In this document: positions 1 through 64,000 of the stretch, one piece after another | How the letters are laid out: each line of letters begins with the position of its first letter | Numbering within the stretch: position 1 is the stretch's first letter | Source of the DNA: an uncultured Rhodothermaceae bacterium | GTDB lineage: Bacteria > Bacteroidota > Rhodothermia > Rhodothermales > JAHQVL01 | Length of the DNA stretch: 64,000 nucleotides | NCBI GenBank assembly: GCA_964525535.1 | Contig: CAZGHT010000016.1 | Coordinates: 1,834-65,833 of the forward strand | Direction: 5' to 3' | Made by a program: the position numbers and the translations under genes | The notes under the pieces: generated by a model | What the model saw: only the letters and a program-made list of their open reading frames with translations | Told to the model about the DNA's origin: nothing | Databases searched by the model: none

Positions 1-1
1 C

Positions 2-436
2 CTGGTGGCGCTGCGCCGGCGCCTGAAATTCGAGCTGGTGAAGGAGAAGTGGAAAACCCACCCGCTGAACGAAGTCGACGTGCCCATCGAGGAGAAGGCC
101 TTCATGTTGCGCGATTACGCAGAAAAAGACGATCCGATGGCGATCGAGGTCTTCAAACAACAAGGGTACATCTTCGGATACGGATTGGCCGACCTCATTC
201 GCGTGTTCGATCCCGGCCTCGTCGTGATCGGAGGGGGGCTGGCCGAAACGTCCTTCCGAGAGACCTATCTCGGCTGGATCCTCGAGGGATTCGAAAAAAG
301 AGCCTGGCCGATCTATTATCGCAGCCCGATCGATCCGGACCTATACACGACCCGGTTCGAGTGGGCCTTAAAGGGCGATTCGGCCGGCGCCCTGGGCATG
401 GCCTATTCAGCGCGCGAAAAGTTCGGCGGCCGTTGA
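2..436 (+). CDS. ROK-family sugar kinase/regulator, C-terminal fragment (5' end outside window)
   Basis: Frame is open from the window edge. It carries a ROK-like C-terminal block: FDPGLVVIGGGLAE ... DSAGALGMA. Confidence 0.7.
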   Translation: MVALRRRLKFELVKEKWKTHPLNEVDVPIEEKAFMLRDYAEKDDPMAIEVFKQQGYIFGYGLADLIRVFDPGLVVIGGGLAETSFRETYLGWILEGFEKRAWPIYYRSPIDPDLYTTRFEWALKGDSAGALGMAYSAREKFGGR

Positions 437-470
437 ACCAGGCCCGAGAAAGACGTGCGGTGGCTCTGGA

Positions 471-1349
471 TCAGGTGAACAGATCCGAGCTCAGATACCG
501 GTCGCCCCGGTCGCATACGATAAATACGATCGTGCCCTCCGACAGCCCGTCAGCCACCTCCAGCGCCGCTTTCAAGGCGCCTCCACTGCTCATGCCGGAC
601 AAGACGCCCTCCTCCCGGGCAAGCCGTTTTGCATAGGTGCGGGCGTCCCCCTCGCTCACGTCGATGACCCGGTCGACCCGCTCGGGCTCGAAGATCTTCG
701 GTAGAAACTCGGGAGACCACCGCCGTATGCCGGGGATGCGAGACCCATCGGTGGGCTGGGTGCCTACGATCTGAATGCTGGGATCCTGCTCTTTTAGGTA
801 CCTCGATACGCCCATGATGGTGCCCGTCGTCCCCATAGCGGACACAAAGTGGGTGATGCGCTGCTCTGTGTCGCGCCATATCTCGGGGCCCGTCGTCCGG
901 TAATGCATCCCGTAGTTATCCGGGTTGGCGAACTGGTTCAGGATATGATATCCTTGACGCCCGGCCATCTCCTCGGCGAGCTCCCGCGAGTATTCGATCG
1001 TGCGATCGGCCGGCGTCAGGATGACCTCCGCGCCGTAGGCTTTCATAGCCAGCACGCGTTCCCGGGTCGAATTGTCGGGCATGACGAGGGTCATGTTCAG
1101 GCCGAACAGGCTGGCTATCATGGCCAGAGCGATCCCTGTATTCCCGCTGGTGGCCTCGACCAGGCGGTCTCCCTTTTCGATCTCCCCACGATCGAGCGCG
1201 CCTTTGATCATACCGTACGCCGCCCGATCCTTGACGCTGCCGCCGGGGTTGTTGCCTTCGAGCTTGCCATACACCGTGACAGAGGGACGGGTGGGAATGT
1301 GCTGCAGTTCGACGAGCGGTGTATTGCCTATGAGTTCGGAAAGTACCAT
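471..1349 (-). CDS. cysM: Cysteine synthase (O-acetylserine sulfhydrylase), CysM-like
   Basis: 292 aa with PLP-enzyme motifs GNTPLV, KLEGNNPGGSVKDR and TSGNTGIALA. It lies 46 bp downstream of cysE on the same strand. The CysK versus CysM assignment is not certain. Confidence 0.9.
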   Translation of the reverse strand: MVLSELIGNTPLVELQHIPTRPSVTVYGKLEGNNPGGSVKDRAAYGMIKGALDRGEIEKGDRLVEATSGNTGIALAMIASLFGLNMTLVMPDNSTRERVLAMKAYGAEVILTPADRTIEYSRELAEEMAGRQGYHILNQFANPDNYGMHYRTTGPEIWRDTEQRITHFVSAMGTTGTIMGVSRYLKEQDPSIQIVGTQPTDGSRIPGIRRWSPEFLPKIFEPERVDRVIDVSEGDARTYAKRLAREEGVLSGMSSGGALKAALEVADGLSEGTIVFIVCDRGDRYLSSDLFT

Positions 1350-1395
1350 ACCATGCTGTAATGAGTGTGGGGAGCGCTGGCTCGAGAGGCTTCGC

Positions 1396-2226
1396 TCAGT
1401 TGGCCTTTACGATGAGCAAGTCCGTTTCGTTCGAGTCAGAATGATACATCTTTGACTGGTAGTAGACTTTGGTTTCGGGCGGGATGCTCCGGGTCAGCCA
1501 GACGTTGCCGCCCACGATGCTGTCGTGCCCGATCACGGTTTCCCCGCCCAGGATGGAAGCCCCTGCATAAATGACGACGCGATCTTCGATCGTAGGATGC
1601 CGCTTCTTCTTCGCATCCTCTTTGTTTACGCTCAATGCGCCCAGGGTAACGCCCTGGTACAACTTGACGTGATCCCCGATCCAGGTGGTTTCCCCGATCA
1701 CGATCCCCGTACCGTGGTCGATGCAGAAATGACTGCCGATGCGAGCGGCCGGATGAATGTCGATCCCGGTCACGTTGTGAGCGTGCTCGGTGATGATGCG
1801 GGGAATGCTCTCTACGTGCAGCTTTTCCAGCTGATTGGCCATTCGATATGCGGCAATCGCGTAAAATCCCGGGTAGGATCGTATGACTTCGCTCCGGCTT
1901 CTTGCGGCCGGGTCCCCATCGTACATCGCCTTCACATCCTGCTGTAGCTGGTCGTACACGTCCGGGACGGCGTCGAAAAAGGCCTCCGCAATGGCGCCTG
2001 CGTCGGCGGCGCCATGCGGGCAGTATTGGACCAGGCCGCTCAAGGTCCCTTTTAATGCCTCGGCGCGGCGCACGAACTCCCCTTCGGTCAGGTGCGAAAG
2101 CTGAGTGGTTTCCGGGAAAAGGATCCCCAGCAAATCTTTGAAAAAATGGACAACGTCGGCCGGGTCCGGGCACGTCGGGCACATCTGGTGCGCTGCGTAA
2201 AGCCGCTTGATAAATTCGGAATTCAT
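1396..2226 (-). CDS. cysE: Serine O-acetyltransferase
   Basis: 276 aa with a hexapeptide-repeat core, DIHPAARIGSHFCIDHGTGIVIGETTWIGDHVKLYQGVTLG, preceded by an N-terminal helical SAT domain. Confidence 0.92.
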   Translation of the reverse strand: MNSEFIKRLYAAHQMCPTCPDPADVVHFFKDLLGILFPETTQLSHLTEGEFVRRAEALKGTLSGLVQYCPHGAADAGAIAEAFFDAVPDVYDQLQQDVKAMYDGDPAARSRSEVIRSYPGFYAIAAYRMANQLEKLHVESIPRIITEHAHNVTGIDIHPAARIGSHFCIDHGTGIVIGETTWIGDHVKLYQGVTLGALSVNKEDAKKKRHPTIEDRVVIYAGASILGGETVIGHDSIVGGNVWLTRSIPPETKVYYQSKMYHSDSNETDLLIVKAN

Positions 2227-2487
2227 GTTCAGGAGATCAGGTACGCGTGATAGCCTATAGATTCAAATAGCAGGAGTCAGGTTTCCTCATCGCGGTCGTT
2301 GTTTTGAAAGAGTACGTAAACCGGATGCCGATTCCCACGGTCTTATACAATAAACGGCAGCGAAAGGGGCAATGGAACCGCGAAGGCAGGGTCTGACCGT
2401 GAAAGTATGGGCTCGCGGTCAAAAGATCCCCCGCATCGCCCCCGATTCCGCACTGTTCCCCACACGGTTGCCCGCCATCAGGGTCTG

Positions 2488-2524
2488 AATGTTGTTTTTT
2501 CATCGTAATGTTGATTTTTCAACA
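2488..2524. promoter_or_regulatory. Candidate operator in the cysE/blaI divergent region: two direct copies of AATGTTG(T/A)TTTTTCA, the second forming the palindrome TGTTGA-N4-TCAACA
   Basis: Read directly from the sequence. Copies lie at 2488-2502 and 2507-2521, and the perfect 6-bp inverted repeat at 2509-2524. The site is about 60 bp upstream of the blaI ATG. Assigning it as an operator is inference. Confidence 0.35.
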
Positions 2525-2583
2525 CTTTGATCGTATCATGGGGCCGACGCCGTCACGAATGCTTGCATGAACCTCGGATTGCC

Positions 2584-2967
2584 ATGACCCAACACCCTTC
2601 CCTGACCCGTAGAGAGCGTGAAGTAATGAATATCGTTCATGAGCTCGGTTCCGCAACGGCCGCGCAGATTCAGGAACGAATGCCCGACCCGCCGTCGAAC
2701 GCAGCCGTTCGCTCGGTGCTGCGTATTCTCGTAGAGCGAGGCCATCTCGGCTACGAGCAGGACGGCCCCCGGTATGTGTACTCGCCGACCGTGCCGATCC
2801 AACGGACGCGATCCTCGGCGTTGCGCCAGGTGCTGCGTGTCTTTTTCGGGGGGTCGGTTGAAGGGGCCATGGCCGCCCTGATCGACATGGAAGAGAGTAA
2901 GTTGACCGAAGAGGAACGGGAACGGATGAGGACGATGATCGAACGAGCCCAAAAAGAGGGACGCTAA
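2584..2967 (+). CDS. BlaI/MecI/CopY-family transcriptional repressor
   Basis: Winged-helix pattern LTRREREVMNIVHELGSATAAQIQERM...SVLRILVERGHLGYEQDGPRYVY. I chose the ATG at 2584 over the upstream ORF start. Its stop overlaps the next gene's start (TAATG). Confidence 0.85.
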   Translation: MTQHPSLTRREREVMNIVHELGSATAAQIQERMPDPPSNAAVRSVLRILVERGHLGYEQDGPRYVYSPTVPIQRTRSSALRQVLRVFFGGSVEGAMAALIDMEESKLTEEERERMRTMIERAQKEGR

Positions 2968-5249
2968 TGGAATATATGCCATTCATGGATTGGATAGACC
3001 TGCCATCCGTCGTGTTGCGCATCACGATTTTGCTCAGCGCATCGATCGCAGCGACGTGGTTGCTCCGCCGCGTAGCGGCACAGGCGCGCCACGTATTATG
3101 GACGGTGACATTCGTCGTGCTGCTGTTGCTGCCGCTCGTCATGGTGACGGCGCCGGCCTGGGAATTGCCTGTGGCGCCTCAGGGGCTCACGCCGGCACGA
3201 ATGAACGCGGCGGTCCCCGAATCGATCGAACCGATGCTCGTCGAGCCGTCGCCAGAGGGACCTGTTCGGGTTGAATCCTTACCTGCTGCAGGCTCCTCGT
3301 GGATGCAGAGAGTACTCCGGCTCCCCGAGCAAAGCCATCGCGCTATCGCCTCGTTGAAGACGGATATCGTCCCGGAGAGGTCAACGGCCGAAAATGCCAT
3401 TACTCACCGCTGGGATGTGTCTGTGCTTTTATTCGCGGTGTGGATGTCGGGGTGTGCAGCCGCCTTGTTATCGTTACTCGTCGGTAGAATACGCTTGAAT
3501 CGTTTAATGCGCACCGCAGAGCCAGTGCTGGACTCCGACTGGTTGGATCCGCTGGAGGCATTGAGAACTCAGATGGGCATCAAGCGGGAAGTCGAGTTGC
3601 TCATGCATCGGGATGCCACGACCCCCATGACCACCGGCTGCCGGCGGCCCGTCATCATACTTCCGGACATCGCGCTGCTCTGGTCGAAGGAACGCGCCCG
3701 GGTGGTGCTCATGCACGAGCTGGTGCACGTCAAACGCTGCGATGTATTGAGACATTTTGTCTCCCGAATAGCGCTGGCCCTGTACTGGTTTCACCCCTTG
3801 GCCTGGATAGCAACGCATCTTGCTGCGGTCAGCCGGGAAGAAGCCTGTGATGAGGAAGTGCTGTGGCTCGGTGCTACGCCTTCCGATTACGCCCGAGAAC
3901 TCCTTCGCCTTGCAGATGGCTTGTTTGTAGAACCTTCTTACGCATCCTTACCCATGATCAGAACGTCCCAACTCGAACAAAGAATCAAGACCATTCTCCG
4001 ACCGGATAGACCGAATAAGAGTACCGTCTTCAATAGCCTCATTGCGATACTGCTCGTTGCCTTCGGGTTAACGACCGCCGTAGCGAATCCGACAACTGTT
4101 CGGACTGAAGATGGACGCGACATGCAGGAGGCTGCATTTGCATCCAAAGGGGATGAAAAGCATTCGATCGATCCAGCAGATCGGTCGTCCGCCCGCACCG
4201 GGCGCCCGGCAGCAGGGAAAGAATCGGGGCCCGGAGAATTGCCCGGTTACCGGTCTTCTCGGGAAGAGCTATGCGATCGCGGGACTCATGGGGTGTTTAA
4301 CGGTTCTTTCGATACAGACAAAGGGGCAAGCGGCAGCCGGCAGGAATACTCCGGGTGGCACAACAGAGACCGTGTACTCCAGAAGTTCGTCGAGGGCATC
4401 CGTATTTGCGTGCGCTCTCACGGAGAAGTCGTCATGGCCGATGACCGCATGTCCGTGCGCGCCGTAGGCGCCGGCAGCTACGTCGTTTTGGAGTCGGAAG
4501 AGAATCGATTGCATCGGCTGGTCATAACCGAAGACAACCGGGGTTTGCAGTATGCATGGACCGTTGACGGCGAAGCGCAGGCTTTCGACGAAGAGGCCCG
4601 GGCGTGGATGGTACAGATGTTCACCATCGTGGAGGGGTACTGGGAGGCGGCTGAACTGCGCGGTCGACAGAGCAGCCTGCGAGGAAATATAGCCTCGCAC
4701 CGGGGCCATATTGCCAGTCTGAAAGGGCGTATCGCCTCGCATAGAGGGGAGGTGGCGAGTATGAAGGGGCGTATCGCCTCGCACCGAGGGGAGGTGGCGA
4801 GTATGAAGGGGCGTATCGCTTCGCAAAGAGGGGATGTGGCGAGTTTGAAGGGCGAGATCGCTTCGCTGAATGGCCGGATCATGAGCCGTGAAGCCCGGGG
4901 AGACCTTTCTGCTGAAGATAGAGCGGAGGTGGAGCGAGAAATCGCCCGAATTCAGACGATGATCGAAGAGTACAATCTGGATGAGCGGATCATGAAGCAG
5001 GAGGCTGAAATCGATGCCTACGACCTCGATGAAAAGGTCGCTCAAGTCGAGAAGGCCATCGAGGATTTTCGGCTGGACGAGAAGGTCAGGGCCATCGAGG
5101 AGGAAATCGGGGACTACGATCTAGAGCAGAAGATACGAGATATAGAAGCGGAAATTAGCGAGCTCGATGCAGATCGCCGGGCGGATGTCATCGAGTCGGA
5201 GGCAGAGGAAGACGTGGAGGCGTTGCGCCGCATGGTTCGCGCGATGTAA
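2967..5249 (+). CDS. BlaR1-like M56-family membrane metalloprotease/antirepressor with a long repeat-rich C-terminal region
   Basis: 760 aa with N-terminal transmembrane helices and a zinc motif HELVH (nt 3714-3728) in the M56 context. It is translationally coupled to blaI. The C-terminal half is non-canonical (see the repeat features). Confidence 0.85.
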   Translation: MEYMPFMDWIDLPSVVLRITILLSASIAATWLLRRVAAQARHVLWTVTFVVLLLLPLVMVTAPAWELPVAPQGLTPARMNAAVPESIEPMLVEPSPEGPVRVESLPAAGSSWMQRVLRLPEQSHRAIASLKTDIVPERSTAENAITHRWDVSVLLFAVWMSGCAAALLSLLVGRIRLNRLMRTAEPVLDSDWLDPLEALRTQMGIKREVELLMHRDATTPMTTGCRRPVIILPDIALLWSKERARVVLMHELVHVKRCDVLRHFVSRIALALYWFHPLAWIATHLAAVSREEACDEEVLWLGATPSDYARELLRLADGLFVEPSYASLPMIRTSQLEQRIKTILRPDRPNKSTVFNSLIAILLVAFGLTTAVANPTTVRTEDGRDMQEAAFASKGDEKHSIDPADRSSARTGRPAAGKESGPGELPGYRSSREELCDRGTHGVFNGSFDTDKGASGSRQEYSGWHNRDRVLQKFVEGIRICVRSHGEVVMADDRMSVRAVGAGSYVVLESEENRLHRLVITEDNRGLQYAWTVDGEAQAFDEEARAWMVQMFTIVEGYWEAAELRGRQSSLRGNIASHRGHIASLKGRIASHRGEVASMKGRIASHRGEVASMKGRIASQRGDVASLKGEIASLNGRIMSREARGDLSAEDRAEVEREIARIQTMIEEYNLDERIMKQEAEIDAYDLDEKVAQVEKAIEDFRLDEKVRAIEEEIGDYDLEQKIRDIEAEISELDADRRADVIESEAEEDVEALRRMVRAM
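4677..4886 (+). repeat. Coding tandem repeat: 10 x 7-aa (21-bp) units, consensus x-(R/K)-G-x-(I/V)-A-S
   Basis: LRGNIAS HRGHIAS LKGRIAS HRGEVAS MKGRIAS HRGEVAS MKGRIAS QRGDVAS LKGEIAS LNGRIMS. The 42-bp units at 4731-4772 and 4773-4814 are 40/42 identical, and both differences are synonymous. Confidence 0.95.
4962..5201 (+). repeat. Coding tandem repeat: 5 x 16-aa acidic units, I-x-x-(Y/F)-x-L-D-E-(K/R)-(I/V)-x-x-x-E-x-(E/A)
   Basis: IEEYNLDERIMKQEAE / IDAYDLDEKVAQVEKA / IEDFRLDEKVRAIEEE / IGDYDLEQKIRDIEAE / ISELDADRRADVIESE, read from the translation. Confidence 0.9.
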
Positions 5250-5356
5250 AGGGCGAAGAGTAAAGGGGGCAGGAGAAGAAAACCGGTTTCATTTTGTTAT
5301 GGCCCGCGTTATCATGGGAATGATCATGTAAACGGTTCCATAACACGGTTGTCATA

Positions 5357-8300
5357 ATGCTGCGCGTTTTTCCTGTACTTCTTCTGTATTGTATTTCTTC
5401 TGTAGTCCTGTTCGGCTGTCGACCCACTGACCAACAGGCAGAGGCGACCATCGAGGGCCCGGCACCCCTTTCCGTACAGCAGGTCGACGAAGGAAATAAG
5501 ATAGTCGTTTACCGGGGCGAGTCGAGCGAGCCGATTGTGACGCAGCAGGCAGCTCCGGATCATCGTCCTTTTTTGCATCCGATTGTGGCGCCGGATGGAG
5601 GGGGGATACTGACCGAATACAGCCCTGGCCACCATCCCCACCAGACGGGCATCTACTGGGGCTTCACGCGCGTAAACGGCCGGGATTACTTCCACCATCC
5701 CGAAGGCGAGTACTGGGAACGCGTTTCCGCTGAAGTGCTCGCGGCCAACGGACCGCGGGTGGCGTGGCAAACGGTGTATCATCTGCTCGACGAAGCCGGC
5801 GAACCCGTGCTTCGCGAAACGCAGACCTGGTCGATGGAAGTCAGGGACGAGGCGTATTTTCTCGACCTCGAGTGGCGCGGCGATGCGCTGAAAGACGTCG
5901 TCATCGGCGAATACGAGTACGGAGGGCTTTTCGTCCGGATGCCCTGGCAGGAGGGTATGGAGGGGCGCGTCGTTAACGCGGCCCGGCAGATCGACGAGCG
6001 CGCCGAAGGGCAGCGCGCGATGTGGGTCGACGTAGGTCTGGTCGTCGATGGCCGGGACGACATGGCGCATATCGCTGTCTTCGATCATCCCGACAACGAA
6101 GGCTACCCCCAACCCTGGCGCGTAGACGGGCAGCTCGGCGTAGGGCCGGTGCGCGCCCGGAGCGGCGACTGGTCGATCGCGGCCGGCGAGACCGAATTCA
6201 TCCGGCACCAATTGATGCTGTACACCGGCGAAAAGAGCGATATCGAGATTACGGACGCCTGGACCGAGTACGCCGATGCCCACGAGTTGTACGGCACCGC
6301 CTCGCTCTGGGGCATCGCTCAGCAAGAGGGGCTCGAGGCAGAATTCCTCACGCCGGAGCAGGCCGCCGAGAGCATGACCGTTCCGGAAGGCTTTGCCGTG
6401 AATGCCTGGGCCGGCGAACCGATGATCACCCAACCGATGGCCTTCGCCTGGGACGACCGCGGCCGGCTCTGGATCGCTGAAAACCGCGATTACGAATCCC
6501 GCCAGACCGGGTTCTCGGCCTCCGGCGACAGCCGCATCCTCATCCTCGAGGATACCGACCGCGACGGCGTCGCCGACAGCCGGACGGTGTTTCTCGAAGG
6601 CATTCCCTTCCCGGCGGCCCTGGCCGTTGGTTTCGACGGGGTGTTCCTCGGCGCCCCCCCGCATCTCCTGTTCATCCCCGATCGCGACGGCGACGATAAA
6701 GCCGACATGGACGATATCGAAATTCGACTGACCGGCTGGGGCATCCGCGATCGCCACGAAACGATCAACAGCCTCCACTGGGGGCCCGACGGCTGGCTCT
6801 ACGGGCTCGAAGGATTCGCCACCCCCTCCAAAATCAGAAAACCCAGGGCAGGCGAAGGCCTCTTCAAACACGGCGACCCGTTTCCGGATGACCTGCTGGA
6901 GCAGGAAGGCGTCGACATCGACGGCGGCGTATGGCGGTACCACCCGGTCAAAGATCGATTCGAAGTCGTGGCGCACGGGTTTAGCAACCCCTGGGGCATC
7001 GACTACGACGCCAAAGGACAGCTTTTCATCAGCGCCTGCGTGATTCCGCACATGTTCCACGTCATCCCCGGAGGAATCTACCACCGCCAGGGCGGGCAGC
7101 ATTTTAACCCCTACGTCTACAGCGACATACAGACCATCGTCGATCACCGGCACCGGTCGGCGCACGGAGGCGCTCGCATCTATCAGTCGGACGCCTTTCC
7201 CGACGAACACAAGGGCCGCCTCTTCATGGCCAACATCCACGAACACGCCGTTTTGTCGGATATCCTGGAACCGGTCGGGTCAGGGTTCAAGGCGAGCCAC
7301 GGCCAGGATTTTCTGCTGGCCAATAACGCCCAGTGGATCGGATTCAGCATCGAGATCGGCCCGGAGGGGGCGATATACGTGCTGGACTGGCACGATGCCG
7401 ACATCTGTGGGAAGGACGTGCTCGATAAGGATACCGGCCGCATCTTCAGGATCGCCCCGGTAGAATCCCGGGCGGAGGACTGGGCCGGCCGCTATGAAGA
7501 CCTGCGGCTGCGCTCCGACCTCGAGCTGGCGGCGCTGCAACGCAGCGAGAGCGACTGGCACGCCCGGCGGGCCCGTGTCATCCTTCAACACCGGGCGTCC
7601 GAAGCGCCCCTGGACGCCGAGGCGGTTCAGGAGCTCACTCGCCTGTTCGCCACCGAAACCGATGGCGATCTGCGGCTGCGTGCGATGTGGACCCTCCACG
7701 TCGCCGGCCTGTTCGAGGAATCCGACCTGTTCGACGCGCTCGACGATGCCGACGAATACGTGAGGTCGTGGGCCATCCAGCTGCTTACCGAAGATGGATC
7801 GCCCGGGCCGCAGGCGCTGGACGCGTTTGCCCGTATGGCGCGCACCGATGCCTCGCCGGTTGTACGGAAATACCTGGCCGCGGCGCTGCAGCGGATCGAC
7901 GAAGACGCGCGCTGGCCGGTCGCCGAAGGATTGCTCGCCCGGGAGGAAGATGCCGGCGACCACAACATCCCCCGGATGATCTGGTTCGGGGTCGAACCCC
8001 TCGTGCCGGCCCGGCCCGAGCACGCGATCGACGTGGCCGGCCAGAGCCGCATCCCGATGGTGACCGAATTTACGGCCCGCCGGCTGGTCGACGCCGACCT
8101 GCTCGAACCGCTCATGGCCGGCCTGGATGAATACCAGCCGGCGCGTCCCGACCTGCTGAGAGGCATGCGCAGCGGGTTGGAAGGGCGGCATGACCTCGTC
8201 GCGCCGCCGTCCTGGGATCCCGTTTATGCCCGCCTGCAGTCCGATCCGGCGAGCGCCCAACGGGCGCTCGAGGTGGCCCAGCTGTTCGGCGACACCGAAG

Positions 8301-9190
8301 CCTCCCGGCGTATGATGGCGCTCCTGGACGACGACGAAGCTACGGCAGACCAGAAAAAGGCGGCCGTCCAGGGCCTGGCCGCCAACCGATGGGAAGCGCT
8401 GGAAGACCGCCTCCCGGCATTGCTGAACGTCGATGACGTGCGCATGGAAGCCATTGGTGCAATTGCGGCCTACGACAACGAGAACCTGGGGCGACTGTTG
8501 CTCGATCGCTACGATACGTTCACCCCCGCTGAACAGCAACGAGCGATTCAGACGTTGTCTTCCCGGCCGTCGTACGGCTGGTTGTTGACCGAAGCTCTGG
8601 AAGACGGAGCCATGCCGAAAGAGGACGTGCCGGCCTACGTGGCGCGCCAGCTGCGCCGCGTAGTGGGTAATGGTTTCGTCGAAGTCTGGGGACCCATCGA
8701 CCAGCTCTCGGTAGATACAGCCGCCCAATATGCCAGATACCGCGCGCTGCTGACCCCCGAGGCGCTCGCCGCCGCCGACCTGGAGCAGGGAGAAGTGCTC
8801 TACCAGCAAACCTGCGGCGCCTGCCACATCATGCACGGCGAGGGCGGCGAAATCGGGCCGGAGCTTACCGGTTCCAATCGGACCGACCTGGAATACCTGC
8901 TCAGCAACGTGCTCGATCCGAGCGAAGTGATTCAGGACGACTACAAAATGGTCGTCATCACCACACAGGATGGCCGCACCTATCTCGGCAACATCGTCTC
9001 AGAGAACGAAAGGCAGCTCACCCTGCGTGTGGTCGGGCAGGAGCCGGTCGTGATGAACCAGTCCGATATCCAGACCCGGGAAGTATCCAACGCTTCGCTG
9101 ATGCCGCAGGGGTTGTTCGACGCGCTGTCTGACGACGAGGTCAGGCGCCTCGTCGCCTTCTTGATGGCCGAAGAACGGCCGGGAGTCTGA
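5357..9190 (+). CDS. Multidomain secreted protein: PmoA/DUF6807-like N-terminus + 'membrane-bound dehydrogenase' beta-propeller + HEAT repeats + C-terminal c-type haem domain (PVC-type CxxCH protein)
   Basis: 1277 aa with a signal peptide. Motif blocks: GHHPHQTGIYWGF..GRDYFHHP; PEGFAVNAWAGEPMITQPMAFAWDDRGRLWIAEN; HEAT-like helical repeats; and the haem motif CGACH at nt 8813-8827. Confidence 0.8.
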   Translation: MLRVFPVLLLYCISSVVLFGCRPTDQQAEATIEGPAPLSVQQVDEGNKIVVYRGESSEPIVTQQAAPDHRPFLHPIVAPDGGGILTEYSPGHHPHQTGIYWGFTRVNGRDYFHHPEGEYWERVSAEVLAANGPRVAWQTVYHLLDEAGEPVLRETQTWSMEVRDEAYFLDLEWRGDALKDVVIGEYEYGGLFVRMPWQEGMEGRVVNAARQIDERAEGQRAMWVDVGLVVDGRDDMAHIAVFDHPDNEGYPQPWRVDGQLGVGPVRARSGDWSIAAGETEFIRHQLMLYTGEKSDIEITDAWTEYADAHELYGTASLWGIAQQEGLEAEFLTPEQAAESMTVPEGFAVNAWAGEPMITQPMAFAWDDRGRLWIAENRDYESRQTGFSASGDSRILILEDTDRDGVADSRTVFLEGIPFPAALAVGFDGVFLGAPPHLLFIPDRDGDDKADMDDIEIRLTGWGIRDRHETINSLHWGPDGWLYGLEGFATPSKIRKPRAGEGLFKHGDPFPDDLLEQEGVDIDGGVWRYHPVKDRFEVVAHGFSNPWGIDYDAKGQLFISACVIPHMFHVIPGGIYHRQGGQHFNPYVYSDIQTIVDHRHRSAHGGARIYQSDAFPDEHKGRLFMANIHEHAVLSDILEPVGSGFKASHGQDFLLANNAQWIGFSIEIGPEGAIYVLDWHDADICGKDVLDKDTGRIFRIAPVESRAEDWAGRYEDLRLRSDLELAALQRSESDWHARRARVILQHRASEAPLDAEAVQELTRLFATETDGDLRLRAMWTLHVAGLFEESDLFDALDDADEYVRSWAIQLLTEDGSPGPQALDAFARMARTDASPVVRKYLAAALQRIDEDARWPVAEGLLAREEDAGDHNIPRMIWFGVEPLVPARPEHAIDVAGQSRIPMVTEFTARRLVDADLLEPLMAGLDEYQPARPDLLRGMRSGLEGRHDLVAPPSWDPVYARLQSDPASAQRALEVAQLFGDTEASRRMMALLDDDEATADQKKAAVQGLAANRWEALEDRLPALLNVDDVRMEAIGAIAAYDNENLGRLLLDRYDTFTPAEQQRAIQTLSSRPSYGWLLTEALEDGAMPKEDVPAYVARQLRRVVGNGFVEVWGPIDQLSVDTAAQYARYRALLTPEALAAADLEQGEVLYQQTCGACHIMHGEGGEIGPELTGSNRTDLEYLLSNVLDPSEVIQDDYKMVVITTQDGRTYLGNIVSENERQLTLRVVGQEPVVMNQSDIQTREVSNASLMPQGLFDALSDDEVRRLVAFLMAEERPGV

Positions 9191-9197
9191 GTCGGGT

Positions 9198-10754
9198 TCA
9201 GGGCGACCGCTGTATTCGGTCGAGGGCGGCTTCGAGAACCGCATCGCGGCCCCGGGCCACGTCCTCGATGTTATGGTCGACGGTCACGTCCGGGATCACC
9301 CCCCGGTCGGGTTGCGCTTCTCTCGGGTAGTATCCATATACGGGGAGGTCGACCTCTACTTTTGAGTGGGGCAGATTGAGGAAGAACATCTGCCCGCCGT
9401 TGGTGCCTCGGAGGTTGCCGCCGGTGGGTTGCCCGACCAGCGTGCCTATTCCGTTGTCCTGGACGACCTTCGCCAGCGTGAAGGTCGCGGAGCTGTTCGC
9501 TGCGTCGACCAGGAGATACACGTCGCCCTGATAGGCATCGGGCGACGGCGGGTAAATGGGGGGCTGGCCGGACTCGTTGCGCGGTGCGTAGTATCCTTTT
9601 CCGGTATCCTCGACGCTGAGAGACAGATCGAAGATCGCGTCGTTCCAGGACCCGACGTAAGGACGGATGTCTTCCGGAACGGCCTGGTATTGGATGCGCG
9701 TCTCGACGGACGGCAACGTGACCGTTTTCCTGCTCAGGTGTTGCAGCAGCACCCTGTACACCTCGTCCATACCTCCGCCGTTGCCCCGAATGTCGACGAT
9801 CAGGTTGGGGATCTTTTGTTCATCCATCGTTGCGAAAGCATCGTCCAGGAATTTCTTCCAGTCCAGGTCCATCTTGTAGGTCACGAACGTACCGAGTTGC
9901 AGGTAGGCGACGTCGTCGTCGAGTATCTCGAATTGCCACAGGTCGTCGTAGGATTCCGGCTGGGGCCCGTATCGTTCTGCCAGGCGGCGGACGCGCTCCT
10001 GCCGGCTGATGGGGGACACCTCGGCTGAAAACTCGGAGGCATTCTCCGGCGTTCTCGCTTCAACGGTGAGGGTCTCTCCCGTCCAGGGAAAGAACAGAGG
10101 GAAATAAATGTCGAATAGCTCGTACCGCTCCGTGCCGGACACCTGGAGCTCGTACAGGCGCATGGCGTCGTTGGAGCCGTCAGCGGCGACGATGGTCGTG
10201 AGGCTATCCAGGATCGCCGGCACCGGCGCCCCGTTGATCGCTGTGATTTCCGTGCCGGCCCGGATCCGGTCGTCGCCGGCGACGCTTCTGGTGACGATCA
10301 TTCGCTTTTCGATGAGATCGAAGGTGAAAGGCAGCTTGTTCGTCCCGTTCAGGATCATCTCCTGGATCAGGTCGCTTTGATTCCAGGGGTTGACGTGGGT
10401 ATGCCCGCATTGTACGGTGGCGACAAACTGAGAAAAGACCCGGTAGGCTTCTTTGTAGGTCAGGTCATCGTGAAGCGCCTGTTCGAGTTTTTTCAGGTTG
10501 GATTCGAAATAAGAAGGCTCGTGGTATCGATCGAGGGCCGGGTGCAGGGTTAAGAGCGAGCGTTTCAGGATCTCGAAATCCTCCATCAAATTCGCCGAGG
10601 GGATGCGATACGTTTCCGGGGAGGCCGTGGCATCAAGACGATCCCCAGGGGCGGGGGGCTGGGCCCCTGCCGGTTCGGGCTGAGCGTGGCTCGGCGTAGA
10701 GACGAAAGCGGTGAAGAGAAGAATACAGGTAGAGTACAAAACAGATCGCGTCAT
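9198..10754 (-). CDS. S41-family peptidase (tail-specific protease-like)
   Basis: 518 aa with a signal peptide. S41 blocks NLIVDIRGNGGG and LLVDAANSSATFTLAKVVQDNGIGTLVGQPTGG. Confidence 0.8.
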   Translation of the reverse strand: MTRSVLYSTCILLFTAFVSTPSHAQPEPAGAQPPAPGDRLDATASPETYRIPSANLMEDFEILKRSLLTLHPALDRYHEPSYFESNLKKLEQALHDDLTYKEAYRVFSQFVATVQCGHTHVNPWNQSDLIQEMILNGTNKLPFTFDLIEKRMIVTRSVAGDDRIRAGTEITAINGAPVPAILDSLTTIVAADGSNDAMRLYELQVSGTERYELFDIYFPLFFPWTGETLTVEARTPENASEFSAEVSPISRQERVRRLAERYGPQPESYDDLWQFEILDDDVAYLQLGTFVTYKMDLDWKKFLDDAFATMDEQKIPNLIVDIRGNGGGMDEVYRVLLQHLSRKTVTLPSVETRIQYQAVPEDIRPYVGSWNDAIFDLSLSVEDTGKGYYAPRNESGQPPIYPPSPDAYQGDVYLLVDAANSSATFTLAKVVQDNGIGTLVGQPTGGNLRGTNGGQMFFLNLPHSKVEVDLPVYGYYPREAQPDRGVIPDVTVDHNIEDVARGRDAVLEAALDRIQRSP

Positions 10755-10930
10755 GGGTGTATGCCTGTCGCAGGTGATTATTCGTGCTACGCCTACTACC
10801 GAACGGGTTCGGGGTTTTGGTTCGATGCGATCTGAGACCTGATCGTTGGATACGCTGCGTGTGTTGTCCCCCCTTCACACGCTCATAACACAACTTTCTG
10901 GTATAAACGGATGGCGGGTTTCTGCTCCGG

Positions 10931-12298
10931 TCAGGGCCTGTTGTTCTGGCGGCGCGCTTTGAAGTTGTACGCAACACCCAGGTCGACCCCGCCGGCGGTG
11001 ACGTCGTAGCCGCCGAGCACGATCAGGGGGCCGAAGTTGCCCACCAGTCCGACAGACGCGCTGAATTCGAAGTCGCGGTCTCCGTTCAGCTCCGTCATCA
11101 TAGCGCCGAGCCCTACCATCGGCTGGACGGGCGATTTGAATACGTCGTAGAAGCTGACGAGCCGGCCAATAATATGTTCGTTCTCGACCGTCGAGCGGTT
11201 GATGACGGCTTCGTTGACGGCAACCTGGAGCAGAAACCCGCCCTCCGGCTGCACGTACCCGGCCGATAACCCGATGGGGGCGAATTTAGTATTCCCGTAA
11301 TAACCCACCGTACCGCCGGCTACGGCCACGATGGCTACAGCCGCTGCTCCGGCGAGGGCCACGGGGAGTAATTCATCGTCGTCATCGTCATCGTCGTCGT
11401 CGTCTTTTTTCCTGGATCGACCGGATGTGATGTCCTCGATGGCTCCGCCGGCCTCGTCGCCGCCCTGCTCTTCGTCCGCCGGCCTCCGATTTCGGCGGTC
11501 TTCTCTGGAGCGCGGCTCCTCGTCGTCGGGGGCGGCCCCACGCCCGGTACGTTCGCCCCGGGGCTCACGCGTCCGGGAGGCATCCCCGACGTAGCGCGGG
11601 GGGCGGCTGATGTAGATCGGGATGTCGATGATGACGTCGACGGAAGGGCCGTACACGGTTTGCCGGCGCGGTCGCCGCGATCCAGCCTGCGGCCGGCTGC
11701 TGCGGGTGAGTACGGGTTCCTCTCCGAAGTAGACGAACGTCATGTTGACGATGCGCGGGTTGCCGAGCTCGAAGGAGCTGGCGAAATACGATTGAGCCGT
11801 CGAATCCGGTACGCCCGGGAAGACGGTGTCCCAGCCGAGGGTGTTCACCTCCATGGAAAACAGGCCCGGATAAGGCGGGAGCATCAGGCTGTCGACGACG
11901 AAGTCCACTTGAGAAACGACGTCTTCTTCCACGAGCACATCGACGCGCAAATGGAGGGACTCGATGTTCACCTCGCCCTGGAGATCGCTGAAGGCGAGTT
12001 TGTTGCCGTCCATATAGACGGCATCGCCCGGCTTCCACTCGACGGCAAAGGTCAGGAAGGGCTGCTGACGGGTGGATCGATACCCATAACCGACGGAAAG
12101 CGTGTCGATAGACGGGAGGATCTCCGCGTGGGCTTTGAGGGAATCCAGCGATACGATGTCGTCCTCGGAGCTCGGCCAGTCTGTGATGTGCAATACGCCG
12201 TTGCTTAATGACCAGTCTTGCCCGTAGGCTGGGGGCAGGAGTTGAGGCAGGAAATAACCGCAGGCAAACGCAATCAGGATCGAATAAAGGCGTGTCAT
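10931..12298 (-). CDS. Hypothetical envelope protein with R/P/E-rich linker, Asp10 run, hydrophobic segment and Gly-rich beta-like C-terminus
   Basis: 455 aa. Signal peptide MTRLYSILIAFACGYFLPQLLPPAYGQ. The D10 run is encoded at 11375-11404, followed by the hydrophobic segment LLPVALAGAAAVAIVAVAGG. I recognise no family. Confidence 0.6.
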   Translation of the reverse strand: MTRLYSILIAFACGYFLPQLLPPAYGQDWSLSNGVLHITDWPSSEDDIVSLDSLKAHAEILPSIDTLSVGYGYRSTRQQPFLTFAVEWKPGDAVYMDGNKLAFSDLQGEVNIESLHLRVDVLVEEDVVSQVDFVVDSLMLPPYPGLFSMEVNTLGWDTVFPGVPDSTAQSYFASSFELGNPRIVNMTFVYFGEEPVLTRSSRPQAGSRRPRRQTVYGPSVDVIIDIPIYISRPPRYVGDASRTREPRGERTGRGAAPDDEEPRSREDRRNRRPADEEQGGDEAGGAIEDITSGRSRKKDDDDDDDDDDELLPVALAGAAAVAIVAVAGGTVGYYGNTKFAPIGLSAGYVQPEGGFLLQVAVNEAVINRSTVENEHIIGRLVSFYDVFKSPVQPMVGLGAMMTELNGDRDFEFSASVGLVGNFGPLIVLGGYDVTAGGVDLGVAYNFKARRQNNRP

Positions 12299-12415
12299 GA
12301 TCTTCAGGCTTAATGGGTTGCCTGTGTATTAGACGCGCTCAAATTTGGAGAAGTTACTTTCGATCTCTGTATTTCATAAAAACATATAAACCGGACAGTT
12401 AAAACAAACAGCCAG

Positions 12416-12457
12416 AGCCGCTCTGGTAGCACGTATGCGCATCCGGCGCGTAACATC
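12416..12457. repeat. Partial copy (right half) of a dispersed intergenic element ending in CGCGTAACATC
   Basis: AGCCGCTCTGGTAGCACGTATGCGCATCCGGCGCGTAACATC matches 41112-41153 at about 35 of 42 positions. Confidence 0.7.
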
Positions 12458-12540
12458 ACTATCGTAACATGGAGTTGCCGATTTGGTGTAAATTCAGTAA
12501 TTACCCCATAGCTCGTCTTTCGGAATGTTGCTACACGCTC

Positions 12541-15500
12541 ATGACTCAATCGCACTTCTGTAGGATCCTGCTGGACATTACCGCGCGCGTTGTTGCTGTA
12601 TTCGTTATGGGATGTCTGGCAGCTTCGTCCGGTTCAGCGCAGTCTACGCCGGTGCCTTTTCAACGGCTCTCGGTCAACGACGGACTGTCCCACAACAACG
12701 TAATCGACATTCACCAGGATCGGTTCGGCTATCTGTGGTTCGGTACGGAGAGCGGGCTCAATCGATACGATGGGTATGAGGTCGTCGTATACAAACATCA
12801 CGTGGGTGACCCACGCAGTTTGAGCGACAACTGGGTGTACGACATCTACGAAGACCGTCAGGGCGATCTGTGGATAGCTACTGAAGCAGGGCTGAACCGA
12901 TACGACCGGGACGGCGACGCCTTCGAGCGTCACCTGGTCGGAGCCGATTTTCCCGGCGGAGGCCGTGCTGATGTATTCTCGATAGCCGAAGACGAGGCCG
13001 GCCGGCTCGTTATGGGCACGTACAATGGGATGGTGCGCTACGACGTCGCCCGGAATCTCGTCGACGTATTCAATAAAAATGTCGAACAACCCGGAAGCCT
13101 GCACGCAGATACGGTATATGCCGTGCTCGAGGATTCCGGAGGCACGATCTGGCTGGGGACCTGGCGCGGTCTGGCCCGGTTCGACGAGGCTACAGATACG
13201 TTCATCCAGTACCGTCACTCGGCGATCGATCCGTATAGCCTCTCCTCAGATAATGTACGGGCCATTTATCGCGATCGATCGGGGGCGCTGTGGATAGGCA
13301 CCGGTAATGGCCTCAACCGGTTCGATGAACGGCAGGAAACGTTTATACGATTTCTGGCAGAGCCCGGAGTAGACGGCGCCTTGCAGACCGATGCGATCTG
13401 GGATATCTACGAAGATCGGAAGGGGCAGCTCTGGATCTCGACGGTCGGGAGCGGGCTGTACCGCTACGAAGAAGAGACGGGCTCGTTCTGGCAGGTGCTC
13501 AGCAGCGCACGCGCCAGGGGGGCGAATGCAAACCGGCTCCAGGCCGTGCTGGAAGACCATTCGGGCGTCTTATGGGTCGGCAGCGCGGGAAGCGGCGTCT
13601 ACTTTCAGGATCGGGTCAGCGGATATTTCGGGCTCATCGCCAGGGATCCCGATGCGCCCGGTGGACTCAGCTCGAATGAAGTCTTCGGCATCGAGGAAGA
13701 CTGGTCCGATCCGGATATCCTGTGGATCGGCACGAGAGGCGGAGGGCTCAACCGGCTCGATCGCTCCACGGGCCGGCTCACCGTATTTCGGCATGACCCG
13801 GGGAACGAAAGAAGTCTATCCCACGATGTCGTGGAGGCGATACTGGTCGACCGAGCCGGCGCCGTCTGGGTCGGGACGTGGGGCGGCCTGGACCGGTATG
13901 ACCGCGATACGCAGTCGTTCACGAGGATCTCGTTCGATGAAGAGCGGGAGCTCGACCGGTGGAAACGCATCGTCTATGAAGCGCCGTCGACGCCCGGTGT
14001 GCTGTGGATCGCCTCCGGCGCACGGGGACTCGTGCGGTACGACGTACAGACGGGGGACTTCACGGTCTTCAGCCACGATCCCTCCGACGTCTATACGCTG
14101 GGGGGCAACTGGGTGGCTTCTCTGTACGAGGATCGCCGCGGCCGGTTATGGGTCGGAACCGAAGGGGGAGAACTCAACCTGTTCGACCCGGTCTCGGCAT
14201 CCTTCCGGCGATTCGCTTTTGACCCCGACACGCCGAACAGCCTCAAAAGCCAGGATGTGTATGCCATTAACGAAACGCCGGATGGGATGCTCTGGCTGGG
14301 TACGGAGAACGGCCTCGTTCGATTCGACTCGGACCGCGGCCAATTCCGCCACTTCACGGAAGACAACAGCGACGTGTCCAGCAACATGGTGTACGGGATT
14401 GAGGTAGATGACGAAGGGATGTTGTGGGTCAGCACGCTGGGCGGTTTGAACCGGTTCGACCCGGTCTCGGCATCGTTTCGCAACTACGACCTGGATCGGG
14501 GGTTGCAGGCGAGGGCGTTTCATCCGTTTGCTGCGCATCGAGGGGCTTCCGGCCGCATTTATTTCGGAGGCCCCGGCGGGCTCAATGTGTTCCACCCCGA
14601 AGAGATCAATGAAAACCCGCACCCCCCGCGCATCGTCCTCGACGACCTAAAGCTGTTCAACCAGAGCGTTGTACCCGGTGAGACCTCGCCGCTGCTGCAC
14701 TCGATGCTCACCACGAATCACATCGAGCTGGCCCCCGACGAGAATGACATCTCACTGGGCTACCTCGGGCTCCACTTCAGCAACCCGGGCAACATCAAAT
14801 ATGCCTACAAACTCGACCCCTATGATTCGGACTGGCGGGAGGTTGGCGCCACCCGGACGGCTACGTACACGAGCCTCGGTCCGGCTACGTACACGTTCTC
14901 TGTCAGAGCGGTGAGTCCGGATGGCGTGGTCAGCGAATCGGAACCTGTGTCTATCCACATTCGCACTCCGTGGTGGAGACGGCCCTGGGCAATGGGTTTG
15001 TATGTGTTGATGCTCGGAGCCGGCATGTACGGCGTACATACGTTCCAGAGCCGGCGTCTCGTTCGCAGGGAGCAAATCCGCGCTCGCATCGATCAGGCCG
15101 AACTGCGTGCCGAGGCGGCCGAGCTCGCCCGGCAGGCCGTGGAGATGGAATCTCGGGCGTTGCGGGCCGAGAACGCCCGGCATGAATCCGAACTGCAAAA
15201 AGCGCAGGAACTCAAAGAAGCGTACGATGCGCTCGAGCGATCGATGCAAGAATTGAGGAAGACGCAGGAGCAATTGATCCAATCCGAGAAGATGGCGTCC
15301 CTGGGGATGCTCATGGGCAGCATCGCGCATGAGCTTAAGAATCCATTGAACTTCGTGACTAACTTCGCCAGTGTCGTGAATGAGTCCCTGGACGAACTGA
15401 GAGAACTTGCCCGTACGAAGCTGTCTCCCTCGGATCGAGGTGACGCGGAGGATCTGGAGGAATTACTGGAGGTGATCAGCATCAATACATCGAAGATCGA

Positions 15501-16065
15501 GAAACACGGTTACCGGGCCGATCAAATCGTATCCTCGATGATGAAACATGTCAGTGGCATACAAGGCCAGCACGTACCGACCCGGCTCGATGCACTCCTC
15601 GACGAGTCGATCGATCAGGCATATGCGCGTTTTCGCGAGCGCGACGACGCCGTCGCTGTGATTTTTCGGCGAGATTACCACCACGCTCTCGAAGAGATAT
15701 CGCTGATTCCCCAGGATATGAAACAGGTGTTCGTCAATATTCTGGATAACAGTTTTGATGCGATGTCGGAGAGAGCGACGTCGAAGCGGATGGGGGATAC
15801 ATATAGCCCCGAATTGACCGTCGAAACCGTTCGTACGGAAAAAGGGGTTGAAGTTCGCTTTGCAGACAATGGCATCGGGATAAGGAAAGAACACCTCCAT
15901 CAAGTGTTCGACCCCTTTTTTACGACGAAGCCGGCCGGCAAAGGCAGCGCCGGCCTGGGGTTGTCGTTGTGTTACAACATCGTGGTTACCGGGCATCAGG
16001 GGCGCATGGCGGTAGAGAGCGACATGGGGAAAGGAGCCACTTTTGTGGTCGAATTGCCAATATAG
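12541..16065 (+). CDS. Hybrid-architecture sensor histidine kinase: periplasmic two-component-regulator propeller repeats + Y_Y_Y domain + TM + coiled coil + HisKA/HATPase
   Basis: About 12 repeats of the G.LW.GT..GL.R(F/Y)D type. Y_Y_Y block YAYKLDPYDSDWREV...YTFSVRA, TM WAMGLYVLMLGAGMYGV, H-box GSIAHELKNPLN, and ATPase blocks DNGIGI and GSAGLGLSL. I chose the ATG at 12541 over the ORF start at 12469. No response regulator is adjacent. Confidence 0.88.
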   Translation: MTQSHFCRILLDITARVVAVFVMGCLAASSGSAQSTPVPFQRLSVNDGLSHNNVIDIHQDRFGYLWFGTESGLNRYDGYEVVVYKHHVGDPRSLSDNWVYDIYEDRQGDLWIATEAGLNRYDRDGDAFERHLVGADFPGGGRADVFSIAEDEAGRLVMGTYNGMVRYDVARNLVDVFNKNVEQPGSLHADTVYAVLEDSGGTIWLGTWRGLARFDEATDTFIQYRHSAIDPYSLSSDNVRAIYRDRSGALWIGTGNGLNRFDERQETFIRFLAEPGVDGALQTDAIWDIYEDRKGQLWISTVGSGLYRYEEETGSFWQVLSSARARGANANRLQAVLEDHSGVLWVGSAGSGVYFQDRVSGYFGLIARDPDAPGGLSSNEVFGIEEDWSDPDILWIGTRGGGLNRLDRSTGRLTVFRHDPGNERSLSHDVVEAILVDRAGAVWVGTWGGLDRYDRDTQSFTRISFDEERELDRWKRIVYEAPSTPGVLWIASGARGLVRYDVQTGDFTVFSHDPSDVYTLGGNWVASLYEDRRGRLWVGTEGGELNLFDPVSASFRRFAFDPDTPNSLKSQDVYAINETPDGMLWLGTENGLVRFDSDRGQFRHFTEDNSDVSSNMVYGIEVDDEGMLWVSTLGGLNRFDPVSASFRNYDLDRGLQARAFHPFAAHRGASGRIYFGGPGGLNVFHPEEINENPHPPRIVLDDLKLFNQSVVPGETSPLLHSMLTTNHIELAPDENDISLGYLGLHFSNPGNIKYAYKLDPYDSDWREVGATRTATYTSLGPATYTFSVRAVSPDGVVSESEPVSIHIRTPWWRRPWAMGLYVLMLGAGMYGVHTFQSRRLVRREQIRARIDQAELRAEAAELARQAVEMESRALRAENARHESELQKAQELKEAYDALERSMQELRKTQEQLIQSEKMASLGMLMGSIAHELKNPLNFVTNFASVVNESLDELRELARTKLSPSDRGDAEDLEELLEVISINTSKIEKHGYRADQIVSSMMKHVSGIQGQHVPTRLDALLDESIDQAYARFRERDDAVAVIFRRDYHHALEEISLIPQDMKQVFVNILDNSFDAMSERATSKRMGDTYSPELTVETVRTEKGVEVRFADNGIGIRKEHLHQVFDPFFTTKPAGKGSAGLGLSLCYNIVVTGHQGRMAVESDMGKGATFVVELPI

Positions 16066-16133
16066 CGGAATGTGTCTATATTGATCCGAGGCCTTACGTG
16101 ATTCCACCATTCTTTGTCGGGCCCCTTCCACTC

Positions 16134-16424
16134 ATGCACACAAAACCCATCATGGTTATGACCGATCAAGAGCTTATCGCCCGCGAAAAAGAGCTGCAGA
16201 GCCAGCTTCGCATTCAACCCACGCTGAATCTCGAATTCAAAGCGCTGATATCCAGGCTTTTTCGCGAGCATAATATTGAAATCGCGCCAGATGTGTTGTC
16301 GAAATTGACGCTCGCTCTGGATCGCACCGCTGCCGAGGAGCCCCGCCCGATCGACGCCTCGCTGGCCTCAGTGGATACGTCTCAGGATTCGGGTTTCGGG
16401 TTAGAGCCTCATCACATCGGATAA
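16134..16424 (+). CDS. Small hypothetical protein (96 aa), helical N-terminal part and acidic/Ser-Thr-rich tail
   Basis: MHTKPIMVMTDQELIAREKELQSQL...AAEEPRPIDASLASVDTSQDSGFGLEPHHIG. The ORF is free of the kinase gene and lies 15 bp upstream of the oxygenase gene. I recognise no family, so its coding status is not proven. Confidence 0.45.
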   Translation: MHTKPIMVMTDQELIAREKELQSQLRIQPTLNLEFKALISRLFREHNIEIAPDVLSKLTLALDRTAAEEPRPIDASLASVDTSQDSGFGLEPHHIG

Positions 16425-16439
16425 GGTGAACGCCCGGCG

Positions 16440-17006
16440 ATGCGCCCTTTTTTACAGCCCGGCCCGGGGATCGTTACCATGAACCTGATGCAGGGGGATG
16501 AGTGCCGCAGCATCATCGAATCGGTTCCGGATGAAGCCTGGACCGCCGCTCGCGTTCGGACCCGCTCTGCCACGGCCGCCGTCGCTACCGTAGAGCGATC
16601 TGCGTCGACCGTGACCCTTCCGGAAGAGGCTCCAGCCTGGGCCCTGCTGCATGGTCGCATTCACAACGTGGTGCGTCCGCTCGTGTATCGCATCTGGCGG
16701 CGCGACTTCGTCGATCACTCCAGCATCAACCTCGTTCGTTATGAGGAAGGGGGCTTCTATCGAGCGCACACGGACAGCGGCCGGTTTTCGAAGACCCGGT
16801 ATATCACGATCCTCTGTTATTTGAACGACGACTTCGAAGGTGGCGGGACCTATTTTCCGAACGGGGATGTTGAGATACACCCCGAGGCCGGCAAGGCCGT
16901 CCTCTTTCCATCGGACTACCTGCATCGGGCCAATACCGTCGAGAACGGCCAGAAATACATCGCCCTGTCCTGGCTGGTTGCTCCCCCTCCGATCGCGTGG
17001 ATCTGA
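16440..17006 (+). CDS. 2OG-Fe(II) oxygenase, prolyl-4-hydroxylase-like
   Basis: YEEGGFYRAHTDSG (HxD) ... GGGTYFP ... AGKAVLFPSDYLHRA ... KYIALSW. The start could instead be the ATG at 16479. Confidence 0.8.
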   Translation: MRPFLQPGPGIVTMNLMQGDECRSIIESVPDEAWTAARVRTRSATAAVATVERSASTVTLPEEAPAWALLHGRIHNVVRPLVYRIWRRDFVDHSSINLVRYEEGGFYRAHTDSGRFSKTRYITILCYLNDDFEGGGTYFPNGDVEIHPEAGKAVLFPSDYLHRANTVENGQKYIALSWLVAPPPIAWI

Positions 17007-17022
17007 GCGATCCGAGGGAGCC

Positions 17023-17997
17023 TTACGGGGCGCCGTTCAGCCACAGAGCCGGCTCCCTGATACGCGTGCACCAACCGCCCTCGATCAGCGATTCTGCATC
17101 GGCGGGATTGTCCATAACGAACCGAGACGCGTAAAATCGGGCCATCTGTTCGAACTGCCCGGTGTGAACGACGTCCCGGGCGTCGAGATGGGTCGAGCCG
17201 ATGGCCGATCGGATATCGAACTGATCGTACCAGCGGTCGCCGAAGGCGCCCAGGGTTTCGTATTTTCTGCGGAAGTGCTGGAAACCGCAGCACGGGTAGT
17301 GCAAAATAGCCGGAGTACGTCCGCCGCCGATCGAGACAGCGTCCGGGGGGACCCTGAAACGGTGCACGCCGTTGACGCCGAGCCTATCCGTTACCCGGGC
17401 TGCGGCCTTCCCGTTGCTGTAAAAGTGAAACCAGGTGGGCGGGATAGCCGCAAAGGAGGGAGGCCTCAGAGGGCGCGCGTGGGTAGACGAATTGGTCTTG
17501 AACAACGTAACGTCCCGGAAAATATCGCCCACGTCAAACCGTTCCGGGATGGCTTCGTGATTCGTATACCAGCAGTGGTCCACGCCCTGTTCGTCCAGCG
17601 CGGCAAAATGATCCTTTACGGATTCGTGAGGACTGTAAAACAGCTCGTCGCTGTCGATGTGGATGATCCAGTCGATCTTTCTTTGGAGCGCTTCCTCTAT
17701 GGCAACCGCGCAGTTGAATTGTTGCCTGGCCATGGCTTCGCGATCTAAAAAGGAATGCACCTTTTCGGGCGTTTTTCGGCGTACCCGCTCCCACCGGCGG
17801 CGCAGCGCATCGTCGCGGAAAATACAGCTCACCCGGGGGTCATCGTCGACCCGTTCGAAGGAGGCGTCATTCGGATTGTCGAAGAAGAGGAAGAGGTGGT
17901 CGATCCCGATATGGAGATGGTAACGAACGAACGAGACCAGCGTCTGTTCGGCGTCGCACAACGTCGTCGCCAGCGCGATGGTCGGGGGAGACTTCAT
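17023..17997 (-). CDS. Glycosyltransferase-like protein (GT2/GT92-like fold, DxD-type motif)
   Basis: About 324 aa from MKSPPTIALATT. Motifs: FVRYHLHIGIDHLFLFFDN, and HIDSDELF as a DxD-type motif. The track ORF extends to 18264, but that extension overlaps the upstream gene and is low-complexity. Confidence 0.6.
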   Translation of the reverse strand: MKSPPTIALATTLCDAEQTLVSFVRYHLHIGIDHLFLFFDNPNDASFERVDDDPRVSCIFRDDALRRRWERVRRKTPEKVHSFLDREAMARQQFNCAVAIEEALQRKIDWIIHIDSDELFYSPHESVKDHFAALDEQGVDHCWYTNHEAIPERFDVGDIFRDVTLFKTNSSTHARPLRPPSFAAIPPTWFHFYSNGKAAARVTDRLGVNGVHRFRVPPDAVSIGGGRTPAILHYPCCGFQHFRRKYETLGAFGDRWYDQFDIRSAIGSTHLDARDVVHTGQFEQMARFYASRFVMDNPADAESLIEGGWCTRIREPALWLNGAP

Positions 17998-18022
17998 TGC
18001 GACATACCTCCGGTTATTGTGG

Positions 18023-18967
18023 TCACAGGAAGAAGCCGTTCTCGTGGATGTAAAAAGAGTCGGGCATGTCTTTCCACTGGGGGATCGTGAAATGGGGTTC
18101 GTATTTATGAAAATGGAAGTGGAAGTACAAGATTTCCTCGTCGCCGTGGAGGTCGAAGAGCCGGCCTTCCTTCCAGTGCAGAAGCCAGTGTTTCCGGTGC
18201 AGGTCCATCCGCTCCCGCACCAGGTGTGGGAAATAGGCCTGGATGCGGCCTTCGTCAGCCGCACGCCGGACGACGTGTGTGATGCTCTCGACCTCGACCA
18301 GCGCCGTGTCGAGCGGATATCCGTCCAGTAAGTGCCGCCAGGCGAAATTGCATTCCGAAAAAGAGTAATGTTTAGGGGTGATGAACACGAATGGATAATC
18401 CGGACAACGTTCGAACAGGGTGTTGACGGCCGGGCTATTTCTGAACAGGGTGAAGTGGCCGGTAATGTACTCGGGCCGGGTTGTGATCACGTCGTACTCC
18501 TGCAGCAGCTCTGGCGTGATGAACGAGCGAATCTGGCCGTAAATCATGTCGACTTCGACGTAGCCCCAGGCATCGAAGTCGCCCAGGTAGTCCTCGAAGA
18601 TGACGCCGAAAGCCGGGCGAAGGTCGTTGAGCTTAAACGCTTCTTTAAACTGAATGGGAAGATCGAGCCTGTCCGAGGCCCGTTTGCATATATCGCCCAG
18701 GGTGGCCGGGATAATCTGGATGTTGGGTTGGGCCTCGGACTCCGGTATACAATCGGTGAAGAGCACGAAGTGAATGTCGGGATTGTGACGGGCGGTATGA
18801 AGGTAGATGCGAATCCACCGCGGCGCCTCGCCGAAGTAGCAGGTGATCAGGCAAAGGGACGGTGGGCCGGTTGGCCCTTTTTCATCGAGGGGTGTATGCA
18901 CGGTGCGACCCGGTAAAAGATGACGAAGTTCAACGCGGCTGGTGCGTGTGGACAGTTCGCAAACCAT
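18023..18967 (-). CDS. Uncharacterised DUF6625-like protein, putative glycosyltransferase
   Basis: 314 aa. N-terminal pattern CLITCYFGEAPRWIRIYL...NPDIHFVLFTD and WGYVEVDMIYG. The family assignment is from memory only. Confidence 0.45.
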   Translation of the reverse strand: MVCELSTRTSRVELRHLLPGRTVHTPLDEKGPTGPPSLCLITCYFGEAPRWIRIYLHTARHNPDIHFVLFTDCIPESEAQPNIQIIPATLGDICKRASDRLDLPIQFKEAFKLNDLRPAFGVIFEDYLGDFDAWGYVEVDMIYGQIRSFITPELLQEYDVITTRPEYITGHFTLFRNSPAVNTLFERCPDYPFVFITPKHYSFSECNFAWRHLLDGYPLDTALVEVESITHVVRRAADEGRIQAYFPHLVRERMDLHRKHWLLHWKEGRLFDLHGDEEILYFHFHFHKYEPHFTIPQWKDMPDSFYIHENGFFL

Positions 18968-19020
18968 CGCGTACGAACGGGCCGGCGTACTGAAAACGGC
19001 CTGTTATCCCGCGGCGCCGG

Positions 19021-20043
19021 CTAACGCTCGGGATCTCGAGAGCCCAGTACAAACTCACCGACGATGGGTTCAGCAAATTCGGTGGTTTTGCAGATACGTG
19101 CAAGCCGTTCTTCCGGCGCTCCGCCGCCGAGGGCGCAGGGGCCGAGGTTCAACAATTCTCCCACCAGATAAAAGGTCTGGAAAAGGCATCCGACCTCTTT
19201 GAGGATGAGGCTGTAGGCCAGATCGCCGTAAACCTTCCCTGGATGGCTGTACCGGCTGGTGACGAGAATGACGATCGGCGGTTTTTCTGACCCGGCGCTC
19301 TGGGCCGCCGCATATAAAAAGGGAAGATAATCGGCTCCTTCGGTGGATAACGACTCCAGCCCATGCCGGTGAGGCAGGTACCTGTAGATACCAGCAGGTA
19401 TCGAGGCGACCGCATCCGAAGAGACGACGAGATACAGTTCGAGTGAGTACATAGCGCCTCCCGAGGGGTAGGGACGGGACGAGTGTGTATCCGGTCCTGC
19501 TGCGTTCGCTGTCGTTCTGGCTCGTGCGCTCAGCCATAAAAACGCCGATAATTTTTCGAATGGAATCGGACCTTTCGGCCATTCCCGCCAGGACTGTCGC
19601 GCCTCGAGCACATGGACAAAATCGCGAGACGGCCCCGCATAACCCCGCTCGAGCGGATGGAAAAGCCCCGTCGCCTGGTTGAATGGTTCAGGTCTTTCTC
19701 GATCCGGGGACCTGGGGATATCCGGACGCCGTGCGCGTTTATGATAGGCGAGCGCGCACTTTTCCCAGTGGTTCGCGGCGGCTTCTTCTTGCCCTGAATC
19801 CCGGATCAGGATGCCGGCATGGATCAGGTCTCTTACTCGGGTACGCAGGTAGTTCTCCTCCGAATCGGTGAACCCTGCGATAGCCTCGTCGATCGTCCGG
19901 GGCGTAACAAAGGCATGAACCAGACGGACCAGCTCGAGGTCGTAGGTCGATAACGGCGTGCCCGAAGCGGCCGATGAGATTTCGATCCGGCCTGCCGACC
20001 AGGAGACGAGGCTATACCTGGAAACAACCCATCGTTCAATCAT
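19021..20043 (-). CDS. SagB/ThcOx-family (nitroreductase-fold, FMN) dehydrogenase
   Basis: 340 aa. Motifs: RQSWREW, SSRPYPSGGAMYSLELYLVV, IYRYLPHRHGL, LILKEVGCLFQTFYL, GPCALGGG. It has an N-terminal extension of about 90 aa, typical of SagB-type proteins. Confidence 0.75.
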   Translation of the reverse strand: MIERWVVSRYSLVSWSAGRIEISSAASGTPLSTYDLELVRLVHAFVTPRTIDEAIAGFTDSEENYLRTRVRDLIHAGILIRDSGQEEAAANHWEKCALAYHKRARRPDIPRSPDRERPEPFNQATGLFHPLERGYAGPSRDFVHVLEARQSWREWPKGPIPFEKLSAFLWLSARARTTANAAGPDTHSSRPYPSGGAMYSLELYLVVSSDAVASIPAGIYRYLPHRHGLESLSTEGADYLPFLYAAAQSAGSEKPPIVILVTSRYSHPGKVYGDLAYSLILKEVGCLFQTFYLVGELLNLGPCALGGGAPEERLARICKTTEFAEPIVGEFVLGSRDPER

Positions 20044-20207
20044 GATCGATCGTGTGATCTATGCAGTGAAGGAGGTCTCTCTGGCCTCTGTGCCGGCAGA
20101 ATCTCCGCATTCTACGACCGGCAACACGCAATGTATTGATTTCTGGGTAATTATTGTATATATCGTGCAAGGGGGGTAATTACTGGCATTCAACATCGGA
20201 AAAGACT

Positions 20208-21752
20208 ATGATACAGAAAGCGCTATTGACCATCTCTATGGCGGCATGCCTGCTGTTTGGATCCTCCTGTGAGCCTGAGGGGGAGCCGCCGACGCCGCGG
20301 CCCAACGTCGTATTGATCATGGCGGACGATCTCGGGTATTCGGATATCGGGGCGTACGGTGGAGAGATCGATACGCCGCACCTCGATCGACTGGCCGCAG
20401 AGGGCATCCAGTTCACCCGGTTTTACAACAACGCTAAATGCACCGAGTCCCGGGCGGCGCTACTGAGCGGCATCTATCACCATCAGAGTCAGAATTTCGA
20501 AGTCATGAATCACGTGACGCTGGCTGAAGTGCTCAAGGAGGCCGGCTACACAACCCTCATGACCGGGAAATGGCACCTGCCCGGTAATCCGGTGGATCGC
20601 GGGTTCGATCGCTACTTCGGCTTTCTCGTCGGGGCGGTGAACTTCTTTACGGGGCAACGCTGGGGGAGTGACGAAAACCCGATGCGCCTGGACGCCCAGG
20701 TATTCGAAGTGCCCGAGAGCGGGTTTTACACCACCGATGCGTTCACCGACTACGCCATCGAGTTCGTCGACGAAGCCCTCCAGGAGGAGGCCCCCTTCTT
20801 TCTGTACGTCGCCCATAATGCCCCGCACTACCCGCTTCATGCGTGGCCCGAAGACATCGAAAAGTATAAAGGCCGGTTCGACGAAGGGTGGGATGCGCTC
20901 CGCGAGGCGCGGTATGCCCGGATGGTAGAGATGGAGCTCATCCAACCGGGATGGCCCCTCACGCCGAGAGATTCTATCGTACCGGCGTGGAGCACCCTGT
21001 CTGCTGACAGACAGGCCGAGGAAGCCCTGCTCATGGAAGTCTACGCCGCCATGGTCGATCGCATGGATCAGAATATCGGCCGGTTGATGACGCACCTGGA
21101 GGAGCGCGGTGTGGCCGACAATACGCTGGTGCTCTTCATGTCGGACAACGGGGCCTGCCCGTACAACGCCACCCGAGTGCCGGACGTGCCTCCCGGGCCG
21201 AAAGAGGGGTATAAAACGTACAACAGCCCCTGGGCGAATGTTGGAAATACGCCCTTTCGTTCCTACAAACAATACAGCCACGAGGGAGGTGTCGCGTCGC
21301 CTATGATCGCCTACTGGCCGAAGGGCATAACCATGCCGGGGACGCGCACCGATCAGGTAGGGCATCTGATCGATCTCATGCCGACGCTGGTCGAAGTAGC
21401 GGGAGCTTCATATCCCGAGGTCTACGCCGGGTATGACGTGCTGCCTGCAGAGGGCGTGAGCCTCGCGCGGGTATTCGAAGGCGACGTGCTCGAAGCACGG
21501 CCGCCGATCTACTGGGAATTCGTCGGCAACCGGGCCGTCCGCGACGGCGACATGAAGCTGGTCGCCAATCGATCCCAGAACTGGGAGCTGTATCAGATGG
21601 TGGAGGATCGTACGGAACTCGACGATCTGGCAGGCAGCCTGACGGATAAGCGAGAACGCCTGGCCGCTATGTATGACGCCTGGGCGGCTCGAACGGGAGC
21701 CAGGAGCAACCAGGAAGGGCTTGCGATGAAACCGTCGACGCAGGCTCGATGA
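20208..21752 (+). CDS. Arylsulfatase-family protein (lipoprotein signal), non-canonical active-site motif CTESR
   Basis: PNVVLIMADDLGYSDIG ... AKCTESRAALLSG ... MTGKWHL ... FMSDNG. I chose the ATG at 20208 (MIQKALLTISMAACLLFGSSC). Confidence 0.85.
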   Translation: MIQKALLTISMAACLLFGSSCEPEGEPPTPRPNVVLIMADDLGYSDIGAYGGEIDTPHLDRLAAEGIQFTRFYNNAKCTESRAALLSGIYHHQSQNFEVMNHVTLAEVLKEAGYTTLMTGKWHLPGNPVDRGFDRYFGFLVGAVNFFTGQRWGSDENPMRLDAQVFEVPESGFYTTDAFTDYAIEFVDEALQEEAPFFLYVAHNAPHYPLHAWPEDIEKYKGRFDEGWDALREARYARMVEMELIQPGWPLTPRDSIVPAWSTLSADRQAEEALLMEVYAAMVDRMDQNIGRLMTHLEERGVADNTLVLFMSDNGACPYNATRVPDVPPGPKEGYKTYNSPWANVGNTPFRSYKQYSHEGGVASPMIAYWPKGITMPGTRTDQVGHLIDLMPTLVEVAGASYPEVYAGYDVLPAEGVSLARVFEGDVLEARPPIYWEFVGNRAVRDGDMKLVANRSQNWELYQMVEDRTELDDLAGSLTDKRERLAAMYDAWAARTGARSNQEGLAMKPSTQAR

Positions 21753-21913
21753 TGGTGTCCTCTATTATCATTTTCTACGGTGTAATTATTGGCGGCGGTT
21801 ACGTACGCTCTCGACGTCCCGGGTCGTACAGATAGAGGGCGCAGGGTTCTGGCACAGGGCTCAGAGCGCTAAGTTCTGGGACTTCGGCAGTAGAACAGAG
21901 AACGCAAGCGACC

Positions 21914-22465
21914 ATGGACGCGTTGGTGCGCCGGCTACGGCATTCAGACCACGAAGCGTACGAGTGCATATTTCAACAGATGCACGAGCCGTTATTGAAG
22001 TACGTGTTTCGGATCATGAGGGACGAAAGCCTGGCGCTGGACGTATTGCAAGACGTGTTCATGAAGTTGTGGGAGAAACGGGGGCAACTCGAAATCCAGG
22101 TGTCGTTGAAAGCCCTCCTGTATACGATGGCGCGAAACAGGGCCTTGAATATCAAGCGGGATCGATCGAAGCGCAGCTGTGATGTTGAGTTCCTCGAAGA
22201 AGGAGCCTGGGAAGATCACAGCTCGTCGGCCGAGCAGCTCGTGCAGGCAGGGCAACTGGACGCCTACTTTCGACGCTGGATCGACGAGTTGCCGCCCCGG
22301 CGGGCGGAAGCCTTCGCCCTGAGCCGGTATCATGCGCTGAGTCATAAAGAAATTGGGGCCGTCATGGGGCTGTCGAAACGCACGGTCGATACCCACATCG
22401 TCCATGCACTCCGTTTTCTGAGGGAGCGGTACGAGAAGCTCCAGCAGCAAGGCGTGAACCGCTAA
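21914..22465 (+). CDS. ECF-type RNA polymerase sigma-70 factor
   Basis: 183 aa with region 2 (DVLQDVFMKLW) and region 4 (LSHKEIGAVMGLSKRTVDTHI). Confidence 0.9.
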   Translation: MDALVRRLRHSDHEAYECIFQQMHEPLLKYVFRIMRDESLALDVLQDVFMKLWEKRGQLEIQVSLKALLYTMARNRALNIKRDRSKRSCDVEFLEEGAWEDHSSSAEQLVQAGQLDAYFRRWIDELPPRRAEAFALSRYHALSHKEIGAVMGLSKRTVDTHIVHALRFLRERYEKLQQQGVNR

Positions 22466-22489
22466 ACTATTTTTCTCTAAGGTGCCATT

Positions 22490-23452
22490 ATGAAGCGAGG
22501 CGATATTCCTGATCGATTGAGCGAAGCTCTGTATGACCAGCGATCCGAAGATAAGGAGTCCCTGGAACGTATCTGGCGTCTGGCTGAGGGAGCCGATCTG
22601 GAGCCGCAGATTGCTCCCGACACCATCCAGGTTGCCTGGCAGGAGCTGGCTCACGCTACTCGTATCTCCGATGTAAGAAGGGATCGGACGCCCTCGCGGC
22701 GCAGCACTCGTTTCAGGTTGCCGTATGCCCGGGTCTGGCTCCCGGTCACTGCGCTCGTATCAGGCCTCGCCCTCTTTTTCTGGTTCCAGCCGGTTATCGA
22801 AGAAGCCCCTCGCGGTGAGCAGTTGTCGGTCGTCCTGCCGGACCGCTCTCAGATCGAGCTCAACAGCGGTTCCCGTATTCGGTATCCTCGTTTTTTCTCC
22901 TGGAGCCGCACGGTTCACCTCGAGGGGGAAGCCTTTTTCGACGTCGAGACAGCGGACGTCCCATTCGTCGTTTCGACCTTTAATGCCGAGGTGCGTGTGC
23001 TGGGCACCTCATTTAATGTCAGAGCCTGGGAAGAGAGCATGCAGCCGGTTTCCGTGATCACCTTGAATTCGGGCTCTCTCGAGCTGGCTGCACGGGCGTA
23101 CCGGTCTGCCCGGTTTGTTATGGAGCCCGGCCAGACGCGCGTCGTGGGGGGGCGTCGATCTGCTGCTTCTCCTCCCGTGTCACCTCCCGATACATCCACG
23201 TTTGCTTTTGCGATGGCCTGGCGGGATGGGGATCTCGTCTTCAAGGATCAATCGTTCGGAGTGGTGTTAGAAGACATTGAGAGGCGGTTCGACCTCGACC
23301 TGGTCCTGCGTGCCCATCAATTCGCCGACAAAAAAGTCACCTTTTCGTTTCGGCGCCCCGAGGCTGTCGAAGAAGTGATCGAGAGTCTATGTATGGCGCT
23401 CGGTATGCAATACAGAGCTACCGTCACCGGGTATGAAATTTATCGGCCATAA
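22490..23452 (+). CDS. FecR-family anti-sigma/transmembrane sensor
   Basis: 320 aa with one TM segment and the FecR block GEAFFDV....PFVV.T....V.VLGTSFNV. Confidence 0.85.
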   Translation: MKRGDIPDRLSEALYDQRSEDKESLERIWRLAEGADLEPQIAPDTIQVAWQELAHATRISDVRRDRTPSRRSTRFRLPYARVWLPVTALVSGLALFFWFQPVIEEAPRGEQLSVVLPDRSQIELNSGSRIRYPRFFSWSRTVHLEGEAFFDVETADVPFVVSTFNAEVRVLGTSFNVRAWEESMQPVSVITLNSGSLELAARAYRSARFVMEPGQTRVVGGRRSAASPPVSPPDTSTFAFAMAWRDGDLVFKDQSFGVVLEDIERRFDLDLVLRAHQFADKKVTFSFRRPEAVEEVIESLCMALGMQYRATVTGYEIYRP

Positions 23453-23453
23453 C

Positions 23454-26171
23454 ATGCTGCAGACACGCAGGCTACATCTCATTGTTTGTGTGGTGTCGAG
23501 TTGCCTGGTCGTTCCGGTGTATACGGGAGCAGCGCAGGACCACTCATCGCGACCAGAGGACAACTCCATCGCATCAGGCGAAGCGGTAGTGGACAGGCAT
23601 AGCTTCGTCTTGATGGGGGTGCCGCTCGAGGAAGCGCTGGCCCTGTTGATTGATCAGACCCGAATCGATCTCTTCTTTGAATCGGAACTCGTTGATGGAA
23701 AAACGACCTATTGCGCCATTGAGCAGGCCGGGCTCGAAGCGGTGCTCCGTTGCATCCTGGCCGGGACGACGCTGGATTATTACCGGCTTTCAACCGGCGT
23801 TTATGTGCTGACCGCCGGTCCCCTGGGCGCTGTGGCCTACGGGTCCGTGACCGGACGCGTCATAGACCGGCAGACCCTGGAGCCGTTGCCGGATGCTTCC
23901 ATTATGCTGGCTGATGCGGCGACGGGAACGACGACCAACGAGGCCGGCCGTTTTGCATTACGCCAACTCGAACCCGGCCTGCATCCCATTGTGGTATCCC
24001 ACGTCGCGTATGAGGCCGGCGTTGATTCGGTGTGGCTTTCTCCCGGTGAGCACCGGGACCTGGAGGTCGTCCTTCAAGCGCGCACCTTTGAGTCCACGCC
24101 GATCATCGTGAATGGCCTGTATGAGCGCATGCCTTCGGCGCAGTTGGGCAAAGGTGAATTGACGGCTGAGGCGTTACAGCGCCCGGGGCCGAGCGCCACT
24201 CCGTCCACGTATGAGGTCTTAAATGACGTAGTAGGCGTTCGCATCGGGGATACCTTTGCAGATCTTCACGTTCAGGGCGGCGACTCCGGAGAGCATCAGC
24301 ACAGGCTGGATGGGGTGCCCATCTTCGTGCCCCTTCGGAATGGCGGGTTTTTCGGAGCGTTCAGCCCCCTTGCCATCGAACAGATCACCGTACACAAAGC
24401 GGGTTTTCAGGCGAGTGAAGGCAGCTTCCTGTCGGGAGCCATCGAAATGGATCATGCAATAGCTTCCCGTGAAAAAGAGCGTATAGACGTTCAGGTCGAC
24501 CCCCTCAGCGTGAACGGACGCATTCAGGGGCAAGAGCGGTTCTCTGAGTCCGTTCGCGGATCCTGGATGGTTGCCGGTCGTCTGGGGTTATGGGGCCTGT
24601 TTCAGCCGGCTCCTGTCGAGCGCCGTTTCAGGATGTGGAGCCAGCCCGGCTCATTCGTCTCCAGTGTGTTGTCATCCGGATCCCGACCTGGTTGTTCGGC
24701 CGAGGTCGAACGCAGCCCTCCATTACACATCGAGTTTTCGGATTTTCATGCGGCCACACGCCTTCGGTTCGGAGCTACCCGTAGTCTGTATGCGTCTTTG
24801 TATCAGGGCAGCCACGCGTTCGGCATAGGCGACAGGTCATCGTCGACCGGTTCAGGTGAAGATCGCGAGCAGGATTATTCCTGGTTGAATACGATGAGGC
24901 AGGTGCGTTACGAGTGGGTGCAGGGGCAACGTGGGTTCATGCACGTGGGCTTCTGGAGCAGTTCGTACAGGCTTGAGCACCCGGTGGATCGCTCCCCCTT
25001 TTCGTCGGATACCGGTCTCGTTGAACTCGACGACTTCGACGAAATTATCGAAACGGGCATCAGCGTGGGTTTCGATTATGCCATCGGCGCCCGTCATACC
25101 CTGTCCGGGAAGCTAGAGCCCGTATTGACGGAGAGCGAGTTTTCCCTGTCGATCGATCCTACAGGCGTCTCGGCGCCCATCGATCATCACATCCTCGCTC
25201 CGGCCCGGTGGTATGTGCAGGGGTTTTTAGAAGACGTGCTCGCACTCAGCGACCGCAGTCAGCTCACGCTGGGGGCCAGATATACCTATGTACCGGCGCA
25301 ACAGCGCCTGTACGCCGAGCCGCGATTGTCCTGGCGTTACGATCGTCCCGATGGGCCGGGAGGCGCCTGGGCCTTCCAGGCGGCGGCCGGTTTGTATCGC
25401 CAGTTCATTTACCAGTTCGATGTCGCAGATTACAATGCATCGACCCTCCTGCCCGGATTCCGGTTTTGGATCCCTATAGGGAAACATATGCGCGCCTCGA
25501 CTGCCTATCATCTGGCCAGCAGTGTGTTGTTTGCCCCCGCTGAGCACTGGCAACTGCTCGTAGAAGGATTTTACAAATACCAGCCTCATCTCATGGTGCT
25601 CGATTATGCCGGCAGTGAAGGCCTGTTAGCGGCCCGCGGATACGCCTATGGGAGTGCTGTGGCCTTGAAATACGAAACCCGGGCGTTCCGCATTCAGGGC
25701 CATTACGAATACGACGTCGCTCGCCGGCAGGTAAACAACCGTTTTGGAGGGGCATTCGTATCCGTACCCTGGGAGGCTCCTCATCAGACGCAGCTATCGA
25801 TTGGCTATACGCTCTGGGAGGGACTGACTGCCACGCTGAGATGGCAGGGAATCTGGGGGCGTTCCTGGGCATTTCGCCAGGCTTATTACGATTATCTGGA
25901 GCCCTTGAGCGAACCGAATCGGTCAGCAGCGGATCTGTTTTCGCATCCGGAGCGTGATGTCCTGCCGGCCTACTCCCGGGTGGATGCGGGTTTCGGCTTT
26001 GCCCGGCGGTTGGGCCGCTTACGTCTACAGGCGCGGGTGAACGCGATCAACCTCTTCGATCGCAAGAACGAACTCGATTGGATCCTGGAAGACGACGGCG
26101 GCCGCCTCGTCAGGAAAGCGCGTACCGCAATCCCTCTGTTTTCGTCCTTTTCGATCCGCATACGGTACTAA
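23454..26171 (+). CDS. TonB-dependent receptor with N-terminal STN signalling domain and CarboxypepD_reg-like domain
   Basis: STN block VPLEEALALLIDQTRIDLFF...LEAVLRCILAGTTLDY. Carboxypeptidase-regulatory block VTGRVIDRQTLEPLPDASI, followed by a long beta-barrel. I chose the ATG at 23454, directly after the fecR stop. Confidence 0.85.
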   Translation: MLQTRRLHLIVCVVSSCLVVPVYTGAAQDHSSRPEDNSIASGEAVVDRHSFVLMGVPLEEALALLIDQTRIDLFFESELVDGKTTYCAIEQAGLEAVLRCILAGTTLDYYRLSTGVYVLTAGPLGAVAYGSVTGRVIDRQTLEPLPDASIMLADAATGTTTNEAGRFALRQLEPGLHPIVVSHVAYEAGVDSVWLSPGEHRDLEVVLQARTFESTPIIVNGLYERMPSAQLGKGELTAEALQRPGPSATPSTYEVLNDVVGVRIGDTFADLHVQGGDSGEHQHRLDGVPIFVPLRNGGFFGAFSPLAIEQITVHKAGFQASEGSFLSGAIEMDHAIASREKERIDVQVDPLSVNGRIQGQERFSESVRGSWMVAGRLGLWGLFQPAPVERRFRMWSQPGSFVSSVLSSGSRPGCSAEVERSPPLHIEFSDFHAATRLRFGATRSLYASLYQGSHAFGIGDRSSSTGSGEDREQDYSWLNTMRQVRYEWVQGQRGFMHVGFWSSSYRLEHPVDRSPFSSDTGLVELDDFDEIIETGISVGFDYAIGARHTLSGKLEPVLTESEFSLSIDPTGVSAPIDHHILAPARWYVQGFLEDVLALSDRSQLTLGARYTYVPAQQRLYAEPRLSWRYDRPDGPGGAWAFQAAAGLYRQFIYQFDVADYNASTLLPGFRFWIPIGKHMRASTAYHLASSVLFAPAEHWQLLVEGFYKYQPHLMVLDYAGSEGLLAARGYAYGSAVALKYETRAFRIQGHYEYDVARRQVNNRFGGAFVSVPWEAPHQTQLSIGYTLWEGLTATLRWQGIWGRSWAFRQAYYDYLEPLSEPNRSAADLFSHPERDVLPAYSRVDAGFGFARRLGRLRLQARVNAINLFDRKNELDWILEDDGGRLVRKARTAIPLFSSFSIRIRY

Positions 26172-26174
26172 TTT

Positions 26175-28625
26175 GTGTGCTCGAACCCTGTCACATCTCT
26201 GATCTCGAGGTGCAGGGCACGGGGCGCCCTGCTCGCCGGGCTGATCTGTGCCATGCATCTGCTCTGCAGGGTACAACCCGCAGCCGGACAGCTGAACACG
26301 CTCAGCGGTTTCATTACAGACGCGGAAAGCGGGGAGCGCCTCATCGGGGCGAACGTCTGGGACAAAGCGTCGGAATCGGGGACGGCTTCGAATGCCTTCG
26401 GGTTTTTCAGCCTCACGCTGCCGGCTGGAGAGCGCCTCATACAGGTATCTTTTCTGGGGTACGAACCTGTCCGTCTGAAGGTGGACCTGGCCCGGAGCAT
26501 CCAGCTCAACGTAGCGATGTCTCCGAGGACATTGGGGCTCGAAGGGGTGCAGGTTACGGCGGAACGCATCGAGGACGAAGTGGCCTCCACCCAGATGAGT
26601 GCCATCGACCTCCCGGTCGAAGAGCTGAAGACGCTGCCCGCATTTTTGGGCGAAGTGGATGTCATCAAGGCGATCCAGCTTTTGCCCGGTGTGCAGTCCG
26701 GCACGGAGGGCAGCACCGGTCTGTACGTACGAGGCGGTGGACCCGACCAGAACCTGATCCTGCTCGACGGGGCGCCGGTATACAATGCGAGCCATGTGTT
26801 CGGTTTTTTGTCGGTCTTTAATGCCGATGCGCTCCAGCACGTACAACTTATCAAGGGCGGCTTTCCTGCGCGATACGGAGGGCGGCTTTCCTCGGTTATC
26901 GACCTGGGCATGAAGGAAGGCAACCTGAAGTCGTTCGAAGCCAACGGCACCATCGGTCTCGTTTTTTCTTCTCTCACGCTGCAAGGACCCATTGTGAAGG
27001 ACAAAGCCTCCTTCATCGTTTCGGCGAGACGCACCTACATTGACGTGCTGGCCCGTCCCTTCTTGAACAGCCGGCTGCCCGAAGGAGAAAACTATACCTC
27101 CTACTTCTACGATGCCAACGCAAAACTGAACGTGACCCTCTCCTCGCGCAGCCGGTTATACCTCAGCGTGTATACCGGGCGCGACGTGTACGGCGCCGAA
27201 TACGAAAATCGGTTCGAACGCGGGCGTGTCGTGTACCGGGATCGCAACAAAGGGGGAGCTGACTGGGGAAATCTGACCTCCACGCTCCGGTGGAATTATC
27301 TCTTGTCAGACCGGTTATTCAGCAATACGACGCTGGCGTTCAGCAAATACAACTTCGACATCGAGTCGCGCCTGACCCAGCTGGAGGAGCGATCGCCGCC
27401 GGTCGAAACCTTCGAAGAGGTGGTTTATCAATCCGGCATCGAAGACTTCAGAGCTTCGGTCGATTTCGACTATCGCCCCCGTCAGTCCCATTATATCCGC
27501 TTCGGAGCCAACCTCGTACAGCACCATTTTAATCCCGGCGTGAGTACGCTCCAGCTCCAACTGGCCCAGGCCGGCCTGACCGACACGACCCTGACTCCCA
27601 ATTCGTTTCCGTTCTCGGGCCTGGAAGGGTATCTGTACGTCGAGGACGACATTACCCTGTCCGATCGTATCAAGATAAATGCGGGCGTTCACGCCTCAGG
27701 TATGCGCGTCGAAGGAAGGACGTACCGTTCCGTCCAGCCACGGCTTGCCGTGCGATACCTGATCGGCCCGGACTGGTCGGTTAAAGGGTCCTTCAGTACG
27801 ATGCAGCAATATCTTCACTTGCTGACGAATACGGGTATCAATCTGCCTACAGATCTCTGGCTGGCCGCTACGGATCGCATAAAGCCTCAACACGCCTGGC
27901 AAGCGGCTATCGGAACCTACCACGCCTTTGAGGAAGGAGCCTATTCCGTGAGCCTGGAAGGGTATTACAAGCGCATGGATAACCTCATCGAGTACAAACC
28001 CGGGGCCAGTTTTATCACGCCCAACCAGGATTGGCAGGAAAAAGTGGCAGTGGGGGCGGGGTGGTCCACCGGGCTCGAACTATTGCTCAGGAAAAAGAAA
28101 GGAGCCACCAGGGGCTGGATCGGCTACACGTTGTCCTGGACACGCCGGAAGTTCGGGGCGCTTAATGACGGGGAAATATTCCCGTATCGATACGATCGCC
28201 GGCACGACCTGTCGATCGTGCTTACGCATACGCTCAAACCGAATTTGGATCTGGGGGTGACCTGGGTATACGGAACCGGACAGGCTATTACGCTGGCGAC
28301 GGGCCGTTTTATAGACGGGCGGCTCCTCGACCCCGGGTATTTCGATGGCTCTCGTTCGGCTCCGGAGCTCAGAGAGTTCGGCCCTCGGGGAGGGTACCGG
28401 ATGGCGGCGTATCATCGTCTCGATATCGCATTGAACTGGCATTTCGAAAAGGCCTTTTTCAGCAACGCCGGCCAGGGGACACTCGCCGCAGGGGCGTACA
28501 ATGCCTACAGCCGGAGGAATCCTTTTTACCTGTTCACGGCGAATGCCCCAGACGGATCCCGGCAATATCGACAGGCCAGCCTGTTTCCGGTATTGCCCTT
28601 TGTTTCTTATCGTTTCGAATTTTGA
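26175..28625 (+). CDS. TonB-dependent receptor (CarboxypepD_reg + plug + barrel, no STN)
   Basis: LSGFITDAESGERLIGANVW; plug block IKAIQLLPGVQSG.EGS.GLYVRGG..DQNLILLDGAPVYN; C-terminal ...SYRFEF. The GTG start is 3 nt after the previous stop. Confidence 0.88.
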   Translation: MCSNPVTSLISRCRARGALLAGLICAMHLLCRVQPAAGQLNTLSGFITDAESGERLIGANVWDKASESGTASNAFGFFSLTLPAGERLIQVSFLGYEPVRLKVDLARSIQLNVAMSPRTLGLEGVQVTAERIEDEVASTQMSAIDLPVEELKTLPAFLGEVDVIKAIQLLPGVQSGTEGSTGLYVRGGGPDQNLILLDGAPVYNASHVFGFLSVFNADALQHVQLIKGGFPARYGGRLSSVIDLGMKEGNLKSFEANGTIGLVFSSLTLQGPIVKDKASFIVSARRTYIDVLARPFLNSRLPEGENYTSYFYDANAKLNVTLSSRSRLYLSVYTGRDVYGAEYENRFERGRVVYRDRNKGGADWGNLTSTLRWNYLLSDRLFSNTTLAFSKYNFDIESRLTQLEERSPPVETFEEVVYQSGIEDFRASVDFDYRPRQSHYIRFGANLVQHHFNPGVSTLQLQLAQAGLTDTTLTPNSFPFSGLEGYLYVEDDITLSDRIKINAGVHASGMRVEGRTYRSVQPRLAVRYLIGPDWSVKGSFSTMQQYLHLLTNTGINLPTDLWLAATDRIKPQHAWQAAIGTYHAFEEGAYSVSLEGYYKRMDNLIEYKPGASFITPNQDWQEKVAVGAGWSTGLELLLRKKKGATRGWIGYTLSWTRRKFGALNDGEIFPYRYDRRHDLSIVLTHTLKPNLDLGVTWVYGTGQAITLATGRFIDGRLLDPGYFDGSRSAPELREFGPRGGYRMAAYHRLDIALNWHFEKAFFSNAGQGTLAAGAYNAYSRRNPFYLFTANAPDGSRQYRQASLFPVLPFVSYRFEF

Positions 28626-28643
28626 ACAACCATCGACCTGATC

Positions 28644-29690
28644 ATGAAAGATTGGCCCCACGTGATGCGCCTTTTCGGGCTGGCCGGCATGGTTGCCCTG
28701 GCTGCGTGCGAGACGGTCGTTAGCGTCGATACACCGGCCTACGAACCGAGACTCGTGCCCCAGGCCTTTTTTACGTCAGACAGCCTGTGGGTGGTCCAGG
28801 TCAACCAGACGGTCGCATTCACGAGTATAGAGCGACCTCCTCCCGTCGATCACGCTACCGTTCAGATCTGGCGGGGGGATGAACTGTTCACTCAACTGGT
28901 GCGTTCGGATTCAGGGATCTACCGGGCCCAGAACACCAGCCGGCCTCGCCCGGGAGAGCGTTATACGCTGCACGTCGAAGCGCCCGGGTTTTTGCCTACT
29001 TCTGGGGGGGATGCCTTGCCCGGGCCTCCGGCCATCACCGGGTTGGAGGCCGTCAGCATCCCCCCTGAGACCCCCCAGACACGCCTGCTGCGGCGCGTAG
29101 AGGTCGCGTTGGATCTGCAGGATGAAGCCGGGATCGAGAATTATTACGGCATCTTTCTGGTGCAGGCCCGCCTTTTCGAAGAACGCTCTACAGGAACCTT
29201 GACTCCGTATCCCCCCTCGGTATTCATCTTCGAGAGTACAAACCCGGTCTTCGACGATAGCGAATTCGATTTTATCGACACGGATGCCCCTCAATTCGTA
29301 GAAGCATTCTTTACCGACGATTTGTTTGACGGCAGGGCCTATTCGATCGATCTCGCTTTTCGATATGACGTCTCAGATCCCGCTCAGGACGTCCAGATTC
29401 ACCGCGCCTTCGCGGTCGTAGTGTTGTCGGTCAGTGAGGATTTCTTCCGGTTCTGGAAGACGGCCAGCGAGCAGGGATTTTCCAACGAAAATCCGTTTGC
29501 CGAACCGCTGCGTGTCCATTCCAACATGTCGGGCGGACTGGGTGTATTTGCCGGTTTCCAGTTTCAGGCTTATCCCGTTGCGGTTGATACGCTCGCGTAC
29601 AGCAACGTGTGTGAGTATATATCTTCCCACCGCCGGTTATGTGACTCGCTGCTCCAGACGTCCCCGTTGTCCATTTTGCGGTTTCGATAA
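28644..29690 (+). CDS. DUF4249-like lipoprotein (usual partner of this TBDR type)
   Basis: 348 aa with lipobox ALAAC, then YEPRLVPQAFFTSDSLWVVQV. Its position immediately downstream of the TBDR is typical for the family. Confidence 0.65.
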   Translation: MKDWPHVMRLFGLAGMVALAACETVVSVDTPAYEPRLVPQAFFTSDSLWVVQVNQTVAFTSIERPPPVDHATVQIWRGDELFTQLVRSDSGIYRAQNTSRPRPGERYTLHVEAPGFLPTSGGDALPGPPAITGLEAVSIPPETPQTRLLRRVEVALDLQDEAGIENYYGIFLVQARLFEERSTGTLTPYPPSVFIFESTNPVFDDSEFDFIDTDAPQFVEAFFTDDLFDGRAYSIDLAFRYDVSDPAQDVQIHRAFAVVVLSVSEDFFRFWKTASEQGFSNENPFAEPLRVHSNMSGGLGVFAGFQFQAYPVAVDTLAYSNVCEYISSHRRLCDSLLQTSPLSILRFR

Positions 29691-29783
29691 CTATTTTTTC
29701 CTGAGGCCGGCCTCTTACGTACCCCGGGCTGGTGTGGGGTCATAGCTATAAACGAAGACCAACCAAATCATTCAGGTGTATCT

Positions 29784-30089
29784 ATGAAAACGTTGAACCA
29801 CTCATGTATCATGATCATCACAGCCTGCCTTCTCGTGTTCGGGCTCTCAGGGTGTGACACCTTTGAGGACATTTTCGAAAACGAACAGGAAGTATCCGGC
29901 GCCATCGAACAGATCGGCGATGACTTTGTGGTTGTTGATGCAACGCGATTCGTCGTTACGGCAGATACCCAGTACGACGGGATCGCCGGGCTCGGTGATC
30001 TATCCGTCGGCGACGATGTCGAGGTCGAGTACGAAGATCGTGGAGGGCAACGCGTGGCGGTCGAGATCGAATTCGGCGACAACGACTAG
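29784..30089 (+). CDS. Small acidic lipoprotein, hypothetical
   Basis: 101 aa with lipobox FGLSGC and a beta-rich acidic body. I recognise no family. Confidence 0.55.
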   Translation: MKTLNHSCIMIITACLLVFGLSGCDTFEDIFENEQEVSGAIEQIGDDFVVVDATRFVVTADTQYDGIAGLGDLSVGDDVEVEYEDRGGQRVAVEIEFGDND

Positions 30090-30101
30090 ATGCGTCTCAG
30101 T

Positions 30102-30121
30102 CCTCCCCCGACCGGGGGAGG
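30102..30121 (+). terminator. GC-rich stem-loop 12 nt after the stop codon (no U-tract)
   Basis: CCTCCCCCG-AC-CGGGGGAGG read directly. There is no following T-run, so terminator function is uncertain. Confidence 0.35.
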
Positions 30122-30414
30122 ATGCCCATCCACTGACGGTGGTACAGCCAGGGATTGCGGGTGGGCTCTTCGCCCCTGAGTACCTTTAATCGAATTCAGG
30201 TGGGTACCATCACTGAGTAACTAAACGCAGATCCCCGCAGTGAGCCATGAGGCGCGCAACGATGAGATACGGAATTTCTCCGCCGGCCTTCTAAAGATGC
30301 AGCCAAAGGTGCAAAAGGTCGGGCCGGGCCCTTGCATCCGACTCGCTTGACCAATATTATCCTTGCAGATTCCCCCCGGGAAAAAATTCCGTTCTGTAGC
30401 AGGCAAGTGATCCT

Positions 30415-31734
30415 ATGGCAAGCAACACCGAATACTTCGAAGGCATCTCCACCATCCCTTTTGTAGGCCCCGATTCTACCGACCCCCTGGGGTTTCGTTA
30501 TTACGACCCGGACCGCGTCGTCGCCGGCAAGACGCTGCGCGACCATTTTAAGTTCGCCTGCGCCTACTGGCATTCCTTCGTGAACGGTGGAGGCGACCCG
30601 TTTGGCCCCCCGACCAAACAATTTCCCTGGGATGCGTCCAGCGATCCCCTGACCCGCGCCCGGGATAAGATGGACGCGGCCTTCGAATTCATGTCCAAGC
30701 TGGGGCTCGAATATTTTTGTTTTCACGACTACGATCTCGTCGACGAAGGCGAGACCCTGGCCGAGTCGGAGCGGCGCCTCTCTGCCATCACCGATTATGC
30801 GTTGGAGAACATGGAGGAGACCGGCATCAAGGTCTTGTGGGGGACGGCCAACCTGTTTTCGAATCCGAGGTATATGAACGGGGCCGCCACGAACCCGGAT
30901 TTTGACGTCGTCTGCTACGCAGCGGGGCAGGTCAGGCTGGCGCTGGATGCCACGATCAAACTCGGCGGGGAAAACTACGTGTTCTGGGGCGGCCGCGAAG
31001 GATATATGTCGCTGCTGAACACCGAGATGAAGAAAGAGCAGGACCATATGGCGCGGTTTCTCATGATGGCCAGGGATTACGCGAGGAGCCAGGGGTTCAC
31101 CGGCACGTTCTTTATCGAGCCCAAACCGTGTGAGCCGACCAAACACCAGTACGATTACGACGCGGCGACCGTGATTGCATTTCTTCAGACCTATGGGTTG
31201 ACGGACGATTTCAAGCTGAATATCGAAGTCAATCACGCTACCCTGGCCGGTCACACCTTCGAACACGAACTCCAGGTAGCCGCCAATGCCGGTCTGTTGG
31301 GGAGCATCGACGCCAACCGCGGGGATTACCAGAATGGCTGGGATACCGATCAGTTTCCCACGAACCTGTACGAGTTGACCGAGGCCATGCTCGTCTTCCT
31401 GCGCAGCGGCGGCTTACAGGGTGGAGGCATCAACTTCGATGCAAAAACACGGAGGAACTCGACCGATCTCGTCGATCTCTTTTATGCGCACATCGGGGGG
31501 ATGGATGTCTTTGCACGCGCTCTCATCACGGCCGATCAGGTCATGCAGCATTCGCCGCTCGAAAGCATGCGGGCCGCCCGGTACGCCTCGTTCGATTCGG
31601 TGGATGGACAGGCCTTCGAGCAGGGCAAACGGTCTTTGCAGGACCTGGCCGCTCTCGCCGCCGAAAAGGGGCAACCTGCCATGACCAGCGGGCAGCAAGA
31701 ACTCTACGAGAACATCTTGAATTTTTACCTTTGA
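30415..31734 (+). CDS. xylA: Xylose isomerase
   Basis: 439 aa. [65 protein letters not shown]. Confidence 0.95.
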
Positions 31735-31853
31735 TCGGAATGATTTTTGACCCGTGATTACGCCTATCTAGATGAAGAAAATGCTGTGCTCAGTATAGCG
31801 TACTGCGCCTCTCGCATGTCGTAAGCACATTGAGGCCAAGCCATCCTTTATTT

Positions 31854-32429
31854 ATGCCGGAATCACGAGATGCCTCGGACGAAGACCTGTCTGGCCGTAT
31901 AAAGAACGGAGATCCCCACGCCTTCAAAGAGTTGTTCGATGCGAATTACGGTTCATTGTTCAGGTTCTTCATTCACCGCGGCATGGATCCTGGTCGAGCC
32001 GAAGACATGGCGCAGGATATCTTTGTGCGGGTTTGGCTGAATCGAGATCGTTTGAAGCCGGGCAGTTCGTTGCGTGCGTACCTGTTTCAGGCAGCGGCCA
32101 ACGAGATCGGGATGTACCTTCGGAAGAAGAAAGTGCGTGACGATTATGCCTCCGATGTACGACAGAATACCGCCCCCTTCTCGCCTCCCATCCAGGATTT
32201 CGATCGAAAGCAGCACATTCAAAAAGCGATCGATGCACTGCCCGAGCCCTTGCAAGACGTATTCGTGCTGCATCGGTACGACGAGCTGACCTACAAAGAA
32301 ATAGCCCTCCTCAGGAGAGTCTCGGTCAAGACGGTCGAAAGCAGGATGAGCAAAGCGCTCAAGCTGTTGCGAAATCACCTTCATCATCTGGTTCATTCGA
32401 TAATAGCTACGCTCATATGGGTGATATAG
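31854..32429 (+). CDS. ECF-type RNA polymerase sigma-70 factor
   Basis: Region 2 (DMAQDIFVRVW) and region 4 (LTYKEIALLRRVSVKTVESRM). I preferred the ATG at 31854; a TTG at 31830 is also possible. Confidence 0.88.
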   Translation: MPESRDASDEDLSGRIKNGDPHAFKELFDANYGSLFRFFIHRGMDPGRAEDMAQDIFVRVWLNRDRLKPGSSLRAYLFQAAANEIGMYLRKKKVRDDYASDVRQNTAPFSPPIQDFDRKQHIQKAIDALPEPLQDVFVLHRYDELTYKEIALLRRVSVKTVESRMSKALKLLRNHLHHLVHSIIATLIWVI

Positions 32430-32458
32430 GGTCATATCGTGCTGGCGCATATCTCATT

Positions 32459-35263
32459 ATGTACACAACAATGAGATCGAGACGTGTTATCCTGATACGT
32501 CTGTTCCGAGCATTCGTGGCTTTTCTGTGTGTCATGACACTCGTACATCGAGGGAAGGCACAGACCCGGGATTCAATGGCGAACGACAGAGAAATGGATC
32601 GAACGGTGCTTCGCAATGAAGCGAATCTTTCGCTGCACTTCGAGGAGGTGCCGCTGGATGAAGCGCTGCGCATGCTGGAGCGCACGACGGGGGGGCGCAT
32701 CGTATTCAATGACCGGATTGTTCGTCAGCATCGTGTGTCAGGTACGTTTTCCGGGCGTCATTTGAGCGAAGTCCTCCATGAAATGCTCGCCGGTTTGCCC
32801 TTACGCGTGCACACCGTAAGCGAAAATCAGCTGGTGATTGCACCGGAGACCGACCGGGGGCAAAACAACCGGGTGGATCGCAGGCAGGTGAGCGGCGTTG
32901 TACTGGATCTGGAAACGAAAGAGCCGCTTTCCGGGGCCTCGATCTACGTGAAGGGCGCCATGAAGGGAGGGATCACCAACCATCAGGGGCATTTTTCACT
33001 GGCCTGGTCCCCACCCTCGATCGGTGGATCGTACCCGGCAACGCCCGATACGATCGTCGTTCGTCACATCGGCTACGAAGCGGTGTACATCCCCACGGAT
33101 CTGCTTTCGCCCGGTTTGGACTTACGGGTGGAACTGGGTATCCAAGCCGTTTCGTTGGAAGCGGTGGAAGTGACGGCGGAGAGAAACGAAAACGACGTGA
33201 CCTCACGCAAAACGAGCCAGTATCAGCTCGTACCCAGCGAACTCGAATGGTTGCCCAGTTCGTCCGATAACGCCATGTTGCGGGCCTTGCAGTTACTGCC
33301 CGGCATTTCCGGAGGTCAAGACGGGCGGGCCCAAATCGCCTTCCGGGGAGGGACGCCGTTCCAACATCTCTTCAGGCTGAACGGCATCACCCTTTATCAC
33401 ACCCATCACCTGTTCGGGTTCAGCAGCGCCATTAACGAAGAAGTCATTGGCCGGCTCGATGTGTACAAAGGAGGATTTCCGGCCCGGTTCGGTGGACGAA
33501 CGAGCGGCGTGTTGCACGCCGTCGGCCGCAAGGGAGACTTCGATCGCCTCCAGCTGAGCTTCGGACTCAACGGCTTACATGCAGGTGGATGGTTGAATGT
33601 GCCGCTTGCCGGTCGTGGTTCGGTACAGCTTGCCTTCCGAAGGTCGTTTACGGAAATTTTCGAGTCCCCCCTGTATCGCAATCGACTCAGTGGTACGCTG
33701 GGGCGGTTCGAAAACGACGAAGAATCCATCGAGGTGATGCTTCCCCCGGATCGGTTGAAATACGGCGATTTTTTTGCCCAGGTATACTACCATCCAGGCG
33801 CCCGAAGTACGCTGTCGTTGACGGCCTACGAAAGTAATGACGAGCTCAACTATGCCTATGTGGATCCAGCATTGAACATTTCTGAAGATGAGGAAGAGCC
33901 CTTTTTCGTTAACTTCGAAGAGAACAATGGGGCGGAGGCCCACACACAGGGCCTTGCCGGTTCGCTGCAATTTCACCATTCCAGGTCCATGACCGGTACG
34001 ATGGAAGTCGCTTATACGCGTTTTCAAAATCACTTTGTCTACGATACCCGATTTACCAACGAAGAATTCGATCAACAAATCGTTTCCGGAAACGACAACA
34101 CCCTCACGGATTTTTCCCTCCGGCTGGGGCACCTTGTCTCTTTCGGGGTCGACGACCGCCTGGAGCTGGGGGGCTGGTTGTCGAAAACGGAGGTCGGGTA
34201 CACGTATTTCGAGAACGAGGACCGCGAATTCATAATGAACCGGGGGTTCATGCAAGGGGTGTATCTGCAGAATGACGTTGCACTCGGCCAGCGCATCCGG
34301 TTAGGGACGGGGCTTCGTACCACCTGGTATTCCCTGAAGCGCGCTGCGTATTTCGAGCCGCGGGTCGACATCGAGTATAACGTGTTTGGCCCCCTGTTCT
34401 TCAAAACAGCCTGGGGGGTTTATTATCAGTTCATCGATCGTCTGGATCATCTCGACATTCTGGATGAACGGTCCGGGTTCTGGGTGTTGGCCGACAAGGC
34501 CATCTTCCCAACGCGGTCTGTGCATCGTATTGTGGGATTTCGTGTGGAGGGCCGGCAGCGTTCCGCTGAGGTCGAATTTTATTCCAACCGCCTGGGAGGC
34601 CTCAGCGAGCTGGGGCAACCGACAGGATCGGACAGCCAGTTGATCGATGAAGAGGAGCTTTTTGTCGGGGGGAAAGGCTGGCAGACAGGGCTCGAAATGA
34701 TGGTGAAGCAGGAGAGAGGGCCCGTCAAAGGATGGATCAGCTACGCGTTTTCCCGGTCGGAGCGCTTGCTCCCGGACCGCAATCAAGGTGTGATATATCC
34801 TACCTCACAGGATCACAGGCACTCGGCCTCCCTGGTCGCTTACTACGCGAGAGGCCCCTGGCAGGGGTCCCTCAGCTGGCAGCTTACCTCGGGCCAGCCG
34901 TATACGCGGATTGACGAGGCGTTCTACGAACGGGCCGTCGAAGAGGAGCTGGAAATCACCAATCCGGAATTCTTCGAGGGAGACTTGCAGGAGGCATTGG
35001 AGGGCAATGTGATACGCCTGCTGTATGCGGAATCGCTCAACGGCACCAGGCACGCGGCGTCCCATCGCCTGGATCTCTCGGTCGCCCGGCGTTTCATCGT
35101 GGGGGATGTCTTTGTAGACCTCGGTCTCACCCTGTACAACCTGTACAACCACCGCAACATCTGGCGTCGCGATTACAACCAGTATAGCGTACCGCTGCAG
35201 GCGATCGATTACCAATCACCGGGATTTACGCCGGCAGTGACCTTGCGCGTAGCGTATCTATAG
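32459..35263 (+). CDS. TonB-dependent receptor with STN signalling domain and CarboxypepD_reg-like domain
   Basis: STN block VPLDEALRMLERTTGGRIVF...LSEVLHEMLAGLPL. VSGVVLDLETKEPLSGASIYV. Plug block LRALQLLPGISGG. I chose the ATG at 32459. Confidence 0.85.
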   Translation: MYTTMRSRRVILIRLFRAFVAFLCVMTLVHRGKAQTRDSMANDREMDRTVLRNEANLSLHFEEVPLDEALRMLERTTGGRIVFNDRIVRQHRVSGTFSGRHLSEVLHEMLAGLPLRVHTVSENQLVIAPETDRGQNNRVDRRQVSGVVLDLETKEPLSGASIYVKGAMKGGITNHQGHFSLAWSPPSIGGSYPATPDTIVVRHIGYEAVYIPTDLLSPGLDLRVELGIQAVSLEAVEVTAERNENDVTSRKTSQYQLVPSELEWLPSSSDNAMLRALQLLPGISGGQDGRAQIAFRGGTPFQHLFRLNGITLYHTHHLFGFSSAINEEVIGRLDVYKGGFPARFGGRTSGVLHAVGRKGDFDRLQLSFGLNGLHAGGWLNVPLAGRGSVQLAFRRSFTEIFESPLYRNRLSGTLGRFENDEESIEVMLPPDRLKYGDFFAQVYYHPGARSTLSLTAYESNDELNYAYVDPALNISEDEEEPFFVNFEENNGAEAHTQGLAGSLQFHHSRSMTGTMEVAYTRFQNHFVYDTRFTNEEFDQQIVSGNDNTLTDFSLRLGHLVSFGVDDRLELGGWLSKTEVGYTYFENEDREFIMNRGFMQGVYLQNDVALGQRIRLGTGLRTTWYSLKRAAYFEPRVDIEYNVFGPLFFKTAWGVYYQFIDRLDHLDILDERSGFWVLADKAIFPTRSVHRIVGFRVEGRQRSAEVEFYSNRLGGLSELGQPTGSDSQLIDEEELFVGGKGWQTGLEMMVKQERGPVKGWISYAFSRSERLLPDRNQGVIYPTSQDHRHSASLVAYYARGPWQGSLSWQLTSGQPYTRIDEAFYERAVEEELEITNPEFFEGDLQEALEGNVIRLLYAESLNGTRHAASHRLDLSVARRFIVGDVFVDLGLTLYNLYNHRNIWRRDYNQYSVPLQAIDYQSPGFTPAVTLRVAYL

Positions 35264-35273
35264 CTCCCTATCT

Positions 35274-36272
35274 ATGATGGAATACGACGATCAGACATAC
35301 TACGTGCTGATGCTCAAGTCTCTGGAGCAAGAGATCACGGAGCAGGAAAGGAACGTGCTCACTGCGTGGCTCGCCGCTTCGCCGTCGAACCGGCGGCAAT
35401 TTGAGCAGGTGGAACGCGTCTGGGAAGCCACGGCCCCCTCCCCCAGGCGGTCGGAGCCCAACCATGAGGAGGCCTGGCGCGTTGTGGTAGAACGAACCGG
35501 TCTGCCCGATTCGGGCGATCGCGCACCCGTACGGCGCATCGGGAGGTCCTCGCTCTGGCGATACAGGTGGCTGGTCGTGCCGGCGGTTATTCTTTTTGCA
35601 TCGGCGATCTGGATGTTGATGCCTCGCTCCCCTCGAATGGTAGAAGTGGCGGCCGGTACGGCAGGCTCACGTACCGTGTATCTGCCGGATAGCTCGCTGG
35701 TGCGGCTCAATCCTGGCGCCCATTTGCGTTTTCAGGAGGCCTTTTCCGGAGCAACACGAGCCGTTATCCTCGAGGGGGATGCTTTCTTCACCGTTAAAAA
35801 AGGGGATCGATCGTTTGTCGTCGTCCACCAGGCTGTGGAAGTCGAAGTGCTGGGCACCCAATTCAGCGTCCGGGTGCGCGAGCGCCAGACGCGTGTAGTC
35901 GTTCAGGAAGGACGGGTGCGTGTGCAGTCTCGCAAGGCTCCGGACGTGCAGGTGGAACTGCTGGCCGGCGAAGGGGCCGCCTGGGTCGAGGACGCCCGTT
36001 TCGCTGCGCTCGATAGCACCGCTGTTCGAGACGGACTGGATTGGATCGGCGGCGTGGTCCTCTTCGAGCAGACCGCATTTACAGACGCTGCTGAAAAGCT
36101 CGCTCGTGTGTTCGGCAAGGCGATCGACGTGTCCGATCCCGCGCTGGGCCAGCAATTCGTTTCCGGCAGTATTGAGCTCGTCGATGGGGTGCAGGCCCTG
36201 AATACACTCTGTCTCACCCTTTCAACTCCCTGCACCGTCGTTTCCGCAGGCGATACGCTCGTCGTGGAATAA
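35274..36272 (+). CDS. FecR-family anti-sigma/transmembrane sensor
   Basis: 332 aa with TM segment WLVVPAVILFASAIWML and the FecR block GDAFFTVKKGDRSFVVVHQAVEVEVLGTQFSV. Confidence 0.85.
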   Translation: MMEYDDQTYYVLMLKSLEQEITEQERNVLTAWLAASPSNRRQFEQVERVWEATAPSPRRSEPNHEEAWRVVVERTGLPDSGDRAPVRRIGRSSLWRYRWLVVPAVILFASAIWMLMPRSPRMVEVAAGTAGSRTVYLPDSSLVRLNPGAHLRFQEAFSGATRAVILEGDAFFTVKKGDRSFVVVHQAVEVEVLGTQFSVRVRERQTRVVVQEGRVRVQSRKAPDVQVELLAGEGAAWVEDARFAALDSTAVRDGLDWIGGVVLFEQTAFTDAAEKLARVFGKAIDVSDPALGQQFVSGSIELVDGVQALNTLCLTLSTPCTVVSAGDTLVVE

Positions 36273-36457
36273 CGCCAGGCCTGCCCATCCAACCGCGAAG
36301 ATACGTGATACCCTGTTCTGGTACACCATGTATCTGGTATTATGTACTCGACAAGGATAGGGTACGATCGACTTCATGCATATCAACAGGTAAAGCCCAC
36401 CCCTGACCCGGCGCTCGATCAGGCGTCCGATTCTAACAATCATTCCGATGTATTGAT

Positions 36458-38089
36458 ATGGATGTACAATCTTTACCTGCACGAACGAGCTACGAAAGGA
36501 GGCTCGCATTTAGAAGAGAACGATCTCGCCGTATGCCCGTCGAACCGGTCGTTATACAGGCGAATAAGCCAGAACCCCCGGAGCCACGCAGGGTTGCGGC
36601 CGGTCTGGAGCCCAACACGGACCCCCTCACCGAGCAGCAAGCCTATCATCTATTGCGCCGGACCCAGTACGGGGCCGTCCCTGCTGTGGTTCAAGCGCTG
36701 GTTGGACGACCTGCCGACGAGGTGGTCGATGAACTCATAGCTACTGCGATGACGGTGCCCAACCCTCCCGATCCTGCCTGGATCGACGATGCACCGGGAC
36801 CGGGCGAAGATGACTACTTTGAACGGAGCGTCGAGTGGTTCTACTTAACGTCGGCCAGCATATTCAAACACATACTCCAGAATGGGTTCGGAGAGAAGAT
36901 GACCCTGTTCTGGCACAACCATTTTGTCACCGCCTTTTTCGATTCCCACGAAATTTCCCCCATCACCTATCGATACTTAAAACTGCTTCGCAAACACGCG
37001 TTCGGAAATTTCGAGACCTTCGTCAGGGAGATCGGCCTCGACATGTCGATGCTGATCTATCTGGACGGGCAACTCAACGAGGTAGGCGCTCCCAACGAAA
37101 ATTACGCCCGGGAATTGCTGGAGCTGTTCACGATGGGGATCCTGGGGCCATCGGGCGCGCCAAACTACACGGAGGCGGACATCGCAGAAGTAGCCCGCGC
37201 GCTCACCGGATACCGGGTGGATGAAGAAACGCTCTCCGTGCATTTTGACCAGGCCCTGCACGATGATGGGGTGAAGACATTCTTTGGCAGCACCGGAAAC
37301 TGGGGGTATGACGACGTAGTGGATATCATTTTCCAGGCCCGATCCAACGAAATCGCTCACTTCATAAGTTCGAAATTCTATAAAGAGTTCGTTTTCGAAG
37401 CCCCACAGGCAGACATCGTCGATGGGCTGGCGCAGGAATTCGTGCGTACGGGTTTCGATATCGCTTCAACCGTCGCCATGCTGTTGAAGAGCAGGCATTT
37501 CTTTGAGGAGGAGTTCATGGGCGCGCATATCAAGAGCCCAACGGAGCTTTATGCGGGCCTCATGCAAGATCTGGGCATCGTACGGGATAACGAAAGATTT
37601 CACATCGAGATGGTGTTCGCTTCGGAAGATTCGGGGCAGCAGTTGCTTCATCCCCCGAATGTAGCGGGCTGGCCGGGGTATCGAACGTGGCTGACGACCG
37701 CTTCCATCCCGATACGCTGGGCAGCGTCTCAGTTCCTCACGGGTGAGGAGGAATTCTACCGCAATACCGACCTGCAGAGATTCGTACGAGACGTCCACAA
37801 CTGGAATGACCCGCTGGCCGTTTTTCGTCTTCCCGTCGCCCTCGTACGTCATCTGATCGCGTTGCCGATAACCGCCTTGTCGATCGAACCGATCAGCGCT
37901 CCCTGGGCCGGCGGTCAGCCGATCCCCAGTGAGATCGAACAGGAGCCCGCCTACGTGCACGATCTGACCAAACGTATGTTGGGCGGCATCCCCTGGTATG
38001 AATGGGACCTCGGTACGGATGAAGCCAGGTATGCAATTCGCGACTTTCTGGTCTACATCTTCGAACTGCCCGAATTCCAGCTATCGTAA
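36458..38089 (+). CDS. DUF1800-family protein
   Basis: 543 aa. AYHLLRRTQYG, MTLFWHNHF, LLELFTMG, and HPPNVAGWPG are typical DUF1800 blocks. Confidence 0.8.
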   Translation: MDVQSLPARTSYERRLAFRRERSRRMPVEPVVIQANKPEPPEPRRVAAGLEPNTDPLTEQQAYHLLRRTQYGAVPAVVQALVGRPADEVVDELIATAMTVPNPPDPAWIDDAPGPGEDDYFERSVEWFYLTSASIFKHILQNGFGEKMTLFWHNHFVTAFFDSHEISPITYRYLKLLRKHAFGNFETFVREIGLDMSMLIYLDGQLNEVGAPNENYARELLELFTMGILGPSGAPNYTEADIAEVARALTGYRVDEETLSVHFDQALHDDGVKTFFGSTGNWGYDDVVDIIFQARSNEIAHFISSKFYKEFVFEAPQADIVDGLAQEFVRTGFDIASTVAMLLKSRHFFEEEFMGAHIKSPTELYAGLMQDLGIVRDNERFHIEMVFASEDSGQQLLHPPNVAGWPGYRTWLTTASIPIRWAASQFLTGEEEFYRNTDLQRFVRDVHNWNDPLAVFRLPVALVRHLIALPITALSIEPISAPWAGGQPIPSEIEQEPAYVHDLTKRMLGGIPWYEWDLGTDEARYAIRDFLVYIFELPEFQLS

Positions 38090-39784
38090 GTGCCAACGTC
38101 GCGAACACGAACTCCGAACACGAATTCCGAACACCGAACTACCATAACCATGTGTGATATCCATCAGTCTAAATCAGCATCCGTATCTAACATGCGCAGG
38201 GGCGCTCGTCTCGAAGACGGGCGGGCCCATGCGATCGATCACGAACAATGGACGCGCCGTGCTTTCGTCCGAACGTTAGGCCTTGGAGCAGCGGCGAGCT
38301 CTTTTCTCATGGGCAGTACGCCCGTGCAAACCCTGGGGCGCTCCGCCCTGCTGGCTCCCCTGATGAACGCGAACACGGATCGCGTACTGGTCCTCATTCA
38401 GCTCGATGGCGGAAACGACGGCCTGAATACGGTTATCCCCGTTACCCAGGACGTCTACTACACGCGCCGGCCCTCGCTCGCCATTCCCGCCGATCAAACG
38501 ATCATGCTGAGCGACGATGCCGGCTTGAATCGAAATCTTACGGGGTGGGACGCGTACTTCGGCAACGGAGAACTGGCGATCGTTCAGGGGGTCGGTTACC
38601 CGCAGCCCAACCAGTCCCATTTCAGGTCCACCGATATCTGGCTGGCCGGTTCGGATTCATCGGTGAATGACCGATCGGGGTGGACCGGGCGTTTCCTGGA
38701 GTTTGCCACGCCGGACTTCATCAGCGACCCGCCGGCACACCCGCTCGCTGTGCAGATGGGCGGGTCTTCTTTTATCTTCAGAGGACGGACCACGGACATG
38801 GGCATGAGTATCGACAGCCCGGAACGCTTCGACCGCCTCGCCGAGAGCGGCACGGCGTATTCGCTGGAGGGGCTGCCCCAGACGAGGGCAGGGGACGAGA
38901 TGCGCTTCGCCCGCACCGTCGTTAACAGTTCGTTCCGGTATGCATCCGTCATTCAGCAGGCCTCCGAGAACTCGTCGAACGCCGTCAATTATCCCGATAA
39001 CGAGCTGGCCGACAACCTCGCCAACGTGGCCCGGCTCATCAAAGGAGGGCTCGATACGCGTATCTATCTCGTGAGCCTCGGCGGATTCGATACCCACGCC
39101 AACCAGGCCGGCATGCACAGGAATCTGCTGATGAGCCTCGGGACTTCCGTGCAGGCGTTTCTAGATGACATGGCCGCCTCCGGGATGCGGGATCGGGTGC
39201 TTACCATGACGTTTTCGGAATTCGGACGGACCATCGGCGAAAACGGATCGCGTGGCACGGACCACAGCTCGACGGCGCCCCTCTTCCTGATCGGCTCCCA
39301 GGTAAACGGGGGCCTGTACGGGCAGATGCCGGATCTGACCCAGACCGACGGCAATGACGATCCCATCTTTAACGTCGACTTCAGAGCCGTCTACGCATCG
39401 GTCCTGCAGGGATGGTTCGGCCTTGATCCATCAGCCACACAATCGATCCTGGGCGCCAACTACGATGCTTTACCGCTCGTTCAGGGTGGAGGGGCTGTTT
39501 CCAGGGAGACCGAAACGATCGCCGATGGATTTGCCCTGGAGGGCAATTACCCCAATCCATTTACGGGGGCGACCACGATCCGATTTACGCTGCCTGGCGC
39601 TGTGCACGCAAAGCTGGACGTATTCGATGTCCAGGGAAGGCATATGCAATCTGTCATGGAGCGAACGCTCTCGGGGGGGCGGCACGAAATCCGTTTCGAC
39701 GCGAGCAACCTGCCGGGCGGGCGATATTTTTACCGGCTCCAGGCTGGCGAACGGGTTGAGACCCGGTCCATGATTGTATTGTAG
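38090..39784 (+). CDS. DUF1501-family protein (sulfatase/phosphatase-like fold) with twin-arginine signal and T9SS C-terminal sorting domain
   Basis: Tat motif TRRAFVRTLGLGAAASS (nt about 38252-38300). DUF1501 blocks QLDGGNDGLNTVIP, GGFDTHANQ and FSEFGRT. The C-terminal roughly 85 aa, NYPNPFTGATTIRFTL...LDVFDVQGRHM...LPGGRYFYRLQAG, match the T9SS type-A tail. The start is uncertain (GTG 38090, ATG 38150 or ATG 38192). Confidence 0.8.
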   Translation: MPTSRTRTPNTNSEHRTTITMCDIHQSKSASVSNMRRGARLEDGRAHAIDHEQWTRRAFVRTLGLGAAASSFLMGSTPVQTLGRSALLAPLMNANTDRVLVLIQLDGGNDGLNTVIPVTQDVYYTRRPSLAIPADQTIMLSDDAGLNRNLTGWDAYFGNGELAIVQGVGYPQPNQSHFRSTDIWLAGSDSSVNDRSGWTGRFLEFATPDFISDPPAHPLAVQMGGSSFIFRGRTTDMGMSIDSPERFDRLAESGTAYSLEGLPQTRAGDEMRFARTVVNSSFRYASVIQQASENSSNAVNYPDNELADNLANVARLIKGGLDTRIYLVSLGGFDTHANQAGMHRNLLMSLGTSVQAFLDDMAASGMRDRVLTMTFSEFGRTIGENGSRGTDHSSTAPLFLIGSQVNGGLYGQMPDLTQTDGNDDPIFNVDFRAVYASVLQGWFGLDPSATQSILGANYDALPLVQGGGAVSRETETIADGFALEGNYPNPFTGATTIRFTLPGAVHAKLDVFDVQGRHMQSVMERTLSGGRHEIRFDASNLPGGRYFYRLQAGERVETRSMIVL

Positions 39785-39834
39785 GGTCGCTAACGCCCCG
39801 CGATGATCTTCCGGGGTCCGATCGTAATCAGTTT

Positions 39835-39862
39835 CTGACAACGAATGTGGGTCCGTTGTCAG
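39835..39862 (+). terminator. Stem-loop downstream of the DUF1501 gene (9-bp stem, no U-tract)
   Basis: CTGACAACG-N10-CGTTGTCAG read directly. Terminator function is inferred. Confidence 0.3.
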
Positions 39863-39955
39863 GCTTGATCGACCGGACCCCGGATTCCTTTACTTGAGGA
39901 TAGCCGGGCCAGTGATTACATTGAGAAGGATCCTTGAACTGGCCTTCTTTATCCT

Positions 39956-41053
39956 ATGTGTTTTGTTCGAAAGTTACTGATCGCTTCCCTCGTGATCGCG
40001 CCGCTGGCGGGATGTTCCGATGCACCGGAACATCAGACCGTTTCGGACGGTGCAGTTGCAGAGGATGAACCATCTATCCAGGCGTCCGAGTTTATTTACG
40101 AGGACGCGTCGTTCCCTTCGGCGCACGCCTCCACGATTGTCGAAACTCCGGACGGAGTGGCGGCCGCCTGGTTCGGAGGTACGGATGAAGGAGAGCCGGA
40201 CGTAGGCATCTGGTTCTCTCGTCACGAGCAAGGCGCCTGGACGGCGCCGGTTGAGCTGGCCGATGGCGTCTCGGAGGGCACGGAGTATCCGTGCTGGAAT
40301 CCGGTCCTTTTTTACCCTGAGGGAGGCCCGCTCGTCCTGTTCTACAAAGTAGGGCCCAATCCCCGGGAGTGGTGGGGCATGGTACGCCTCTCCGAGGACT
40401 ATGGCCGGACGTGGTCGGAAGAGGCCCGATTGCCGGACGGCATCCTGGGGCCGGTGCGGGCGAAACCCGTCGTGTTGGAGGACGGATCGCTCCTGGCGGG
40501 GTCCAGTACCGAACACGACGGGTGGGTGGTCCACATGGAACGGTATACCGTCCCCGAAGAGGGCGAGGCGATGTGGAGCCTGGAGCGCCTCGCTTCTGCC
40601 GGCGCCTGGGAGCGCATCGGCCCGCTGAACGAGGCGGCGGACTTCGAGGCGATCCAGCCGACCCTCTTGATGCATTCCCCCTCGACGATCCAGATCATGT
40701 GCCGTTCCCGGCAGGACGTGATCACAGAGGCCTGGTCGGAAGACGGCGGACAATCGTGGGGCCCGATGACGGCGACGTCGCTTCCCAATCCGAGCGCCGG
40801 CATCGACGCCGTGAAACTCGATGACGCCTCTTTTGTGCTGATCTACAACCCGACGACCGACGGCCGCCGCCAGCTGGCCCTCGCAGCATCGGACGACGGC
40901 AGGGCGTGGGACCGGTTTCTCATGCTCGAAGACGCCCCGGGCGAATACTCCTACCCGGCGATCATTCAGGGCAGCGACGGCCTGTTGCACATCACCTATA
41001 CGTGGAAGAGAGAGCGCATCAAATACGTTACCGTCGATCCGGCGAATATCTAA
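39956..41053 (+). CDS. BNR/Asp-box repeat protein, exo-alpha-sialidase-like (lipoprotein)
   Basis: 365 aa with lipobox LAGC. Asp-box-like motifs SEDYGRTWS and SEDGGQSWG. N-terminal FPSAHASTIVETPDG is typical of this sialidase-like family. Confidence 0.7.
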   Translation: MCFVRKLLIASLVIAPLAGCSDAPEHQTVSDGAVAEDEPSIQASEFIYEDASFPSAHASTIVETPDGVAAAWFGGTDEGEPDVGIWFSRHEQGAWTAPVELADGVSEGTEYPCWNPVLFYPEGGPLVLFYKVGPNPREWWGMVRLSEDYGRTWSEEARLPDGILGPVRAKPVVLEDGSLLAGSSTEHDGWVVHMERYTVPEEGEAMWSLERLASAGAWERIGPLNEAADFEAIQPTLLMHSPSTIQIMCRSRQDVITEAWSEDGGQSWGPMTATSLPNPSAGIDAVKLDDASFVLIYNPTTDGRRQLALAASDDGRAWDRFLMLEDAPGEYSYPAIIQGSDGLLHITYTWKRERIKYVTVDPANI

Positions 41054-41055
41054 GT

Positions 41056-41153
41056 GATGATACGCGAACCGTGCACAGCAGACTGGGTTATGCGGCTTTG
41101 TATACCTGCAAAGCCGCTCTGGCAGGGCCTACGCGCATCCGGCGCGTAACATC
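41056..41153. repeat. 98-bp MITE-like intergenic element with imperfect terminal inverted repeats and an internal 9-bp-stem hairpin
   Basis: Left end GATGATACGCG (41056-41066) and right end CGCGTAACATC (41143-41153). The internal hairpin is GCGGCTTTG (41092-41100) / CAAAGCCGC (41109-41117). Half-copies lie at 12416-12457 and 49288-49340. Confidence 0.65.
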
Positions 41154-41245
41154 TGTTCGGAAATTGATTCCAGAAATGCGAGAACAATAATCACGAATAC
41201 AAATACTACATCCTGAATCTCGTTTTCTACCGTTCAGGTGTTATC

Positions 41246-42571
41246 GTGCGCACGCTGCTTGTTTTAATTCTGTGTCTCGCATTACATCCAGGTTCAACGG
41301 TTTCTCAACCAATGCAGCTCAGGGGAGATATCTACAACCCCACCATCGCAGAAGCTGCGCCGAACCTCATCGCGTTCGAAAGACAGACTCCCGAGGCAAG
41401 GGAATTATTCATCTACGACCATGCCTCTCGAGCCCTGTTTCAAGTTACGGCGCGTAGCACCCTGGAAGAGCGAACCCACACCTCAGGGCTCTTCGGAAAT
41501 GGAGCGAGCGGCGCCTTCTTTGAGGGGCGCCTCACCTGGAGACCCGAGCGAGACGACGACGGCCGCCTGTGGTTTGTCTTCGTGAGCAGCGCCGCAGCGG
41601 ACGGATTTGGACTGTATCTTGGCTATTTCGATCGAAAAAACCGCCTCTCTGAGGAGATTTTTCGGTTGCCGTTCGACGGGCACGCAGATATGCCGGATTG
41701 GTCCCCACAGGACGACCGGCTGATTTTTGCAGGGCGTCAGGCCGGCGCCCAGGGATATCAGGTTCAAATGGCTTATTTCATGAACGGGGTTTGCGAGGAA
41801 GCGGCAAACCGCAGTTCCGTATCCAACTTTCATTCGATTACCACAACGACAGAACCGGAAGGCATTTTGTATCCCGTTTGGTCTCCGGATGGAGATAAGG
41901 TGGCCTATCAAGCGAAACGCGGAAGAGACCATGGATTTTCGAACTGGGGCATTCACGTGCTGAATGCGCCCTATACCGGTGGGTTCTCAACGCACTACGT
42001 GACGGAAGAACTGGATAATTTCCAGGAGTACAAACCCTCCTGGGCGCCTGACGGAAACCGCATCGCATACTACATTTCGAATGCAAAGATCGGAGACGCT
42101 GAAGGAGGCTTTCAGCAAGATATCGGTGTATCTTTCGTTACGCTCGACGCACAGGGACACGTTGTTGGCAGTCATATTGCGGAAGGAAAAGACACGGGCA
42201 TGTTTCGGGATCGCATTCAGGTTGGTGTGCGCCAGGCCGAAATTGACGGACCGTTATGGGTGGTCGGCCGGGACGGTCGATCCGCCTTGTTGTATGTAAA
42301 AGTCGATCCGGGCAGAGATCCCCTGCAGCGGGCCAGCTGGAACGATTGGTCGAATGGGGCCAGCGGGTTTAATCCGTACGACGACCTTTCTGAAGGCTGG
42401 AACTCGATCCTGCACCGAGAGCCGGCCTTTTATCATTGCGAGAAGACCGGGGCCTCTCGTTACGTTTTTGTGTCCCAGGAAGATGGTCAGCTGCGCTTGC
42501 AAGTGAGAGACACCGGCGACCTTCGGCCTTGTGAAGTAGCTGAGCGAAAACGTCTATTGCCCTTTCGCTAA
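41246..42571 (+). CDS. TolB-like WD40/PD40 beta-propeller repeat protein, secreted
   Basis: 441 aa with a GTG start and a signal peptide. PD40-like repeats: PDWSPQDDRLIFAG, YPVWSPDGDKVAYQ, KPSWAPDGNRIAYY. Confidence 0.7.
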   Translation: MRTLLVLILCLALHPGSTVSQPMQLRGDIYNPTIAEAAPNLIAFERQTPEARELFIYDHASRALFQVTARSTLEERTHTSGLFGNGASGAFFEGRLTWRPERDDDGRLWFVFVSSAAADGFGLYLGYFDRKNRLSEEIFRLPFDGHADMPDWSPQDDRLIFAGRQAGAQGYQVQMAYFMNGVCEEAANRSSVSNFHSITTTTEPEGILYPVWSPDGDKVAYQAKRGRDHGFSNWGIHVLNAPYTGGFSTHYVTEELDNFQEYKPSWAPDGNRIAYYISNAKIGDAEGGFQQDIGVSFVTLDAQGHVVGSHIAEGKDTGMFRDRIQVGVRQAEIDGPLWVVGRDGRSALLYVKVDPGRDPLQRASWNDWSNGASGFNPYDDLSEGWNSILHREPAFYHCEKTGASRYVFVSQEDGQLRLQVRDTGDLRPCEVAERKRLLPFR

Positions 42572-42672
42572 GAAGCGGTGGTACGGGGGCCTTCGGCGTT
42601 TCGAGAAGTTGGATGCAGAAGGGCGTCCTCGACAGCTGCAAGCGCTGAATCGCACACCGATAACCGAGAAAC

Positions 42673-43221
42673 ATGAACCCACATATTGAGACGATCGTCA
42701 CGCTCTTTGAATCAAGAGGGAGCGAAAAATACGGCCAGGAAGACGTAACTCAGCTCCAGCATGCGCTGCAGTGCGCGACCCTCGCGGAGAGCGAACAGGC
42801 GGGCGCCGGCCTGATTGCAGCCGCTCTGCTGCACGATCTCGGGCACCTCATGAGCAACGAACACCTGCCCTCCGAAATCACGCTCAACCTGGACGACAGG
42901 CACGAGGAAAAAGCGCATGCCTGGTTTATTCGTGTTTTCGGCCCCGCCGTTGCCGATCCTATTCGACTGCATGTAGCAGCGAAACGGTATCTGTGTACGG
43001 TGGATGCAGCGTATCAGGAGAAGTTGTCGCCGACCTCGTTGAAGAGTTTTCTCGATCAGGGCGGCGCCATGCAAGAGGACGAGCGCCATGCATTCGAACG
43101 AGAGCTGTTTTACCGGGACGCGGTTCGGCTGCGGCGCTGGGACGATCAGGCGAAGGATCGCACGGCCAGAACCGAAAACATTGACCACTTCATCCCCTAC
43201 GTAGAACAATCGCTGCTCTGA
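42673..43221 (+). CDS. HD-domain protein, PhnZ-like (phosphonate-degradation HD oxygenase family)
   Basis: 182 aa. YGQEDVTQLQHALQCATLAE, AAALLHDLGH, HEEKAH and LHVAAKRYLC match the remembered PhnZ/TIGR 'Phn-HD' pattern. Confidence 0.6.
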   Translation: MNPHIETIVTLFESRGSEKYGQEDVTQLQHALQCATLAESEQAGAGLIAAALLHDLGHLMSNEHLPSEITLNLDDRHEEKAHAWFIRVFGPAVADPIRLHVAAKRYLCTVDAAYQEKLSPTSLKSFLDQGGAMQEDERHAFERELFYRDAVRLRRWDDQAKDRTARTENIDHFIPYVEQSLL

Positions 43222-43227
43222 GCGGCT

Positions 43228-44433
43228 TCACAGCTCCATCAGTTCCAATACGTGCCGGGCTGTCTCCTGGTTGACCCGCTCCATCTCGTCACGATGAGGG
43301 ATGGGCGGCCTATGAGCCAGGTCGTCGTGGAGTTGCAGCGTGGCTCCACCGGCCAGCCTGTCCGTATGAGCCTCGATCCAGGGGGCGGGGAGAGCGTGGG
43401 GCAGGGGCCAGCCGCAGAGCAGGTGAATGAGAATGGCCCAGTTGCGGATGGCGGATGAAGGATCGTATCCACCTCCCAGGGTAAACAGGACGCGGCCGGA
43501 AGCAAATCGGTCCGCATAGTCGATGAGGAGCGCAAAGAGGCGTTGGAACCCGTGTGTCGAGAGCATCAGGTGGCCCAGCGGATCGCGGTAATGCGCGTCG
43601 ACGCCGCAAGGAATGACGAGGACGTCTGGGGCGAATTGTTCGAGCGCTTGCGGGACGACCTGCTCGAACACGCGCAGGTAGCTGGCGTCGTCCGTGTGTT
43701 GTTCCAGGGGGATGTTGATGGTCGTACCCAGGCCATTACGTTCCCCGCGTTCACCCGGGAAGCCCGTGTTCGGAAAGAGGTAGCGCCCGGACTCGTGGAT
43801 GCTGATGGCGAGCACATCGGGATCGCGGTAGTGGATCCACTGGACGCCGTCCCCATGGTGAACGTCGATGTCGATACAGGCCGGGCGAAGGCGCCGGCTG
43901 CGTAAATACATCATCGCGATAGAGAGGTCGTTGTAGATGCAGAAGCCGGCGGCGCGGGCCGGCATGGCGTGATGAAACCCGCCGCCCAGCTGCAGGACCC
44001 GGGAGGCGCGCCGGTCGGCAATCAGGCGGGCGGCTTCGAGGGTACCGCCGACCTGGAGGCGGGCAGCCCCATCCATGCCGGGGAAGAGAGGCACATCGTC
44101 GGTGTCGAGCCCGAACCGGAGCGCTCCGGGCGCCCAGATGAGGTCGGACGCCGACGCCACGGCGTGGATGTATTCTGAGGTGTGCACGGTCAGCAGGTCG
44201 TCGTCGGTAGCCGGCGACGGTTCCAGGCTGGAAAGCGGAGTGCCGAGCGCTCGAAAGAGGTCCAACAACATTTCCCTCTTCTGAGGGTTGGCCGGATGGT
44301 TCGTTCCGAAGCTGTAGGTGCTGTAGGCGGGATGATAAATGACAGGCAGGCCCGAAGGACCATTGCCGGGTACCGGAGTGGGCCGAGCGGCGGCAACGGG
44401 ACCTTCCAGATCGTGATCGGCCGTTTCAGGCAT
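43228..44433 (-). CDS. Zn-dependent histone-deacetylase-family protein (AcuC/acetoin-utilisation-type deacetylase)
   Basis: 401 aa. GGFHHAMPARAAGFCIYND, DIDVHHGDGVQ, GGGY. Confidence 0.85.
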   Translation of the reverse strand: MPETADHDLEGPVAAARPTPVPGNGPSGLPVIYHPAYSTYSFGTNHPANPQKREMLLDLFRALGTPLSSLEPSPATDDDLLTVHTSEYIHAVASASDLIWAPGALRFGLDTDDVPLFPGMDGAARLQVGGTLEAARLIADRRASRVLQLGGGFHHAMPARAAGFCIYNDLSIAMMYLRSRRLRPACIDIDVHHGDGVQWIHYRDPDVLAISIHESGRYLFPNTGFPGERGERNGLGTTINIPLEQHTDDASYLRVFEQVVPQALEQFAPDVLVIPCGVDAHYRDPLGHLMLSTHGFQRLFALLIDYADRFASGRVLFTLGGGYDPSSAIRNWAILIHLLCGWPLPHALPAPWIEAHTDRLAGGATLQLHDDLAHRPPIPHRDEMERVNQETARHVLELMEL

Positions 44434-44457
44434 ACCTGTGTCGATTAAAATTCCTGG

Positions 44458-47265
44458 TTACGCATGTACCTCCTGTTCAATGTCCAGCGTAGCCTGTACG
44501 ATCCCATCGTCCTGCAAGTAATTGAGCGTGAAGCCGAGCTTTTCGAATACGCGCTTCATGCCCTGGTTCTCGGGAAGGGTTTCGGCGGTGATGTGGGCCA
44601 GTCCTTCTTTTTTGCCGATTTCGACGAGGCGGCGAACCAGTTCGGTGCCGATCCCTTGCCGCTGGTACGCATCGCGCACGACGAGCGACAGCTCGGCGTC
44701 GGCCGAATCGATGAGCCGGCTTATCCGCCCGATGGCGAGGATCTCCCGGCCCTCCCCGTCTTCTCGTTCAGCTTCGACGACGAGCGCCATATCCCGGTCG
44801 TAATCGATGAAGCTGAGCCGGGCCAGCCGGCTGTGCTGGGTGCGCTGTTCGAAAGAGAGTGACTGGAAATAGCGGAAGTAGACGCTTTCTTCGGATAGGG
44901 CCGTATGCAGCTCGACCATCAGGGGTTCGTCTTCGGGCCGGATCGGCCGGATCGTGACTTCACGGCCGGAATACATGGTCCACGAACTCACATACTGCTT
45001 GGGGTACGGCCGGATGGCCGTTTTTGGCAACGCGTCCAGGGGGGTATCGATCGGGTGCAGCAGCACGCGCGCGTCCAGGGCGAGCAGGCGCTCGGAGGAA
45101 GCGAGCAAGGGGTTCATCTCGATTTCTTTGATCCAGGGATTCTCGATGACGAGAAGGCTGAAGCGGACCATCAGGCGTTCCAGCGCGTCGATGTCGACCG
45201 AGGCACGACCGCGAACGCCCTGCAGCGCTTTGTATATCTTCGTCCGCTCGATCATGCGAAGAGCCAGCGTCGTGTTGAGGGGAGGCAGGCCCAACGCCCG
45301 GTCCTGGAAGACCTCGACGAGTGAGCCGCCGGCGCCAAAGAGCAGAACGGGGCCGAACTGGGGATCCGTAGAGCTTCCGAGGATCACTTCGTACCCATCC
45401 AGGCGCTCCATGGGCTGCACCGTCACCCCGAGGAAGTGCCCTTCGCCTTTGAGATGGCGCACCTGTTCTTCCATGGTATGGTAGGCCTCCCGAACCGCCT
45501 CTTCCGACTGGAGGTTGAGCTTCACGCCGCCCACGTCCACCTTGTGGGTGATCGTGTTGGAATGGATCTTGATGACGACCGGGAATCCGAGTTCACGCGC
45601 ACGATCGACGGCTTTGTCGACGTTTTCGGCGAGGAAGGTCGGCACGGTGGGAATGCCGTAGGCAGCGAGGAGCTGCTTCGATTCGTATTCGTTCAGGAGC
45701 GTGCGGTTGGCCTTGCGGACCTGTTCGATGAGATCCGACGCATGTTTCGGGTCGGGGGATACTTCCCCCGGCACGGTAGCCAGCCCGGGTGTTTCGTAGA
45801 GCGCCTTGAGGCGATATTCGTGTTGCCACATGTAGGCGAACATGCGCGCTGCCGTGTCCGGATACTCAAACGTGGGGATGCCTTTCGTATTGAGGATGCG
45901 TATTCCGTCCTTGACGCTTTCACCGCCCATCCAACTCGCCAGTACGGGCTTCTGATAGTCGCCCGCGATGTGGCACAGCTGCCGGGCCGTTTCGGTAGGG
46001 GACGTCATGGATTGCGGGGACAGAATGACGAGCAGGCCGTCCGTGTTTTCGTCGTGCTTGAGGATGTGCAGGGAATCGGTATATCGCTCGGGGGCGGCGT
46101 CGCCGATGAGGTCGATGGGGTTGCCGTGGCTCCAGTGTTCGGGCAGCACGCCGTCGAGGGCCGTGCGGGTGTCGTCCGACAGGGTCGCCAGGTCGCCGCC
46201 GCTGGTCAGCAGCGCATCGGTGGCCAGCACGCCGGGGCCGCCGGCATTGGTTACGATGGTGAGGCGAGGGCCCTTCGTTGGGGGTTGTTTGGAGAGCACC
46301 TCGGCCATGTAGAACACGTCCGAGATCCGGTCTACCCGCAATACGCCGACGCGACGAAAGGCGGCATCGAGCACCTCGTCGCTCCCTGTCATGGAGCCGG
46401 TATGTGAGGACGCCGCCTGGGCAGCGGCTTCCGTCCTGCCGGCTTTGATTACGATGATCGGCTTACTCAAGGCGACCTCCCGGGCGGCCGACATAAAGGA
46501 GCGGGCGTCGCCGATCGATTCCATGTAGATGACGATGCTCTTCGTGGCAGGGTCGTCGCCCAGATAGTAGATCAAGTCGCCCCATCCAACGTCCAGCATG
46601 GATCCTATCGAGATAAACGAGCTGAAGCCCACGTTTTCCTGGAAGCTCCAGTCGAGGATGGAGGTGCAGAGGGCCCCGCTCTGGCTGATAAAACCGACGC
46701 TGCCGGGGCGGGCAATGTCGCTGGCGAAGGTGGCGTTGAAGCCGCTGGGCGGGTGCATGACGCCGAGGCAGTTGGGGCCGATGAGGCGTATTCGACCTTC
46801 TCTGGCGATGCGCAGGACATCCTGCTCCAGTGCAACCCCCTTTTCGCCTCGTTCTTTAAAGCCGGCTGAGATGATGATAGCGCCGTGAACGCCAACGTCG
46901 ACGCATTCTTGAATGATGCCGGGCACCGTGTGGGCCGGCGTTGCGATCACTGCCAGATCCACCTGCGCCGGTATCGCTCGCAAGGTCGGGTAGGCCTTTA
47001 TTCCGAGCACGCTCTCGCGCTTCAGGTTGACCGGATAGACCGTGCCTCCGAATGGGCTGCTGATGAGGTTGGACAAAAGGGTGCGCCCGACGCTGTCAGG
47101 CTGTTCGCTCGCGCCGATGACGGCGACATGCCGGGGTGTGAAGATGGGTTTGAGAGACCGCCTGCGCCGCCGAAGGACGTCGTGGGTAGGGTCTTTGGAC
47201 GCGAGTTCTGCTATAGAAGGGGTATTATTCGTTTCCATATACCATAGGTGTGTTTCCTCGTTCAT
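44458..47265 (-). CDS. Pat-type protein acetyltransferase: ADP-forming acyl-CoA synthetase-like (CoA-binding + ATP-grasp) N-terminal region fused to C-terminal GNAT
   Basis: 935 aa. CoA-binding block [15 protein letters not shown]...VYPVN. Succinyl-CoA-ligase-like and ATP-grasp blocks. C-terminal GNAT block [16 protein letters not shown]...[12 protein letters not shown]. An alternative ATG lies at 47238. Confidence 0.85.
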
Positions 47266-47699
47266 CGCTTGAGCCGGGCGGCTGCCATACCTGGACGTAA
47301 AGCGCAGGAGCCATCCTACACGTCATACTCCAGCGTGCAAAGTTGGATTGCTTCCTCGATGATTTTAATCAAGGTTTCGCACGATCCCTCCGCCGGCTAC
47401 CGTCCGATGAATCTGCATGTACTGAGGTGTGGCTTTGTTCGTTTGTGCCGGAACGGTGTCCATAATGCGTGTGCGCGCTCGCAGATGCAACGGATGCACC
47501 GATCTTTAACGATTCGTTTACGGATCGACCGGCGCCTTTCGGATGAGAAAAGGGGTAGCGATTTTGGTCGGATCTTGTTATTGTTACATTAAGGTTCCCG
47601 GATACGCAGTACCACCACTAGATCGCTGCATCTCCATACCCCCCGCGGTGTGTCGCCAGATGACCGCGTGTTTTAACCCACTTAACAGATAAAGGAGAT

Positions 47700-49220
47700 A
47701 TGTCGTCAAAAACCATCAATCGCAGAGAGTTTCTCGGCGCCGCTGCCGTGGCGTCTACGGTAACCATCCTGCCTCGTCGCGTACTTGGAGGCGCCGGCCA
47801 CGTCGCCCCGAGCGACAAACTGAATATGGCCCTCATCGGTTCAGGCACCATGGGGTTGAAAATGCTCATGAGCGCGTGGCTTCCCAGCGAAGACCTGCAC
47901 ATCTCGTGTATCGCCGATCCCAACAAAGATTCGAACGACTACCGGGATTGGAGCCCGCACGGCTTGAGAGACAACGTGAGGGAGTTCCTGGACGAGCCGA
48001 GATGGGGAGACGACGAAGGCATTCGAGCGGGACGGGAAGCCGGCAAGGAGCTGGTCGAGATTTACTACGGCAAGGTGCGCGGGATGAGCGACTACACGGG
48101 GTGCAATACCTACAACGATTACCGCGAGCTCCTGGACGAGGAACAGGATATCGACGGGGTGATCGTCATGACGCCGGAACACCTGCACGGCACGGTATCG
48201 ATAGCAGCCATGCGCCGTGGGAAACACGTCGTGTCGCATAAGTCGCTGGCCAACAGGTTCAACGAAGTGCGCCTGGCCTGCGATACGGCACGCGAAACGG
48301 GCCTGGTTACCCACCTGATGGCCTGGAACAATGACCTCGAGTTTTATCAGTTGCAGGACTGGTTGAGGTCCGGGGTTATCGGCACAGTGCGGGAGGTACA
48401 CAACTGGTCCAATCGTCCCGTCTGGCCGCAGGGATGGCTCCACTATCCGGAAGAGAAGATGAAGGTTCCGAGAGGCATGGACTGGGATCTGTGGCTCGGT
48501 CCCGTGCCCGATATGCCGTACCACCTCAACCTGACCCATAACCTGTTCCGCGGCTGGTACGAGTTTGGAAGCGGCTGCCTGGGAGATATGGGCAACTACA
48601 GCCTGTCCCGCGTATACCGCATCCTCGATCCGGGGCCGCCGCTCAGCGTCGAGGCCCGGGCAACGACCGGCGTCGAGATCCTTGGCAATACGAGCCGGCA
48701 GATGCGCTCTGATGTCGCCTTCCCGAATGCCAGCACCATCCACTTCCATCACAAAGATCTCGACATCTACTGGTACGACGGCGGCATCAAGCCGCCTACG
48801 CCGCCTGAGCTGTTCGATACCGGAGAGCAACTCGAGCGGGAAGGTATGCTGTTCGTCGGGGACTACGGCAAGATTCTGGGCAGCTTCCACGGTAGAAATT
48901 TCAGGCTACTGCCTCAGAAGCGCATGGACGCCTTCGCCGGCTCCCTCCTGGAAAAAGAGGAAGACGAAATCGTAACGCCTCTGCAAGAATGGATTACGGC
49001 CATCAAGGAAGGCAAGCAATCCCGGGCCAGCTTCCAGAACTTCCAGGATCTTGCCGAAGCGACCTGTCTCGGCAACATCTCGATCCGCCTCAATAAGCGC
49101 CTCGAGTGGGATACGGAAAAGGCGCAGTTCACCAACGCCGAGGAGGCCAACCAGTACCTCGGCAGAGAATACCGCGAGGGATGGGATCTCTTCGAAGGCC
49201 CGGTGTCGAGCGAAGAATAG
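47700..49220 (+). CDS. Gfo/Idh/MocA-family oxidoreductase with twin-arginine signal
   Basis: 506 aa. Tat motif NRREFLGAAAVAS. Rossmann block LNMALIGSGTMG, plus DIDGVIVMTPEHLH. Confidence 0.8.
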   Translation: MSSKTINRREFLGAAAVASTVTILPRRVLGGAGHVAPSDKLNMALIGSGTMGLKMLMSAWLPSEDLHISCIADPNKDSNDYRDWSPHGLRDNVREFLDEPRWGDDEGIRAGREAGKELVEIYYGKVRGMSDYTGCNTYNDYRELLDEEQDIDGVIVMTPEHLHGTVSIAAMRRGKHVVSHKSLANRFNEVRLACDTARETGLVTHLMAWNNDLEFYQLQDWLRSGVIGTVREVHNWSNRPVWPQGWLHYPEEKMKVPRGMDWDLWLGPVPDMPYHLNLTHNLFRGWYEFGSGCLGDMGNYSLSRVYRILDPGPPLSVEARATTGVEILGNTSRQMRSDVAFPNASTIHFHHKDLDIYWYDGGIKPPTPPELFDTGEQLEREGMLFVGDYGKILGSFHGRNFRLLPQKRMDAFAGSLLEKEEDEIVTPLQEWITAIKEGKQSRASFQNFQDLAEATCLGNISIRLNKRLEWDTEKAQFTNAEEANQYLGREYREGWDLFEGPVSSEE

Positions 49221-49248
49221 ATCTGAACAGCCCGAGTGCCTGTTAAAC

Positions 49249-49284
49249 GGGGCTCAGCGCGTCTTCGCGCCGAGCCCCTTTTTT
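49249..49284 (+). terminator. Rho-independent terminator
   Basis: GGGGCTCAGCGCG-TCTT-CGCGCCGAGCCCC, a 13-bp stem with one mismatch, followed by TTTTTT. It sits 29 nt after the stop of the oxidoreductase gene. Confidence 0.8.
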
Positions 49285-49287
49285 ATA

Positions 49288-49340
49288 AAGTGATGATACG
49301 CAGGTTGTGCACAGCACCCCGTATTGCCGGCTTTGAATGA
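49288..49340. repeat. Partial copy (left half) of the dispersed intergenic element
   Basis: AAGTGATGATACGC-N5-GTGCACAGCA...CGGCTTTG parallels 41052-41100. Confidence 0.65.
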
Positions 49341-49348
49341 CTGCTTTG

Positions 49349-50128
49349 TCAGAGTTGAGAGAAGGGCAACGGCCGCAAAATGATACTGGTGATGTTCGAC
49401 ACGGTATCGGCGTAGTACGGATCGGAACTCATCGTTTTCCAGTCCGGGTGATCCCTGAAGGCCGCCCAGCTGGCTTCGCGGTCCTCAAAATCGTCGAAGA
49501 TCAACAGGTAGGTCAGGTTGGGCAGCAGCGGCCCGACGATGGATTCCCCGAAGAACACGGGCGTTAATCCGGTGTCGTGAAAAATGTCGATTTCGCCTTT
49601 GTTGAACATCTCGATCTTGCGCATCGCCGCGTGGTCACTGTGGCTTTCGTAGATCCTCAGTTCGAAGATGCGCGGGTCGTTGTTCGCAGCGCGCTCCGGC
49701 ACGGCCACCGCCGGCATGCCGGAAAACGCCTTCATGAGCGAACTCTCCACCCGGGCGAAAGCGGGATTATCGAGTGAGGCTGCCAGAAAGGCTTCGCCGT
49801 CACGCTGGTATTGTTCGTCTTGCGCGAGTCTATCCCGCAACGTAGCCACCGATTCCAACGTCGGGTGCGGCAACAGTACGTAGATGGAAGGGGCATTGGG
49901 GCCATAGACGACATTAAACGCCCCCACGTGCTCGATGCCGTGCCGGTTCCAGGCAGGGATCGCCGCCTGGCCCAGGAAGTCGGCCACGCGATTCCGGTGA
50001 GCTCCGCTGCGGGTAGCCACTTTGTAGTGGCGCAGCTCGAAGTACTGGGGCTTGCGCTCGCCGCCCCAGGCAGACAGGCTGGCGGCCGGCGCCAGCCCAG
50101 CCGCTGCGACAAAGTCTCTTCTTTTCAT
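49349..50128 (-). CDS. NIPSNAP-domain protein (two domains) with twin-arginine signal
   Basis: 259 aa. Tat motif MKRRDFVAAAGLA. The NIPSNAP hallmark occurs twice: YFELRHYKV and IFELRIYES. Confidence 0.75.
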   Translation of the reverse strand: MKRRDFVAAAGLAPAASLSAWGGERKPQYFELRHYKVATRSGAHRNRVADFLGQAAIPAWNRHGIEHVGAFNVVYGPNAPSIYVLLPHPTLESVATLRDRLAQDEQYQRDGEAFLAASLDNPAFARVESSLMKAFSGMPAVAVPERAANNDPRIFELRIYESHSDHAAMRKIEMFNKGEIDIFHDTGLTPVFFGESIVGPLLPNLTYLLIFDDFEDREASWAAFRDHPDWKTMSSDPYYADTVSNITSIILRPLPFSQL

Positions 50129-50214
50129 GCTGGTATTCGATGATTAACAAAGGGTGCGCGTCGGATGCGCTAACGTACGGATGGATAATGCGTGAGCCGG
50201 GAAACCGCCCGTAC

Positions 50215-51228
50215 TCACTCCATGATGGGAGTCAGCACCATATTGCGATAGAGCACTTTGCCGTGATCGCCTTGCAAGTAGATGGGGCCGGGTGAGAATT
50301 CGTCCGCCGTCATGGCGCCGCCGGTGACGCCTGGTACGGGTTCGTTATTGATGATCGTTTTGCCATTCAATGCGACCGTAACGTGGTGATCGTACAGGGT
50401 GATGTCCATCGATTGCCATTCCCCGGCCTTTTTCTCTGCACTCATCGAGGGCGTGATGCGGCTGTAGAGGGCGCCCATGTGGTGGTTGTCCAGCTCGTGG
50501 CCGTACGTATCCTGCACCTGGATCTCGTAGATGCCGCGCAGGTAGACTCCGCTATTGCTGCCCTCGGGAATGTTGACTTCGAGCTTGAGGTTGAAGTCTT
50601 CGAAGGTGTCGTCGGTGCGGAGGTTGCCGTAGCGGTATCGGTGGTCGTCGCCGGGAGGTTGCACGGGGTCGTTGACGAGGACGCCGTCCTCGACCTTCCA
50701 GCCATTTTTATGGTCTGGATTGATGAGCGACCATCCCGTCAGGTTTTTGCCGTTGAAAATCTCGATCGGCTCTCCGTATTTCGCCTGGGAGAGATCGGGA
50801 GCGGGAGGCAAGGGGGGCAGGCGCATCGCTTTGATCGGCGTGACGCGTTCGCCCATGCCGTTGCGGTTAGGCTCGTAGGCCTTGCCGACCAGCTGATCCA
50901 CGCCGGGTTCGAACACGTACCGGTTGGTGACGTGGTGGGTTCGGCCGTCCTCTTTGTCTACGGCAGCCACTCGGGTGACGACCAGTTTGTTGTCTGCGAG
51001 ATACGCGTTGGCGACGGGCAGCACGCTGCCGCCTCTGAAGAGGAGCTCGGCGTCCAGGTATCCCTGGTCCTTATGCACGTGCAGCCAACCCGCCCCGTTG
51101 GGGAGAAACAGGCCCCAGCGCCCCATAAACGGGTCCGCCTCTTGATCGGTCATGGACTGAGCGTGTGCCGTGGTCAGGGACGTCGATATAAGGCAGGTCA
51201 GGATAAATATCGATAGAAGGTGTCTCAT
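50215..51228 (-). CDS. DUF1080-domain protein (3-keto-disaccharide hydrolase-like), secreted
   Basis: I chose the start at MRHLLSIFILT (signal peptide). C-terminal DUF1080 blocks: LTGWSLI...GWKVEDGVLV, NSGVYLRGIYEIQVQD, GPIYLQGDHGKVLYRNM. Confidence 0.75.
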   Translation of the reverse strand: MRHLLSIFILTCLISTSLTTAHAQSMTDQEADPFMGRWGLFLPNGAGWLHVHKDQGYLDAELLFRGGSVLPVANAYLADNKLVVTRVAAVDKEDGRTHHVTNRYVFEPGVDQLVGKAYEPNRNGMGERVTPIKAMRLPPLPPAPDLSQAKYGEPIEIFNGKNLTGWSLINPDHKNGWKVEDGVLVNDPVQPPGDDHRYRYGNLRTDDTFEDFNLKLEVNIPEGSNSGVYLRGIYEIQVQDTYGHELDNHHMGALYSRITPSMSAEKKAGEWQSMDITLYDHHVTVALNGKTIINNEPVPGVTGGAMTADEFSPGPIYLQGDHGKVLYRNMVLTPIME

Positions 51229-51421
51229 GAGGGTAGGATTCCGGTTTTGGTGGTCCACGGTCGAATCGTTCCTCCGGGCAGAGGGGGGTAGGCAATTCGA
51301 GTCCGAAGAGGTAAGGTAAATCAATGAGGTAAATCTATGAAAAGGCTTTCAGAACTACCAGTTTGGAGTTCCCTGTTCGGGGTTTCTGGTTCAGCATTTG
51401 TGCCACGCCGGCCCCTGAACG

Positions 51422-52267
51422 TCATTGCTCCAATCTCTGGATCGGCTCTTGAGGTCCGGTCAGGATCATACGCGCCCAGGTCAGGTCATTGTCGCCGGTA
51501 CCGTAGATCATGAAGTGCCCACCGTAAGCGCCGCCGTCGGGGTCGCAGTGGACGATTTCGAGGCGGTATTCATGGCCTACCTGAGGCGGCTGCCATGAGG
51601 GGTCGCTGGCGGGAAAGGTAGCCGCCATCTCGACGCGGGCCTCCAGGATGAAGTCGCCCTCCCCCGTCCCCCAGGGGTTCATGGTAAGCGCGTAATCGAC
51701 GGCCGAAGCGGGGATGGGCTCCTCGAGGAAGTCGGCGTCTGCGGATCCATGGCGCCACCAGGTGTTGTACGGCGGGCGGCGTTCGTCGATGACGAAGCAG
51801 AAGGCATTGTCGCCCCGGGCGAACCATTCGGGCGCCTCGTCGCCGGGGGCCTCGATAAACCAGCAGATCGAATCCTTGAACATCCAGCGGCGGGGCGCGT
51901 GTTCGGGGTCTTCGACGTCGTTGTGGTTGTCGACGACGGCGGCTCCGAGGTAAAGGTACTGATCGTCCCAGGCGATGTAATACCGCGCCCGCAGGTCGTC
52001 TTCCGGGTGGCCGTCGTCGAAGGCCTGTTTCGTGAGTCGATTGCGCCGGCCTTCGTCATACCACTGTTGATGCCGGATGCGGTATATGTCCCAGACGCCG
52101 TCGTGGAAGGCGTGGTCTTTCCAGTCGTCAAGGTCGCCGTCGATCGAAGGCGGCTCCGTCAGATAAGGGACGAAGACGCGGTCCGGCGGTGGTATCTGCG
52201 CCAGCGAGGCGGTCGTGCACGAGAGCAGGAAGGCGAAACAAACCGTGAGGCTGAAAACAATGCGCAT
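51422..52267 (-). CDS. Secreted carbohydrate-binding (CBM9/DOMON-like) domain protein, hypothetical
   Basis: I chose the start at MRIVFSLTVCF (signal peptide). PPSIDGDLDDWKD ... ARYYIAWDDQYLYLGAAVVD is reminiscent of CBM9-like sugar-binding domains. This is a weak call. Confidence 0.45.
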   Translation of the reverse strand: MRIVFSLTVCFAFLLSCTTASLAQIPPPDRVFVPYLTEPPSIDGDLDDWKDHAFHDGVWDIYRIRHQQWYDEGRRNRLTKQAFDDGHPEDDLRARYYIAWDDQYLYLGAAVVDNHNDVEDPEHAPRRWMFKDSICWFIEAPGDEAPEWFARGDNAFCFVIDERRPPYNTWWRHGSADADFLEEPIPASAVDYALTMNPWGTGEGDFILEARVEMAATFPASDPSWQPPQVGHEYRLEIVHCDPDGGAYGGHFMIYGTGDNDLTWARMILTGPQEPIQRLEQ

Positions 52268-52466
52268 GGTGGGGTTGGGGTTGGAGAGGGTTGGGGCAGC
52301 CCTGGAAAGGCTCCACGCTGGGGACACTTTACTTCATGGGAACATAAGTGTATTTTTCCTAAAGGAAAAGGGTCCGGGTCGCCCAAAGGAGCTGGACCGC
52401 ATTTTCCGGAGAAGCTCCATCTTCGTTTTTCAATGGTCGAGGATCCACCCTAAAAGAGGCCGTCTT

Positions 52467-53369
52467 ATGCGTTTTTCGCTTTCCCTGTGTATTTTCGTGC
52501 TGGGCATCCAGGCTCAAGCCACCGGTCAGCCGGGCCCATCGGCCCCGGAGGCCGGCGATGCGCCGCCGACCTGGTTATCTGCGCTCACGTTTTATGCCTC
52601 TTTCGATGGCGGGCTCGAGGCGCAACGAGCAAAGGGCGACCCCGTGCTTTATACGTCGCCTGCATGGGATGCGCTCGATGAGGCGCAACCCGTGGCCCCG
52701 GATGACCCGCACGTCGAATTCGCGCAAGGCGAAGGCCGCTACGGGGATGCCCTTCGGTTCGATAGCGACTGGAACCCGGTCATTTTCTTCAAGGCCTCTG
52801 AAAATGTGCCGTATCAGGCCTCTGACTGGGCAGGTTCGTATTCGTTCTGGCTCCGCGTTCGGCCGGACGAGGAGCTCCGCGACGGGTACAGCGATCCCTT
52901 TATTATCACAGACAAGAACTGGGACGACGCCTCGTTCTACGTCGATTTCACCGAGGAGGACCGCCCCCGGCATTTTCGGTTTGCGGCTTTTTCCGACAAG
53001 GCGGTCTGGAACCCCGAACGGATCCCCTGGGAGGAAGTCGATCCTGATGAACGCCCCATGATCGATCTGGCCGACCATCCATTTCCACAGGGAGAATGGG
53101 TTCACGTGGTTTTGACGTTTGAAGGCGCGAATACGAGCCACTCCACAGGAATCCTCACGGGGTACCTGAACGGAATGCCCGCCGGCCGCCTGGATGGACA
53201 GCCTCTCCGTGTATCCTGGGATATGGACCGCGTGCTCATGGCGATAGGACGGCACTACAGAGGCCTGTTTGACGAGCTGGCCGTGTTCGATCGTGCGCTG
53301 ACTCGTGAAGAGGTGGCCGATCTGTTTCGCTCGGTTCCCGGAGAGGTGGTGCCTGAACTCAAGGACTGA
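52467..53369 (+). CDS. Secreted LamG-like (concanavalin-A-like lectin) domain protein
   Basis: I chose the start at MRFSLSLCIFVLG (signal peptide). WVHVVLTFEG ... GYLNG ... FDELAVFDRALTREEV is the typical LamG_3 C-terminal pattern. Confidence 0.6.
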   Translation: MRFSLSLCIFVLGIQAQATGQPGPSAPEAGDAPPTWLSALTFYASFDGGLEAQRAKGDPVLYTSPAWDALDEAQPVAPDDPHVEFAQGEGRYGDALRFDSDWNPVIFFKASENVPYQASDWAGSYSFWLRVRPDEELRDGYSDPFIITDKNWDDASFYVDFTEEDRPRHFRFAAFSDKAVWNPERIPWEEVDPDERPMIDLADHPFPQGEWVHVVLTFEGANTSHSTGILTGYLNGMPAGRLDGQPLRVSWDMDRVLMAIGRHYRGLFDELAVFDRALTREEVADLFRSVPGEVVPELKD

Positions 53370-53390
53370 CAGCCGAAAAACGGCTGCAGC

Positions 53391-53455
53391 GCCGTCTTTC
53401 AATGCCGTCTTTCAATGTCGTCTTTCAATGCCGTCTTTCAATGCCGTCTTTCAAC
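53391..53455. repeat. Perfectly head-to-tail tandem repeat, 5 x 13 bp (GCCGTCTTTCAAT)
   Basis: Units at 53391, 53404, 53417 (G>T at position 2), 53430 and 53443 (last base C). The array is intergenic: 22 bp after the LamG stop and 218 bp before the helicase ATG. Confidence 0.95.
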
Positions 53456-53672
53456 TTCAGAACTCCATCTGGAATGTTACGATTTATAGAATGCCTGTCT
53501 AAGTCATCCAAAATGGAACGGGCCTTGCTCAGCGTTATACAGATCGTTACATCTTCGACCCGCAGGTTATCTTGTTTTTTTTCCAACCGCCGTTCCTTTT
53601 CCCCTCGGTTTCGCCGTTCACGGGAAGTGCTGAACGTATCCCTGGCGCCATATCCCGGGATGCCTTCCTCCT

Positions 53673-56600
53673 ATGAGTACGGTTCGCACCATATTGCAGC
53701 AGAAGCGCCTTTCACTGCTCCAGAGCCTGCCCCGCAGTGCGCTTGTCACGTATCAGCCGGACTCCCGCTCAGGGGTGTCGCTCGTCCACGTGCCGGCTCA
53801 ATCAACGTTCCACGATCTTGTCATCGAAGGGAAAACCTTTCGATTCGAAGCGTCGCCATCTCGGGCTGATCCGCGCTCCACCGGCCCCGGGGATGCCGTT
53901 TCTGCGGAAGAGCCGGCTTTCTTGACGCCGTATTCGCCCAGCCAGCTGCTGAGTCGACTCATCGCGACCTATCTCCGGTCCCGAAGGTCGATGGAGGACT
54001 ATGGCGAGACCGTGCTGTACCTCACCTTTTGCACCCTCCAGGGGGGCGATTCCGATCGTACAGAGGGCGTATTGCATGCCCCTCTTTTTCTCATTCCCGT
54101 TGTTTTGTCCAGGGAGTCGGTCCGGGCCCCGATCTTGCTACGAGCTACGGGCGAGGATCCACTGCTCAATCCGGCTTTACGCGTGGTGTTATCCCGGGAC
54201 TACGGCCTGGAGCTGCCCTACTGGAGCGTCTACCAGGCCGACGGCATTTCCAGATGCCTGGAGCAGATCGAAAGCGTCATCAAAACCAAAGACGGATGGC
54301 ATGTCGATGAACGAGCCGCTTGCATAGATCTATTCGATGTGTCGACCGTGCTCAACTATCTGGATCTGGATCCAGACTATCAGGTGCGCAACGACCTTGA
54401 CAACCATCGGGTGCTTCAGGCGCTTCTGCACGAGGGATTCGATGCGACCGATCTGGACATCGAAAACGATGCGTCTATCGACATGCTGGTGGAGCCGGGA
54501 CAGCTGCCTTTCGTCATCCCGGCCAACAACGAGCAACTGCTGGCCCTCTACTCGATCAAGAAAGGAGCGGATTGCGTGATCGAGGGTCCCGGCCAAACGG
54601 GAAAAACCCAGACGCTTGCCAACCTCGTTGCGGCGGCGATGGCCGAAGAGAAGCATGTGCTCGTCCTCTCGAACAAAGTCGAGGCACTCGATGACGTGCG
54701 AGAGCGATTACACGCCACCGGCCTGGGGGCTCTGGTCCTGCCCCTGTACGGCGAGCATCTCAGCCGGCAACGGCTGCTCCGCCAGCTGCAACACATCCAT
54801 TCATTCACGGATCGTACACCGGAGGACGAATCCGTTTCTGTCGATACGCTGGTCCGACTCCGCAACAAACTGAATATCTACAACAATTCGCTGCATACCC
54901 CTATTCGGGATAGTGGGGTCTCTCCCTATGAGGCGTATTGTGAGCTGGCCGCTTTCTCGGCAGACATGGATGGACTGGCCTGTCCCTCCTACGACGGAAA
55001 AAAATTCGTCCAGTGGTCGGCGCAGCAATTCGATGCCTTCATCGAGGATGTCGCTGCGCTTCAACATCAGATCGCCAAGATCGGTGTTCCCCAGCGCCAT
55101 CCCTTCTGGGGGAGCAAGAAAACGGTCTACAATGCGGCTCTGAAGCCAGATATTCAGAAGCTGTGCCGTAGAGCAGGGGCAGCCTTGAACGCGGTGCGCA
55201 CCACGTCGGCCGAGCTGGCGCACCTGATGAACTCCAGAGCGCCGACCACCAGCGAAGACGTGATTCGGCTCGTTCGTTCGGGCAGCAGGGCGCTGGACAC
55301 CCCTGACCTTCACGGCATAGCGGTGCACAACGAAAAATGGGAGTCTTCGATGGAGGACCTCGCCGTTATTCTGGAAACCGGAGCCAGGCTGAGCGCCATA
55401 AGAAAAAAATACGAACGCATCTTGATGCCCGAAGCCTGGCACCAGGAGGTGATGCCTATACGGCAGGCATTGGTCGCCCATAGCTCCAAGTCCATGCGTT
55501 TTTTGATCGGCGAGTACCGGAAAGCGCGCGACAGGCTGGCCCGATTGTGCCGTGATGGGATGCCGGATGACCAGGCGCAACAACTGCGGCTCGTCAACAA
55601 CATCCTGGAAACGCAACGCCTCCAGAAGAGGCTGGCGCCTTACGAGCCGCTGGCTTCGGCCTTGTTTGGCCGGCAGTGGCAGGGCATAGATTCGAACTGG
55701 AGCCAGCTGGACAGGGTCTCATCCTGGCTAATTCAACTGCACCAGGACGTACAGAGCGGCGTCGTGAATGCGGACCTGCTGGACTTTCTGGTGAAGTTCC
55801 CAGACCTGGAGCGACTCAGGAGCAAGGCGGAAGGGGTCGCCAGAGATTTTAACGCGTTTCTCGAAGCCGCTCGCCGGGCTGCCAGGGCGGTGGACATGGA
55901 GGATGCATTGGAAATGTCTAAGCGCTCGTTCGGAAAGATTCCGCTCAGCAGCCTGTTGTCGTTGTTCGCACACTGGGAAAAACACGTCGATTCCTTACAG
56001 GACATCGTGGCCTTTAATGCGATGGCCGTTACCATGCGAGAGAAAAGCATGGGAGATGTGGTGCGACTGGGGATGTCCTGGTCGGAAAGTGCGCGCCACC
56101 TCACCCGATTTGTCAAGGCGGCTCGTTACACGGCATTGCTCACGGAGGCTCTTCGCACGAGAAAGGCGCTGTCCCGGTTCGATTCCGAGCTCCACGACGT
56201 AACGATTCAGCGTTACCGGGAGCTCGATGACGCCCATCTCGAAGCGATGGGGCATGAGATACAGCGTATCCAGGCCGAAGGGTTTGCCCGGAGGCGCGCG
56301 CCGTCAAAGGTGTATCATGCGCTGATCTACGAGATGGGCGAATCCCCCAAGCGGCCGCTGAGTGAACTCATGGCTGACGCCGGGCCGGCGGTGCAGCAGG
56401 TCAAACCCGTCTTTTTGATGACGCCGGCTTCTGTAGCCAGCCTGTTGAGCCAGAGCGCAATCACCTTCGATCTGGTGGTGTTCGAAGAGGCCGGCCGCCT
56501 CAGCGTAACCGACGCCCTGGGGGCGATCGCTCGCTCGTCGCAACTGGTCGCAATCGGTGATTCTAAACAGGGACTGCCTTCTCGATTCTTTGACCGGTCC

Positions 56601-57770
56601 ATCGTCCGTGACTCGAAGCCGAAAGCCTTTTCGGCCGGGGATGATAGTTTGTTGTTGACGATGAAGCAGCGGGGCGCTGCAAAGCATCACCTGACCTGGC
56701 GGGTGACGCCGGGCGCCCTGCCGCTGGTTCAGTGGGTCAACACGACCTGTTATGGAGCCCATTTATCCATCTATCCGCCTCCTTCGACGGTTTCGATGCA
56801 GGAAAGGAGCTGCCTCCACCGAATCACCGAAACCGACGAAGAAGGAAGTACGTCTCGCAACCTGTTCCTGGTGCTCATCGATGCCCTGCTCCAGCAGATG
56901 GCGGACAGGCCGGCGTGGTCCTTCGGCGTCGTCGTGCAGTCGTCGCTGGAAGTCGAAGCGGTAGAATGGGAGCTCGAGAGGAGGCGCCGGGAAGATCCGT
57001 CGAACGAGGTCTATTTGAAGCAGAGCCATGAAGAGGCGTTTTTCGTGAAAACGATCGAGCAGGCCCAGGGGGAGCGCCGCGATGTACTGTTTGTAGGGCT
57101 GCCCTTCCGGCATTTGATGGTCGAAAGGCCCGGTTCGAGGCAGCCGGCGAGGGACGCAGACGCCGTACTGAACCCCGACGAGGTGCAGCGCCAGATATGC
57201 ATTCTGGCCTGGTCCTGTAAAATGGCCTGTCACGTATATACCGATGTGACCGAAAAAGAGATGGCGCAATGGTCGCGCATCTTACCGGGGCTGGGGCTCT
57301 GGGCGAGATGCCTGAAAAGCCTGGCGGGGAGCGATCCCGTCACGCCGTCCTCCCACGATCCCTCTCCGTTCCAGAAGATGCTGGTCGATGCCCTGCGCAA
57401 GAAGGGGTATGAAACCGAGCAGCAGGTGGGTGTGTCGGGAATATTTATCGACGTTGCCGTTAAACACCCGCACCGGCCCGGAGGGTACATTCTGGGCATC
57501 GTCAGCGACGGGCCGGTTTACTGGAAAGCCCCTTCGGTCCGCGATCGCGATGTGTTGTACCCGCAACTGCTCGAGCGGAGAGGCTGGCGCATATATCGCG
57601 TCTGGAGCGTCGACTGGTCTCGAAATCCAGAGGCCGTAGTGGACCGTATCTGTGCACACATCGAAGCGCTCCTCGATGCTGAGGGCAGCGAGGAGGACGT
57701 CCATGCGGCCGTGGCCTCCACGGCAATCCATGCGCCGGGCGTGTTATCTGCAGCAAAACAGCGCGAATAA
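53673..57770 (+). CDS. DUF4011 + Upf1/Dna2-like SF1 helicase (AAA_11/AAA_12) + C-terminal restriction-endonuclease-like (DUF559/Vsr-like) domain protein
   Basis: 1365 aa. DUF4011-like N-terminus (GETVLYLTFCTLQG...HAPLFLIPVVLSRE...NPALRVVL). Walker A GPGQTGKT (nt 54585-54608). Motif-II-like DLVVFEEA (56469-56492). GDSKQGLPSRFF; QGERRD. C-terminal block GIFIDVAVKHP...GIVSDG...RDRDVLYPQLLERRGWRIYRVWSVDW. Confidence 0.8.
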   Translation: MSTVRTILQQKRLSLLQSLPRSALVTYQPDSRSGVSLVHVPAQSTFHDLVIEGKTFRFEASPSRADPRSTGPGDAVSAEEPAFLTPYSPSQLLSRLIATYLRSRRSMEDYGETVLYLTFCTLQGGDSDRTEGVLHAPLFLIPVVLSRESVRAPILLRATGEDPLLNPALRVVLSRDYGLELPYWSVYQADGISRCLEQIESVIKTKDGWHVDERAACIDLFDVSTVLNYLDLDPDYQVRNDLDNHRVLQALLHEGFDATDLDIENDASIDMLVEPGQLPFVIPANNEQLLALYSIKKGADCVIEGPGQTGKTQTLANLVAAAMAEEKHVLVLSNKVEALDDVRERLHATGLGALVLPLYGEHLSRQRLLRQLQHIHSFTDRTPEDESVSVDTLVRLRNKLNIYNNSLHTPIRDSGVSPYEAYCELAAFSADMDGLACPSYDGKKFVQWSAQQFDAFIEDVAALQHQIAKIGVPQRHPFWGSKKTVYNAALKPDIQKLCRRAGAALNAVRTTSAELAHLMNSRAPTTSEDVIRLVRSGSRALDTPDLHGIAVHNEKWESSMEDLAVILETGARLSAIRKKYERILMPEAWHQEVMPIRQALVAHSSKSMRFLIGEYRKARDRLARLCRDGMPDDQAQQLRLVNNILETQRLQKRLAPYEPLASALFGRQWQGIDSNWSQLDRVSSWLIQLHQDVQSGVVNADLLDFLVKFPDLERLRSKAEGVARDFNAFLEAARRAARAVDMEDALEMSKRSFGKIPLSSLLSLFAHWEKHVDSLQDIVAFNAMAVTMREKSMGDVVRLGMSWSESARHLTRFVKAARYTALLTEALRTRKALSRFDSELHDVTIQRYRELDDAHLEAMGHEIQRIQAEGFARRRAPSKVYHALIYEMGESPKRPLSELMADAGPAVQQVKPVFLMTPASVASLLSQSAITFDLVVFEEAGRLSVTDALGAIARSSQLVAIGDSKQGLPSRFFDRSIVRDSKPKAFSAGDDSLLLTMKQRGAAKHHLTWRVTPGALPLVQWVNTTCYGAHLSIYPPPSTVSMQERSCLHRITETDEEGSTSRNLFLVLIDALLQQMADRPAWSFGVVVQSSLEVEAVEWELERRRREDPSNEVYLKQSHEEAFFVKTIEQAQGERRDVLFVGLPFRHLMVERPGSRQPARDADAVLNPDEVQRQICILAWSCKMACHVYTDVTEKEMAQWSRILPGLGLWARCLKSLAGSDPVTPSSHDPSPFQKMLVDALRKKGYETEQQVGVSGIFIDVAVKHPHRPGGYILGIVSDGPVYWKAPSVRDRDVLYPQLLERRGWRIYRVWSVDWSRNPEAVVDRICAHIEALLDAEGSEEDVHAAVASTAIHAPGVLSAAKQRE

Positions 57771-57854
57771 CGGCAAGCCCCCCTTGCCATCCTGACGCTT
57801 TATGTGTATAGTATGTCACACCTGTCTCGATGGCCGCAATTTCTCGATACCCGC

Positions 57855-59366
57855 ATGGACACCTCTATGAACATTCTGCCGTTGTTGATTGGATTGCTGA
57901 TCGGGGGCGGCCTCGTCTTTTTTTTCATGCGGGCGCGTATTGCCTCGCATCTCGCTACGTTGAAAGAGCGGCTCGACAATAAGACGTTCGAGATGGAGCG
58001 GCAGGAGCGAGAGCTGGAAGAAAGTAAAGGGACGATCGCATATTTGAACGAAGAAAAAGAAGCTCTCGTCCAATATTACACGGCGGCAAAGGCAAACCTG
58101 GCTTCGCAGGAAAAAAGGGTCGCCGTCCTGGTCGAAGAGGTCGCTTCGATGCGCCAGGCTGCTATCCAGGCGCAGGATCGGATCACCCGACTCATGAGCG
58201 AGGTCGCCGTTCGACAAACACAGCTGGATGAAGAACGGAAAGCGACGCAGGTGCAGGCGAAGCTGCTGGAGGAAGCCCGGCAGACCCTTTCGGATACGTT
58301 CAAGGCGTTGTCTGCGGAAGCCTTGCAGCAGAACAACGCGGCTTTTACGGCGATGGCCCGACAAACGATGGAACAGGTGTACCAGCGTGCCGACGCCGTG
58401 CTGGACAAGCGGCAGCAAGCGATTGGCGAGCTGGTCAAACCGCTCAACGTATCGCTGGATAAGGTCTCTGATCGCATCTCAGATCTGGAAAAGGCTCGCG
58501 TTATGGCGTACACTTCGCTGTCGGAGCAGGTATCCGGGATGGCCCGGGCTCAGGCGCAGTTGCAGCGCGAGGCCGGCAACCTCGTCAAAGCGCTACGCCA
58601 GCCCACCGTTCGCGGGCGATGGGGGGAGATGCAGCTGCGAAAGGTGGTCGAACTTGCCGGCATGGTCGAACACTGCGACTTTGCCGAACAGGTGGCCGTC
58701 CACTCGGCCCGGGGCCTCTTGCGGCCCGACCTCGTCGTGCATTTGCCGAACGACAAACACGTCATCGTAGATGCGAAGGCGCCTCTGCAAGCGTATCTGG
58801 ACGCCATCGAAATGGAGGACGACCGCGAGGCGGAGGAAAAACTCAAAGAACATGCCTCTCAGGTCAAGAATCATCTTCGCCTGCTCGGCCAGAAATCCTA
58901 TCACGTCGAGTTTGAGGGGGCTCCGGAGTTTGTGGTGCTCTTCCTGCCGGGAGAGATGTTCTTCAGCGCGGCGCTCCAGCAAGACGCTGCGCTCCTGGAA
59001 GAAGGCGTCAAACAAGGCGTTATCCTGGCTACACCTACGACCCTCATTGCGCTCTTGAGAGCGGTTGCTTACGGATGGCGGCACGAACAGATTGCCCGGC
59101 ACGCCCTCGACATCAGCAAGCTGGGTAACGAGCTTTACGACAGGCTACGTACGATGGCCGGCCATTTCGAGGACCTGAAAAAGGGGCTCGACAGAGCCGT
59201 CGCCAGCTATAACAGCGCCGTAGGTTCTCTGGAGTCGAGGGTGCTGGTTTCCGCGCGAAAATTCCAGGACCTGGGCGCCGCCTCGAGCGATACCATTCAG
59301 ACGCTCGAAGACATCGAACGGGCCGTTCGTTCCTTGCATGCGCCTGAGTGGTTCGATTCCGAATGA
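57855..59366 (+). CDS. rmuC: DNA recombination protein RmuC
   Basis: N-terminal TM segment ([18 protein letters not shown]), long coiled coil, then the RmuC core [23 protein letters not shown]...[22 protein letters not shown]...FVVLFLPGE. The start is ATG 57855 or 57867. Confidence 0.88.
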
Positions 59367-59406
59367 CACGTCGTGTACAGCGGCTACATCGCCTCAATTA
59401 CACGAT

Positions 59407-61050
59407 TTACAAAGGCGTCAGGCCGCTGTAGGGGATGCCGGTCAGGTGAGCGATGTCTCGGTTGTATGTCGTGAGGTCGTGTCGGGAAAACTGATTCAGG
59501 TGCGGATGGCCGCATGCTCTGGCCAGCACTTGCATCAGCTCGACCGTTGCTTCGAAGAAGTTCTCGAGCTGGCGAGCGGACTGCTCGATCTGCAGCCGGG
59601 CCCGCAAATGATCTTTCTGGGTTGCGATGCCTACCGGGCAGTTGTTGGTGTGGCAGGCGCGCATGCCGAGGCAGCCGATGGCTTGCATGGCGGCGTTGGA
59701 TACGGCGATACCGTCGGCTCCCAGGGCGAGCGCCTTGACGAAATCGGATTCGGTGCGCAGGCCGCCGGTGATGATGAGTGTGATGCCGTCGGCGCCTTTC
59801 TGGTCGAGATGGCGGCGGGCACGCGCCAGCGCGGCCATCGTGGGTACGGAGATGTTGTTCTTGAAAATTTCGGGAGCAGCGCCCGTGCCGCCGCCGCGGC
59901 CGTCGAGAATGATGTAATCGGCCGAGGCGTCCAACGCGAAATCGATGTCGTCCTCGATGTGTTGGGCCGATAGCTTAAACCCGATCGGGATACCGCCGGA
60001 GACGTCGCGCACCTCGTCGGCCAGTCGCCGGAAGTCGTCCGGAGTAACGAGGTCGTCGAAGCGGGAAGGACTGATGGCCGGCGTCCCTGGCTCCAGCTCT
60101 CGGACGTCAGCGATTTTGCCCATCACCTTGTTGCCGGGGAGGTGGCCGCCCGTCCCGGTTTTGGCGCCCTGGCCGGCTTTGAAGTGAAAGGCCTGAACCT
60201 GTTGGACCTTTTCGAGGCGCCAGCCGAATTTTGCCGACGCCAGCTCATACAGGTAGCGGCTGTTGTGTTGCTGTTCTTCTGGAAGCATGCCGCCTTCGCC
60301 GGAGCAGATGCCCGTGCCGGCGCGTTCGGCGCCCCGGGCGAGGGCTACCTTGGCCTCTTCGCTCAACGCGCCGAAGCTCATGTCGCTGACGAAGATAGGG
60401 ATCTTCAAATGCAGGGGCTTCCGGGCCTTCGGGCCGATGACGAGATCGGTGCCTACCGCTTCATCGTCCCCGAGCGGGCGACGCGCCAGCTGGGCCGTCA
60501 AGAGCTGGATGTCCCGCCATCGCGGAAGCTCGGTCAGCGGAACGCCCATGGACGACACGACGCCGTGGTGGCCTACCTTGCCGAGACCGTCTCTGGCCAG
60601 CGCCTGGATATACCGGTTGTAGGGCTCTTCAGGGCCGCCATGGACGTCGGCGTAAAGGCCCAGGTAGGCCTCGCGGTCGTACGCCTGGGGAGACTTCCGA
60701 GCCCAGGCCTCGATCTCGGCTTCGTCGACCCAGACGGCGTCGCCCTCGACGTCGATCCAGGCGGAGAATTTATGCAGCGCCTCTTCGTGGTTGTATTCAC
60801 TGATGCCTGTGTCGTATCGGTAGTCCCAGTTATGGAGACCGCAGATCAGGTTATCGCCGTCAATGCGGGCGTCGGCCATCAGGGCGCCCCGGTGCAGGCA
60901 ACGGCCGTACAACACAGATACGTTGTCGTCGTAACGAACCACGACGAGGTCTACCGAAGCCACGAGGGCATACGCCGGTGTTCGGTCGGGAAGGGCACTC
61001 CAGGTGGCTACCCTGGCTTTTTTTTCGGGCAATATGTCCAGCATATACAA
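59407..61050 (-). CDS. Rieske [2Fe-2S] domain fused to glutamate-synthase-related FMN (GltB domain-2-like) protein
   Basis: 547 aa. Rieske ligand motifs CLHRG and CGLHNW in the first roughly 100 aa. GltS-like blocks: ISDMSFGALS, GEGG, KAGQGAKTG.GGHLPG, DGRGGGTGAAP, GGLRT. Confidence 0.8.
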   Translation of the reverse strand: MYMLDILPEKKARVATWSALPDRTPAYALVASVDLVVVRYDDNVSVLYGRCLHRGALMADARIDGDNLICGLHNWDYRYDTGISEYNHEEALHKFSAWIDVEGDAVWVDEAEIEAWARKSPQAYDREAYLGLYADVHGGPEEPYNRYIQALARDGLGKVGHHGVVSSMGVPLTELPRWRDIQLLTAQLARRPLGDDEAVGTDLVIGPKARKPLHLKIPIFVSDMSFGALSEEAKVALARGAERAGTGICSGEGGMLPEEQQHNSRYLYELASAKFGWRLEKVQQVQAFHFKAGQGAKTGTGGHLPGNKVMGKIADVRELEPGTPAISPSRFDDLVTPDDFRRLADEVRDVSGGIPIGFKLSAQHIEDDIDFALDASADYIILDGRGGGTGAAPEIFKNNISVPTMAALARARRHLDQKGADGITLIITGGLRTESDFVKALALGADGIAVSNAAMQAIGCLGMRACHTNNCPVGIATQKDHLRARLQIEQSARQLENFFEATVELMQVLARACGHPHLNQFSRHDLTTYNRDIAHLTGIPYSGLTPL

Positions 61051-61352
61051 AGATATGTTCTGAAAAATGAAATCAAGACGAGCCGCAAACTACACCATCG
61101 AGGGTACTTTGGAAAGTAACCGGTTTACCATTTTTGACCTTTTTGCCTTTTTGCCGCCCCTGGAAGTAGCGAGGCCCCCCGTAATCGAACCCATCGATCA
61201 ATAATCGTGTGAAAATACATGCAGTATTATGGACGACGAGGTGGACGAAACGATTCTTGATCAAAAGTCCACACGACCTGATACTATCCGGACTTTATTC
61301 CTATTTTTACCAGTGTGATGTTACGCAATCTTCGTTGAGATCCTGTTGTACA

Positions 61353-61408
61353 CGCTGTTGGATCCATCACAATGGTCCACAGGAGTTAATATGGGTGATC
61401 CAACAGCG
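61353..61408. promoter_or_regulatory. 12-bp perfect inverted repeat (CGCTGTTGGATC / GATCCAACAGCG) with 32-bp spacer in a long AT-richer intergenic region
   Basis: Read directly. The arms lie at 61353-61364 and 61397-61408, about 80 bp upstream of the TPR/CsgG-like gene. A function as operator or 5'-UTR hairpin is inferred. Confidence 0.4.
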
Positions 61409-61488
61409 AATTGACGGTCGATTTGGGAAATATTGCGTACCATGAGCTATTTTGTAGCGATGTCGACCTATCAAGCGGAAAGGGCTTC

Positions 61489-62799
61489 ATGATGACAACA
61501 GATCGATTACATTACGTATTGGTATTCAGTGTATTGTCTTTTACGTCTCTGACTTTATTTTCGTGTTCACCTACATTGTTTGTGGGGGAGCTGTCAGATT
61601 ATGAGCAGGAGATCCAGGAGTTGCAGGCGCGGCTGTTCGATGACCCTCAGGACGCGGAAGCGCTGCGAGATCTGGGGGCGATATACCTGCGCGCCCGTCA
61701 GTTTGGGCAGGCGAACAGTTATCTGGAGCAGGCCTTCACACTGGACCCCGACGACCCCAAGACGCTGTTCAACCTGGGGCTTGCCAACGAAACCCTCGCC
61801 AAAAGAGATACAGCGTTGCGATTGTACGAAAAATTCGTCGACGTTCCCCGGATATCGCCGTACAGGCGGATGATGGAAGGCCGTTACGAATGGCTGTCGC
61901 GCCGTATCCTGCGGGATCAGGTGCAACGGATGGCAGATACCGGCCCCGAGGTCGACGCCCCCGTCTCACCGCGTATTGTGGGGGTTTTTCCGTTTTTTTA
62001 TCAGGGCGCCGACGAACAATACGCCCCACTCGCCCGCGGTCTGGCCGAGCTGGTATCGGTGGACCTCGCCAACATCCAGGATATACGGGTGGTCGAGCGC
62101 ATTCGGTTGCAGGTTATTCTCGATGAGCTCGATCTCGTCGAGACGGACTATCTGGACCCCGCTACAGCACCTCGCGTCGGTCAGCTGCTCGGCGCCGGAC
62201 GCCTCGTTACCGGTGCGTACAACGTGCTCGGGGGAGACAATCTTCGGATTGACGGGGCTTACCTGGCGCTAGAGACCAATGACGTCAACCCGCTCAATTC
62301 ACAATCCGATGCTCTGCGCAATTTGTTTGTGATGCAAAAGGCCCTGGTCTTCGATCTCGTCGACGATCTGGGCATCGAATTGACGCCTGAGGAGCGGCAG
62401 CAAATCGAGTTTATCCCAACCGAGAATATCCAGGCCTTTCTGGCCTACAGCCGGGGGCTTCGCGACGAAGACGCCGGCGCGTACGGGTTGGCCGCCGGCC
62501 ATTACCGGAGAGCCAGCCGGCTCGACCCCAACTTCGTCGATGCAGCCCGGCGCGCCGAGCGCGCCGAAGCCGTCGACGCAGCCAACATGGACATCGAAGA
62601 GCTCGTCGCCGAAGCGGCCGACATCGAATCCATGAATAGCTTCGATGTAGACCTCATGGGCATCCGCATCGGCATCCTCAACGATGCCCTCGGTTCAGGC
62701 TTCATCCCCGGGGAAGAATCTCGGGAGCCCACAACGGAAACCAACGGGGGCGGCATGCTGCTGCCCGATCCACCGAGACCGCCCACACCTCCCAATTGA
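61489..62799 (+). CDS. Lipoprotein with TPR repeats and a CsgG/LpoB-like periplasmic domain
   Basis: Lipobox LFSC. TPR-like block DPQDAEALRDLGAIYLRARQFGQANSYLEQAFTLDPDDPKTLFNLGLA. CsgG-like block IVGVFPFFYQG...LARGLAELVSVDLANIQDIRVVERIRLQVILDELDL...GQLLGAGRLVTGAY. Pro-rich tail. Confidence 0.6.
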   Translation: MMTTDRLHYVLVFSVLSFTSLTLFSCSPTLFVGELSDYEQEIQELQARLFDDPQDAEALRDLGAIYLRARQFGQANSYLEQAFTLDPDDPKTLFNLGLANETLAKRDTALRLYEKFVDVPRISPYRRMMEGRYEWLSRRILRDQVQRMADTGPEVDAPVSPRIVGVFPFFYQGADEQYAPLARGLAELVSVDLANIQDIRVVERIRLQVILDELDLVETDYLDPATAPRVGQLLGAGRLVTGAYNVLGGDNLRIDGAYLALETNDVNPLNSQSDALRNLFVMQKALVFDLVDDLGIELTPEERQQIEFIPTENIQAFLAYSRGLRDEDAGAYGLAAGHYRRASRLDPNFVDAARRAERAEAVDAANMDIEELVAEAADIESMNSFDVDLMGIRIGILNDALGSGFIPGEESREPTTETNGGGMLLPDPPRPPTPPN

Positions 62800-62882
62800 T
62801 CGCCGACCCGTCGTTCACGTGCGTCATCGTCCGATGACCCGTCCCTGTTTATATTCATTATTTTCGATTGATTAGTCGCCCC

Positions 62883-63977
62883 ATGCGCTATATTTATTTC
62901 TTACTTCTCTTGCTGTCAGGGCCCTGGAGTATGCCACAGGCTTTTGCCCAGCAAACCGACGTTTACATGGGTAGTGCGGTGCAACCTGTTCGTTTGAGCA
63001 CAGGCATGGTATACCAGCAGTATGCCGACGAGGACCGCAGCCTTTCTCAACTCGCATTTCCTTTCCAGGCGTTCATTCCCATAGTTCGAAACCTGGGGTT
63101 CTCGGTGCGCACCCATCCGGTGCTGATCCATGCAGACAGCCTGGAGTCGGTACAGGGCCTCAGCGACGCACAGGCGGCGATCAGTTACTATCGCAATATC
63201 GGGCCGGGAAGCGTCGTGCTGAGCTTGAGCTCGAATTTGCCCAGCGGGAAACGGGAGCTTACGGAAGAGGAATTTGCTACCATGGCACTCGTGAGCCAGG
63301 ATTTTTACTCCTTTGGCGTCCCCGTACTGGGGCAGGGGCTCAACCTCACCCCGGGGCTTACGGTGGCCTATCCGATCAACGATGACGTCGTATTCGGTGT
63401 AGGCGCCTCGTATCAGCTGAAAGGCGATTTTAAGCCGGTACAGAATATGACCGAGTCCTTTACACCCGGCGATGAACTGTTGTTGACCGGGGGCGTCGAT
63501 GTGCGTGTGGCCCCTTCGTGGGCGTTATCGAGCAACGTGTCGTACATCATGTATCGAGACGACCAGCTCGGCGACGTGAGCGTATTCGAGTCGGGCGATC
63601 AGATTTTCGTCTCGCTGCAGCTGTTGGGTAATCTGGGATCGAATCAGGTCCGGGTCATGACACGCTACCGGAGCAAAGCCAAAAGCCAGTTGCCCGTCGG
63701 CGCTGGAGTAACGACCGCTCCGCGAACCATTCCCAGCCAGTTTCACCTCTCGGGCTCGTATCGTTTGCCGCTGAGCGACAACCTCCGTGCTACCCTGCTG
63801 GCCCGGTTCGGGTATTACGATGAGACCGATTTCTTCGATTCGAAAACGCGCGTCGACCTCGGGGCCTACCAGGAATACACCCTCACGGACATCGTCGGCG
63901 CAGTCGTTCGTTTTGCGTATACCTTTGGAAGTTTTCCCGGGGTAGAACTCGGAGGGGGCATCGTGGTCACGCTGTAG
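62883..63977 (+). CDS. Hypothetical outer-membrane beta-barrel-like protein
   Basis: Signal peptide MRYIYFLLLLLSGPWSMPQAFAQ. The alternating-hydrophobicity, strand-like composition suggests a beta-barrel. I recognise no family. It lies 84 bp downstream of the TPR/CsgG-like gene. Confidence 0.5.
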   Translation: MRYIYFLLLLLSGPWSMPQAFAQQTDVYMGSAVQPVRLSTGMVYQQYADEDRSLSQLAFPFQAFIPIVRNLGFSVRTHPVLIHADSLESVQGLSDAQAAISYYRNIGPGSVVLSLSSNLPSGKRELTEEEFATMALVSQDFYSFGVPVLGQGLNLTPGLTVAYPINDDVVFGVGASYQLKGDFKPVQNMTESFTPGDELLLTGGVDVRVAPSWALSSNVSYIMYRDDQLGDVSVFESGDQIFVSLQLLGNLGSNQVRVMTRYRSKAKSQLPVGAGVTTAPRTIPSQFHLSGSYRLPLSDNLRATLLARFGYYDETDFFDSKTRVDLGAYQEYTLTDIVGAVVRFAYTFGSFPGVELGGGIVVTL

Positions 63978-64000
63978 GCGGTCACGCTCTGTCGAAAGGT

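Follow-up and report, generated by a model that had tools for sequence, protein, structure and literature searches.

Hydroxyproline-rich glycoproteins and hydroxyproline glycopeptides occur in plants and algae, and the prolyl 4-hydroxylase (P4H) of chlorovirus PBCV-1 acts on proline-rich repeats. That P4H-type enzymes of bacteria act on other proteins is also established, as in the hydroxylation of EF-Tu by Pseudomonas PPHD, and P4H-type oxygenases are also able to hydroxylate other residues or other proteins. To our knowledge, bacterial P4Hs such as that of Bacillus anthracis have neither a dedicated substrate gene nor a glycosyltransferase beside them. The Skp1 pathway of Dictyostelium and Toxoplasma comprises the P4H PhyA, Gnt1 and further cytosolic glycosyltransferases (PMC3515798, PMC11570480). 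SagB-type dehydrogenases, for their part, belong with YcaO cyclodehydratases in the TOMM/LAP azol(in)e RiPP clusters (PMC4603692).

The locus described here lies in a 64-kb window, by which we mean the whole stretch of DNA analysed (Table 1). The five ORFs of the original prediction have exactly the positions and gaps that it gave, and its domain assignments for all five genes are borne out. The small ORF and the P4H gene are separated by 15 bp; on the opposite strand, gaps of 53 bp and 25 bp separate SagB from DUF6625 and DUF6625 from the GT2 gene. The P4H pair and this operon are convergent, with 16 bp between the P4H and GT2 stop codons, and hence are not co-transcribed. Membrane segments are predicted in none of the five proteins (SagB, DUF6625, GT2, small protein and P4H).

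Table 1. Genes of the locus and the neighbouring kinase gene, with positions in the window.
Product	Coordinates	Strand	Remarks
Y_Y_Y sensor histidine kinase	12469..16065	+	Pfam: Reg_prop beta-propellers, Y_Y_Y domain, TM segment, HATPase_c
Small protein	16158..16424	+	88 aa from the probable start, ATG 16158; 96-aa ORF spans 16134-16424
P4H-type 2OG-Fe(II) oxygenase	16440..17006	+	188 aa, soluble; PF13640
GT2-type glycosyltransferase (Glyco_tranf_2_4)	17023..17997	-	324 aa; PF13704; final gene of minus-strand operon
DUF6625 protein	18023..18967	-	314 aa; PF20330; GT-A fold by modelling
SagB-family FMN dehydrogenase	19021..20043	-	340 aa; TIGR03605 + PF00881

Judged by its conservation, the small ORF is a genuine gene, the founder of an unnamed, previously undescribed family with about 20 representatives; both members that have a named source come from Rhodothermales MAGs. 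Its closest relatives are P0146-P0148. All homologues among the 20 representatives align from residue 9 of the predicted 96-aa ORF, and the true start is thus probably the ATG at 16158, so that the gene stands as predicted but its start probably does not. No Pfam or NCBIfam model matches the protein. The AF2 model supports the proposed helical N-terminal stretch (about 60 aa), with helices at residues 3-19, 21-37 and 44-54 (pLDDT ∼90 in the helices, <50 in the tail); a conserved three-helix N-domain of ∼58 aa is followed by a disordered acidic tail, AEEPRPIDASLASVDTSQDSGFGLEPHHIG, which has only three prolines. Across the family the tails are hypervariable, acidic and proline-rich, reach 142 aa in length and are often tandemly repeated, with units such as EEQPTPAPVPHMDE (six to seven copies), GDPPPTTREG (four) and GPPQTHD (five). 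Pooled, they contain 17% Pro and 20% Asp+Glu, compared with 4% Pro in the N-domains, and at least three prolines are present in 20 of 22 tails; the divergent members P0161 and P0162 lack a proline-rich tail. The dN/dS ratio is 0.26 for the N-domain and 0.85 for the tail, indicating that the N-domain is under purifying selection while the tail drifts. The near-absence of Cys from the tails (0.1%) rules them out as azoline-type cores.

The oxygenase scores 56.8 bits against the 2OG-FeII_Oxy_3 profile (cutoff 27), and its HxD, distal His and Lys align with those of solved prolyl 4-hydroxylases. Prolyl hydroxylases, among them B. anthracis P4H (E 1.7e-8), are its best PDB matches; the PBCV-1 enzyme (5c5t) is a further match. 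With the B. anthracis and other bacterial prolyl hydroxylases (5iax, 3itq, 5hv0) it shares the catalytic domain family and the conserved Fe/2OG ligands, but the similarity to them is low (E about 1e-8) and covers the C-terminal half only.

The order small ORF then P4H recurs in five lineages: the window, L027/L033, L030, L032 and L031. In L027, L033, L030 and L032, tblastn places a P4H orthologue (36-42% identity) directly 3′ of the small ORF; in L031, where tblastn gave no P4H match, a P4H-like N-terminus was read by eye after it. The N-domains of these other loci are 50-61% identical to that of the window protein. In L027 the next gene after P4H, on the same strand, is a DUF6625 homologue whose start codon overlaps the P4H stop codon, and the order is the same in L033; in the window the two genes are one gene apart. 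Adjacency of DUF6625 is documented in two lineages only, the other small-ORF contigs ending inside the P4H gene. SagB and GT2 were seen in none of the other small-ORF loci, nor were GT2 homologues found in any other retrieved locus. Co-occurrence of the five genes in relatives, the check that the original prediction called for, thus holds for the small ORF and P4H (five lineages) and DUF6625 (two) but not for SagB and GT2, which look like lineage-specific additions.

The conserved neighbouring histidine kinase had been missed previously. The window kinase has no receiver or DNA-binding domain by Pfam. A homologous kinase (38% identity over 571 aa) adjoins the small ORF in L027/L033, in divergent orientation, and another does so in L030, on the same strand, its C-terminus likewise ending at HATPase_c; the association is thus found in three lineages and two different orientations. 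The short upstream flanks in L031 and L032 contain no such kinase. In L027/L033 the module is flanked by the kinase and by a secreted Sortilin/BNR protein.

DUF6625 matches its own profile strongly (E 3.6e-53) and no other glycosyltransferase Pfam family; it is therefore not recognisably a homologue of the GT60 enzyme Gnt1. Its AF2 model (pLDDT 86.6, pTM 0.84) has Foldseek matches to GT6 ABO transferases, LARGE1, CpsY, glycogenin and LgtC (E 5e-6 to 1e-3), and the protein is confidently modelled with a GT-A fold, as an enzyme resembling nucleotide-sugar transferases; its predicted DxD-type site reads E138-V-D140 in this lineage. A distant member located within a Lactococcus Wzx/Wzy EPS cluster supports glycosyltransferase activity; another homologue is encoded 3 kb away from genes for a lanthipeptide. 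The closest relatives of the window protein, P0123 and P0124, are each followed by a further co-directional gene. The GT2 protein scores 46 bits against Glyco_tranf_2_4 (cutoff 27.5), matches GT92 weakly and below cutoff (E 0.016), and has no sequence relatives in the PDB; the HIDSDELF motif reported earlier is present and contains a DSD motif. No flippase, polymerase or priming transferase is annotated near the two genes, and the operon is therefore not an obvious Wzx/Wzy polysaccharide locus, which speaks against the concern that these enzymes might fall in a well-characterised polysaccharide pathway.

What might these proteins do together? We put at about 45% the probability that the core, consisting of the small soluble protein, the P4H directly downstream and the DUF6625 GT-A glycosyltransferase, with the Y_Y_Y kinase usually next door, is a cytosolic module for prolyl hydroxylation, and probably glycosylation, of the small-protein tail. 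In the mechanism that we infer from gene identities, folds, conservation and synteny, the three-helix N-domain would be a docking or recognition element, and the P4H would hydroxylate prolines of the disordered acidic tail, consuming O2 and 2-oxoglutarate. DUF6625 would then add a sugar to hydroxyproline or a nearby residue, which GT2 may extend in this lineage, and the modified cytosolic protein could signal how much O2, 2OG or iron is available, either to the adjoining kinase or at a step after it. This reading is supported by the proline content of the tails (17%, with at least three prolines in 20 of 22) beside a P4H whose catalytic residues align with those of solved enzymes, by the recurring small ORF-P4H and P4H-DUF6625 adjacencies, by the kinase in three lineages, by the lack of membrane segments in all five proteins, and by the differing selection on N-domain and tail. 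It is weakened by the two family members without proline-rich tails and the three prolines of the window tail, by the convergent arrangement of the P4H pair with the GT operon, by the two-lineage record for DUF6625, by the capacity of P4H-type oxygenases to act on other residues or proteins, and by the fact that P4H-linked homologues resemble the window DUF6625 no more closely (42% identity) than those in unrelated contexts do (40-41%). The proposal of an undescribed modification unit made up of the small ORF, the P4H and a glycosyltransferase-like gene thus gains from conservation and synteny, whereas its SagB part does not.

By analogy, the arrangement suggests a bacterial counterpart of eukaryotic hydroxyproline-plus-sugar protein tagging. 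As in the Skp1 pathway, a soluble cytosolic P4H-type oxygenase and soluble GT-A glycosyltransferases, here predicted ones, accompany a small protein that is no enzyme, in a system that would depend on O2 and 2OG, and a regulatory purpose is plausible given the adjoining sensor kinase. The differences are that the candidate substrate is a three-helix protein with a Pro-rich tail, not Skp1; that the tails carry several prolines, or repeats containing them, in place of one defined Pro; and that the system is bacterial, with operon-level linkage. The plant and algal glycoproteins and the PBCV-1 system share with it a proline-rich, often repetitive, disordered sequence, a PF13640-type P4H and then glycosyltransferases, but those are secretory, or viral in a eukaryotic host, whereas all components here are predicted to be cytosolic, with no signal peptide; the GT families also differ.

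Alternatively, though we think it rather unlikely, the small protein could be an adaptor or regulator acting with the P4H and kinase, the P4H hydroxylating the kinase itself, a translation factor or some other protein, while the SagB-DUF6625-GT2 operon makes an unrelated glycan or glycolipid. The kinase association, the convergent gene order, the two family members without Pro-rich tails, the polysaccharide and other contexts of DUF6625 homologues and the established alternative targets of bacterial P4H-type enzymes (EF-Tu for PPHD) all fit such an arrangement. Against it, the P4H and DUF6625 genes show translational coupling in L027 and lie side by side in L033, the window operon has neither a flippase nor a polymerase or priming transferase near it, and the Pro enrichment of the tails (17%) next to an enzyme of the prolyl-hydroxylase type is not easily set aside.

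On its sequence, SagB is a genuine, intact member of its family found outside its clade's usual YcaO context. It matches TIGR03605 at 134.2 bits (cutoff 78.4) as well as PF00881, and retains the family N-terminal extension and all invariant columns of its clade, and so is not the ordinary nitroreductase that the original prediction had allowed for. Its closest relatives (51-58% identity, with the same length and extension) all lie in uncharacterised cassettes of a UCP032817-like protein, a TfuA-YcaO fusion, a radical SAM/SPASM enzyme and SagB (L022-L024, L029), whereas in the window those partner genes are all missing and SagB stands with DUF6625 and GT2. The predicted lack of YcaO held up: neither tblastn with the YcaO cassette nor Pfam scans of 27 larger ORFs found YcaO, TfuA or radical SAM genes in the window. 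With its close relatives in those cassettes and no counterpart at the other small-ORF loci, SagB loses the headline position first given to it and is probably a local add-on, linked to the module in this lineage only; it may have been recently added to a DUF6625-GT2 operon from the clade normally partnered with TfuA-YcaO and radical SAM enzymes.

A true RiPP pathway appears improbable; in it the N-domain would act as leader, and the tail would provide one or more cores that are tailored by P4H, DUF6625, GT2 and SagB, then cleaved and exported as hydroxylated or glycosylated peptides. The conserved N-terminus with a variable C-terminus beside a bona fide SagB-family dehydrogenase recalls TOMM/LAP loci, although their hallmark YcaO is missing from the window; the tandem repeats resemble multi-core precursors, SagB-family enzymes, which carry an N-terminal extension, are peptide maturases, and the lanthipeptide neighbourhood of one DUF6625 homologue points the same way. 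Yet neither a leader protease nor an exporter is seen among the genes flanking the module in the window and L027/L033, the N-domain folds with confidence into a three-helix unit that matches no known leader family, the tails are long and without Cys, and SagB is missing from the other loci. Least probable is a cryptic or remnant TOMM-type pathway in which SagB serves a YcaO encoded elsewhere, its position beside the GTs and small ORF being incidental: SagB is intact, its clade is otherwise always beside TfuA-YcaO and the inspected part of the genome is 64 kb only, but YcaO is absent within those 64 kb, no Cys/Ser/Thr-rich precursor was noticed nearby in an unsystematic look at the small ORFs, and the short same-strand gap to DUF6625 (53 bp, at most ∼120 bp), with no terminator predicted in it, suggests co-transcription with the GT genes.

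Finally, although the DUF6625 assignment was correct, the start of this ORF may need revision. Residues 1-32 of the ORF are unconserved and modelled with pLDDT <50, and translation may start at the GTG at ∼18901; the gap between SagB and DUF6625 would then be ∼120 bp.

The conserved unit at this locus consists of a receiver-less Y_Y_Y sensor histidine kinase, a small protein with a proline-rich tail, a P4H-type 2OG-Fe(II) oxygenase and a DUF6625 protein, with the SagB-type dehydrogenase outside it. The original prediction, of an orphan SagB operon joined to a small ORF and an oxygenase in a candidate peptide or protein modification cassette, correctly recognised a real and unusual locus and its general category, but its emphasis on SagB was misplaced. 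The expected synteny in relatives is found for part of the arrangement: the small ORF is followed by the P4H gene in five lineages (in one, L031, as read by eye), the kinase being a neighbour in three of them and DUF6625 in two. SagB and the GT2-like transferase, which had been put forward as shared members, have no homologue in any other locus carrying the small ORF.

In the homologous locus L027/L028 the small ORF (94 aa, N-domain 53% identical), P4H gene (42%) and DUF6625 gene (42%) follow one another on one strand, the P4H stop overlapping the DUF6625 start, with a kinase homologue (38%) upstream and divergent. L033 has the same gene order and, at ~80% nucleotide identity to L027, represents the same lineage. 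The other examples are metagenome contigs of ~1 kb each, from a metagenome scan with a seven-sequence subset of the small-ORF family. L030 carries the kinase C-terminus, small ORF and P4H gene on one strand, and L032 has the small ORF followed by a P4H gene within which the contig stops. In L031 the small ORF precedes an ORF with a P4H-like N-terminus, recognised by eye; tblastn for P4H gave no match in this contig, which reaches 77 codons into that ORF. The arrangements differ between loci, co-directional and overlapping in one case and convergent in another, which argues that proximity itself has been retained. The identical locus is present in two Logan assemblies; a plasmid search with the small ORF and P4H DNA, and viral-contig scans for the small ORF and GT2, found nothing.

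Positions of the genes of the locus and of other features in the window
Feature	Position	Strand	Basis
455-aa low-complexity ORF	10931-12298	-	
Receiver-less Y_Y_Y kinase	12469-16065	+	
96-aa small ORF	16134-16424	+	ORF list
P4H-type oxygenase	16440-17006	+	ORF list; 15 bp after small ORF
GT2-like, contains HIDSDELF	17023-17997	-	ORF list; 25 bp after DUF6625
DUF6625	18023-18967	-	ORF list; 53 bp after SagB
SagB	19021-20043	-	ORF list and junctions read directly
Sulfatase	20154-21752		
ECF-sigma / FecR / TonB-dependent receptor set	21914-28625		
ECF-sigma / FecR / TonB-dependent receptor set	32417-36272		
Receptor with N-terminal FecR_C domain	32417-35263		
Deacetylase-family gene and synthetase-GNAT fusion	43228-47265	-	
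1365-aa helicase protein, then RmuC	53673-59366		

The coordinates and gaps first reported for the five genes were all reproduced from the ORF list and by reading the junctions, where the converging stop codons lie 16 bp apart, and profile searches (TIGR03605, PF20330, PF13704 and PF13640) agree with the assignments as SagB, DUF6625, GT2 and P4H. The small ORF proves to be a genuine gene, although it probably starts at ATG 16158, giving 88 aa, and not at 16134, because every homologue aligns from residue 9. All five proteins are predicted to be soluble, so any chemistry would be cytosolic. Promoter and terminator scans gave counts near shuffled expectation, and an Rfam scan of the window gave zero matches.

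The small protein founds a new family. Searched exhaustively with phmmer, 1.84 billion representatives yielded 20 members (E<=1e-3), two of which carry source names, both Rhodothermales MAGs; a word-indexed search recovered only the small ORF itself. No member matched a Pfam or NCBIfam model at a useful E-value, the Nif11 and NHLP leader models included. The alignment comprises an N-domain of ~58 residues (consensus ..AELQ..LR..PRL.LEFLA..SRLFREH.ID..PEVL..LTL.) followed by a hypervariable tail, and AlphaFold2 predicts three helices for the former (pLDDT ~90) and disorder for the latter; the model has no significant fold match in the PDB (best E 1.4). An Hpt-like phosphotransfer domain was considered and rejected, because several members have Tyr or Phe in place of the conserved histidine. 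In two members (among P0157, P0162 and P0161) the three-helix domain is duplicated in tandem.

The tails are unrelated in sequence and similar in composition. Pooled, they contain 17% Pro, compared with 4% in the N-domains, together with 20% Asp+Glu, 10.5% Gly, 11% Ser+Thr and 0.1% Cys, and 20 of the 22 have at least three prolines; P0161 and P0162 are divergent members without a proline-rich tail. Many of them are built of tandem repeats, among them EEQPTPAPVPHMDE[FV] (six to seven copies), GDPPPTTREG..ALA (four), GPPQTHD (five), DLPTPQPTH (four), EPAPxGG (five) and GGPPPVPV (three). Between L027 and L033, dN/dS is 0.26 for the N-domain, 0.85 for the tail, 0.35 for P4H and 0.44 for DUF6625; the N-domain value, with the 20 members, upholds the small ORF as a conserved gene.

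The oxygenase scores 56.8 bits against PF13640 (gathering threshold 27), and its AHTD, LHRA and GQKY segments align with the HxD, distal His and Lys motifs of Bacillus anthracis P4H. It thus has the score, the predicted HxD...H iron triad and the putative 2OG-binding basic residue expected of a P4H in this family. Its best solved relatives are prolyl 4-hydroxylases, namely the B. anthracis enzyme (E 1.7e-8), the transmembrane P4H and PBCV-1 P4H. From this homology and the proline-rich tail encoded by the neighbouring gene, we infer that it hydroxylates peptidyl proline.

The DUF6625 protein matches PF20330 with 181.5 bits (cutoff 27, E 3.6e-53), residues 1-32 of its ORF being unconserved and unmodelled. 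Its AlphaFold2 model (pLDDT 86.6, pTM 0.84) has a GT-A fold and matches GT6 ABO transferases, GT8, LARGE1 and CpsY (E 5e-6 to 1e-3, TM 0.3-0.43), with glycogenin, LgtC and YeGT also among the best matches; matches in BFVD are generic GT-A proteins. The DxD site is E-V-D in the window lineage, with Glu for the first Asp and D140 invariant. Pfam match, modelled fold and DxD-type site together point to a GT-A glycosyltransferase. The second transferase scores 46 bits against PF13704 (Glyco_tranf_2_4, cutoff 27.5) and has a candidate DxD site in the DSD of HIDSDELF; of the initial GT2/GT92-like call the GT2 part therefore stands, whereas GT92, at 15.2 bits against a threshold of 23, does not. Both of the nearest DUF6625 relatives (67-68% identity) have a co-directional gene next downstream, possibly the GT2, while the sequence upstream of them is too short to reveal a SagB.

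Other DUF6625 homologues, at 40-47% identity, occur in unrelated contexts: one adjoins a KAS III-like gene (L025), one a mannosyltransferase near lanthipeptide genes (L026), and a tandem pair precedes a Sortilin/BNR secreted protein (L034). A distant member (~30% identity) is part of a Wzx/Wzy exopolysaccharide cluster in Lactococcus. These varied contexts imply that DUF6625 is a general glycosyltransferase family, one subset of which is coupled to P4H. Near the window transferases there is no flippase, polymerase or priming transferase, their neighbours being the kinase, P4H, a sulfatase, an ECF sigma factor, FecR and TonB receptors, and the locus is not obviously of the Wzx/Wzy polysaccharide type. 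A full-text literature search for DUF6625 found no paper. On Lactococcus lactis plasmid pS74 (L035, 43242-44228) the DUF6625 gene has a flippase gene on one side and a polymerase-like O-antigen ligase family gene on the other, and DUF6625-like genes are also found on Lactiplantibacillus plantarum plasmids. In L026 (3565-12434) some 3 kb separate DUF6625 and Mannosyl_trans3 from genes of the class I lanthipeptide type (LanB-like dehydratase, LanC, luciferase-like oxidoreductase and GerE regulator). A homologous secreted Sortilin/VPS10-BNR repeat protein follows DUF6625 in L027 (3541-4350), L033 (2097-4199) and L034 (1305-1826), and has no homologue in the window.

Our best-supported proposal, with a probability of roughly 0.45, makes the small protein a dedicated substrate for the neighbouring P4H: its tail would be hydroxylated and then glycosylated. 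The folded N-domain would give recognition, P4H would hydroxylate prolines in the acidic, disordered tail, and DUF6625, joined in the window lineage by GT2, would then add sugar. The recurrence of the receiver-less kinase suggests that the module may be regulated by, or report to, a signalling pathway, in which it might have a sensing role. Alternatively, P4H would modify some other target, the small protein would serve as its adaptor and the glycosyltransferase operon would be unrelated, but this is unlikely given the coupling of P4H to DUF6625 in L027/L033 and the proline-rich tails. Less likely still is a true RiPP that is cleaved and exported. Among the genes on either side of the small ORF, neither the window nor L027 nor L033 has one for a leader peptidase or exporter; in addition, the N-domain is folded, the tails are long, and conservation does not extend to SagB. 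An S41 peptidase is encoded >5 kb upstream of the window small ORF, with no homologue seen in the other loci.

The hallmark of TOMM/LAP azol(in)e RiPP clusters, the YcaO cyclodehydratase (PMC4603692), is absent from the window, as had been stated at the outset: tblastn with a YcaO cassette, in which the TfuA-YcaO protein gave nothing at E<=0.97, and Pfam searches of 27 of the larger ORFs revealed neither YcaO nor TfuA nor radical SAM genes there. Whereas TOMM/LAP cores are rich in Cys, Ser and Thr, in the tails of this family Pro, Asp, Glu and Gly predominate. The proposed hydroxylation and glycosylation has two nearest functional analogues. One is the Skp1 PhyA/Gnt1 pathway of protists (PMC3515798, PMC11570480), but the likeness is in logic only. 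Neither Skp1 nor Gnt1 (GT60) has a recognisable counterpart here: the putative substrate instead belongs to a family without Pfam or NCBIfam match, and DUF6625 is not recognisably GT60, since it matched no other glycosyltransferase Pfam family. The other comprises plant hydroxyproline-rich glycoproteins and peptides, and the chlorovirus P4H acting on proline-rich repeats. The locus is a member of none of these systems, and a literature search for bacterial P4H and glycosyltransferase clusters turned up only eukaryotic or viral ones.

Proline hydroxylation followed by glycosylation is considered a modification of eukaryotes (and giant viruses), exemplified by Skp1 oxygen sensing and by the cell-wall proteins and peptide hormones of plants. 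If our proposal is correct, this logic also exists in bacteria, as a module of dedicated substrate, P4H and glycosyltransferase, and DUF6625 acquires a function, at least for its P4H-linked subset. The module would then be a compact genetic system for hydroxyproline glycosylation, possibly with O2/2OG sensing via the histidine kinase.

What, then, is the place of SagB? It is a genuine SagB-family protein outside the conserved core, scoring 134.2 bits against TIGR03605 (curated cutoff 78.4) and 43.3 against PF00881 (23.5). It can be aligned over its full length, N-terminal extension included, with 15 homologues, keeps 39 of 39 invariant columns and is not like an ordinary nitroreductase. Family-level membership predicts an FMN-dependent peptide oxidase; of the canonical Lys-Tyr motif, the Lys is not conserved in its clade and the Tyr is invariant. 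Relatives P0004, P0005 and P0009 (51-54% identity) belong to a cassette that combines a UCP032817-like protein, a TfuA-YcaO fusion, a radical SAM/SPASM protein (absent in P0009) and SagB, and the closest, P0003 (58%; L029), is encoded directly downstream of a radical SAM gene 81% identical to that of the cassette. None of the UCP032817-like cassette partners is found in the window, and in a GTDB genome scan SagB matched only proteins of ~30% identity, whose genes have none of the others in their vicinity. The recurrent cassette (UCP032817-like PF27765, a ~915-aa TfuA-YcaO fusion, radical SAM/SPASM and SagB) was seen in L022 (3251-9086), L024 (4386-9041) and L029, is often flanked by transposases and integrases, and is apparently uncharacterised.

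A gap of 53 bp (at most ~120 bp), without a predicted terminator, separates SagB from the downstream DUF6625 gene in the window, so the two are probably co-transcribed, an association documented in the window only. A bolder form of our proposal would make the locus the first bacterial cytosolic hydroxyproline-glycosylation switch. O2/2OG-dependent tail hydroxylation and glycosylation by DUF6625, as a new GT-A family, and GT2 would give an output to the receiver-less kinase, and SagB, without a YcaO partner, would be repurposed beyond azolines, for example to oxidise the pyrrolidine ring of (hydroxy)proline or an attached sugar; we regard this as decidedly unlikely. Least probable of all is that SagB serves a distant YcaO, its probable co-transcription with DUF6625 notwithstanding, and that its neighbours are incidental. 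Current genome-mining rules treat SagB as a TOMM marker, and the lesson for genome mining is that a SagB-family dehydrogenase can occur away from a YcaO context.

Elsewhere in the window, the 455-aa ORF, which gave no Pfam match, has a long stretch of poly-Asp and, in its middle, a low-complexity region rich in Arg, Ser and Pro. The 1365-aa protein combines DUF4011, AAA_11 helicase and MTES_1575 restriction-endonuclease-like domains and, with the RmuC that follows, looks like a defence or DNA-processing pair. The histone-deacetylase-family gene adjoins a 935-aa ADP-forming acyl-CoA synthetase-GNAT fusion, the two forming a Pat-like protein acetyltransferase and deacetylase pair. The sulfatase gene is divergent from SagB, and beyond it lie the two ECF-sigma / FecR / TonB-dependent receptor sets, one receptor carrying an N-terminal FecR_C domain.

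What the first reader, a model, noticed from the sequence alone, without database searches (positions are those of the whole stretch)
53673..57770. HheA-like DUF4011 helicase-nuclease fusion whose helicase and nuclease catalytic motifs look eroded
Seen: the architecture is a DUF4011-like N-terminus, an Upf1/Dna2-type SF1 core and a C-terminal REase-like domain. As I recall, this is the architecture of the single-gene anti-phage system Hhe (DUF4011 helicase + Vsr-like endonuclease) from the 2020 Gao et al. defence-gene survey. That recollection needs verification. Walker A is intact (GPGQTGKT). The positions I remember as conserved in this family are altered. Motif II is DLVVFEEAGR where DEAxQ is expected. 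Motif III is GDSKQGLPSRFF where GDxKQLPP is expected. The (H/Q)YR(S/M) block reads LTWRVTPG. The motif-VI region, expected as RRLNVAxTRA, reads QRQICILAWSCKMA. The nuclease 'IExDG' block reads IVSDG (nt 57498-57512). Inference: this may be a catalytically decayed or repurposed paralogue, for example a sensor or scaffold rather than an active helicase-nuclease. That would be unusual for this family.
Basis: partly seen in the sequence, partly recalled or inferred. Interest (0 to 1): 0.65.

Follow-up and report, generated by a model that had tools for sequence, protein, structure and literature searches.

The report
Motor-dead helicase-nuclease kept as core gene
This intact 1365-residue gene descends from a family of anti-phage helicase-nuclease enzymes, but it and all its Rhodothermales orthologues have lost most catalytic residues of both the motor and the nuclease while staying under strong purifying selection at a fixed chromosomal site, so it looks like an enzyme turned into a non-catalytic DNA-binding scaffold or sensor.

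Summary
ORF 53673-57770 (+) encodes DUF4011, an Upf1/Dna2-type SF1 core and an MTES_1575 nuclease fold.

Alignments show the erosion is real and shared by the whole clade. The 17 Rhodothermales orthologues (41-53% identity) keep only 13-18 of 26 key helicase residues. In 97 of 102 other relatives, 25-26 are kept. None of the 17 keeps the motif V Glu, the motif VI Asn or Arg, or the nuclease Glu.

It is not a pseudogene:
- All 11 sequenced loci have intact ORFs despite saturated synonymous divergence.
- Omega is 0.045 for the closest pair.
- AlphaFold folds the 2A and nuclease domains confidently.

Constraint has moved from the 2A motor domain to the all-alpha middle insert. The gene sits in conserved synteny, directly upstream of rmuC in 10 of 11 loci.

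The closest family is ProA/PDC-S37, not Hhe, and the protein fails the curated cut-offs of both.

The most likely function is a nucleotide-binding, non-translocating scaffold or sensor, analogous to RecC or AddB. Loss of activity is inferred from sequence and has not been shown. I rate it a new variant of a known kind, of moderate interest.

The parts
53673..57770 (+). Complete gene, 1365 aa plus stop. It is a degenerate DUF4011 / SF1B helicase-like / MTES_1575 nuclease-like protein.
   Evidence: ORF; Pfam; PDC-S37, 911 bits over the full length; identical protein P0001 plus 16 full-length orthologues.
53718..54191 (+). DUF4011 N-terminal domain (aa 16-173).
   Evidence: E 7e-20. The domain is matched in 17/17 clade members.
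54513..54722 (+). First part of RecA-like domain 1A (aa 281-350). It carries the Q-motif Gln288, Walker A 305-312 (GPGQTGKT, nt 54585-54608) and motif Ia.
   Evidence: Q288 is kept in 17/17, K311 in 16/17 (Ala in P0003) and G310/T312 in 17/17. G308Q is unique to the query.
54723..56372 (+). All-alpha middle insertion (aa 351-900) between motifs Ia and II. It is the best-conserved part within the clade.
   Evidence: identity 0.59 in the clade, 0.26 in canonical relatives. (92 positions conserved only in the clade). (AF2 pLDDT 88.7, all helices). (no PDB fold match, best E 0.04).
56469..56498 (+). Motif II / Walker B region, DLVVFEEAGR (aa 933-942). The canonical sequence is DLVIFDEASQ.
   Evidence: D938E is found in the query only. 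E939 is E in 11/17 and D in 6/17. Q942 is replaced by R in 15/17 clade members and is Q in 101/102 other relatives.
56556..56591 (+). Motif III remnant, GDSKQGLPSRFF (aa 962-973). The canonical sequence is GDxxQLPPTxFF.
   Evidence: G962 and D963 are kept in 17/17. Q966 is kept in 8/17. The LPP part is lost.
56673..57317 (+). RecA-like domain 2A (aa 1001-1215). The fold is retained but the catalytic motifs are eroded: IV LTWRVTPG (nt 56691-56714), V QAQGERRDV (nt 57060-57086), VI QRQICILAWSCKMA (nt 57186-57227).
   Evidence: IV Arg 7/17; V Glu 0/17; VI Asn 0/17; VI TRA-Arg 0/17. (AAA_12 matched in only 3/17). (37 of 51 canonical-invariant positions are variable). (pLDDT mostly 85-92). (omega 0.031).
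57369..57662 (+). MTES_1575 (Vsr/DUF559-like PD-(D/E)xK) nuclease fold (aa 1233-1330). It lacks the conserved Glu and His: IVSDGPVYW at nt 57498-57524 against canonical IECDGATYH.
   Evidence: E 6e-28. (Glu 0/17, His 1/17; D1260 14/17; D1279, R1290, R1292, R1309 and W1311 17/17). (pLDDT 87-97). (omega 0.035).
57804..59366 (+). Downstream neighbour rmuC, encoding an N-terminal TM segment, a coiled coil and an RmuC nuclease domain with an intact PD...DAK motif. It is a possible functional partner, but the association rests on synteny only.
   Evidence: RmuC, E 1e-99. (directly downstream in 10 of 11 clade loci and in none of the canonical sister loci). (divergence correlated with the target, r 0.86). 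(sequence).

Best explanation
This gene is a Rhodothermales-specific, vertically inherited descendant of the ProA/PDC-S37 branch of DUF4011 helicase-nucleases, which is sister to Hhe.

Shown:
- The lineage lost the C-terminal DUF3320 domain.
- It lost most residues that couple ATP hydrolysis to translocation: the motif II Gln, the motif III LPP, the motif IV Tyr-Arg, the motif V Glu, and the motif VI Asn and Arg finger.
- It lost the Glu and His of the nuclease site.
- It kept all three folds, the domain 1A nucleotide pocket (Q-motif, P-loop, acidic Walker B pair) and many DNA-fold framework residues.
- It is under strong purifying selection.
- Constraint has shifted from the 2A motor domain to the all-alpha middle insertion.

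Inferred:
- The protein no longer works as a translocating helicase-nuclease.
- It works instead as a nucleotide-binding, DNA-binding scaffold or sensor.
- This would resemble RecC and AddB, which are catalytically inactivated helicase(-nuclease) folds serving as recognition subunits.
- Any DNA cleavage would be supplied by another protein. The adjacent RmuC is the obvious but unproven candidate.
For: - Family placement. PDC-S37 gives 911 bits, colinear over profile positions 2-1354 of 1550. ProA gives 715 bits against 474 for Hhe. True members score about 1580 (ProA) and about 2000 (PDC-S37) bits. The middle-domain motif HPFWGS(R/K)K is shared with canonical ProA-type proteins from five other phyla.
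- Erosion. The motif table compares 17 clade members with 102 other relatives. Clade members keep 13-18 of 26 key residues, against 25-26 in other relatives. Among 148 further 50%-identity representatives, 140-147 have each canonical helicase motif. AAA_12 is matched by only 3/17 clade members.
- Not decay. Ten CDS are intact at saturated dS. Omega is 0.045 overall and 0.03-0.095 per domain. The AF2 model has pLDDT 87.9 with 2A and the nuclease well folded. The fold is Upf1/Dna2-like.
- Shift of constraint. Within the clade, identity is 0.59 in the middle and 0.37 in 2A. In canonical relatives it is 0.26 and 0.57. In 2A, clade-to-ProA-type identity is 0.24, while ProA-type-to-more-distant-canonical identity is 0.41. 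In 2A, 37 of 51 canonical-invariant positions are variable in the clade.
- Vertical inheritance. The order NIPSNAP / 3-keto-disaccharide hydrolase / LamG / target / RmuC / Rieske-GltS is conserved. Target and RmuC divergence are correlated. GC content is unremarkable.
- ATP use not strictly required. P0003 has Walker A Lys replaced by Ala, and 6/17 members have DD in Walker B.
- Established knowledge (my own). In SF1 helicases the motif IV and motif VI arginines (PcrA R287/R610; Upf1 R703/R865) contact the gamma-phosphate and are needed for ATPase activity. RecC and AddB are inactivated SF1 folds.
Against: - No biochemical data exist. Inactivity is inferred from residue identity alone.
- Walker A, the acidic Walker B pair, the Q-motif, GD of motif III, QG..RD of motif V and one Arg of motif VI (13/17) persist. 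Residual ATPase activity, or hydrolysis in a complex, cannot be excluded.
- A newly fixed Arg942 (15/17) next to Walker B could compensate for lost arginines.
- In Vsr the position equivalent to the lost nuclease Glu is a Thr that uses its backbone carbonyl (my recollection). Loss of the Glu therefore does not strictly prove a dead nuclease.
- The link to RmuC rests on synteny inside a block that is conserved as a whole. Gaps to rmuC are 33-471 nt, a promoter-like site lies between the genes, and one lineage (L005) has Sir2 downstream instead.
- The clade is known only from MAGs. It forms 17 clusters at 90% identity and 2 at 50%.
Confidence: 0.6

Rival explanations
1. The protein is still an active, merely divergent ATPase/helicase. 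It could even be an active single-gene anti-phage system of the ProA/PDC-S37/Hhe kind, whose motifs have drifted while function is kept through compensating residues such as Arg942 and the basic residue at 1183.
For: - The Walker A Lys is kept in 16/17, the acidic Walker B pair in 17/17, the Q-motif Gln in 17/17, GD in 17/17, QG..RD in 15-17/17 and the first motif VI Arg in 13/17.
- Purifying selection on 2A is strong (omega 0.031).
- PADLOC's PDC-S37 model matches the full length.
- The fold is intact.
Against: - The motif V Glu, the motif VI Asn and the Arg finger are kept in 0/17. The motif IV Arg is kept in 7/17 and is absent in the query.
- Former catalytic positions are variable across the clade rather than switched to one new residue. 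In 2A, 37 are variable and 1 is switched. Compensation would not produce this pattern.
- P0003 lacks the P-loop Lys.
- The protein is below both curated cut-offs.
- The gene has a fixed core-like location and no defence genes around it.
Confidence: 0.22
2. The gene forms a two-gene module with RmuC. The degenerate helicase-nuclease would be the DNA-recognising, non-catalytic subunit, and RmuC (with an intact PD..DxK site) would be the nuclease. The module would act in recombination or repair, or as a domesticated defence system.
For: - rmuC lies immediately downstream on the same strand in 10 of 11 clade loci, and in none of the canonical sister loci.
- Divergence of the two genes is correlated.
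- RmuC domains are used as effectors in Shield (PMC10270631, listed) and in RT-associated systems (PADLOC RTasRmuC hit).
- The target has lost its own nuclease Glu and His.
Against: - The whole neighbourhood is syntenic, so adjacency may carry no functional meaning.
- Intergenic gaps of 33-471 nt and a promoter-like site argue against tight co-translation.
- L005 lacks RmuC downstream.
- RmuC here looks like the ordinary housekeeping type and is much more conserved (65-96% against 40-92% identity).
- No interaction evidence exists.
Confidence: 0.2
3. The gene is a pseudogene or a strain-specific decaying copy of a defence gene.
For: The catalytic motifs of both enzymatic domains are degraded, and the query is the most eroded member at 13/26 key residues.
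Against: - Eleven independent lineages carry intact ORFs of 1352-1365 aa with saturated synonymous divergence.
- Omega is 0.045.
- The AF2 model is of high confidence.
- 92 clade-specific conserved positions lie in the middle domain.
Confidence: 0.02

Closest known systems
ProA (NCBIfam NF058533, 'anti-phage protein ProA') = PADLOC candidate system PDC-S37
   Same: - The domain order is colinear: DUF4011, 1A, long all-alpha insert, 1A/2A, MTES_1575.
- It is the best profile match (PDC-S37 911 bits, ProA 715 bits).
- Middle-domain motifs such as HPFWGS(R/K)K are shared.
   Different: - The score is about half that of true members and below the curated cut-off (715 against 1500).
- The DUF3320 C-terminal domain is absent.
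- Helicase motifs II(Q), III(LPP), IV, V(E) and VI, and the nuclease Glu and His, are lost.
- The gene occupies a fixed syntenic position next to rmuC, not the varied contexts of the canonical proteins.
- I found no paper describing ProA or PDC-S37.
Hhe
   Same: The domain families are the same (DUF4011, Upf1-like SF1 core, MTES_1575). The homology is recognisable (312-474 bits).
   Different: - Only the C-terminal half aligns.
- The score is 474 against a cut-off of 2000. A true Hhe (P0031) scores 2123.
- The catalytic motifs are lost.
- The protein is about 450-550 residues shorter.
RecC of RecBCD and AddB of AddAB (inactivated SF1 helicase / nuclease folds used as recognition scaffolds; my own knowledge)
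   Same: This is the proposed working analogy. The helicase and nuclease folds are retained, the motor motifs are degenerate, the protein is under selection, and (in AddB) a P-loop is retained without motor activity.
   Different: - They are a different SF1 subfamily (SF1A UvrD-like, against SF1B Upf1-like here), so the origin is independent.
- No partner motor subunit or recognition sequence is known for the present protein.
- The analogy is not tested here.
Upf1 / Dna2 / IGHMBP2 / Senataxin (SF1B Upf1-like helicases)
   Same: These are the best structural matches of the AF2 model (Foldseek E 4.5e-9 to 1e-7). The profile also matches Dna2 over motifs II-IV.
   Different: - Those enzymes keep all of motifs I-VI.
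- They lack DUF4011, the 550-residue all-alpha insert and the MTES_1575 domain.
Core DUF4011 gene flanking defence hotspot cDHS1 in Pseudomonas aeruginosa (PMC10250203, read)
   Same: It is a large DUF4011 gene that is conserved and core rather than mobile. This shows that DUF4011 proteins are not always accessory defence genes.
   Different: It is in a different phylum. Its motif status was not examined here, and it has no reported association with rmuC.

Membership tests
Hhe (NCBIfam NF042953 / PADLOC Hhe) | Whole-protein score at or above the curated equivalog cut-off (2000 bits) | tested here: not met
   The query scores 473.6 bits and only residues 712-1339 align. The control P0031 reaches 2122.8 bits.
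Hhe (NCBIfam NF042953 / PADLOC Hhe) | DUF4011 N-terminal domain | tested here: met
   Pfam DUF4011, residues 16-173, E 6.7e-20.
Hhe (NCBIfam NF042953 / PADLOC Hhe) | Complete SF1 helicase core (AAA_11 + AAA_12) with motifs I-VI | tested here: not met
   AAA_11 matches only residues 285-348 and there is no AAA_12 hit. The query keeps 13 of 26 key residues.
Hhe (NCBIfam NF042953 / PADLOC Hhe) | C-terminal Vsr-like / MTES_1575 nuclease domain | tested here: met
   The fold and profile are met (E 5.8e-28; pLDDT about 90). The conserved Glu and His are absent.
Hhe (NCBIfam NF042953 / PADLOC Hhe) | Confers anti-phage protection as a single gene | not testable with these tools
   This needs a phage challenge of the cloned gene.
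ProA (NCBIfam NF058533) / PDC-S37 (PADLOC) | Whole-protein score at or above the curated cut-off (1500 bits) | tested here: not met
   The query scores 715.4 bits. Clade member P0018 scores 729. Canonical P0127 scores 1580.7 and P0124 scores 1588.5.
ProA (NCBIfam NF058533) / PDC-S37 (PADLOC) | Colinear full-length match to the family profile | tested here: met
   PDC-S37: residues 2-1347 match profile positions 2-1354 of 1550, at 911 bits. True members score 1876-2046 bits.
ProA (NCBIfam NF058533) / PDC-S37 (PADLOC) | C-terminal DUF3320 domain | tested here: not met
   There is no PF11784 hit and the protein ends about 25 residues after the nuclease domain. A few canonical relatives of about 1350 aa also lack it.
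ProA (NCBIfam NF058533) / PDC-S37 (PADLOC) | Canonical helicase motifs (present in 140-147 of 148 representatives) | tested here: not met
SF1B Upf1-like helicase fold | Two RecA-like domains with Upf1/Dna2-type topology | tested here: met
   Foldseek against PDB finds Upf1 8rd3 (E 4.5e-9), Dna2 5eaw (E 1.1e-8) and IGHMBP2 4b3g. The model has pLDDT 87.9.
SF1B Upf1-like helicase fold | ATP-dependent translocation or unwinding | not testable with these tools
   Sequence argues against it, because the motif IV Arg, the motif V Glu and the motif VI Arg are absent in the query. An enzyme assay is needed.
Inactivated helicase-nuclease scaffold (RecC/AddB-type, functional analogy only) | Helicase and nuclease folds retained, catalytic residues lost, gene under purifying selection | tested here: met
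Inactivated helicase-nuclease scaffold (RecC/AddB-type, functional analogy only) | Works in a complex with a catalytically active partner | tested here: inconclusive
   The only evidence is conserved adjacency to rmuC, in 10 of 11 loci. The operon and interaction status are unknown.

The most novel reading that the evidence does not exclude
A former single-gene anti-phage helicase-nuclease (ProA/PDC-S37 type) was domesticated in an ancestor of a Rhodothermales lineage into a core, catalytically inert DNA-structure sensor. Its conserved all-alpha middle domain and nucleotide-bound 1A domain would recruit or license the neighbouring RmuC nuclease. That would give RmuC, whose mechanism is still poorly understood, a dedicated targeting subunit.
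Probability: 0.15. Interest if true: 0.65.

Novelty: new variant of a known kind. Interest (0 to 1): 0.45.

Why it matters
DUF4011 helicase-nucleases (Hhe, ProA/PDC-S37) are annotated automatically as anti-phage systems. PADLOC-type profile searches would probably label this gene PDC-S37.

This clade shows that a full-length profile hit can hide a protein with most motor residues and the nuclease acid/His residues gone. The protein behaves like a vertically inherited core gene, not an accessory defence gene.

It is a clean natural example of constraint moving from the catalytic domains to an accessory insert. That marks the insert as the place to look for the family's recognition function. It may also be a second, independent RecC/AddB-like 'dead helicase-nuclease', this time in the SF1B lineage.

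If the link to RmuC is real, it would offer a handle on RmuC biology.

Tried and rejected
- **Pseudogenisation.** Rejected on intact ORFs in 11 lineages and omega 0.045.
- **By-eye misalignment.** Rejected, because three independent MAFFT alignments (33, 119 and 142 sequences) give the same columns, and the Pfam AAA_12 profile fails on the query and on 14 of 17 clade members.
- **Membership in Hhe.** Rejected on curated cut-offs, with controls.
- **Defence-island context.** The neighbours are NIPSNAP, 3-keto-disaccharide hydrolase, LamG, RmuC and Rieske/GltS. None has a PADLOC hit except the RmuC homology.
- **Literature on ProA, PDC-S37 and DUF3320.** Nothing usable was found.
- **Enlarging the clade.**
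  - The GTDB genome scan gave 3 Rhodothermales loci.
  - The JGI metagenome scan gave 1 more.
  - The exhaustive search of 1.84 billion representatives found only 2 clusters at 50% identity. The clade is therefore genuinely narrow.
- **dN/dS across the whole clade.** Synonymous sites are saturated in 44 of 45 pairs, so only the closest pair is informative.
- **Sigma-70 promoter and terminator scan.** The number of sites found was not clearly above shuffled expectation, and the consensus probably does not apply to this phylum.

Full report
**1. The observation**

The window carries one uninterrupted ORF at 53673-57770 (+) of 1365 codons. Pfam finds three things in it:
- DUF4011, residues 16-173, E 7e-20.
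- The first third of AAA_11, residues 285-348. This is the Walker A side of RecA-like domain 1A.
- MTES_1575, residues 1233-1330, E 6e-28.

The profile for the second helicase domain (AAA_12) does not match, even at E<=1.

IVSDG lies at nt 57498-57512. The start codon is supported by orthologues that align from Met1. The architecture and the raw observation are therefore correct.

**2. Are the motifs really eroded, or was the by-eye alignment wrong?**

I collected homologues and aligned the query with its 16 closest full-length relatives and with canonical relatives.

| Position | 102 other DUF4011 relatives | 17-member clade |
|---|---|---|
| Walker A Lys | 102/102 | 16/17 (Ala in P0003) |
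| Walker B D-E | 102/102 | D 16/17 (Glu in the query); second position E 11/17, D 6/17 |
| Motif II Gln | 101/102 | 1/17 (Arg in 15/17) |
| Motif III Q | 102/102 | 8/17 |
| Motif III first Pro (968) | 101/102 | 1/17 |
| Motif III second Pro (969) | 102/102 | 10/17 |
| Motif IV Tyr | 101/102 | 8/17 |
| Motif IV Arg | 101/102 | 7/17 |
| Motif V Glu | 98/102 | 0/17 |
| Motif VI first Arg | 89/102 | 13/17 |
| Motif VI Asn | 98/102 | 0/17 |
| Motif VI TRA Arg | 99/102 | 0/17 |

- Clade members keep 13-18 of 26 key helicase residues, and the query keeps 13.
- 97 of 102 other relatives keep 25-26.
- Among 148 further 50%-identity representatives, 140-147 carry each canonical helicase motif.
- AAA_12 is detected in only 3 of the 17 clade members.

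In the nuclease domain the first Asp is kept in 14/17. D1279, R1290, R1292, R1309 and W1311 are kept in 17/17. The Glu of IExDG is 0/17 and the His of YH is 1/17.

It is not met.

- The query also has G308Q inside the P-loop and D938E in Walker B. Both are unique to it.
- Motif V has lost its Glu.

One correction: loss of the nuclease Glu and His is common in the wider family. Only 32/102 other relatives keep the Glu and 24/102 keep the His. A large Actinomyces group lacks both. The helicase erosion is the rare feature.

**3. Decay or function?**

I fetched DNA for ten orthologous loci, and an eleventh came from the metagenome scan.
- All ORFs are intact and 1352-1365 aa long.
- Synonymous sites are saturated in 44 of 45 pairs.
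- The one unsaturated pair (P0006 and L004, 92% identical) gives dN 0.038, dS 0.85 and omega 0.045.
- By region, omega is 0.031 for domain 2A, 0.035 for the nuclease domain, 0.035 for the middle insert and 0.095 for DUF4011.

AlphaFold2 on residues 250-1365, with a 58-sequence alignment, gives mean pLDDT 87.9 and pTM 0.74. The 2A and nuclease domains are confidently folded. Foldseek places the model with Upf1, Dna2, IGHMBP2, Aquarius and Senataxin.

The second refutation criterion was frameshifts and relaxed selection in close homologues. It is not met either. The protein is maintained, but not for the chemistry its ancestors performed.

**4. Where the constraint went**

Mean pairwise identity by region:

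| Region | Rhodothermales clade | Canonical DUF3320-type relatives |
|---|---|---|
| Middle insert (351-900) | 0.59 (highest) | 0.26 (lowest) |
| Domain 2A | 0.37 (lowest) | 0.57 |
| Domain 1A, N-terminal part | 0.58 | 0.67 (highest) |

- In 2A, clade-to-ProA-type identity is 0.24. ProA-type-to-more-distant-canonical identity is 0.41. In DUF4011 and the insert, the clade is closest to the ProA type. This indicates accelerated divergence of 2A on the clade's lineage.
- Of 51 positions in 2A that are >=90% conserved in 125 canonical proteins, 37 are variable in the clade, 13 are kept and 1 is switched.
- The insert holds 92 positions conserved only in the clade. Part of that reflects the clade's shallower depth.
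- The former catalytic positions are variable, not replaced by one new residue. This argues for lost constraint rather than compensation. The exception is motif II Gln942 replaced by Arg in 15/17.
- The insert is all-alpha (pLDDT 88.7) and has no match among solved structures.

**5. What family it belongs to**

- PADLOC's best model is PDC-S37, at 911 bits over profile positions 2-1354 of 1550. Its Hhe model matches only the C-terminal half, at 312 bits.
- NCBIfam gives ProA 715 bits (cut-off 1500) and Hhe 474 bits (cut-off 2000).
- Controls: canonical sisters P0127 and P0124 pass ProA (1581 and 1589 bits) and score about 2000 bits on PDC-S37. P0031 passes Hhe (2123 bits). Clade member P0018 behaves like the query.
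- The gene is therefore a divergent offshoot of the ProA/PDC-S37 branch. It lacks the DUF3320 tail and is not a member of Hhe or ProA by their curators' criteria.
- Canonical ProA-type proteins from Solibacteraceae, Oligoflexales, Cohnella, Bacillus alkalicola, SAR202 and Alphaproteobacteria share the insert motif HPFWGS(R/K)K and have perfect catalytic motifs.
- In an exhaustive search of 1.84 billion representatives the family is large, with 5199 hits at E<=1e-30. The degenerate clade accounts for only two 50% clusters, followed by a gap from 1008 to 652 bits.
- Sporadic, partial erosions occur elsewhere. P0217 has FDQAGR and a nuclease Glu replaced by Asn, and P0143 is also partly eroded.
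- I found no paper on ProA or PDC-S37.

**6. Genomic context**

In the window and in nine other Rhodothermales loci the gene order is the same:

NIPSNAP <- 3-keto-disaccharide hydrolase <- (CBM9-like) <- | LamG -> target -> RmuC -> (GH10) | <- Rieske/GltS

- rmuC lies directly downstream on the same strand in 10 of 11 clade loci. L005 has Sir2 instead.
- rmuC is downstream in none of the canonical sister loci.
- Pairwise identities of the target (0.40-0.92) and of RmuC (0.65-0.96) are correlated, with r = 0.86 over 36 non-independent pairs.
- GC content is uniform across the region.
- No neighbour hits a defence model except through RmuC homology to RT-associated RmuC.

This is the signature of a vertically inherited, core-like gene, not of an accessory defence island. 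A core DUF4011 gene has also been noted in Pseudomonas aeruginosa (PMC10250203).

Whether the target and rmuC form an operon is open. Gaps are 33-471 nt, and a sigma-70-like site lies in the window's gap.

**7. Mechanism**

Shown:
- The folds are retained.
- The 1A nucleotide pocket is mostly retained.
- The 2A gamma-phosphate sensors and the nuclease Glu and His are lost.
- Purifying selection is strong.
- Constraint has shifted to the insert.
- Synteny is fixed.

From established SF1 enzymology (my own knowledge):
- PcrA R287 and R610, and Upf1 Y702/R703 and R865, contact the nucleotide and its gamma-phosphate.
- Loss of the motif IV and motif VI arginines and of the motif III/V couplers should abolish or uncouple ATP hydrolysis.

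Inferred:
- The protein binds nucleotide and DNA but does not translocate or cut.
- It acts as a scaffold or sensor, as RecC and AddB do within RecBCD and AddAB.

RmuC has an intact PD...DAK motif (sequence). RmuC domains serve as effectors in the Shield defence system (PMC10270631). RmuC is therefore a candidate catalytic partner.

| Reading | My estimate |
|---|---|
| Non-motor scaffold/sensor | about 0.6 |
| Still an active enzyme | about 0.2 |
| RmuC partnership (a sub-case of the scaffold reading) | about 0.2 |
| Pseudogene | <0.02 |

**8. Verdict**

It is a new variant of a known kind: a domesticated, catalytically eroded ProA/PDC-S37-type protein. Precedent for dead helicase-nuclease scaffolds exists in RecC and AddB. 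No mechanism is proven, and the clade is narrow and known only from MAGs. Interest is moderate.

Noticed in passing
window 53391-53455: There is a perfect-register tandem array of 4.9 copies of a 13-bp unit, GCCGTCTTTCAAT. It lies just after the stop of the LamG ORF and about 220 bp upstream of the target's start codon. The window holds 5 matches against 0.09 expected by chance.
   Followed up: partly
P0003 (locus L012 6001-10086): One clade orthologue has the Walker A lysine replaced by alanine (GAGAT in place of GTGKT) in an otherwise intact, syntenic gene. This suggests that even nucleotide binding is dispensable in part of the clade.
   Followed up: partly
P0217 and P0143 (representatives): Independent partial erosions occur elsewhere in the ProA-type family. 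P0217 has Walker B FDQAGR, an E-to-Q 'trap'-like change with the same AGR as the clade, and its nuclease Glu is replaced by Asn. P0143 has QADARD, DRYLNV and IASDT.
   Followed up: partly
Relatives P0054-P0112 (about 1745-aa Actinomyces-type DUF4011 proteins): A large, well-sampled branch has fully canonical helicase motifs but lacks the nuclease Glu and His (for example IMDSKRW). Nuclease-site loss with an intact motor is therefore common in DUF4011 proteins.
   Followed up: no
window 57784-57812: A sigma-70-like promoter match (TTGCCA-17-TATAGT, 10/12) lies in the 33-nt gap between the target's stop codon and the annotated GTG start of rmuC. The true rmuC start may be a downstream Met ([11 protein letters not shown]...).
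   Followed up: no
locus L005 5413-6231: In the one clade locus without rmuC downstream (P0013 lineage), the downstream gene encodes a 272-aa Sir2-family protein.
   Followed up: no
window 44458-47265 (-): There is a 935-aa ORF. From its sequence, and from the homologous gene in L012 (CoA_binding, Succ_CoA_lig, ATP-grasp_5 and Acetyltransf domains), it looks like an ADP-forming acyl-CoA synthetase fused to a GNAT acetyltransferase. It sits next to a histone-deacetylase-like ORF at 43228-44433.
   Followed up: no
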